Source: Sinorhizobium meliloti (GTDB taxonomy: Bacteria > Pseudomonadota > Alphaproteobacteria > Rhizobiales > Rhizobiaceae). Taken from it: a stretch of DNA of 32,000 nt. Numbering within the stretch: the stretch's first letter is position 1; each line of letters starts with the position of its first letter. The DNA lies in the NCBI RefSeq assembly GCF_017876815.1, contig NZ_JAGIOS010000001.1:1980001-2012000 (forward strand). Direction: 5' to 3'. Of the stretch, positions 1-32,000 are shown piece after piece. The notes under the pieces are model-generated. The model had not been told where the DNA came from. It saw only the letters and a program-made list of their open reading frames with translations, and made no database searches. The position numbers and the translations under genes are program-made.

Positions 1-114
1 GACAACAAGGAGACCGCCTGCGCCACGCTGCGCGAGGTCAACAAGCGCTATCCGAAAGCATCACCCGCCGTGAAGGCGAAGGTGGCGAGCGAGCAGAGCC
101 GTTTCGGCTGCTGA
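1..114 (+). CDS. 3' end of upstream gene (partial), possibly Tol-Pal-associated CpoB/YbgF C-terminus
   Basis: Frame 1 is open from the window edge to TGA at 112-114 (...DNKETACATLREVNKRYPKASPAVKAKVASEQSRFGC*). The product guess rests only on the usual tol-pal/ybgF-tilS-ftsH order in alphaproteobacteria. Confidence 0.4.
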   Translation, partial: DNKETACATLREVNKRYPKASPAVKAKVASEQSRFGC

Positions 115-125
115 GGCGGGCCCAG

Positions 126-1487
126 ATGCCCCATGCCGTCCTCGATACGGCCCGAAATTTTCTCCGATCCTTTATCACGCCCCGCAGGATCCTGGTTGCC
201 GTCTCCGGTGGCAGCGACTCGATGGGGCTGCTTGTAGCCCTGCATTCGGCGATCGCCGCAGATGAGCGACGCGGATTTTCCCTTGCCGCCTGCACTGTCG
301 ACCATGCGCTGAGGCCGCAGTCGGCTTGTGAAGCCGAAGATGTGGCGGCCTTTTGTGCTGCGCTCGGCATTGCCCACCGTATCTGCCGCTGGGAGGGCGC
401 GAAGCCGTCGACCGGCATTCAGGCGGCGGCTCGAAACAAGCGCTACGAATTGCTGGCCGAGGCCGCCGACGCGCTCGGCGCCGATTGCATCGCGATCGGC
501 CATACCCGCGACGACCAGCAGGAGACCGTCGCCATGCGCATTGCCCGCGGCAAGGGTGATGGTGCCGGAGACGGGCAGGGCGAGGGGCATGGCGGCGCCG
601 GCATGGCCGCGTCCATGTTATACGGACGGCGTATCTGGGTGTTGCGGCCGTTTCTCGGCTTGGCGCGCGCCGAGATCCGCAGCTTTCTCCAGGCACGCGG
701 CGTCTCCTGGATCGACGATCCGAGCAATGCAAACCCCGCCTTCGAGCGGGTCCGGGTGCGTGCCCGTATAGCGACATCCGGAGGGATGCCGACGCCCTTG
801 GGCAACGGGCGCCAGCGCGCCGCCTCTTCCGCCAGAGCCGCCGCCCTGATCGAGAAGCGTATCCGCGTTCACGAGGCGCTCGTCGCGGAGGTCTCGGCGC
901 GGCATGCCGGGGAGATCGACGATCCGGACTGGCGCCGTGCGCTCCTGACGGTCGCGTCGGTTCTCGGCGGGCGCGAGCACATGCCCGCTTTCGCCACGGT
1001 GCAGCGGCTTTCGCAGTTCCTGCGATCGGGTGAGCCTGGCCGCATGACGGCGGGACGGGTCGTCTTCGACCGGCGAGCAAGCGGTCTCTATCTCTATCGA
1101 GAGGCGCGCAACCTGCCGGTGCTCGCCGTTGGACCGGGCCGGCAGGGCGCTTGGGATGGGCGGTTCACGGTAAAGAGCCGCGGGCCTGCGGTTACGGTCG
1201 CCGCGGACGCTTCGGGGAGGTTGTGGACCAAGAGGCTTATTGACGCAGGGCTGCCGGCGGGGATTGCCAAGCGGGGGTCCACGGTGGCACCAGAAATCGC
1301 GTCGACGGACGGCGCGGGGCTCGCCTTCGGCGAGGCTCCGGCGCAAGTCGAGTACCACATCGGGCTTTACGACACCTTTTTGCCGGGTTTCGACAGGATC
1401 ATGGCGGATGCGGTCGCCGTGTCGTTTGGGCGTGATCGATACCCCGCGCCGCCGGTGCACGATGTTTTGATAGAAATGGAAACGTAA
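126..1487 (+). CDS. tilS: tRNA(Ile)-lysidine synthetase
   Basis: 453-aa ORF with the N-terminal PP-loop motif VAVSGGSDSMGLL (SGGxDS). It lies immediately upstream of ftsH, as is typical. Confidence 0.88.
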   Translation: MPHAVLDTARNFLRSFITPRRILVAVSGGSDSMGLLVALHSAIAADERRGFSLAACTVDHALRPQSACEAEDVAAFCAALGIAHRICRWEGAKPSTGIQAAARNKRYELLAEAADALGADCIAIGHTRDDQQETVAMRIARGKGDGAGDGQGEGHGGAGMAASMLYGRRIWVLRPFLGLARAEIRSFLQARGVSWIDDPSNANPAFERVRVRARIATSGGMPTPLGNGRQRAASSARAAALIEKRIRVHEALVAEVSARHAGEIDDPDWRRALLTVASVLGGREHMPAFATVQRLSQFLRSGEPGRMTAGRVVFDRRASGLYLYREARNLPVLAVGPGRQGAWDGRFTVKSRGPAVTVAADASGRLWTKRLIDAGLPAGIAKRGSTVAPEIASTDGAGLAFGEAPAQVEYHIGLYDTFLPGFDRIMADAVAVSFGRDRYPAPPVHDVLIEMET

Positions 1488-1586
1488 CCGGCGGTTTTCC
1501 TTGGCAAGGTCACCCCGGACACCTATGTTAGGGACAAGAATACAGTCCGGCAAATGCGCGGGCTGCGACAGGTTCCGGGGAGTTCG

Positions 1587-3524
<1,938 letters not shown>

Positions 3525-3546
3525 GTTCCTACACATGCGCAAATCA

Positions 3547-3583
3547 AATGCCGCCGCTCCGGAAGGGGCGGCGGCATTTTTTG
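3547..3583 (+). terminator. Rho-independent terminator after ftsH
   Basis: 10-bp GC-rich stem ATGCCGCCGC (3548-3557) / GCGGCGGCAT (3568-3577) followed by a T-run. Confidence 0.75.
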
Positions 3584-3847
3584 GATGCTCACGGTTTCAA
3601 TGAAGCAGTGGTGCGCGCCGGTTTTGCGTTCATGCTTCAGGCGACCCGGCCGAAGCGTTGAAAGATCCAGTTGTAACGCGCTGTAATGATTTCTGATGTT
3701 ATGATCGGTGCCGTATATTGCGGTTTTATGGCAAATATGGCGCAGATCTGCAGGCGGGGTCGCGGAACTATGAAAAACAATAGCGGAACACGCAGGCAGA
3801 CGCGGCCGGCACAAGAGACGATGCCGAAGCAGGACAATGGAGTTTTT

Positions 3848-5200
3848 ATGAAGCGCAGATATTTCGGCACCGACGGCATTCGCGGCCAGTCCAATATATT
3901 TCCGATGACGCCGGACCTCGCCATGCGGGTCGGCATTGCAGTGGGAACCATTTTCAGAAACGGCGCTCACCGACACCGGGTGGTGATCGGCAAGGATACG
4001 CGCCTCTCCGGCTATATGCTCGAGAACGCGATGGTCGCGGGCTTCACGGCGGCGGGGCTCGACGTCTTTCTGCTCGGCCCGATCCCGACGCCAGGCGTCG
4101 CCATGCTGACGCGGTCGCTGAGGGCCGATATCGGCGTGATGATCTCCGCCTCGCACAATGCGTTTCGCGACAACGGCATCAAGCTCTTCGGACCCGACGG
4201 CTACAAGCTTTCGGATGACATCGAGCAAAAGATCGAGGACCTGCTGGAGCAGGACATGTCCGGGCAGCTCGCCAAGCCGGAGGATATCGGCCGGGCCAAG
4301 CGCGTCGACGGTGACATCTACCGTTATATCGAGCAGGCCAAGCGGACGCTGCCGCGCGACGTCACGCTGAAAGGTCTCCGGATCGCCATCGACTGCGCAA
4401 ACGGTGCCGCCTACAAGGTCGCGCCCTCCGCCCTTTGGGAACTCGGCGCCGAAGTCGTTACGATCGGGACCGAACCGAACGGCGTCAACATCAACCTCGA
4501 ATGCGGATCGACGCATCCGGCGGCGCTTCAGAAGAAGGTGCACGAGGTGAGGGCGGATATCGGCATCGCGCTCGACGGAGACGCCGACCGTGTTCTGATC
4601 GTCGACGAGGAGGGGGCGGTCATCGACGGGGACCAGCTCATGGCGGTCATCGCCGACAGCTGGGCGGCAGACGGCATGCTCAAGGGCGGCGGCATTGCCG
4701 CGACAGTCATGTCGAATCTCGGCCTCGAACGCTACCTTCAGGCGCGCCGGCTCAAGCTTCACCGCACGAAGGTGGGCGACCGCTACGTCGTCGAGCAGAT
4801 GCGTCAGGACGGCCTGAACGTCGGTGGCGAACAATCGGGCCATATCGTGCTTTCCGATTTCGGCACGACCGGCGACGGCCTCGTCGCGGCGCTGCAGATC
4901 CTCGCGGTCGTCAAGCGCCAGGGCAAGACGGTGAGCGAAATCTGCCGTCGTTTCGAGCCGGTGCCGCAGGTCCTGAAGAACGTTCGCGTGTCGGCCGGCA
5001 AGCCCCTGGAGGATGCGGCCGTGCAGCAGGCGATCGCCGAAGCAGAGGCGCAGCTCGCCAAGAACGGGCGGCTGCTCATCCGGCCCTCCGGCACCGAACC
5101 GCTGATCCGCGTCATGGCGGAAGGCGACGACCGCGGTCAGGTCGAGCGCATCGTCGACGAACTCGTCAACGTGATCGGCGGCGTGCGCAACGCTGCCTGA
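3848..5200 (+). CDS. glmM: Phosphoglucosamine mutase
   Basis: [14 protein letters not shown]-terminus and phosphoserine loop [13 protein letters not shown]. Start at ATG 3848 (AATGGAG upstream) instead of the longest-ORF start 3686. Confidence 0.95.
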
Positions 5201-5213
5201 AGAAGTAGCCTTT

Positions 5214-5474
5214 GCCCCTCATCCGGCCTGCCGGCCACCTTCTCCCCGCAAGCGGGGCGAAGGGACAAGCGGCCTGCCCCTCGAACACCATCGCCTCCCG
5301 GCGTCAGGGAGTGAAACCGTTGCCACGAGTCACCTTCTCCCCGCAAGCGGGGCGAAAGGACAAGGGGCCTGCCCTCGTACGCCATCGCCTCCCGGCGTCA
5401 GGGAGTGAAACCGTTGCCACGAGTCACCTTCTCCCCGCGCGCGGGGAGAAGGTGACGGCAGGCGGATGAGGGGC
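5214..5474. repeat. Composite RIME/REP-like palindromic element with an internal ~95-bp tandem duplication
   Basis: Terminal inverted repeat GCCCCTCATCCGGCCTGCCG (5214-5233) / CGGCAGGCGGATGAGGGGC (5456-5474). Tandem units 5236-5330 and 5331-5424 plus a partial third from 5425. Each unit has hairpins CCTTCTCCCCGC..GCGGGGCGAAGG and CTCCCGGCGTCAGGGAG. Confidence 0.85.
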
Positions 5475-5538
5475 AACTATTGTTGGCTGCGACGACCGAA
5501 TACTGCCGACAGTTAATATTCAAGGTAAATTTTTGTAG

Positions 5539-5553
5539 TTAATCAGGGATTAA
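5539..5553 (+). promoter_or_regulatory. Candidate CtrA box TTAA-N7-TTAAC upstream of OMP gene 1
   Basis: TTAAtcagggaTTAAc lies ~95 nt upstream of ATG 5648. A half-site-like TTAA is at 5513-5516. Confidence 0.5.
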
Positions 5554-5647
5554 CCATTCCCCTTCATTATGCGTCGAAGCATACGGAACCGCTGCGACTA
5601 TGATCCGTCAGCCGTTCAAGAATACTCTAATGTATTGGGGTTGGGGC

Positions 5648-6475
5648 ATGAAGAAGATTTTTAGGGGCGTTGCTGCGGCTCTGCTGAGCGGCACGCCGGT
5701 ATATGCAGCGGACGTCTATCAGCCGCCCGTGGAAGCGCCGTTCGTCGAGCAGCCTGTGGAGGTGGTCGAAGCCAGCGGCTGGTATTTGCGCGGCGACGTC
5801 GGCTACGCGTGGAACGATTTGCGCGGGGCCCACTATTTCCAGGGCTCGAACAGCAACCTGGTCGATTTCGACCGCGCCGATGTGGATGATTCCTACGTCC
5901 TTGGCGGCGGTGTCGGATACCAGATCAACAGCTATCTGCGCGCCGACGTCACGCTCGACTACCTCGGCGAGTCCGACTTCAACGGTTCTACCAGCGGCGG
6001 TTGCGGGGTTGCCGTCAATTGCGTCTCGAACGATGTCGCATCGATGTCCGCCTGGAGCCTGCTCGCCAATGCCTATGTGGACCTCGGGACCTACGGCGCC
6101 TTCACGCCCTATGTCGGTGCCGGTATCGGTGGCACCCGGGTAAAGTGGGGAACGCTGCGCAACACGAGTTGCGACGTCACGGATCCGAGCAACTGCGACC
6201 CGACGATCGAGCACAAGGGCGAAAGCGATTGGCGCTTCACCTATGCGCTGATGGCCGGTACCTCCGTAGATCTCACCTGCAATCTCAAGGCCGATGTCGG
6301 CTACCGCTTCCGCCATATCAACGGCGGCAACATGTTCGGCTACAATCTCAACAGCGGCCCGGCCTACGACAAGGACATCTATGTGCACGAGGCGCGCGCC
6401 GGCTTGCGCTATTCCTTCGGCAACAATTGCGAAGCGGCCTATGTGCCGCCGGCCGAGCCGATCGTATACAAGTGA
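5648..6475 (+). CDS. Outer-membrane beta-barrel protein, Omp25/Omp31/RopB (OMP_b-brl) family
   Basis: Signal peptide MKKIFRGVAAALLSGTPVYAAD, alternating beta-strand pattern, and family motifs LRGDVGYAW, FTPYVGAGIGG, WRFTYALMAG and C-terminal ...GLRYSF. Start at ATG 5648 within ORF 5600..6475. Confidence 0.85.
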   Translation: MKKIFRGVAAALLSGTPVYAADVYQPPVEAPFVEQPVEVVEASGWYLRGDVGYAWNDLRGAHYFQGSNSNLVDFDRADVDDSYVLGGGVGYQINSYLRADVTLDYLGESDFNGSTSGGCGVAVNCVSNDVASMSAWSLLANAYVDLGTYGAFTPYVGAGIGGTRVKWGTLRNTSCDVTDPSNCDPTIEHKGESDWRFTYALMAGTSVDLTCNLKADVGYRFRHINGGNMFGYNLNSGPAYDKDIYVHEARAGLRYSFGNNCEAAYVPPAEPIVYK

Positions 6476-6504
6476 TCCGAGCTAGACCTAGACTGCGGAG
6501 TTTC

Positions 6505-6539
6505 GAAGGGCCGTCCCATGGGGCGGCCCTTCCGTTTTG
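6505..6539 (+). terminator. Rho-independent terminator after OMP gene 1
   Basis: Stem GAAGGGCCGtCCC / GGGcGGCCCTTC followed by CGTTTTG. Confidence 0.65.
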
Positions 6540-6569
6540 TCGCCCTTTCCACATTCCTAAGAGACATGG

Positions 6570-6584
6570 TTAACCCATAGTTAA
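6570..6584 (+). promoter_or_regulatory. Candidate CtrA box TTAA-N7-TTAAC upstream of OMP gene 2
   Basis: TTAAcccatagTTAAc lies ~100 nt upstream of ATG 6687. It sits inside three copies of (A)T(A/G)GTTAAC(C/G)C at 6566-6576, 6577-6587 and 6597-6607. Confidence 0.5.
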
Positions 6585-6686
6585 CCCGTGCCTGCAATAG
6601 TTAACGCGAATGGTCAGCTTCATGCTGCAGCGCTTTGCGTCCCCATATGCGCAAGCCCGCAGCTTGGCCGAGCGAAAGGGCATGGC

Positions 6687-7487
6687 ATGGATTGGCGACG
6701 GGGATTTTGCAGCATGGCGTTCTGCGCCGGCCTGTTGGCGCCGTTCTCCGCACAGGCCGCCGACGAAGAACTGCTCGACGCGCCCGAGATAACGATTTCG
6801 CCGGAAGCGACCGGCGGCGGCCGCCTTTATCTGCGTGGCGACATCGGCTACGCGGCCTGGCTGGACGAGGGCGATCCCTTCTACCGCTCCTTTGGCGGCA
6901 CGGGAGAAGTTTCCTTCGACAACGCACGCTTCGACAAGCCGCCCTCCGCCACGATCGGTCTCGGCTATCAATTCACCGACGTCATTCGTGCCGACCTGAC
7001 GGCCGAATATTTCGAGGGCCGCTTCGACGGGTCGTCGCTGTCCGCCAGTCCGTGCGCGGGCGAGGGCGCTGGGACAAGGTGTGCCCTTTCCCACAGCGCC
7101 AATTTTTCCGCGCTCGGCCTGATGGCAAACGGTTATCTCGATCTGGCGACGCTTGCCGGTTTCACGCCGTATCTCGGTGCCGGTATCGGAGCAACCCGGA
7201 TCGACTGGAAAACGACCCATGAAACCTCGACTTGCGTCGGGGCAGGCGGGGCCTGCTCCGGGGCGGCGGGCGGTGCTTCCTACGGCGGGCGGGACAGCTG
7301 GCGCTTTACCTACGCCCTCATGGCGGGTGTCTCCTACGATGTCACGGATCGGCTGAAGTTCGATGCGGGCTATCGCTATTCGCAAATCGCGGATGGCGAC
7401 ATGTTTGGCTCCGGGGGCGCGAAGGGTCATGACGACGGACTCTCACGCCATGAGTTCCGAGTCGGCCTGCGTTTCGCGCTTTGGTGA
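6687..7487 (+). CDS. Outer-membrane beta-barrel protein, Omp25/Omp31/RopB family (paralog of 5648..6475)
   Basis: Signal peptide MDWRRGFCSMAFCAGLLAPFSAQAAD. Shares LRGDIGYAAW, FTPYLGAGIGATRIDW, WRFTYALMAG and GLRFALW with the upstream paralog. ATG 6714 is an alternative start. Confidence 0.8.
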   Translation: MDWRRGFCSMAFCAGLLAPFSAQAADEELLDAPEITISPEATGGGRLYLRGDIGYAAWLDEGDPFYRSFGGTGEVSFDNARFDKPPSATIGLGYQFTDVIRADLTAEYFEGRFDGSSLSASPCAGEGAGTRCALSHSANFSALGLMANGYLDLATLAGFTPYLGAGIGATRIDWKTTHETSTCVGAGGACSGAAGGASYGGRDSWRFTYALMAGVSYDVTDRLKFDAGYRYSQIADGDMFGSGGAKGHDDGLSRHEFRVGLRFALW

Positions 7488-7624
7488 TGCAGAGCGGGTT
7501 TGCTCGAAACGGCAAAAGTTTCTTCAATCGCGACGCGACCGCTTGACTTCCTCTCCGAGCCGCAATATTCCCGGCGGCGGGACACCCCTCCCCAACGAGG
7601 GGCTTCTATCTGAGAGGATAGCAT

Positions 7625-8803
7625 ATGACGAAGCCTGCCAAGCCGGCCATGCGCCCGGCCAATACTCATTTTTCTTCTGGTCCTTGCGCCAAGCGTCCCG
7701 GTTGGACGCTCGAAGCTCTCTCCGATGCCCCGCTCGGTCGCTCGCACCGTGCCAAGATCGGAAAGACGAAGCTCAAGCAAGCGATCGACCTTACCCGCGA
7801 AATTCTCGAAGTTCCGGCCGACTACCGTATCGGTATCGTCCCCGCTTCGGATACCGGTGCCGTTGAAATGGCGCTCTGGTCGCTGCTCGGCGCCCGCGGC
7901 GTCGACATGCTGGCCTGGGAGAGCTTTGGTGCCGGCTGGGTGACCGACGTCGTCAAGCAGTTGAAGCTCTCCGACGTACGCCGCCTCGAAGCCGATTACG
8001 GCGAGCTCCCGGACCTGTCCAAGGTCGATTTCGACCGCGACGTGGTCTTCACCTGGAACGGCACGACCTCCGGCGTGCGTGTCCCGAATGCCGATTTCAT
8101 TCCCGCGGATCGCAAGGGCCTGACCATCTGCGATGCGACCTCCGCCGCCTTCGCGCAGGCGCTCGATTTCGCCAAGCTCGACGTCGTGACTTTCTCCTGG
8201 CAGAAGGTGCTCGGTGGAGAGGGCGCCCATGGCGTGCTGATCCTCAGCCCCCGCGCCGTCGAACGGCTGGAGACCTATGTCCCCGCCTGGCCGCTGCCGA
8301 AGATCTTCCGCATGACCAAGGGCGGCAAGCTCATCGAAGGTATCTTCACCGGCGAGACGATCAATACGCCGTCCATGCTCTGCGTCGAGGACTATATCGA
8401 CGCGCTTCTCTGGGCGAAGTCGGTCGGTGGCCTCGAAGGTCTGATGGCCCGCGCCGATGCCAATGCCGAGGTCATTCACCGTTTCGTTGCAGCCAACGAC
8501 TGGATCGCCAACCTCGCGGTGAAGCCCGAAACCCGCTCCAATACGTCGGTCTGCCTGAAGATCGCCGACAATGATGTGTCGGCGCTCGACGCGGACGCAC
8601 AGGCCGCCTTCGCCAAGGGCGTCGTGGCCCTCCTCGAGAAGGAAGGCGTCGCATTCGACATCGGCCACTATCGCGATGCGCCGTCCGGGCTTCGCATATG
8701 GGCGGGCGCGACGATCGAGACGTCCGACATGGAAGCGCTGATGCCGTGGCTTGCCTGGGCTTTCGAGACCCAGAAGGCGACGCTTTCGCAGGCTGCCGCC
8801 TGA
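7625..8803 (+). CDS. serC: Phosphoserine aminotransferase (long alphaproteobacterial type)
   Basis: 392-aa ORF with GAGAGGA upstream of the ATG. Aminotransferase class V-like sequence, adjacent to serA. Confidence 0.9.
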
Positions 8804-8884
8804 TCCGATGCGATCCGCTTCGCTCTCCCTGAGGGCGAAGCCTAATCCCCAATGGTTCAGACCTGTTTTTTCAAGGAGGCCTTC

Positions 8885-10480
8885 ATGGCACCTCGCGTTC
8901 TCGTATCCGATGAACTGTCGGAAACCGCTGTCCAGATATTCCGCGACCATGGCGTGGAAGTGGATTTCCAGCCGAAGCTTGGCAAGGACAAGGAGAAGCT
9001 TGCCGAGATCATCGGCAATTACGACGGCCTCGCCATCCGCTCAGCCACCAAGGTGACCGAAAAGCTGATCGCCGCCGCGACCAATCTCAAGGTCGTCGGC
9101 CGCGCCGGCATCGGCGTCGACAATGTCGACATTCCCGCCGCTTCGCGCCGCGGCATCATCGTCATGAACACGCCCTTCGGCAACTCGATCACCACCGCCG
9201 AGCATGCGATCGCCTTGATGTTCGCGGTTGCCCGCCAGCTTCCCGCTGCCGACGGCTCGACCCAGGCCGGCAAGTGGGAAAAGTCGAAGTTCATGGGTGT
9301 CGAGATCACCGGCAAGGTGCTCGGCGTCATCGGCGCCGGCAATATCGGCTCGATCGTCTGCGCCCGCGCGATCGGTCTCAAGATGCACGTCATCGCCTAT
9401 GATCCGTTCCTGTCGAAGGAGCGGGCGGAGGAAATGGGGGTCGTCAAGGTCGAGCTCGACGAACTCCTCGCCCAGGCAGACTTCATCAGCCTGCACGTGC
9501 CGCTGACGGACAAGACCCGCAACATCCTGAACGCGGAGGCGATCGCGAAGGCCAAGCCGGGCGTGCGTATCATCAACTGCGCCCGCGGCGGTCTCGTCGA
9601 TGAAAAGGCGCTTGCGGAGGCCCTCAAGGCCGGCCACGTCGCCGGCGCAGGCTTCGACGTCTTCGAGGTCGAGCCCGCCACCGAGAGCCCGCTCTTCGGC
9701 CTGCCGAACGTCGTCTGCACCCCGCATCTCGGCGCATCGACCACCGAGGCGCAGGAGAACGTCGCTCTGCAGGTCGCCGAGCAGATGTCGGAGTATCTCG
9801 TCAAGGGTGCGGTCACCAACGCCATCAACATGCCGTCGATCACGGCGGAAGAGGCGCCGATCCTAAAGCCCTTCATCCGACTCGCGGACGTTCTCGGGGC
9901 CTTTGTCGGGCAGGTCACCGAAAGTGCGATCAAGGAGATCGAGATACTCTACGACGGCTCGACCGCGGCGATGAACACCAAGGCGCTGACGAGCGCGGCG
10001 CTTGCCGGCCTGATCCGCCCGCAGGTGGCCGACGTCAACATGGTTTCGGCGCCGGTCATGGTCAAGGAAAAGGGTGTGATCCTTTCCGAGGTCAAGCGCG
10101 ACAAGACCGGCGTCTTCGACGGCTACATCAAGTTGACTGTAAAGACGGCGAACCAGACCCGCTCGGTCGCAGGTACCGTCTTTTCCGACGGCAAGCCGCG
10201 CTTCATCCAGATCAAGGGCATCAATCTCGATGCGGATGTCGGCAATCACATGGTCTACATCACCAACACCGACGTTCCCGGCATGATCGGCTTCATCGGA
10301 TCGACCCTCGGCGACGCGGGCGTCAACATCGCCAACTTCCAGCTCGGCCGTGAGAAACAGGGCGGCGATGCAATCGCGCTGCTTTACGTCGATGGCCCGG
10401 TTTCGGAGATCGTGCTCGACAAGCTGCGGGCGAACGAAGCGATCCGCCAGGCAAAGCCGCTGGTGTTCAATATCGACTGA
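8885..10480 (+). CDS. serA: D-3-phosphoglycerate dehydrogenase (long form with C-terminal ACT region)
   Basis: MAPRVLVSDEL N-terminus, NAD-binding GVIGAGNIGS, 531 aa. AAGGAGG lies 4 nt upstream of ATG 8885. Confidence 0.96.
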   Translation: MAPRVLVSDELSETAVQIFRDHGVEVDFQPKLGKDKEKLAEIIGNYDGLAIRSATKVTEKLIAAATNLKVVGRAGIGVDNVDIPAASRRGIIVMNTPFGNSITTAEHAIALMFAVARQLPAADGSTQAGKWEKSKFMGVEITGKVLGVIGAGNIGSIVCARAIGLKMHVIAYDPFLSKERAEEMGVVKVELDELLAQADFISLHVPLTDKTRNILNAEAIAKAKPGVRIINCARGGLVDEKALAEALKAGHVAGAGFDVFEVEPATESPLFGLPNVVCTPHLGASTTEAQENVALQVAEQMSEYLVKGAVTNAINMPSITAEEAPILKPFIRLADVLGAFVGQVTESAIKEIEILYDGSTAAMNTKALTSAALAGLIRPQVADVNMVSAPVMVKEKGVILSEVKRDKTGVFDGYIKLTVKTANQTRSVAGTVFSDGKPRFIQIKGINLDADVGNHMVYITNTDVPGMIGFIGSTLGDAGVNIANFQLGREKQGGDAIALLYVDGPVSEIVLDKLRANEAIRQAKPLVFNID

Positions 10481-10489
10481 GCACGGTCG

Positions 10490-10562
10490 CCCCCCTCATC
10501 CGGCCTGCCGGCACCTTTCCCCATCGTGTGGGGAGAAGGGGCCGGCAGGCGGATGAGGGGCG
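10490..10562. repeat. Minimal RIME/REP-like palindromic element (likely also the serA terminator)
   Basis: CCCCTCATCCGGCCTGCCGGC ... GCCGGCAGGCGGATGAGGGG flank an inner hairpin TTTCCCCA..TGGGGAGAA. The terminal repeats match those at 5214-5474 and 18886-19048. Confidence 0.85.
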
Positions 10563-10616
10563 GGTTACTACAGCGCGGCGCGATTTCTCACGCGCGCGAA
10601 CATGCGAGCCTTTATG

Positions 10617-11507
10617 TCACCGCGGCAGCTTCGGCCGGCCGCGTTCGGCGATGGCGATGCCGCCGAGGACGAGTGCCAACGCCGCGAGATGAAACGGGTG
10701 AAATATCTCGCCGACCAGAAGGACGGAGAGAAGGGTCCCGAACACCGGAATGGCGTTGATGAACAGACCGGCACGGTTGGCGCCGATCATCTCGACGCCG
10801 CGAACATAGAGAACCTGCGACATCAGCGAGGGGAAGATCGCCGCATAGATCACGATCGCCCAGCCGGTCGCATCCGGCATGATCGCCGTGCCTTTCCCCA
10901 TCTCCCACAAGAGGAGCGGTATGGCGCTCAGCAGCGCCCCGAAGGCCGGGGCGGCTATGAAGCTCTGCCAATGCATCGCCGGTTTCCACCGCAGCGCAAC
11001 CGTATATGCGGCATAGACGATGCAGGCGAGGATCATCAGCGCGTCGCCGAAATTGAAGCTCAGGCGCATGAGGCTCGCGAGATCGCCATGGGCGGCGGTA
11101 ATGAGCACGCCGACCAATGTGACGGTAAAGCCGATGACCTGGGCGAGCGACGCCTTCATCTTGAAAAGCGCGAAATTGAAGATGAAGATCAGCATCGGAA
11201 TGCCGGCCTGAAGGATGACGGCATTGATGGCGCTGGTGTATTGCACCGCGGAATACAGGAACGCATTGAACATGGTGAAGCCGACGGCGCCATAGGCAAG
11301 CAGCTGCAGCCAGTGCTGGCGGATCTTTTGCCAGTCGCGGCGGATCTGCGGCGTCATCAGGACCAGGATGACCGCAAGCGCGAGCAACCAGCGCAAGGTC
11401 GTCAGCATCATCGGGCTGACGTGCCCGACGGCCATCTTGCCCGCTACCGAATTGCCGCCCCAAAAGAGCGCGGTAATACCGAGATAGAAATAGGCCCTGG
11501 CGTTCAC
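10617..11507 (-). CDS. EamA/DMT-family transporter
   Basis: 296 aa, about 10 hydrophobic segments, N-terminus ...LGITALFWGGNSVAGK typical of EamA repeats. The start is GTG at 11507 and is uncertain. Confidence 0.82.
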   Translation of the reverse strand: MNARAYFYLGITALFWGGNSVAGKMAVGHVSPMMLTTLRWLLALAVILVLMTPQIRRDWQKIRQHWLQLLAYGAVGFTMFNAFLYSAVQYTSAINAVILQAGIPMLIFIFNFALFKMKASLAQVIGFTVTLVGVLITAAHGDLASLMRLSFNFGDALMILACIVYAAYTVALRWKPAMHWQSFIAAPAFGALLSAIPLLLWEMGKGTAIMPDATGWAIVIYAAIFPSLMSQVLYVRGVEMIGANRAGLFINAIPVFGTLLSVLLVGEIFHPFHLAALALVLGGIAIAERGRPKLPR

Positions 11508-11711
11508 GATGATACGGTCCGTGCGGGATGGAGGAGGATTGCCGGAATGGCACGAGAGTTCGAGATATAGGCGTTAAATCCGCGGTTTGTCATTCAAAAA
11601 GGACTGACCACCGCTCATAACGGGGTCGCTTTCCGAAAGACAACACAGTATAGATGCGCGGGTTTGAGAACAGCGCACCGTCCGCATGCGCGCGTGAACA
11701 GGAAGAGAATT

Positions 11712-13010
11712 ATGACGAATGTCGTGGTGGTCGGATCCCAGTGGGGCGACGAAGGCAAAGGCAAGATCGTGGATTGGCTCTCGGAGCGCGCCGACATCGT
11801 GGTGCGCTTCCAGGGCGGCCACAATGCCGGCCACACGCTGGTGATCGACGGCGTCAGCTACAAGCTGTCGCTGCTGCCTTCGGGTGTCGTCCGTCCCGGC
11901 AAGCTCGCCGTCATCGGCAATGGCGTGGTGATCGACCCCCATGCATTGCTCGCCGAGATCGACAAGCTTGCGGCCCAGGGCGTCAAGGTCACGCCCGAGA
12001 ACCTGCGCATCGCCGACAATGCCACGCTCATTCTCTCGCTCCACCGCGAGCTCGACGGCATACGCGAGGATGCGGCTTCCAACAGCGGCACGAAGATCGG
12101 CACGACCCGCCGCGGCATCGGTCCGGCCTACGAGGACAAGGTCGGCCGCCGCGCGATCCGCGTCATGGATCTCGCCGATCTCGACACCCTTCCGGCCAAG
12201 GTCGATCGACTGCTGACGCATCACAACGCGTTGCGCCGCGGCCTCGGTGAGGCGGAAATCAGCCATCAGGCGATCATGGACGAGCTGTCGTCGGTTGCCG
12301 AGCGCGTGCTGCCGTTCATGGACACGATCTGGCTGCTCCTGGACCGGGAGCGCCGCAAGGGCGCACGGATCCTTTTCGAAGGCGCGCAGGGCACGCTGCT
12401 GGATATCGATCACGGCACCTATCCCTTCGTGACCTCGTCGAACACGGTCGCCGGTCAGGCCGCCGCCGGCTCGGGCATGGGCCCCGGTTCGCTCGGCTAT
12501 ATCCTCGGCATCACCAAGGCCTATACGACGCGCGTCGGCGAGGGGCCGTTCCCGACCGAACTCGACGATGAAATCGGCCGCTTCCTTGGAGAGCGCGGCC
12601 ATGAATTCGGGACGGTGACGGGTCGTAAGCGCCGCTGCGGCTGGTTCGATGCTGCGCTGGTGCGCCAGTCGGTCGCCGCCAACGGCATCACGGGCATAGC
12701 GCTCACCAAGCTCGACGTGCTCGACGGGCTGGATGAGTTGAAGATTTGCGTCGGCTATACTCTGGATGGACAGCAGATCGATCATCTTCCCGCAAGTCAG
12801 GCACAGCAAGCTTCGGCAAAGCCGGTCTATATCACGCTCGAGGGATGGAAAGAATCGACGGTGGGTGCCCGCAGTTGGGCCGATCTTCCGGCGCAGGCGA
12901 TCAAGTATGTTCGCCAGGTCGAGGAACTGATCGGCGCGCCGGTCGCGCTACTTTCGACCAGCCCGGAACGGGACGACACGATACTTGTGACGGACCCTTT
13001 TGAGGACTAG
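11712..13010 (+). CDS. purA: Adenylosuccinate synthetase
   Basis: [19 protein letters not shown]-loop signature, 432 aa. Start at ATG 11712 (AGGAAGAG upstream) rather than 11664. Confidence 0.97.
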
Positions 13011-13073
13011 TGTCGGCGCAGGGAAAGCGGCGACGCGGCAATTGCCGCGGGTCTCGAAATTGAGAAAGTACTG

Positions 13074-15335
13074 ATGGCGGATTTTGTTGCAGTTATTCGC
13101 AGGACGGTCGACGGCCTGTCGGAAAACACACTGGAAATGCGAGGCAGGGTCTACGAGAAGGCGCGCGGTGCCGTACGCCGTCAGCTCGAGAGCATGAATC
13201 CAAGGCCCTCGGACGACATGATCAACCGCCAGCTCAACAAGCTGGAACAGGCAATCTCCGAGGTTGAAAGCGAACACGCCGAAGCCCTGCCGCCGGTCGA
13301 GGAGACCGAAGCTATCGAGCCGGATACGCTCGAAGCACCGCCGAGCGACGAGGCCGCCACACCGGTAACACAGGAGGCGGAGCCCGAGGCACTGCCGGCC
13401 GCATCCGTCGAAGCGGAACAGACCGCTCCAACTCCGGTCGAAGAGCCTGCTTCGGACGCCGCCCCCGAAGAACCTGAAGATCTGGTGCAAGCGGCCCCCT
13501 ATGAGGAGCCGCCTGCACCGGTTGCCGAGGCGCCCACGGTCGACACGCGCGAAGGGGCACCGCTTCACGATGAGGAGCCGGTAGACGCTGCCCCCGCCGT
13601 TCCGCAACGGGATGAGCCGGCCGAGGAACAGCAGCCGGTTGCCGAGGCCGATGCGCAGCAGGAACATCCGGCCGAAGACGTGACGGCCGCCGGGCCCGAT
13701 TCGCAGGATGTCAGCCGCGATGAGGCAGAGATCGAAACGCATCCGGCCGAGCCGGCGCCGATGGAGGTCCAGGCCGAGGATGTGCCGGACAGGCCGGGAC
13801 CATCCGAGTGGGCCTTGCCCGAATGGGAGGATACCACCCCCGCACGGCCGAGCGAGACCCCGGCCGAGCCGGAAGACCATAGGCAGGACGAGACATCGCC
13901 GGCCGAGCCTGAACGGCTTGGCATACATCCGGTCGAGCCGGAAAAGGCGGAAACGCAGCAGCAGGGCGGCGAGGCCGACGCAGCGCGCTCCTGGTCATTC
14001 GACGACAGCGACCCCTTTGCCCAAGGAACCGAAGGCAAGAAGGACCGGCCGGCCGACGAGCCGGAAATTTCCGAATGGTCGTGGCCCGTCGAGAAGGCTC
14101 CGGCGGCCGCGAACCAGGAAGAGCGTGCCGGCACGGCCTGGGACCATGTCGATGATCTGCTCGGTTTTGACGACGACGGGCGAACGGCGAATGGTCCGAC
14201 GAGCAACAAGGACAAAGACAGCAGCCTTGCCGCGCCGCCGGCGGTCCCTGCTCGCCCCACTTCCTATCGCACCACGCCCAAGCCCAGCCGGTTCAGCATC
14301 AAGCGCCTGTCGATCGGCGCGGCGGTCGTGCTTCTCCTCGGCGCCGGCGGCTACGCCTACTGGCAGAACAGAGAGGCGGGCAATGCCTGGCTCACGGGCA
14401 TGGTCGCGAAGCTCATGCCGGGTGATCCCGCCGAGGCACCGGCACCGGCGACGCCCGGTAGCGAGGCCGAGCCGGCGAACCGACCGGCCGAACAGTCCGG
14501 CATCGAGGAAAATGCAGCGCTTTCGGATGCTGCATCCACCAAGTTCACTCAGCGGCTGCTTGCCGATGGAACGGAAATGGACGAGGGACCTGCCGTCGCG
14601 AACGAGACGGCAGCTTCTCAGGAAGGCAAATCCGTCGCCGCACGGACGCATGCGGTAGAGCCGCCGAACGCCAATGCCGGCGTGCAGCAGGCGGCAGCGG
14701 ATCAGACAGCCTCGCCGGGGCCCGGCCAGGCCGCCAGCGAGGCAGCGCAGCCCGAGGTTTCCGTCGCCGATGGCGAGAAGATGTTCCTCTATGAAGAGAG
14801 GCTCGGCCAGTCCTCACCGACCGCGATCCCCGGCACCGTTGCCTGGTCGATCAAGGAGGAATCGCCCGGCGGCGATGCCAAGCCCGAGCCCGCGATCCAG
14901 GCGCAGATCACGGTTCCCGATCGTGGCCTCACGGCACTGATGACCATCAAGCGAAATGCCGATCCGTCCTTGCCCGCAAGTCACGTGATCGAGTTCGTGT
15001 TTTCGCTGCCCGAGAGCTTCGAGGGCGGCGCCATCGACGGCGTCCAGCGCGTTTCGATGAAGCGAACCGAGCAGGACCGCGGCGATCCGCTGATCGCAGT
15101 CCCGGCGAAGATCACCGACGATTTCCACATGATCGCGCTCAACGATTTTGCCGAAGCGGTCAGCAACAACACCGAGCTTCTGCGCAGCCGCAGCTGGATC
15201 GATATCCCCATCACCTATCGCAACGGCCGCCGCGCGCTCCTCACCTTGGAGAAGGGGCAGGGCGGAGCGGACGCCTTCAACAAGGCCTTGCAGGCATGGG
15301 GCAGTCCCGGCAGCACAGCTTCCAGCGGGCAGTAG
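13074..15335 (+). CDS. Hypothetical acidic Pro/Glu/Ala-rich membrane protein (753 aa)
   Basis: Structured N-terminus (~70 aa), ~330 aa of low-complexity P/E/A-rich sequence, one TM segment (LSIGAAVVLLLGAGGYAYW) and a ~200-aa non-repetitive C-terminal domain. All opposite-strand ORFs look like shadows. Confidence 0.75.
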   Translation: MADFVAVIRRTVDGLSENTLEMRGRVYEKARGAVRRQLESMNPRPSDDMINRQLNKLEQAISEVESEHAEALPPVEETEAIEPDTLEAPPSDEAATPVTQEAEPEALPAASVEAEQTAPTPVEEPASDAAPEEPEDLVQAAPYEEPPAPVAEAPTVDTREGAPLHDEEPVDAAPAVPQRDEPAEEQQPVAEADAQQEHPAEDVTAAGPDSQDVSRDEAEIETHPAEPAPMEVQAEDVPDRPGPSEWALPEWEDTTPARPSETPAEPEDHRQDETSPAEPERLGIHPVEPEKAETQQQGGEADAARSWSFDDSDPFAQGTEGKKDRPADEPEISEWSWPVEKAPAAANQEERAGTAWDHVDDLLGFDDDGRTANGPTSNKDKDSSLAAPPAVPARPTSYRTTPKPSRFSIKRLSIGAAVVLLLGAGGYAYWQNREAGNAWLTGMVAKLMPGDPAEAPAPATPGSEAEPANRPAEQSGIEENAALSDAASTKFTQRLLADGTEMDEGPAVANETAASQEGKSVAARTHAVEPPNANAGVQQAAADQTASPGPGQAASEAAQPEVSVADGEKMFLYEERLGQSSPTAIPGTVAWSIKEESPGGDAKPEPAIQAQITVPDRGLTALMTIKRNADPSLPASHVIEFVFSLPESFEGGAIDGVQRVSMKRTEQDRGDPLIAVPAKITDDFHMIALNDFAEAVSNNTELLRSRSWIDIPITYRNGRRALLTLEKGQGGADAFNKALQAWGSPGSTASSGQ

Positions 15336-15404
15336 AGCACTTCCCGGAAAAGTGGGTAACGGTTTTCCGTCCGGTAGTGCGTGGTTTCAGAGCACATGAA
15401 GACA

Positions 15405-15441
15405 TGAAAAAATCCCGGCTGGGTGTCCAGCCGGGATTTTC
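15405..15441. terminator. Bidirectional rho-independent terminator between convergent genes
   Basis: Perfect 10-bp stem TCCCGGCTGG (15413-15422) / CCAGCCGGGA (15427-15436), flanked by an A-run upstream and a T-run downstream. Confidence 0.78.
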
Positions 15442-15465
15442 GTTTGTCGAGAAATGAGTGGTCCT

Positions 15466-16371
15466 TTAAGCGCCTTCAACCACGCGCAGCGCACTGGCTC
15501 GTTCCAGCGCAGCCTTGCGCACGGCCTCCTGCACCTTTTCGAAGGCACGAACCTCGATCTGCCGCACGCGCTCGCGGCTGATGTCGAACTCGGTCGAAAG
15601 ATCCTCCAGAGTTATCGGTTCCTCGGTGAGGCGGCGGGCCTCGAAGATCCGGCGCTCACGATCGTTCAGAACCTTCATGGCATTGGCCAGCAGTGCGCGG
15701 CGGCTCTCGAGCTCGTCCTGTTCGATCAGGATTTGTTCCTGATTGTCGTGATCGTCCACCAGCCAATCCTGCCACTGGCCGGAATCGCCTTCGCTCGCCT
15801 TGATCGGCGCGTTGAGCGAAGCGTCGCCCGAAAGGCGACGGTTCATCGAGACGACCTCTTCCTCACTGACCTTCAGGGTCGTGGCGATCTCCTTCACCTG
15901 TTCCGGCTTGAGATCGCCTTCATCGAGCGCCTGGATGCGGCCTTTCAGCCGTCTCAGGTTGAAGAACAGGCGTTTCTGGTTGGCCGTCGTGCCCATTTTG
16001 ACCAGAGACCACGAACGCAGGATATATTCCTGGATGGCAGCCTTGATCCACCACATGGCGTAGGTCGCGAGGCGGAAGCCGCGATCGGGCTCGAACTTCT
16101 TGACCGCCTGCATCAGGCCGACATTGCCTTCGGAAATGACTTCGCCGATCGGCAGACCGTAGCCGCGATAACCCATCGCGATCTTGGCGACGAGGCGAAG
16201 ATGGCTCGTTACGAGCTTGTGCGCGGCCTTGCGGTCGTCATGCTCCTGATACCGCTTGGCGAGCATGTACTCTTCCTGCGGCTCGAGCATGGGAAATTTG
16301 CGAATCTCGTCGAGATAGCGGTTGAGACCGCCCTCTCCAGCAGCAATGGTCGGCAAGGTATTGCGGGCCAT
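15466..16371 (-). CDS. rpoH: RNA polymerase sigma-32 (heat-shock sigma factor)
   Basis: RpoH-box-like NQKRLFFNLRRLK plus regions 2 and 4 of the sigma-70 family. Start at ATG 16371 (MARNTLP..., AAGGGGGTG upstream) rather than the longest-ORF start 16437. Confidence 0.94.
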   Translation of the reverse strand: MARNTLPTIAAGEGGLNRYLDEIRKFPMLEPQEEYMLAKRYQEHDDRKAAHKLVTSHLRLVAKIAMGYRGYGLPIGEVISEGNVGLMQAVKKFEPDRGFRLATYAMWWIKAAIQEYILRSWSLVKMGTTANQKRLFFNLRRLKGRIQALDEGDLKPEQVKEIATTLKVSEEEVVSMNRRLSGDASLNAPIKASEGDSGQWQDWLVDDHDNQEQILIEQDELESRRALLANAMKVLNDRERRIFEARRLTEEPITLEDLSTEFDISRERVRQIEVRAFEKVQEAVRKAALERASALRVVEGA

Positions 16372-16490
16372 GAAGCACCCCCTTTGTGCGTCGCCGGCCT
16401 CCGGGACGGCAGGCCGGGCCTGTGGGTCTTCATCCAAGACCCCACGAGGCTAATAGATAAGTGCGGCGAAAGCATGATTCAAGGAATCCA

Positions 16491-16510
16491 GTTTCACGCT
16501 GTCGTGAAAC
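16491..16510. repeat. Perfect inverted repeat GTTTCACG-N4-CGTGAAAC between rluD-like stop and rpoH start
   Basis: Read directly from the sequence. No adjacent T-run. Function unknown (operator or weak terminator). Confidence 0.6.
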
Positions 16511-16568
16511 TGGAGAAAGAAATCGGCGAATTGAAACGCCTATAAGATCGGAATCTTCACACGCAAAT

Positions 16569-17600
16569 TCAAGGGGCTCCGGCCCGCAGCGCCGCGATCA
16601 ATTCCTGCATATCCGCCGGCACGGGCGTTTCGAAATGCATGGTCTCGCCGGTTGCGGGGTGTTCGAATTGCAGCATGAAGGCGTGCAGGGCCTGTCGCGG
16701 AAAGCGATTGACGGCGGCCCTCGCCGGTTCCGGCAGCAGATTGGCCTTGGTGCGGAAGGCCGCGCCGTAATCCGGATCGCCGATGAGCGGATGACCGATA
16801 TGGGCCATGTGCACGCGGATCTGGTGCGTACGCCCGGTCTCCAGATGGCACTCGACGGTGGAGGCGAGAGAGGTGCCGTCCGGTTTCTCGTGATAGCGCT
16901 CGACCACCTCGTAATGCGTGATCGCCTCGCGTGCATCGTCGCTGTCTTCGCGTTTGACGGCCCGTTTCGTCCGGTCGCCCGCCCGCCCCAGCGGTGCGTC
17001 GATCTTGCCCTTCAATTGGCGCGGCCGGCCCCAGACTACGGCGCGATAGGCGCGCTCGAGCGGCCCGTTGCGGCCATGGTCGGCGAACTGATCCGAAAGG
17101 TGGCGGTGTGCGGCATCGTTCTTCGCGACCACCATGACGCCGCTCGTGTCCTTGTCGAGGCGATGCACGATACCGGGGCGCTTGACGCCGCCGATGCCGG
17201 AAAGGCTGTCGCCGCAATGGTGGATGAGCGCGTTGACGAGGGTTCCCGTCCAATTGCCGGCGCCCGGATGCACGACCAGACCGGCCGGCTTGACCAGTAC
17301 GATCAGGTCGGCATCCTCGTAAAGCACGTCGAGCGGGATCGCCTCACCCTTGGGTTCGGGATCCTCCGGCTCGGGCAGTGCAATCCGGAAGGAGTCGCCG
17401 GGATGAACCTTTCGCTTCGGTTCGGTGACGGTCGCGCCGTTGATCGAGACGGCTCCTTGCTCGATCAGGCTCTTGATGCGATTGCGCGAAAACTCGCCCG
17501 CAAGCGCTTCCGTCAGGAAGGCGTCGAGGCGCCCGGCCGCGTCATCGCCTGCCGTCAGGACTTTCCTATTGCCGGGCGCTTGTTTAAAGGGATCGTTCAT
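16569..17600 (-). CDS. rluD: RluA/RluD-family 23S rRNA pseudouridine synthase with N-terminal S4 domain
   Basis: Catalytic motif HRLDKDTSG and S4-like RLDAFLTEAL...SRNRIKSLIEQGAVSING. Start at ATG 17600 (MNDPFKQ...); the longest ORF starts at a TTG at 17639. Confidence 0.88.
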   Translation of the reverse strand: MNDPFKQAPGNRKVLTAGDDAAGRLDAFLTEALAGEFSRNRIKSLIEQGAVSINGATVTEPKRKVHPGDSFRIALPEPEDPEPKGEAIPLDVLYEDADLIVLVKPAGLVVHPGAGNWTGTLVNALIHHCGDSLSGIGGVKRPGIVHRLDKDTSGVMVVAKNDAAHRHLSDQFADHGRNGPLERAYRAVVWGRPRQLKGKIDAPLGRAGDRTKRAVKREDSDDAREAITHYEVVERYHEKPDGTSLASTVECHLETGRTHQIRVHMAHIGHPLIGDPDYGAAFRTKANLLPEPARAAVNRFPRQALHAFMLQFEHPATGETMHFETPVPADMQELIAALRAGAP

Positions 17601-17629
17601 TCCGTTCCAATTCCGATAGAAAGCCGACC

Positions 17630-18013
17630 ATGACCGCAATCGAGCCTGAAGAACAGGAAGACAAGCCGCTTGACCCCGCGATGGAGAACGTCCGTCGCAA
17701 GATGGTGCGCCTGCAACTCGTCTCGGCCGGCGTGATGCTGGTGATGCTTATGGCCGTCCTCGGGGCGATTGTCTACAAGCTGACCCGCACGGACGGAAGC
17801 GCCGAGGCGGCGCAGCCGGCCCTGAGCGTGCCCGGCGATGCGCCGGTAAGTGCCATTGCGGCGCTGCCGGCCGGCTTCTCGGTGAGCAATGTGGCGCTTT
17901 CCGGCTCGCAGCTCGTCTTCTACGGCAGTTTGCCCGGTGCGGAGCCGCGTGCGATCGTTTTCGACATCAAGGCTGGCCGCATCGTCGCCGACGTCACGGT
18001 CAGGACCAACTGA
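17630..18013 (+). CDS. Hypothetical single-pass membrane protein (127 aa)
   Basis: ATG 17630, one TM (LVSAGVMLVMLMAVLGAIVY). The stop lies 4 nt before the downstream methyltransferase start, suggesting co-transcription. Confidence 0.55.
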   Translation: MTAIEPEEQEDKPLDPAMENVRRKMVRLQLVSAGVMLVMLMAVLGAIVYKLTRTDGSAEAAQPALSVPGDAPVSAIAALPAGFSVSNVALSGSQLVFYGSLPGAEPRAIVFDIKAGRIVADVTVRTN

Positions 18014-18017
18014 CGAC

Positions 18018-18845
18018 ATGACTGAGCCTCTCCTTCGCATCGACGACCCGGCGGACCCGCGCATAGCCGGGTTCCTGTCGATCAAGGAGCGCGATCTGAC
18101 GGGACGGCAGGGCCGCTTCATCGCCGAGGGGACCGTGGTGCTCAGGATGCTTGCGGCTGCGCATCGCGAAGGGCGCGGCATCGCAGCCGAGGCGATCCTG
18201 CTCCTCGAGAGCCGGGTCGCCGGCGTCGCGGAGCTGCTCGCGCAGTTTCCGCCGGACGTTCCGGTCTATGTGGCCGCCAGCCGCGTCTTCGACGCGATCG
18301 CCGGGTTCAACATGCATCGCGGCGTGCTGGCGCTCGGCCGGCGCGATGCCGCGCCGGGCCGCGATGCGCTGATTGCAGGCTTACCGCAGTCGAGCCTCGT
18401 GCTCGCCGCCTGCGGCATATCGAACCACGACAATATGGGATCGCTCTTTCGCAACGCTGCGGCCTTCGGGGTCGATGCGGTGCTGATGGACTCGACGAGC
18501 TGCGATCCGATGTACCGCAAGGCAATCCGCGTATCCGTGGGGTCGGTGCTGACGCTGCCCTTCGCGCGCGAGGGTACGGCGGCGGAGCTGATCGAACGTC
18601 TTCAGACGGCAGGTTTCGTCGTCTGGGGTTTGTCCCCGCGCGGCACCGCCGACATCAACGCAATCCCGCCGGCGCCGCGCACCGCATTGCTTGTCGGCAC
18701 CGAAGGCGAGGGACTGCCCGAAACGATCCTTTCGCAAATCCGCACGGCCCGCATCCGGCAGCGGCCCGGCCTGGACAGCCTCAACGTGGCGATGGCGGCG
18801 GGCATAGCGCTGCATCAGGTTGCAAGCATCAACGGCAGGATTTGA
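18018..18845 (+). CDS. SpoU/TrmH-family RNA 2'-O-methyltransferase
   Basis: C-terminal SPOUT motifs LLVGTEGEGLPETIL and LDSLNVAMAAGIALH. Start at ATG 18018 (MTEPLLRIDD...). Confidence 0.85.
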   Translation: MTEPLLRIDDPADPRIAGFLSIKERDLTGRQGRFIAEGTVVLRMLAAAHREGRGIAAEAILLLESRVAGVAELLAQFPPDVPVYVAASRVFDAIAGFNMHRGVLALGRRDAAPGRDALIAGLPQSSLVLAACGISNHDNMGSLFRNAAAFGVDAVLMDSTSCDPMYRKAIRVSVGSVLTLPFAREGTAAELIERLQTAGFVVWGLSPRGTADINAIPPAPRTALLVGTEGEGLPETILSQIRTARIRQRPGLDSLNVAMAAGIALHQVASINGRI

Positions 18846-18885
18846 GCGCAACGGCGAGCGTTTAGGCAAGATGGGTGCGGATGCT

Positions 18886-19048
18886 GCCCCTCATCCCGCT
18901 GCCGCGACCTTCTCCCCGCCATGCGGGGAGAAGGGGCCAGCCGCAGGCTTGAAAGCTGATCTCCAGGGAGGACAATCCAGGCGAGACATCGCCGCTTGTG
19001 CCTTCGCCCCGCTTGCGGGGAGGAGGTGCCGGCAGGCGGATGAGGGGC
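18886..19048. repeat. Composite RIME/REP-like palindromic element between convergent genes
   Basis: Terminal repeats GCCCCTCATCCCGCTGCCG / CGGCAGGCGGATGAGGGGC. Inner hairpins CCTTCTCCCCGCcatGCGGGGAGAAGG and CCTTCGCCCCGCttGCGGGGAGGAGG. Confidence 0.8.
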
Positions 19049-19075
19049 ATGCCGCCTTCGCCAGGCGCCCTGATC

Positions 19076-20158
19076 TCATTCGGGCTCCAGCATCTCCTTC
19101 ACCCGCCGCGCCAGGCTCCTTCGGCCTGCCTGCCCTTCGGCATCCTCGCCGGCAAGAAGGCCGTGGATGGGCGAGGTGTCGCCCTCGCGCGTCGCCGTCA
19201 GGGTGACCATGCCAGCCGCGATCTCGGCCATCTCCTCGCGGAGCGCCTCGTCGTGAGCAGCCGATTTGGAGCCGACAAGGCGTTCGGAGAGCGCTGTCGC
19301 CCGGTTTCTGAGATCGTCGGAAAGCGCGGTCGTGTCGAGGCCTTCCGTCGCGGCGTCGTGCCCGTCCGCATGCTTCGAACGCTTCGCACCGCGCGTTTTG
19401 ACCTGCGACCTCAAATGGGCGATCTCTGCCGCGCGCTGTTCGAGGGCACTTTCGCGGTCGGCATTGGCCGCCGTTTCGCGGGCGAGCCGGTTTTCGAGTT
19501 GATGCATGCGTGCCTCGTCTCCGGTGAGGCGCAGCTCCATTTCCCCGGCGCGGGCGGTTTCTGCCTTCAGGTTGGCGCGCAAAGTCTCGCGCTCGTCATG
19601 CATCGCTCTCATCCGGCTCTTCAAGTGCTCGATTTCGGTGTCGCGCGCCGCAAGGTCTATCTTGAGGCCGTCGAGGTCCGCGCTCTGCTTGTCGATCCGG
19701 CTCTGCAGCGAGCGCACGGTCTCGGAATTCGCACCGTTCTCTCGTGCCGAGCTCTTGGCAGCCGCCTCCATGCTTTCCAGGCGTTGCTCCAGTTGACGGA
19801 TGGCAGAGCGCATGGTGGCCGCCTCGACGTTCATATCCGCCAGCTGCGCCTGAAGTTCGGTGTTTTCGCTCACCAGATGGCGCGTGTCCCTCAGGGTTCT
19901 TTCATGCTGAACCATCAGCGCGACAGCCTTGTCGCGCTCGCGGCGCAGCGCCTGAAGCGTCTTGGCGTTTTCGACGGCATAAGTCGCGCGCGCCGCATCC
20001 CTTTGCGCGCGCACTTCCTGCGGGCTCAGAGGCATCGTTGCCTTCAGCCTGTCCTCCGCAAAGCGCACGATGCGCCTTTGGATGGCGGGTGCGACGAGAA
20101 GGCCGATGACGACCGCCGTCAGGAAGCCCAGGGCAAAGAGGAGCGCATATTCAATCAC
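19076..20158 (-). CDS. Membrane-anchored coiled-coil protein (360 aa), function unknown
   Basis: N-terminal TM (IEYALLFALGFLTAVVIGLLVAPAI) followed by ~250 aa of heptad-like, R/E/A/L-rich sequence. GTG start at 20158 without a clear SD. Confidence 0.7.
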   Translation of the reverse strand: MIEYALLFALGFLTAVVIGLLVAPAIQRRIVRFAEDRLKATMPLSPQEVRAQRDAARATYAVENAKTLQALRRERDKAVALMVQHERTLRDTRHLVSENTELQAQLADMNVEAATMRSAIRQLEQRLESMEAAAKSSARENGANSETVRSLQSRIDKQSADLDGLKIDLAARDTEIEHLKSRMRAMHDERETLRANLKAETARAGEMELRLTGDEARMHQLENRLARETAANADRESALEQRAAEIAHLRSQVKTRGAKRSKHADGHDAATEGLDTTALSDDLRNRATALSERLVGSKSAAHDEALREEMAEIAAGMVTLTATREGDTSPIHGLLAGEDAEGQAGRRSLARRVKEMLEPE

Positions 20159-20306
20159 GTGCGGGCCGTTTCAGTGTGGACCGGGTCTGCAGCAGGCAGT
20201 CATTCGCGTTCATGCAGTAAGCATGATGCAGGAAATGCTGCAACAATTACCGCAAGCTTGCACGTCTTTTCGAAGGGCAGTTCATCGGCGCCGTGCCGCG
20301 GGCGCC

Positions 20307-20909
20307 TCAGAAGGGGTTCCAGGTCGGCTGCTGCGTCAGCTTGAGATAGCCGACATTGATACCGAGCCTCGCGCCGATGCCGGTGCGGATCGGCACCACC
20401 ACGACATGTTCGTCCGTCAGCACCGTCATGCCGACGCCGGCGACCACGTAAGCCGAACCGGAGACGCCGCCGAAGCGCTTGTAAAGAGCCGGGACGCTCG
20501 GCAGATTGTAGACGAGCATCATGGCGCGGCTGCCCTGGCCGCCCCAGTCGAGCCCGAGTGACGGGCCCTGCCAGAAGACGCTGTGCTGCCCCACATTCTT
20601 GGTATGGAGCTCGCCCTCGCCATAGGTGACGCCGGCGATGAAGGCACCGGATCCTTCCTGGCCGAGGATATAGCCGTTCGGCAGGCCGTAGCGCTCGAAG
20701 GCGCGCTCGACGACCTTGGCAAGGCCCCCGGACGTTTCGCCGAAGAAACCATGACCGGCGTCGACGATCTCCTGCATCGTGTACTGGCTTGAGTTTTGCG
20801 ATTGCGCCTGTGCGCCAGAGGTGCCGGCGATCAGGGTGCCGGCCACCAGGGCCATCATGGTCACAATAGCGCGGACAGCCATCAGGGTGGTCTTCATCAT
20901 CGGCTGCAT
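20307..20909 (-). CDS. DUF1134-family periplasmic protein (EipA-like)
   Basis: 200 aa with signal peptide MQPMMKTTLMAVRAIVTMMALVAGTLIAGTSGAQA. GGAGGA lies 4 nt upstream of ATG 20909. The Gly-rich body resembles the DUF1134 family. The longest-ORF extension to 21158 was rejected. Confidence 0.8.
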   Translation of the reverse strand: MQPMMKTTLMAVRAIVTMMALVAGTLIAGTSGAQAQSQNSSQYTMQEIVDAGHGFFGETSGGLAKVVERAFERYGLPNGYILGQEGSGAFIAGVTYGEGELHTKNVGQHSVFWQGPSLGLDWGGQGSRAMMLVYNLPSVPALYKRFGGVSGSAYVVAGVGMTVLTDEHVVVVPIRTGIGARLGINVGYLKLTQQPTWNPF

Positions 20910-21151
20910 CGTTTCCTCCGTCGGGGCGCGAAAGCGGCTCGCGCGCCGGCCGTCATGACCGGCTCTTCCATCGGCTGCGCCGTCGGTGCCGGCACGGGCC
21001 ATTTTCACAAGCATGCGCGCGGGACGCACTAGCATTTGGAACGAGTGCACCTTATCGGCTTCCAGGAACCCACCTGAAATCGGGGTGCTCCGACAATTTG
21101 AACGGATCATCTTAACAATCGGTTTACCAAATGTTTTTCGAAGTCGTTTAG

Positions 21152-21166
21152 TTAACAAAGGGTTAA
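21152..21166 (-). promoter_or_regulatory. Candidate CtrA box upstream of the DUF1134 gene
   Basis: On the gene strand it reads TTAAccctttgTTAAc. It lies ~243 nt upstream of ATG 20909 and 5 bp from the first prophage-edge repeat. Confidence 0.45.
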
Positions 21167-21170
21167 GGGC

Positions 21171-21206
21171 GGGTTATCCAAGGGTTATCCAAATGGGGTT
21201 ATCCAA
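21171..21206. repeat. Three tandem GGGTTATCCAA direct repeats (candidate integrase arm-type sites, attL P'-arm-like)
   Basis: Exact 11-mers at 21171-21181, 21182-21192 and 21196-21206, ending 4 nt before the integrase stop codon. Degenerate copies at 21121-21130 and 21160-21169. Confidence 0.8.
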
Positions 21207-21210
21207 GCGC

Positions 21211-22383
21211 CTACTTTACAATCTTCAAGCCGGGCGCCTTTCTCCTTTTTGCCTCGCCAGCGGCGACCTTGTCCATGGCATTGATTGCTAGATGCACTTG
21301 CCGCGCCTTGCGCGAATATAGCTCTGCCTGCGATGGGCTGTTATGGCCGAGAACGTCCATCATTTCGCGCGTTGATGCTCCAGTTTCCGCCATTCTCATG
21401 CCGAGGGCTTTTCTCAGGCCATGGCACGAAAGGGCGAGGTCGCCAGCAAGCCGTCCGGCGGGCAAGCCAGCAGCGCGCACCCATTGAATCATCCGGCCCG
21501 ATAGAGTGCGAGGGCTGTAACCCCGCTTCCAAGATGAAAGCAATACAAAGTCAGTGTCGCGCGAAAGCGGCGCAAGTTCGTGCGCTAGTTCGGGTGTGAT
21601 TGGCAGGAAAACCGTCTGCCCTTTTTTCTTTTTCCGGCCCTTGAAAGGCAGGATTTCGAAGCCCTCGACGGTGCGCTCTTCCCCGTTGATTATCATGCGT
21701 TTTGTCGTCAGATGATCCCATCGCAGGCGAGCGATATCGGAGGCGCGCAGGCCAAGCCAGACCCCCAATGCGAAGGCAACGCGAGGCGTGCTGCCGAGGG
21801 GATAGAACTGTTCAAACTGATCACATTGCTCGGGCGTCCAAGTCGCGTGGCCGTCTGTATCGTGCCGATAGTCCTTCATCATCTTGTAGGTGGGGTCAGC
21901 TGTTATCCACTCGTTTTCGATGCCGATCATGATCAGTTTCGAAATGCAGATCAGCATGATTTTCTGCATGGTCGGCGTGTCTTTGTGGAACTGCAGCCAT
22001 TGTTTAACGTGCGTGCGCTTGACCTCTGCAAGGGGGCCGTCGCCGATGATTTCACTGCCCGCCTTGCGCGTCAGCAGCGTCTCGATCAGGCGCCCGTAGC
22101 GGTCGCGCGTCGAGAAATCGAGTTTCAGCCATGCGCCCGACTCTTTCAGCAGTTTGTAAGCATGCTTGATACTTCGCGGGCGGACGCCGCCGGCCAGCAA
22201 AATCACGTTGGTCTTTGCGGGGCGCCCGCCGACAATCGCCTCATAGGCGGCGTCGAATTCGGCTGAGTGGGGCTCGCCGGGAATAACGGTGTCCTTGTGA
22301 CCGGCCTTTCGGAACCGCCAGCGAGTTTTGCCGTGGCGATCTGTGAAGGATGAAACATGGGGATAATCGGGATGCTTAGGCAT
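21211..22383 (-). CDS. int: Tyrosine-type phage integrase
   Basis: C-terminal catalytic signature: R in LRASDIARLRW, HGLRK (HxxR), LGHNSPSQAELYSRKA (H...Y). Start at ATG 22383 (MPKHPDYP...) with GGAGGA 8 nt upstream. Confidence 0.92.
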   Translation of the reverse strand: MPKHPDYPHVSSFTDRHGKTRWRFRKAGHKDTVIPGEPHSAEFDAAYEAIVGGRPAKTNVILLAGGVRPRSIKHAYKLLKESGAWLKLDFSTRDRYGRLIETLLTRKAGSEIIGDGPLAEVKRTHVKQWLQFHKDTPTMQKIMLICISKLIMIGIENEWITADPTYKMMKDYRHDTDGHATWTPEQCDQFEQFYPLGSTPRVAFALGVWLGLRASDIARLRWDHLTTKRMIINGEERTVEGFEILPFKGRKKKKGQTVFLPITPELAHELAPLSRDTDFVLLSSWKRGYSPRTLSGRMIQWVRAAGLPAGRLAGDLALSCHGLRKALGMRMAETGASTREMMDVLGHNSPSQAELYSRKARQVHLAINAMDKVAAGEAKRRKAPGLKIVK

Positions 22384-22594
22384 CGTCGCGTCCTCCAAGC
22401 GGCCACGGCCTCGATATCGCTTGCATGGCAAGCAAAAGCGTTTTCGGATAGCGGAAGCCGCGCCCCTGCTCGATCCCCTGTAGAGTGCGGGTGGGGAGCC
22501 CGAGCAGGCGGGCGGCGGTGTCGGCGGAAAGCCTCTTTCCGCGCCATTCCTTGACGGCGCTGGCTAGGGCTTCTGGAGTCATCTGGTCTTGCAT
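22376..22594 (-). CDS. Small HTH (XRE-like) DNA-binding protein overlapping the int start
   Basis: 72 aa from ATG 22594 (MQDQMTPEAL...). HTH-like LSADTAARLLGLPTRTLQGIEQG. Its stop overlaps the int start by 8 nt. Confidence 0.6.
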   Translation of the reverse strand: MQDQMTPEALASAVKEWRGKRLSADTAARLLGLPTRTLQGIEQGRGFRYPKTLLLAMQAISRPWPLGGRDDA

Positions 22595-22675
22595 CTTGCG
22601 GTTCCTTTCCCCTTGATTGGGGACCGCACTCTGCGCATAGTGCGCAAAACGTTGCAACGCAGGGTGCGCACTCTC

Positions 22676-22915
22676 CTATGAAAAAGCGCGATCAAAATAA
22701 TTGCCGCGCTCTTGATGAGGCAATTCGCTGAAAGCGATGTCCAATTCCACGCGATCCCATACCCGCCGGCCATCGATCGCGCGGGCTTTCGGCATCCGGC
22801 GGTCCCTTACCATCTCGTCAAACTTTGTCAGGCCGACGCCGATATAGCGCGCGGCCTCTTCCCGGCTTAGGCCGCGCGGCGGGTAATAGATCGTGTCGGA
22901 TTTCGGGGCGGTCAT
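22676..22915 (-). CDS. xis: AlpA/excisionase-family HTH protein (candidate Xis)
   Basis: 79 aa; LSREEAARYIGVGLTKFDEMVRDRRMPKARAIDGRRVWDRVELD matches the AlpA/HTH_17 pattern. Positioned next to int. Confidence 0.68.
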   Translation of the reverse strand: MTAPKSDTIYYPPRGLSREEAARYIGVGLTKFDEMVRDRRMPKARAIDGRRVWDRVELDIAFSELPHQERGNYFDRAFS

Positions 22916-23109
22916 AGCGGCAACCTCGTCTGCAATTCCTCCTCATCGGCCCACCGCGAATAGTCGTCCGCGATTGCCTGCATAACCTCGATTTCATGCT
23001 CGGCGGATTGCTGCCGCATGCGGCCCTCGGCGACGAGCCGGGAATAGACCCACCGCCGCTGCTTGACCTCGCGGGCGGCGCAATTTGCTTTTTCGCGGTA
23101 GCTGATCAT
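22912..23109 (-). CDS. Hypothetical phage protein (65 aa)
   Basis: ATG 23109, with ATGA overlaps to both neighbours. No recognisable motif. Confidence 0.55.
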   Translation of the reverse strand: MISYREKANCAAREVKQRRWVYSRLVAEGRMRQQSAEHEIEVMQAIADDYSRWADEEELQTRLPL

Positions 23110-23378
23110 TGGCGTGTCATCTCCCTATCCGGGTGCCCCTCTGGGCCGAAAAGGATCATCTCGTTGACGTGGATCAGATCGCCGACGTTCTTGATAAGGG
23201 CGTCGAGCATCTTCTTGCGCATGCCCGGCGACCATCCGGCAATGAAGGTGGCGACCAGATCGGCAAGCACGACGCTCTGGACCTCCGGCGGGTGGCCGGC
23301 CAAGTGCGGCTTAATCGCGTCAACGATCAGATTGACCTGATCGCAGATTTCCTTTGCCTCTTCCTTCGTGACGACCAT
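23106..23378 (-). CDS. Hypothetical phage protein (90 aa)
   Basis: Start at ATG 23378 (MVVTKEEAKE...) preceded by AAAGGAGAA. ATGA overlap with the downstream gene. Confidence 0.55.
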   Translation of the reverse strand: MVVTKEEAKEICDQVNLIVDAIKPHLAGHPPEVQSVVLADLVATFIAGWSPGMRKKMLDALIKNVGDLIHVNEMILFGPEGHPDREMTRQ

Positions 23379-24144
23379 TGCCGTTCTCCTTTGGCTTGGC
23401 GGCCAGCGCATGGAGATAGCGGGTCGCCTCCGGGCCTTTGATATCGCCCCGAATTAGCTGTTCCGCCGTTCGGCAGCACGCCTCAACAAAGGGGATATCG
23501 TCGGGCAACTGTTGCACCCACGCCGCCTTGACGGTCGGGGCGAGGTTTTCGAGCTTCCACTGCGCCGAGGTTTCCTCATCGGTCGCGAATTGCAGAAACT
23601 TCGCGATGCATTCGTCCCGATGCGGGGTGGCAGTGGCGGCGGGGTTGCCTTCGGGATTGGGGGATTCGCCACCGCCGCTGCCTGCGTCGGCCTCGCTTGA
23701 GGATGAGGCCGGCGGTTCATCGTCGCCGGGATCGGGCGACTCATTGGAAAGCGTCTCGGGATCGATGCCAGTCACGCGCTGCAAATACAGCATGGCGTCT
23801 TCGTAGAATTCCTCAAATTCGGGCTCGGTCAGATCATTCAGGCTGCGCGGGTACATGATCCGCACGTTGCCGGCCTTGCCGCCGTCGTCCATCAGCCCGA
23901 ACGTCCGCTTTATCGCGTTCGCGGCGTCTTTAACGGTGCGCCAGGGCGTGTTGCAATTCCTGATAACGAGTCCGAGGATCGCCCAAAATTTGCGGCGCTT
24001 CTTGCTTTGCGGATCGGTGATCGGCTGGACGAACATCGTCGTGCCATGCCGGTACGACTCGAGCCTTTCGGCGGAAAAGGCATCGGCCGGCGTAAGCTTG
24101 CCGGGGCCGACTGTCAGTCGGAGCGGGGGGATATCGTTCTTCAT
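23320..24144 (-). CDS. Phage protein, N-terminal DUF1367-like domain plus acidic linker and C-terminal domain (274 aa)
   Basis: Start at ATG 24144 (MKNDIPPLRL...). The segment KKRRKFWAILGLVIRN...MYPRSLNDLTEPEFEEFYEDAM resembles lambdoid DUF1367 proteins (recollection, not searched). The upstream 110 codons of the longest ORF were rejected. Confidence 0.55.
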   Translation of the reverse strand: MKNDIPPLRLTVGPGKLTPADAFSAERLESYRHGTTMFVQPITDPQSKKRRKFWAILGLVIRNCNTPWRTVKDAANAIKRTFGLMDDGGKAGNVRIMYPRSLNDLTEPEFEEFYEDAMLYLQRVTGIDPETLSNESPDPGDDEPPASSSSEADAGSGGGESPNPEGNPAATATPHRDECIAKFLQFATDEETSAQWKLENLAPTVKAAWVQQLPDDIPFVEACCRTAEQLIRGDIKGPEATRYLHALAAKPKENGNGRHEGRGKGNLRSGQSDR

Positions 24145-24311
24145 TGCTCTATTCCCATCAATCGCCGTGAGAACCGCGAATAGGTCGCGCCCATCCTCTG
24201 GTAGATCAGGCGGTCGGCATCGCGGTCGCTTTCCAGCGCCTTTTCGTAATTGAGGGCGGCGAGGCGCTGGTATTGCTCGGCACGCCACAATTGCTCCTCG
24301 TCCTTCGTCAT
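24141..24311 (-). CDS. Unlisted small ORF (56 aa) coupled on both sides by ATGA overlaps
   Basis: Hand translation: MTKDEEQLWRAEQYQRLAALNYEKALESDRDADRLIYQRMGATYSRFSRRLMGIEQ*. ATG 24311 overlaps the stop of 24308..24958, and its TGA overlaps ATG 24144. It fills an otherwise 163-nt gap. Confidence 0.5.
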   Translation of the reverse strand: MTKDEEQLWRAEQYQRLAALNYEKALESDRDADRLIYQRMGATYSRFSRRLMGIEQ

Positions 24312-24958
24312 GCTGGCACCCGATCGGCCAGCAGGGCGTCAAAGCGTTTCCGCATGCGCTTGAGTTCCGACATCGCCCCGCGCCCGTCGCGCTTGGCGAC
24401 CTCCTCCAGATGGGGAATGCCCGAGGCGATGGACGCCTCGATTTCGGCGCGGGTCGCGGCGCGTCCGCCTGCATAGAATTCGAGCCCTTCCGGCTCGCCG
24501 ACGAAGAACAGGACGCCGTTTGAAACCTGCATCAGGCTATAGAAGCGCGTGACCCAAATCGCGGTCACGCCGGGATTGCGCTCGATCATGATCCCGGCGA
24601 CCTCGCGGGCCTCGGGCAGATCGCGCTCGCGGCGCTTGGCGTTGGGATTGGAAAGAAAGGGGCATGCCTTGGCGGCAAAGACCGCGCAGTCGTAATGCGA
24701 TGGTGGCTCGGAAGATACCCGGTTTATGCAGCACATCGGGCCGAGGGCGAACGCCTTGCGGGTGCCCATGACATCGCCGCAAATCCAGCAAAGGTTCCGC
24801 CTGACGCTTGCGGCCATGTGGTCGTGGCTGACGAGGCGAAAATCCGGTTCGCCTTTCTTGTCCACGACGCCGACAAACTTCGGGATGGGGAAGCCTCGCT
24901 TGTCGCGAGGCAACCGGGCGATGCGGGAGGGCATATGCTTGAATTCGCGCCGGCTCAT
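24308..24958 (-). CDS. Phage protein with conserved Cys/His motif (216 aa), function unknown
   Basis: Start at ATG 24958 (MSRREFKH...) with GGGAGGTG upstream. Motif LCWICG-x18-CC-x11-PPSHYDC-x8-CP suggests metal binding. Confidence 0.68.
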   Translation of the reverse strand: MSRREFKHMPSRIARLPRDKRGFPIPKFVGVVDKKGEPDFRLVSHDHMAASVRRNLCWICGDVMGTRKAFALGPMCCINRVSSEPPSHYDCAVFAAKACPFLSNPNAKRRERDLPEAREVAGIMIERNPGVTAIWVTRFYSLMQVSNGVLFFVGEPEGLEFYAGGRAATRAEIEASIASGIPHLEEVAKRDGRGAMSELKRMRKRFDALLADRVPA

Positions 24959-25233
24959 TTTTTCAGCACCTCCCTTGCGCGGACGAGGGCGGCGCCGAAC
25001 GTCCATGGCTTGGGCTGCGCTACTCGGTTCCAGCCGGGCGGCAAATCGCGCGCGTCCAGCCCATAGCGGCGCAGATGCGCCCGTTCGGAGTCGACGAACG
25101 CATGGGGGAAGCCACGGCAGCGGAGATATTGCGCCAGCAAGCACTCGCGGCAGCTGATGTAATCATAATATTGCTCCGGGTCCTGCGCGGCCAACCAATC
25201 GATCAGGGCGGCATTGTCGAACGTCGGTCTCAT
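24955..25233 (-). CDS. Hypothetical phage protein (92 aa)
   Basis: Start at ATG 25233 (MRPTFDNAAL...) with AAGGAGGA upstream. ATGA overlaps with recT and with the downstream gene. Confidence 0.6.
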   Translation of the reverse strand: MRPTFDNAALIDWLAAQDPEQYYDYISCRECLLAQYLRCRGFPHAFVDSERAHLRRYGLDARDLPPGWNRVAQPKPWTFGAALVRAREVLKK

Positions 25234-26180
25234 TTCGGATCCTCCTTTTCCATCTCGCGCAGGCGGCGCGCTTTGATCTTCTGGCAAATCTCTTGATCAA
25301 GGTCGGAGCCTTCGAACCGCGCCATGGGGTCAAGCTCGGTCCAGACTTCCTCCACGCTCGCGGCGTCTTTCGCCTCGGCCAGCCGGTCGCGCAGTTCGTC
25401 AAAGAATTCCGCGTCGGGGATTGCGTCGGCATCGACGCCGCCCATTTCCTCGCGATCGGGGTCGGGCTCGTCATCAAGGGGGGAGGCCGAGTCTACCGGC
25501 GGCTGCCCGGTCCCTGACTCGACCTCCGTCGCGTCACCCTGCGCCGTCTGGATTTTTTCACCAGCAGGGCTCTGCTGACCTATGCGCGGCGCGCGCGGCG
25601 CTGGCGGCAATAGGGCAATGTTCTGGTCTTCGGCGATCCGCCGGCCCTCGTCCTCGTCGTAGATGCCGGCAAAGCCGAAGGCATAGCGGGCGCATTGCAT
25701 CAGCGCCTTGTGGCGCAACATGCGGTTCTTCATTTTCCATGGATCGGTGTCGCGCCAGCACTCGGCGAGGTATTCGGTGACGGCGGTCGGGTGGCTTCGG
25801 TCCTTGCGATGCATGATGCACGTACAAGAAATCGGATCGCCGTTGGCATCGCGCTCCCACGTGAATTCAAAGCCATCGCAAGCCGGATGCGAATTGACGA
25901 GGTTGATCCACCCGTCAATCGAGACGATCGGCACGACGCCGCCGCCGCGCTTCGGATAGGCGAAAATCTCGCGCGTCAGCGGGTTAAGGTCGTATTTCTT
26001 GGCGACCAGTAGGAACGCGGCAAATTCCTCGCGGGTCAGCGGCCGGAATTGCTCGCCCTTTTTTGGCGTCGGCGAGCATTGCGCCCGCACCGTCATTTCG
26101 AAGGCATCGGCCTCCATGCCGAATTGCCCGGCCATATCGATCAGCACCGACCGGCGTGGCGCTTTTGCAAGCTGGTTCAT
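25230..26180 (-). CDS. recT: RecT/Bet-family single-strand annealing recombinase
   Basis: 316 aa; KKYDLNPLTREIFAYP...GGVVPIVSIDGWINL...MLRHKALMQCARYAFG matches the RecT/phage Bet core. Acidic C-terminal tail. Confidence 0.85.
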   Translation of the reverse strand: MNQLAKAPRRSVLIDMAGQFGMEADAFEMTVRAQCSPTPKKGEQFRPLTREEFAAFLLVAKKYDLNPLTREIFAYPKRGGGVVPIVSIDGWINLVNSHPACDGFEFTWERDANGDPISCTCIMHRKDRSHPTAVTEYLAECWRDTDPWKMKNRMLRHKALMQCARYAFGFAGIYDEDEGRRIAEDQNIALLPPAPRAPRIGQQSPAGEKIQTAQGDATEVESGTGQPPVDSASPLDDEPDPDREEMGGVDADAIPDAEFFDELRDRLAEAKDAASVEEVWTELDPMARFEGSDLDQEICQKIKARRLREMEKEDPK

Positions 26181-27178
26181 ACGACTGTCCTTTCCTCGAC
26201 AATCTCCATTCCAGGCACCGCGACGTTGGCTTTCGCCAAGCGCGCGCAGGCCTTATCGGCGGCGTCCTTGATTTCTTGGCTGTCCTTGATCGAGGCGAGG
26301 AAGGTGTCGTTATCCACGATCCGGCCGACGCGGCGGGTGCGCAGCGATGTCTTCGCGCCAGTCCGCCCGGCTTGCGGGCGCCTGTATTCCGCCTCGCGTT
26401 CGGCCTCTTTCGCGGCGGCCAGCTTTTCGCCGGCCTCGCGCTCGGCCTCGGGCGTCTTTGCCTTGCTCAACGTTTCCTCGGCCTCGCGGCGCAAGCGCTC
26501 GGCTTCGGCGGCGGCGGCCCGCACGCGCTCCTTTTCAATCCGGTCCTGCTCTTGGAGCCACGCAAGCTGATGGCGTTTCAGGAGCTTCTGCAGCCCCTCG
26601 GGCTCCTCGCGCAATTCGCGCCATTTGGAGTCGATCTTCCGGGCCTTGACGAGAACCGGCGCCTTTTCATCGGCGTGCAGCTTGTCGGCCCGATTGGCGA
26701 TATCTTTGAGCCGCCGCGCCCATATGGCCGCCTTGTCGGCTTCCTCCTTGCTGGCAATCGGTTTTTTCAGGAAGGCGAGGGCCTGTTCCCTTTCGCCGAC
26801 CCATTCGATCCGCAGAGCCTCGTATTCATCAGCCCCGGCGCCGCTGTTGTGGCCAAAGCCGGCCGCTGGCCGCTCGGGCTCGTCGGCCCATCCGTTGCCG
26901 GCCTTGGCGCGGTCAAACGCTTCCTCGCTGATAGGCTGCTTGACCGCCCACAGAAACAAATCCTCGATCTGCTCGCGATCGACGGGGCGGCCGGATCGCG
27001 TCGCGTACCAATCGCCGTCAGCGCCCCGCCAAAACTGCACCGGCTCCCAATCGCCGTCCTTGCGGCGGACTCGGAAATAGCCGGTCCAAGGCTCGCCTGG
27101 ATGAATGGTGAGTTTTCCGGTGCCAATCTTGCTCGGATCGGCGAGCGCGGCCTGCCATTTATCCCAATCGTTTTGCAC
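26177..27178 (-). CDS. Phage protein with central coiled coil (333 aa), partner of recT, function unknown
   Basis: Proposed GTG start at 27178 (VQNDWDKWQ...) with GGGAGGA 5 nt upstream. ATGA overlap with recT. The central E/A/R/K-rich coiled coil may be Gp157-like (weak). Confidence 0.62.
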   Translation of the reverse strand: MQNDWDKWQAALADPSKIGTGKLTIHPGEPWTGYFRVRRKDGDWEPVQFWRGADGDWYATRSGRPVDREQIEDLFLWAVKQPISEEAFDRAKAGNGWADEPERPAAGFGHNSGAGADEYEALRIEWVGEREQALAFLKKPIASKEEADKAAIWARRLKDIANRADKLHADEKAPVLVKARKIDSKWRELREEPEGLQKLLKRHQLAWLQEQDRIEKERVRAAAAEAERLRREAEETLSKAKTPEAEREAGEKLAAAKEAEREAEYRRPQAGRTGAKTSLRTRRVGRIVDNDTFLASIKDSQEIKDAADKACARLAKANVAVPGMEIVEERTVV

Positions 27179-27366
27179 GAAGTCCTCCCTTTGATGGAGA
27201 TCTTTATGAAAACAATAATTGCACATACCCGCAAGAGGCGTGTAAATGATATTTGCAAAATGGGAGGAATCTCTTCGCTGGCTAAGGTCGAACGAGACCT
27301 GCGCGGAGAATCGCCCCCGAAGCGCTTCTGGCGGCATCGGGCGGCGTCAAGATATCCAAAGGTGTA

Positions 27367-27810
27367 TTATCGATCGGCTCGCGCGATGGACCGGGCGGCC
27401 TGCTGCTTGGCGCGCATAATGTCGATATCGGCGTCGGTCAGCGTCATCGAGATCGGCGCGCGCCGTGGGAAATGAAGGTGGTAATTGAATTGCTCGGCGG
27501 CCGGGTTGAACCGGACATGGCTCCTCTGCACGTCCGGGCGCGCGGCGCGCCGGATCACCTCGGCGAATTGCCGGGCCGGGTAGGGGGCATTTCGAACGCT
27601 GGAGATCATCGCTGCGAGGGCTTGGCTGGCCTCATGCTGGAGCCAAGCGGCGTCGTCAAACGATCGGATCAAAACGGCCATTCGCCGGCCGTCCTCCGTT
27701 TGCAGGTGGGCGACGAAATGATCGCCCACAGCAACGACGTGAAAATTTGTCAGGGCCGGGGGAAGTCCATCCTCTGAATCAATTGCTGACGATACCAAGA
27801 GTCTACCCAT
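27367..27810 (-). CDS. Hypothetical phage protein (147 aa), first gene after the repressor gene
   Basis: ATG 27810 lies 16 nt downstream of the XRE gene stop. Coding-like codon usage. No HEXXH or other catalytic motif seen. Confidence 0.6.
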   Translation of the reverse strand: MGRLLVSSAIDSEDGLPPALTNFHVVAVGDHFVAHLQTEDGRRMAVLIRSFDDAAWLQHEASQALAAMISSVRNAPYPARQFAEVIRRAARPDVQRSHVRFNPAAEQFNYHLHFPRRAPISMTLTDADIDIMRAKQQAARSIARADR

Positions 27811-27826
27811 AACCGCATGAATCCTC

Positions 27827-28360
27827 TCATAAAGTTGGTTTCCGCCGCTTTGAATATTCCCCCGCTTTAGTCACCTCGGGCAAGTCAAGACCCGAGTCCT
27901 TGTCGCCCCCTGGCTCCTTCCGTCCTAATGCTCGCAGCCGGTTGTCAATCATGGTCTGAAAGTGCTCATAGAGCGTTTCGTATTCCTCCGGCGGCAGCAG
28001 TTCCAGCTTCGCATCGATGCTCGGCTTTGCGATCGGGGTGCCTTTCCCCTCGGCAAGCCAGACCCACGAAATGTTGAATTCCTTGGCGATCATCATCAGG
28101 TGATCGCGCTTCATCCCGACGCCGATCTCCCAATTTCCTACGGCGCCTCGGGTCACCCCAAGGCGTTCAGCGAAATCAGATTGTCGGTGATATCCGAGAA
28201 TTTCTTTCCTGAGAAATCTGATGCGTTTGCCAAGCTGGATAAGCTCTGCATGCTTCTCAGCCTCCCTTTTTTTTCCCGCCGCTAGTTCAGCGCGGCTCCC
28301 TACTTTCCTTTTCGCACTCGTCACAGGTGCATTTCCCCCACCTAGGTTCAACCATGCCAC
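27827..28360 (-). CDS. XRE-family HTH repressor (CI-like position) lacking an S24 peptidase domain
   Basis: HTH FLRKEILGYHRQSDFAERLGVTRGAVGNWEIG. Divergent from the Cro-like gene. The start is uncertain: GTG 28360 (no SD, possibly leaderless) or an internal GTG (codon 13) preceded by GGGGGA. Confidence 0.8.
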   Translation of the reverse strand: MAWLNLGGGNAPVTSAKRKVGSRAELAAGKKREAEKHAELIQLGKRIRFLRKEILGYHRQSDFAERLGVTRGAVGNWEIGVGMKRDHLMMIAKEFNISWVWLAEGKGTPIAKPSIDAKLELLPPEEYETLYEHFQTMIDNRLRALGRKEPGGDKDSGLDLPEVTKAGEYSKRRKPTL

Positions 28361-28436
28361 ACGCCAGCTTAACTTGTCACCGTGAAATTCTCAAAATGTC
28401 TTGATCCCTCGTGAAAATGTTGTTTACATTTGTAGC
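28361..28436. promoter_or_regulatory. Divergent immunity-switch region with repeated CGTGAAA(A/T)T motif and candidate promoters
   Basis: CGTGAAATT at 28381-28389 and CGTGAAAAT at 28410-28418. Dyad TCAC-C-GTGA at 28377-28385. Rightward TTGATC-N18-TACATT (28401-28430). Leftward TTGAGA-N17-TAAGCT (complement of 28366-28394). Confidence 0.5.
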
Positions 28437-28685
28437 ATGAACGTGAGCAAAGAAAATTTATCCACTGATCCTCGCGCCATTGCATGTGAGGCCGCCAAAA
28501 CGCGCGCAGGCGGGGCGAAGTTCCTTGCCCAACGGCTCGGCGTTTCGCGCCAGCTGGTCCATGCCTGGAAAATCATCCCGGCAAAGCACGTGCTGCGCGT
28601 CGAAAGGGAAACCGGCATTTCCTGCCACATTCTGCGCCCCGACGTATTCGGCCCGGCGCCAGCGAATAAGGAGGCGGCGGAATAG
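28437..28685 (+). CDS. Cro/YdaS-family HTH protein
   Basis: 82 aa from ATG 28437. GGAKFLAQRLGVSRQLVHAWKIIPAKHVLRVERETGISCHILRPDVF fits the Cro/YdaS pattern. No SD upstream, so possibly leaderless. Confidence 0.72.
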   Translation: MNVSKENLSTDPRAIACEAAKTRAGGAKFLAQRLGVSRQLVHAWKIIPAKHVLRVERETGISCHILRPDVFGPAPANKEAAE

Positions 28686-28727
28686 CCGCCTGATGTGTCC
28701 GCCGACCATGCCCCGGCCGGCGGGAAA

Positions 28728-28798
28728 GGCCACCGCGCCCCCACTCTCCCGCCGTGGGGCTTTCCTTCCCTCCACGGCGCCCTCGCGACGCGGTGGCC
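28728..28798 (+). other. Nested GC-rich inverted repeat (structured RNA, terminator or antiterminator candidate)
   Basis: Outer arms GGCCACCGCG (28728-28737) / CGCGGTGGCC (28789-28798). Inner arms CGCCGTGG (28750-28757) / CCACGGCG (28772-28779). No T-run. Confidence 0.4.
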
Positions 28799-28824
28799 GC
28801 CCCTAACCCAAGAGGAGGCCCCCA

Positions 28825-29409
28825 ATGCCCGCCACCATCGGCGATAATTCCAAGGACCTTACGCCAGCCGAGCAAAAGGCCCTCTACATGCACCACTTCG
28901 GCGCCATCCTGAAACAAACCGAGATATGCAAAGCCGAGAACGCCGAGCGCCTAAAGCTTCGCAAGCAGGCCAAGGCGGACGGCATCGTCCTCGCCGACAT
29001 CGATTTCGGCCTCCGCTGCGCCCAGATCGAGGACCCTTCCGTCATCGTCAATGAGCAGAAGCGGCGCGCCGAGATCGGCGGCTACTTCGCACTTCCGATC
29101 GGCGCTCAATCAGAATTCGACTTCGACCGCGAGCGGGCCGTCGATCGCGCATGGCGGGAGGGCGAAAGGGCTGGATATGAAGCCGTCAACGCCGACACCA
29201 ACCCCTATGACGAGAATTCGGCACAGGGCCGGGCATGGGCGAAGGGCTGGAAAGAGGCGCAGGCGGAAATGGCCGCTAACCTACAGTCCGCCATGGAAAA
29301 GAAGCAGGCCGATCGCGTGCAGAAGGCCGCCGATCTGGCCGCCGCTGATGATGGCGAGAACGATCCCGAGGACGACCACGAGGCCGATCCGGCCGAAGCC
29401 GCCGAATAG
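28825..29409 (+). CDS. Phage protein with Rmf/CrpP-like C-terminal segment and possible GapR(DUF2312)-like N-terminal segment
   Basis: AAGAGGAGG upstream of ATG 28825. ERAGYEAVNADTNPYDENSAQGRAWAKGWKEAQ resembles the RMF motif (GY.AG...CPY.....W..GW.EA). The N-terminal ...LRKQAKADGIVLADIDFGLR...YFALPIG loosely parallels GapR. Acidic tail. Confidence 0.6.
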   Translation: MPATIGDNSKDLTPAEQKALYMHHFGAILKQTEICKAENAERLKLRKQAKADGIVLADIDFGLRCAQIEDPSVIVNEQKRRAEIGGYFALPIGAQSEFDFDRERAVDRAWREGERAGYEAVNADTNPYDENSAQGRAWAKGWKEAQAEMAANLQSAMEKKQADRVQKAADLAAADDGENDPEDDHEADPAEAAE

Positions 29410-29422
29410 GGGGGCCGCCGCC

Positions 29423-29869
29423 ATGCAACCCGAGAAAGTAATCTGGAAAGAGGCCGACCGGGACAAGGTGGCCGAGATGCTCAAAAAGGGCTGGTCGGCC
29501 GCAAAGATCGGCCAAGCGATGGGGATTTCCCGAGGCGCGGCCATCGGCCGGATTTTCCGCAATGACCGATTAAGGACGCTGATGAAGCGCCCGCCCAAAG
29601 CCGCAAGCCCGAGGAGGTGGCCGGTGAAGAAAGGCGCGCGCTCGACCGGGAAAGAGAACCCGGCGCCGGTCCTCCAGCTGCCGCCGCCACCCATGCGGCT
29701 TGTGCCGCTAGCCGAGTTGAAGCGCGGCGATTGCCATTGGCCGGCGAGCCCCCATGGGGCCGCCCCGGATCAGCATCTATTTTGCGGCGCCGGCACCCGC
29801 AAGGGCGAGAAATGGTGCCCCTATCATCAGCTGATCGGCTATCAGCCTCGGGCGCCGCGCCATGGGTAA
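29423..29869 (+). CDS. GcrA-family cell-cycle regulator homolog (phage-encoded)
   Basis: 149 aa from ATG 29423. N-terminal KKGWSAAKIGQAMGISRGAAIGRIFRN and C-terminal GDCHWP...LFCG...WCPYHQLIGYQP match the two conserved GcrA segments. The longest-ORF start 29051 was rejected. Confidence 0.8.
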   Translation: MQPEKVIWKEADRDKVAEMLKKGWSAAKIGQAMGISRGAAIGRIFRNDRLRTLMKRPPKAASPRRWPVKKGARSTGKENPAPVLQLPPPPMRLVPLAELKRGDCHWPASPHGAAPDQHLFCGAGTRKGEKWCPYHQLIGYQPRAPRHG

Positions 29870-30416
29870 GCGTTCCGACTTCCCCCGGCGCAAGGCGGAC
29901 GATTACGCCACGCCCTTGAAGGGGGTCACGCCAGTGCTCCCGCATCTTCGCGCCGAGGGGATCGTGACCTTTGTCGAACCGTGCGCGGGCGCCGGCAATC
30001 TGGTTGCGCATCTATGCCGCTTTGGCTTCCTTTGCGCTTTTGCCCGCGATCTGCGCGACGGCTTCGACGCCCTGACCTGCGATCCAAACACTTTCCAAGG
30101 CGCCGACGCCGTCGTGACGAACCCGCCGTGGACGCGGGCGGCGCTCCATCCGATGATTGAGCGCTTTTCCGATATCCTGCCGACATGGCTCCTGTTTGAT
30201 GCCGATTGGGCGCACACCAAGCAAGCGGCGCCCTACCTCGATTATTGCTCCCACATCGTCTCTGTCGGCCGGCTCAAGTGGATACCTGACACGAAGCACC
30301 AAGCCAAGGATTCCTGTGCGTGGCACCGCTTCGACCGCCGGCATTCTGGCGGCCCGCACTTCATCGGCCGCCCCTCAAATGAAATCGCAAAAAGTTACGT
30401 GGAGGCGGCGCAATGA
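29862..30416 (+). CDS. Compact SAM-dependent DNA methyltransferase, N6-adenine (amino-MTase) type, orphan
   Basis: 184 aa; motif I FVEPCAGAGN, motif IV TNPPW. 8-nt overlap with the GcrA-like gene and ATGA overlap with the next gene. No restriction partner seen. Confidence 0.78.
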   Translation: MGKRSDFPRRKADDYATPLKGVTPVLPHLRAEGIVTFVEPCAGAGNLVAHLCRFGFLCAFARDLRDGFDALTCDPNTFQGADAVVTNPPWTRAALHPMIERFSDILPTWLLFDADWAHTKQAAPYLDYCSHIVSVGRLKWIPDTKHQAKDSCAWHRFDRRHSGGPHFIGRPSNEIAKSYVEAAQ

Positions 30417-31078
30417 CTGCGGAACTCGCCCGATACGATGCCATGTGCCGGGCCATCGATGAGGCCTACCAAATCGATGAGGTCAAGGATATCCGGGACA
30501 AGGCGCTGGCGTTGGAGGTCTATTCCCGGCAAGCGAAAAACATCGAAGCGGAACGCCGCGCGTGTGAAATCCGGCTCCGGGCCGAGCGCAAGGCCGGCGA
30601 GCTGCGGCGCCAAGAGGAAAAAAGCAGGGGCGGGCGACCTGCAAAAAACCCTCCCGACCAAGCCGGGAAGGTTTCGACCAATGCGGAGCGCCGCGCCGAA
30701 CTCGGGATTTCAAAAGATCAGGACGAGCGCTGGCAAAAGCTCGCTGCGGTTCCCAAAGAGGAATTCGAGGCGGCACTCGCCGAGCCGGGCGTGCCGACCG
30801 CGAACAGCATCATCGCGAAGATTGCTGAAAAGCGATCGAAGCCCATGGACAGCGCCGCCCTATGGCTTTGGGGCCGCATGAAGGACTTCGAACGGAACGG
30901 AATTCTGGCCGACGATCCCGACCGCGTTTGGGCGGAAATGGCGGATCACATGCGGGCAGATATGCGCCGGCTGGTACCGCGCGTCTGTGAATGGCTCAAC
31001 CAATTGGAGGCGTCAAATGCCGAACAAGGGAACATCGGAGGCCGCGAGGCTGCGCGAAATTCTGTCCGCCGTGTATGA
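30413..31078 (+). CDS. Hypothetical phage protein (221 aa), basic coiled N-terminal half
   Basis: GGAGG upstream of ATG 30413. The N-terminus LARYDAMCRAIDEAYQIDEVKDIRDKALALEVYSRQAKN is a pattern I recall in many phage and plasmid proteins (not searched). Confidence 0.62.
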   Translation: MTAELARYDAMCRAIDEAYQIDEVKDIRDKALALEVYSRQAKNIEAERRACEIRLRAERKAGELRRQEEKSRGGRPAKNPPDQAGKVSTNAERRAELGISKDQDERWQKLAAVPKEEFEAALAEPGVPTANSIIAKIAEKRSKPMDSAALWLWGRMKDFERNGILADDPDRVWAEMADHMRADMRRLVPRVCEWLNQLEASNAEQGNIGGREAARNSVRRV

Positions 31079-31451
31079 GCGGCGGAAAGATGAAGCCCGC
31101 GTGAGCCCGTCGTGGCTGGCGACCGAGGCAATGACCGAGCTTGACCCGGATCGGGAGGCGCCGCCTCTGGTCTATCTCGGTTGCCACTTGGAGCTACGCC
31201 AGATCGCGCGGGAATTCTGCCGAAAGCGCTTCGAGCCGGAAGATGATGGGGAGGCGCATGATCTTTTCCCCGATCTACAGGCCCGCTATCCAACGGCGCG
31301 CTCATCCAAGGATGACCCCGAATATGTGAAACTCGAATGTCTGAATCGCGACGACATTGCCTTTAACGTCAACCGGCTTCGGTCTGAGGCCGCGCGCAAG
31401 CTGGCACACGCCGACGCTTTGGAAGAATACGGCGAGTTGCGGGCGGCCTGA
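31017..31451 (+). CDS. Hypothetical phage protein (144 aa)
   Basis: Start at ATG 31017 (MPNKGTSEAA...) with GGAGG 7 nt upstream. Overlaps the previous ORF by 62 nt. Confidence 0.58.
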   Translation: MPNKGTSEAARLREILSAVYERRKDEARVSPSWLATEAMTELDPDREAPPLVYLGCHLELRQIAREFCRKRFEPEDDGEAHDLFPDLQARYPTARSSKDDPEYVKLECLNRDDIAFNVNRLRSEAARKLAHADALEEYGELRAA

Positions 31452-31453
31452 TA

Positions 31454-32000
31454 ATGCTGATCCTCGGCCTCGACCAGTCCATAACACGCACCGGGTTCGC
31501 GCTCTACGAATACCCCGGTGACGAGCGAGACATGCGCTGCGGCTCGTTTTCGTGCAAGGACGCGGGCGATCCCGAGGAAAAATGCGAACTGTTCGCGCGC
31601 CAGTTCAAGCGGTTGGTCGGGCCGAAAGATCGCCGCCCCGATTTCATCGTGTGGGAGCGCGCCCGGCGGCGCATCTCGGCCTATCCCAAGAAGCCTAACC
31701 CCGATCTGCTCGGGCTCGGCGGCGACGATCCCGCCATCTGGACCGTCAACGCCGATCAGCTGCTCTTGCCGGAAATCCAAGGCATCATCCGGGGCGAGGC
31801 AATCAGCTACCGCATTCCGCATGAGTCGGTCCCGCCGGCCACATGGCGCGCCGCGATCTATGGCAAGGGCGGCGGCAAGCTGTCGCGCGCCGACGCCAAG
31901 GCGCAAGCGAGGGCCTATTGCAAGGCGCTTCGGATCGCGGCCGGCAACGAGGACGAGGCCGAGGCCGCATGCATCGCCAGATGGGCCGCGACCTGCTCGC
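31454..32000 (+). CDS. RuvC-like Holliday-junction resolvase (5' part, runs off window)
   Basis: Not in the ORF track because it has no stop in the window. Hand translation MLILGLDQSITRTGFALYEY...NEDEAEAACIARWAA shows RuvC-fold motifs (ILGxDxS..TG N-terminus, later D/E-x-AEA-x-xIA) with no in-frame stop to 32000. The opposite ORF 31286..31906 is a shadow. Confidence 0.62.
   Translation, partial: MLILGLDQSITRTGFALYEYPGDERDMRCGSFSCKDAGDPEEKCELFARQFKRLVGPKDRRPDFIVWERARRRISAYPKKPNPDLLGLGGDDPAIWTVNADQLLLPEIQGIIRGEAISYRIPHESVPPATWRAAIYGKGGGKLSRADAKAQARAYCKALRIAAGNEDEAEAACIARWAATCS

Follow-up and report, generated by a model that had tools for sequence, protein, structure and literature searches.

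CcrM and GcrA are the textbook bacterial pairing of a DNA methylation writer with a transcriptional reader, tied to the cell cycle, and each is present in parts of the host cycle only. Does a prophage of Sinorhizobium meliloti carry its own version of this module? In the window (the whole 32,000-nt stretch of DNA that was analysed), a GcrA-like gene runs into a gene for a small adenine-type methyltransferase, and a preliminary description had proposed that the two form a reader–writer pair. If true, a phage carrying both functions as an early-expressed cassette would be a natural experiment, offering a minimal, portable and cell-cycle-independent module with a reader of 148 aa and a writer of 184 aa that is easy to express. 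It would also allow a direct test of the ways in which temperate phages infecting rhizobia, relatives of Brucella or marine alphaproteobacteria free their programme from the host cycle or impose it on that cycle.

The early-right operon and its overlapping genes

The left end of the prophage is an integrase gene, directly adjoined on its left by the host genes eipA and a SpoU methylase. The genes that frame the pair are as follows.

21211..22431, minus strand: tyrosine integrase, left end of the prophage (PF00589, E = 5e-15)
27827..28360, minus strand: CI-like HTH repressor, divergent from the early-right operon (HTH_3, Phage_CI_repr; phrog_4 and phrog_8, 'transcriptional repressor')
28401..28685, plus strand: Cro/YdaS-like gene, first of the early-right operon (PF15943 YdaS_toxin, E = 1.7e-12; phrog_35)
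28825..29409, plus strand: early gene upstream of the GcrA-like gene, 194 aa, RMF/CrpP-like C-terminal domain (PF04957)
29423..29869, plus strand: GcrA-family gene, 148 aa, putative m6A-GANTC reader and sigma70 cofactor (PF07750)
29862..29869, plus strand: 8-nt overlap of the GcrA-like stop with the methyltransferase start, ATGGGTAA (from the sequence)
29862..30416, plus strand: compact orphan gamma-class N6-adenine DNA methyltransferase, 184 aa, putative GANTC writer (phrog_799)
30413..31078, plus strand: gene 3′ of the methyltransferase, 221 aa, function-unassigned (phrog_33995, E = 2.4e-15)
31454..32000, plus strand: start of a RuvC-like gene that runs past the window end (open frame to the end)

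Both genes belong to a CI-repressed early-right operon, where the preliminary description had placed them; the operon starts with the Cro/YdaS-like gene, whose P22_Cro and CI matches in Pfam are weak, and diverges from the CI-like repressor. The gene directly upstream of the pair had been called GapR/Rmf-like, and the second half of that label held. Its 194-aa product carries an RMF-like domain at residues 102–148 (PF04957, E = 3.4e-8, 33.9 bits against a Pfam cut-off of 27.9) and gives weak matches to solved RMF chains. The GapR half was rejected: PF10073 has no match even at E ≤ 0.1, the N-terminal half has no Pfam match of any kind, and BLASTP finds no similarity to the true phage GapR-like protein of the relative locus L014.

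The GcrA-like frame runs from an ATG at 29423 to a TAA at 29867–29869 (149 codons including the stop, hence 148 aa), and the methyltransferase frame from an ATG at 29862 to a TGA at 30414–30416. The 8-nt overlap reported earlier is present at 29862–29869, and both genes, with the identical overlap, recur in independent gene calls of four related Sinorhizobium medicae assemblies. No Shine–Dalgarno-like motif precedes the methyltransferase ATG in the window's clade. The overlap is nevertheless ordinary, because the operon is tightly packed and the next junction also overlaps: the start of the 221-aa gene shares 4 nt with the methyltransferase stop (ATGA, 30413–30416), with a GGAGG 8 nt upstream. 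Start/stop overlaps being general in this operon, the overlap alone lends little weight to the earlier suggestion of one translational unit.

The RuvC-like label of the last gene comes from a homologous ORF in the relative locus L081, which matches phrog_159 (RuvC-like, E = 1.7e-10) and, weakly, phrog_13246 ('replisome organizer', E = 2.4e-4); in relatives, the replisome-organizer-like region comes after the RuvC-like gene. The neighbours have no restriction or defence match in Pfam, PHROGs or PADLOC, in agreement with the earlier observation that no restriction gene is nearby. An anti-restriction or defence role for the pair was considered and set aside, as PADLOC found no defence-system match in the neighbourhood.

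A diverged GcrA paralogue and a compact methyltransferase

The first gene of the pair encodes a GcrA-family protein. Pfam GcrA (PF07750) matches residues 8–145 against model positions 3–150 of 155 with E = 2.3e-13 and 51.2 bits, well over the gathering threshold of 26.9, which bears out the earlier family call, and both conserved GcrA segments lie in one ORF as had been described, KKGWSAAKIGQAMGISRGAAIGRIFRN at the N terminus and GDCHWP...LFCG...WCPYH...GYQP at the C terminus. A 99%-identical protein is named 'GcrA family cell cycle regulator [Sinorhizobium medicae]' by NCBI. A profile of phage homologues matches full-length C. crescentus GcrA (7ye1_G) with E = 9e-34; Caulobacter GcrA was reached only by this profile and not by single-sequence search, and single-sequence searches against PDB sequences returned nothing useful for either protein of the pair. 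Against the NCBIfam equivalog for host GcrA (NF050816), the protein scores 20.1 bits, below the cut-off of 280. These scores identify it as a diverged phage paralogue and exclude an orthologue of the host cell-cycle GcrA. Two domains can be placed.

29444..29563, plus strand: N-terminal helix-turn-helix DNA-binding domain, residues 8–47 (profile against 5yiu, E = 8e-15)
29696..29848, plus strand: C-terminal CCCH zinc-finger domain, corresponding to the sigma70-interacting domain, residues 92–142 (profile against 5yix, E = 4e-12)

By alignment, the GcrA architecture is kept: a helix-turn-helix domain for DNA binding is joined by a disordered linker to a CCCH zinc domain, in which most of the residues that contact sigma70 are present. 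The AlphaFold2 (AF2) model agrees in outline, with two folded domains on either side of a low-confidence linker and three N-terminal helices at pLDDT ~82; overall pLDDT is 66.5 in this model built from 7 sequences, and Foldseek matches only generic HTH folds. In the zinc domain, C104, C121, C132 and H135 are invariant among the phage homologues (alignment A2) and correspond to the Caulobacter ligands C118, C133, C143 and H146, with a spacing of C-x16-C-x10-C-x2-H against C-x14-C-x9-C-x2-H in Caulobacter. Mutation of W120, G129, F130, F132, Y142 or Y151, the sigma70-contact residues of Caulobacter GcrA, abolishes binding. Four of these correspond to W106, F120, W131 and Y140 here, three of them identical and Y142→W131 conservative; the loop of G129 and F130 is two residues longer in the window protein and its alignment there is uncertain.

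On the DNA-binding side, Caulobacter W3, R33, I37, G38 and R42 are kept as W8, R37, I41, G42 and R46. Two base- or methyl-contact positions are changed in the window's clade, N34→G38 and H41→F45, and other phage homologues keep the asparagine; in the profile alignment the recognition helix has the sequence SRGAAIGRIFR, where Caulobacter has TRNAVIGKVHR. Because N34, which walls both methyl pockets in Caulobacter GcrA, and H41 are replaced, the methyl reading or sequence preference of the window-clade protein may differ. Binding of sigma70 region 2 and a preference for m6A-GANTC are predicted properties of the 148-aa protein.

The second gene had been described as a compact N6-adenine-type methyltransferase, and the evidence specifies it as an orphan gamma-class N6-adenine methyltransferase whose family includes enzymes that methylate GANTC experimentally (PMC3925955). 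Its family assignment came from PHROGs (phrog_799, 'DNA methyltransferase', E = 2e-27), whereas no Pfam or NCBIfam model matches. The family is large: 5494 homologues were found, and it counts over 5,000 sequences when clustered at 90% identity and ~1,200 clusters at 50% identity. The two motifs noted earlier were located in the 184-aa frame.

29970..29999, plus strand: SAM-binding motif I, FVEPCAGAGN (E39, P40, C41 and G43 invariant in alignment A1)
30117..30131, plus strand: catalytic motif IV, TNPPW (N87, P89 and W90 invariant in alignment A1)

The motif order is X (DxYxTP), I (EPCxGxG), IV (NPPW), and D13 and Y15 are also invariant in the same family alignment. Homology to CcrM was rejected: PF01555 (N6_N4_Mtase, beta-class) gives no match, and motif I precedes IV where beta-class enzymes have IV before I. 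By its sequence, the 184-aa enzyme would be at most a functional analogue of CcrM.

GANTC specificity was instead approached through Paracoccus aminophilus JCM 7686. Three of its enzymes, JCM7686_1231, _2255 and _2934, which we identified via published primers, render GANTC resistant to HinfI on expression in E. coli (PMC3925955), and the window protein is 49–50% identical to them over 170 of its 184 residues (E = 1.5e-56 to 3e-55). They share the MGKRS N-terminus, EPCAG and NPPW, and a length of ~175–185 aa (179 aa in P. aminophilus), and like the window enzyme they are orphan enzymes of prophages (Dziewit et al. 2014, PMC3925955). Their host belongs to the Rhodobacterales, the window's to the Rhizobiaceae; unlike the window, their loci hold no GcrA-like gene within the stretch examined. 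While the activity of the P. aminophilus proteins is experimental (PMC3925955), that of the window enzyme is predicted, and at 50% identity GANTC specificity is likely but not certain. Kinship to PhiLM21_p027, the best-known sinorhizobial phage GANTC methylase, was also considered and dropped, BLASTP finding no similarity; the link to GANTC runs via the Paracoccus enzymes.

An improbable alternative, the least credible of those we weighed, is that the 184-aa protein is not a GANTC methylase and has another DNA specificity or a non-DNA substrate, in which case the reader–writer logic fails. The 50% identity leaves room for this, as does a protein with no recognisable separate target-recognition domain and no Pfam model. 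Its AF2 model is a single Rossmann-type domain (pLDDT 86.8) for which Foldseek ranks METTL5, an rRNA m6A methyltransferase, on top, followed by M.BseCI, HsdM/type I M subunits, CamA and BpuSI (E ~1e-4); TM-scores are modest (~0.55–0.60, and within 0.5–0.6 over all these matches). Conservation argues the other way: the family is unusual in having 33 invariant columns, and the P. aminophilus GANTC enzymes keep 31 of them. PHROGs moreover classes the protein as a DNA methyltransferase, a conserved GANTC-rich element (see below) goes with the pair in the window's clade, and unrelated phage enzymes show that GANTC specificity has been repeatedly selected in alphaproteobacterial phages (PMC5537653). 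Because family members methylate GANTC, the site read by GcrA, there are good grounds for the hypothesis that the pair reads and writes one and the same mark. The family is annotated 'hypothetical protein' and has no Pfam or NCBIfam model, although members were characterised in 2014; present-day annotation and the interpretation of methylomes therefore miss the GANTC methylases that prophages carry.

Compared with the GcrA/CcrM system of Caulobacter crescentus (PDB 5YIV, 5YIX, 7YE1), the likeness lies in the combination of a GANTC adenine methylase with a GcrA-family protein, and in a reader with the same domain order, CCCH zinc finger, R33, I37, G38, R42 and most sigma70-contact residues. The Caulobacter genes are dispersed host genes, whereas those of the window are phage-encoded, adjacent and predicted to be co-transcribed. 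Caulobacter CcrM is a beta-class enzyme and the 184-aa gamma-class writer is unrelated to it, while the window reader differs from Caulobacter GcrA by N34→G, H41→F, a shorter linker and the loss of the C-terminal basic patch.

Linkage of the two families in (pro)phages

Both kinds of gene were already known from phages. GcrA-family proteins occur in phiCbK (gp222) and relatives (Gill et al. 2012, PMC3556154) and in the Agrobacterium phage Atu_ph08 (gp5; PMC6630229), where they are thought to manipulate cell-cycle-linked transcription; unlike the window's prophage, these are lytic or jumbo phages, and an adjacent methylase is not described. Orphan GANTC-specific m6A methylases of sinorhizobial (pro)phages comprise PhiLM21_p027, Phi2LM21_p21 and Phi3LM21_p21 (Decewicz et al. 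2017, PMC5537653), of which the latter two (599 and 456 aa) are much larger than the window enzyme. The recurrent pairing of the two has not previously been pointed out, and its description as uncharacterised stands, in that the searchable literature library yielded no paper describing it.

The two families are preferentially linked in (pro)phages, and the pair is not obligate. Of 122 methyltransferase clusters (90% identity), 33 are accompanied by a same-strand GcrA-like gene at a distance of up to 6 kb, abutting or overlapping in 11 cases, and 89 (~73%) have none within 6 kb. Across 155 loci, the most frequent upstream neighbour of the methyltransferase is GcrA-like (30 loci); the next families account for 7, 6, 5 and 5, and 67 neighbours are singletons. 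Both gene orders occur, and adjacency is found in several genera. Viewed from the other gene, the next gene belongs to this methyltransferase family at 13 of 80 phage GcrA-like loci and is an MT-A70 or N6_N4 methylase at another three, in a sample drawn from a narrower alignment and biased towards relatives of a methylase-linked GcrA-like gene; even so, the next gene is not a methylase for ~80% of the GcrA-like genes sampled. Four methyltransferase loci were inspected in phage records (PBC5, RHph_N3_2, Atu_ph08 and Mel-JY03), and none of them has the adjacent pair. A tblastn search of 50,697 phage records with the window's GcrA-like protein gave no match; in MD18, the only record on both tblastn lists, the two genes lie ~90 kb apart.

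These counts bear on a competing explanation, which we judge somewhat unlikely but the strongest of the rivals: that two independent early genes are neighbours through modular synteny only. The methyltransferase would then act alone, in replication control or in marking or protecting phage DNA, and the GcrA-like protein would separately modulate host or phage transcription, using the marks of host CcrM. Each family indeed often occurs without the other, overlaps of start and stop codons are generic in the operon, and phage GcrA-like genes also commonly precede replication genes, e.g. DUF1376. In E. coli, the P. aminophilus enzymes are active although GcrA is absent (PMC3925955), and the phage GANTC methylase genes of Decewicz et al. 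adjoin replication modules, with a GcrA link unreported for all three (PMC5537653). Set against this, the upstream neighbour of the methyltransferase is highly variable, yet GcrA-like genes are four times commoner there than any other family, and adjacency is kept in both gene orders and in several genera. Three unrelated adenine-methylase families are found 3′ of phage GcrA-like genes. Finally, each family occurs at only ~490 places among 2.9 million viral contigs, and because of this rarity a co-occurrence of 20–27% is hard to obtain by chance.

GANTC sites and the proposed function of the pair

Most likely, the pair would serve as a cell-cycle-independent version of the host GcrA/CcrM module, a function that we infer from the two families and their linkage. 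The fuller proposal, in which the phage carries its own copy of the epigenetic transcription module GcrA/CcrM of alphaproteobacteria, with a miniaturised writer that is not homologous to CcrM, appears to us evenly poised between right and wrong. Under this proposal, the operon would be transcribed upon induction or infection, and the methyltransferase, which in this clade has no ribosome-binding site of its own, would depend on translational coupling to the GcrA-like gene. At every stage of the host cycle, the enzyme would maintain full methylation of GANTC, both on phage DNA as it replicates and on the host's, and the GcrA-like protein would bind sigma70 region 2 and boost transcription at sites containing methylated GANTC.

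Where such sites might lie was examined in the window and in related loci. The window holds one local cluster.

27776..27898, unstranded: four GANTC sites where the cI-like gene ends (3′) and the next leftward gene begins

The Poisson expectation for this interval is 0.17 sites (P ~0.008 after correction for the number of intervals), and the cluster is only partly conserved in the relative locus L249. The interval from 27898 to 30309 contains no GANTC, and the early promoter region itself therefore does not stand out as a target. In L249, some YGAKTCG sites seemed to be intergenic; they lie at the locus edge, in sequence without gene calls, and were discarded as uninformative.

A GANTC-rich element lies beyond the window end and was seen only in relatives ~94% identical. 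In L081 it is at 8630–8700, and in this prophage it is predicted near position 32500. It holds 4–6 sites in ~55 bp and is conserved in the Sinorhizobium clade down to 67% methyltransferase identity (Poisson P ~1e-4). The element is a tandem of (GANTCCA)3 type located in a putative replication gene 1.5–4 kb downstream of the pair; it overlaps coding sequence, its substitutions fall on the N of GANTC, and it uses the rare AGA codon. We regard it as a candidate origin of replication and a candidate target of the pair in close relatives, its link to replication running via the weak replisome-organizer match (E = 2.4e-4). GANTC clusters are enriched near the pair outside the Sinorhizobium clade as well (11/45 against 14/177, Fisher P = 0.006). 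As a general companion of the pair they were rejected, since the signal comes from only about four lineages and one of these is explained by a conserved DSGF peptide.

Another reading directs the pair at the host. The methylase would erase the hemimethylated state of the host chromosome while the GcrA-like protein occupies sigma70 and either mis-times the host cell-cycle regulon or competes with host GcrA. Cell division would be stopped, and the phage could draw on host replication functions that stay switched on. In Caulobacter and rhizobia, expressing CcrM constitutively upsets the cell cycle, which favours such a takeover, as does a reader that keeps its zinc finger and sigma70-contact residues with two DNA- or methyl-contact residues changed. 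Similar speculation has been published for the phiCbK GcrA homologue (PMC3556154). Against it, the conserved GANTC-rich element is located in phage DNA, and these data do not distinguish host from phage targets. We consider host takeover distinctly unlikely, and it is compatible with, not exclusive of, a phage-borne GcrA/CcrM module.

The phage-borne module can also be read more narrowly, in a form that we hold to be unlikely, if slightly less so than host takeover: as a self-contained epigenetic switch on the phage's own replication origin. The methyltransferase would methylate the (GANTCCA)n element, the GcrA-like protein would read it, and sigma70-RNA polymerase would be recruited, bringing about transcriptional activation of the origin as is known for lambda. 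If this were true, the phage could start replication and late expression at any stage of the host cell cycle, and glycine in place of N34 would adapt the reader to the phage element over host promoters.

The overlapping genes and their operon

The left 21 kb of the window is host DNA, after which a prophage begins with a tyrosine integrase gene. The gene order, with a rightward operon facing a divergent CI-like repressor gene, places the GcrA-like and methyltransferase genes within a repressor-controlled early-right operon, as the preliminary description had proposed.

Features of the window
17889-18845, SpoU methylase gene, host DNA
20307-21158, eipA, host DNA
21211-22431, minus strand, tyrosine integrase gene, start of the prophage, which continues beyond the window's end
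25230-26180, leftward, RecT gene
26177-27337, leftward, exonuclease-like gene
27827-28360, minus strand, CI-like repressor gene, divergent from the rightward operon
28401-28685, plus strand, Cro/YdaS-like gene, first in the operon
28825-29409, plus strand, 194-aa gene with an RMF/CrpP-like domain, second in the operon
29423-29869, plus strand, GcrA-like ORF, ATG 29423 to TAA 29867-29869, 148 aa
29862-30416, plus strand, methyltransferase ORF, ATG 29862 to TGA 30414-30416, 184 aa
29970-29999, plus strand, FVEPCAGAGN of the methyltransferase, read from sequence
30117-30131, plus strand, TNPPW of the methyltransferase, read from sequence
30413-31078, plus strand, 221-aa gene without assigned function, directly after the methyltransferase
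from 31454, plus strand, RuvC-like gene, after the 221-aa gene

Re-reading the positions recovers both overlapping ORFs with the motifs claimed for them, and the same two genes with the same overlap appear in the gene calls of four public Sinorhizobium medicae assemblies, compared as carriers of a GcrA-like protein 99-100% identical to that of the window. The octamer ATGGGTAA is common to the end of the GcrA-like ORF and the start of the methyltransferase ORF. Genes in the operon are closely packed, the methyltransferase stop and the next gene's start sharing a further 4 nt, so the overlap alone is weak as evidence. In the window's clade nothing resembling a Shine-Dalgarno motif precedes the methyltransferase ATG, as would fit translational coupling to the GcrA-like gene; GGAGG stands before the next gene, and a Shine-Dalgarno-like motif is present before the methyltransferase in 8 of 12 other lineages with an adjacent pair.

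The 194-aa early protein encoded upstream had been called GapR/Rmf-like. Its C-terminal domain has the RMF/CrpP fold (PF04957, E=3.4e-8) and its N-terminal half is without an assigned domain; the Rmf part of the description thus stands, and the GapR part does not, as no GapR element is present here. An RMF-like domain lies within 6 kb in 23 of the 63 loci having both genes, mainly in the Sinorhizobium clade. A true GapR-like gene occurs in a Gellertiella hungarica prophage (L014, 4765-5121; PF10073, E=6e-32), two genes upstream of an overlapping GcrA-like/methylase pair, and another in phage PBC5 (gp35). GapR-like genes are found within 6 kb at about 10-14% of loci, pair present or not, and no enrichment near the pair relative to either gene alone was found.

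The integration site of the prophage adjoins eipA without a tRNA gene, and none was found in the window. Prophages about 94% identical in other S. medicae strains (L249-L252) occupy a different chromosomal site, beside SIMPL/SnoaL genes; there the integrase differs or is disrupted, and a BrnT toxin gene is present.

Family membership of the two proteins

The GcrA-like protein passes the curated Pfam GcrA threshold (51.2 bits versus 26.9), which bears out its proposed family identity. It fails the NCBI equivalog model of the host cell-cycle GcrA (20 bits versus a cut-off of 280), and is a diverged paralogue. Built from 20 phage and prophage homologues, a profile matches Caulobacter GcrA (7ye1_G) over its whole length (E=9e-34), as well as the DNA-binding and sigma-interacting domains that were crystallised separately. 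We then compared residues using the GcrA functional map of Wu et al. 2018 (PMC5887438). The zinc ligands C104, C121, C132 and H135 are retained, and of the six residues that contact sigma70 and cannot be mutated without loss of binding in Caulobacter (PMC5887438), four are identical or conservatively replaced. The base/methyl-pocket residues R33, I37, G38 and R42 are also retained; N34 is replaced by G and H41 by F in the window's Sinorhizobium clade, and the N is present in other phage homologues. Sigma70 binding and methyl reading are putative activities of this protein. A shallow AF2 model folds the N-terminal domain into three helices and joins it through a disordered linker to a small C-terminal domain; it is too uncertain for Foldseek to recognise GcrA.

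The 184-aa methyltransferase has no Pfam match, no significant NCBIfam match and no match among PDB sequences, and matches the PHROGs 'DNA methyltransferase' family (E=2e-27). Its relatives are stand-alone proteins of about 173 aa with an invariant MGKRS N-terminus and DxYxTP, EPCxGxG and NPPW motifs. They number 5494 in a database clustered at 90% identity (1207 clusters at 50% identity), all unnamed or 'hypothetical' (NCBI naming 'hypothetical protein'), and no Pfam or NCBIfam model for the family was found. A confident AF2 model (pLDDT 86.8) folds as one Rossmann-type methyltransferase domain, and the nearest solved structures by Foldseek are N6-adenine methyltransferases.

Dziewit et al. 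2014 (PMC3925955) cloned three 179-aa methyltransferases from Paracoccus aminophilus prophages, for which protection from HinfI indicates GANTC methylation. The cloning primers of that study encode MGKRSNF; the forward primer located the three genes in IMG/VR, the reverse primers match too, and the three proteins are 95-99% identical to one another, in agreement with the published value. The window enzyme is 50% identical to them over 170 residues (E ~1e-56), and they contain 31 of the 33 invariant family columns, which places it in an experimentally anchored GANTC-methylase family and makes GANTC its putative target. A rival reading is a specificity other than GANTC. The enzyme is unrelated to the host GANTC methylase CcrM and, by BLASTP, to the phage GANTC methylase PhiLM21_p027. 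Placed with the Paracoccus enzymes, the MGKRS...NPPW proteins come to light as an unannotated GANTC-methylase family, three members of which were shown to be GANTC-specific in 2014.

Recurrence of the pairing

A scan of viral contigs places the methyltransferase family at 491 sites, which makes it chiefly a family of alphaproteobacterial (pro)phages. Our census covered 160 methyltransferase loci (80 from genomes and 80 from viral contigs), forming 122 clusters at 90% identity. A GcrA-like gene abuts or overlaps the methyltransferase upstream in 11 clusters (overlaps of 8 nt or 1 nt), lies within 2 kb upstream in 10, and is elsewhere within 6 kb on the same strand, reverse order included, in 12; in 89 clusters the searched neighbourhood (6 kb, same strand) has none. 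Association with a GcrA-like gene is facultative. Directly upstream, the neighbour is GcrA-like in 30 of 155 loci, representing 26 distinct sequences; otherwise this position varies greatly, the families next in number accounting for 7 (cell-wall hydrolase), 6, 5 (RusA) and 5, with 67 singletons. Abutting pairs occur in Sinorhizobium, Gellertiella, Rhizobium and Brucella tritici, among others.

The reverse census sampled 80 of the 493 viral loci that have a GcrA-like gene; the window's methyltransferase family follows directly in 13, an MT-A70 enzyme in two and a beta-class N6_N4 methylase in one. Two genes with independent functions, neighbours by synteny, would suit the many clusters that have the methyltransferase alone; the occurrence of three unrelated adenine-methylase families after GcrA-like genes argues for a functional association. 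No GcrA gene was found at the characterised Paracoccus loci, the adjacent pair is absent at four inspected methyltransferase loci of phage isolates (PBC5, RHph_N3_2, Atu_ph08 and Mel-JY03), and a search of sequenced phage isolates with the window's GcrA-like protein gave no match. The cyanophage-labelled Microcystis phage Mel-JY03 (L255) and Synechococcus phage Ssp-JY42 (L256) carry an alphaproteobacterial-type methyltransferase (51% identity) or a GcrA-like gene, unpaired, and the host labels of these records may deserve checking.

Each gene alone is of a known type. GcrA homologues are known in phiCbK-like phages (PMC3556154) and Atu_ph08 (PMC6630229), and phage methylases with CcrM-like specificity from Dziewit 2014 (PMC3925955) and Decewicz 2017 (PMC5537653), the latter a sinorhizobial virome paper that does not mention GcrA. 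One paper mentions a phage GcrA and a phage GANTC methylase side by side, for different phages. A full-text literature search found no description of the two genes as a linked cassette, in keeping with the earlier impression that the pairing is uncharacterised; the novelty is the recurrent cassette, a variant of the known GcrA/CcrM system.

Proposed function and candidate GANTC targets

Family identities, residue conservation, operon position and linkage best support a phage-borne, cell-cycle-independent version of the host writer/reader module, which would be switched on at induction. Its methylase would maintain GANTC methylation on rapidly replicating phage DNA, and the GcrA-like sigma70 cofactor would use these marks for phage transcription and possibly also drive origin activation. 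The pair could instead be directed at the host cell cycle. The host part of the window (1-21200) has 24 GANTC sites against 116 expected, a four- to five-fold depletion, and the prophage part (21201-32000) has 21 against 56, a lesser depletion of 2.7-fold; depletion in the window is in line with what has been published for Ensifer. The feature is real, and the preliminary description read it correctly in its essentials; the proposed function is plausible, and the pair is a compact system open to direct test.

Every Sinorhizobium-clade relative with the overlapping pair contains a conserved element, ATGACTCCAGA(A/G)TCCAGA(A/G)TCCA...GAATC...GACTC, located 1.5-4 kb downstream of the methyltransferase start. 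It consists of a tandem (GANTCCA)3 and two further GANTC sites (L081 8639-8692, L249 13008-13059), giving 4-6 sites per ~55 bp (Poisson P ~1e-4). The element is retained where its flanks have diverged, with substitutions at the N of GANTC, and uses AGA Arg codons that are rare in the prophage (6/211). The enclosing gene has weak similarity to replisome organizers, and lambdoid phages have replication origins embedded in initiator genes. By this analogy we regard the element as a candidate phage origin or regulatory, methylation-sensitive site; as it is predicted ~500 bp past the window's end (near 32500), all evidence for it comes from relatives.

The window itself has four GANTC sites in 123 bp at 27776-27898 (P ~0.008), covering the cI-like gene's 3′ end and the beginning of the leftward gene that follows, a position that would suit an early-left promoter. 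In L249 this cluster is only partly conserved, and in the window there is no GANTC site between 27898 and 30309. In a second pair-carrying lineage, three overlapping GANTC sites (GAATCGATTCGACTC) lie at 2340-2360 of the Gellertiella prophage L014, with equivalents in L077 and L194, in AT-rich intergenic DNA to the left of the repressor, with a small gene ~40 nt downstream of them.
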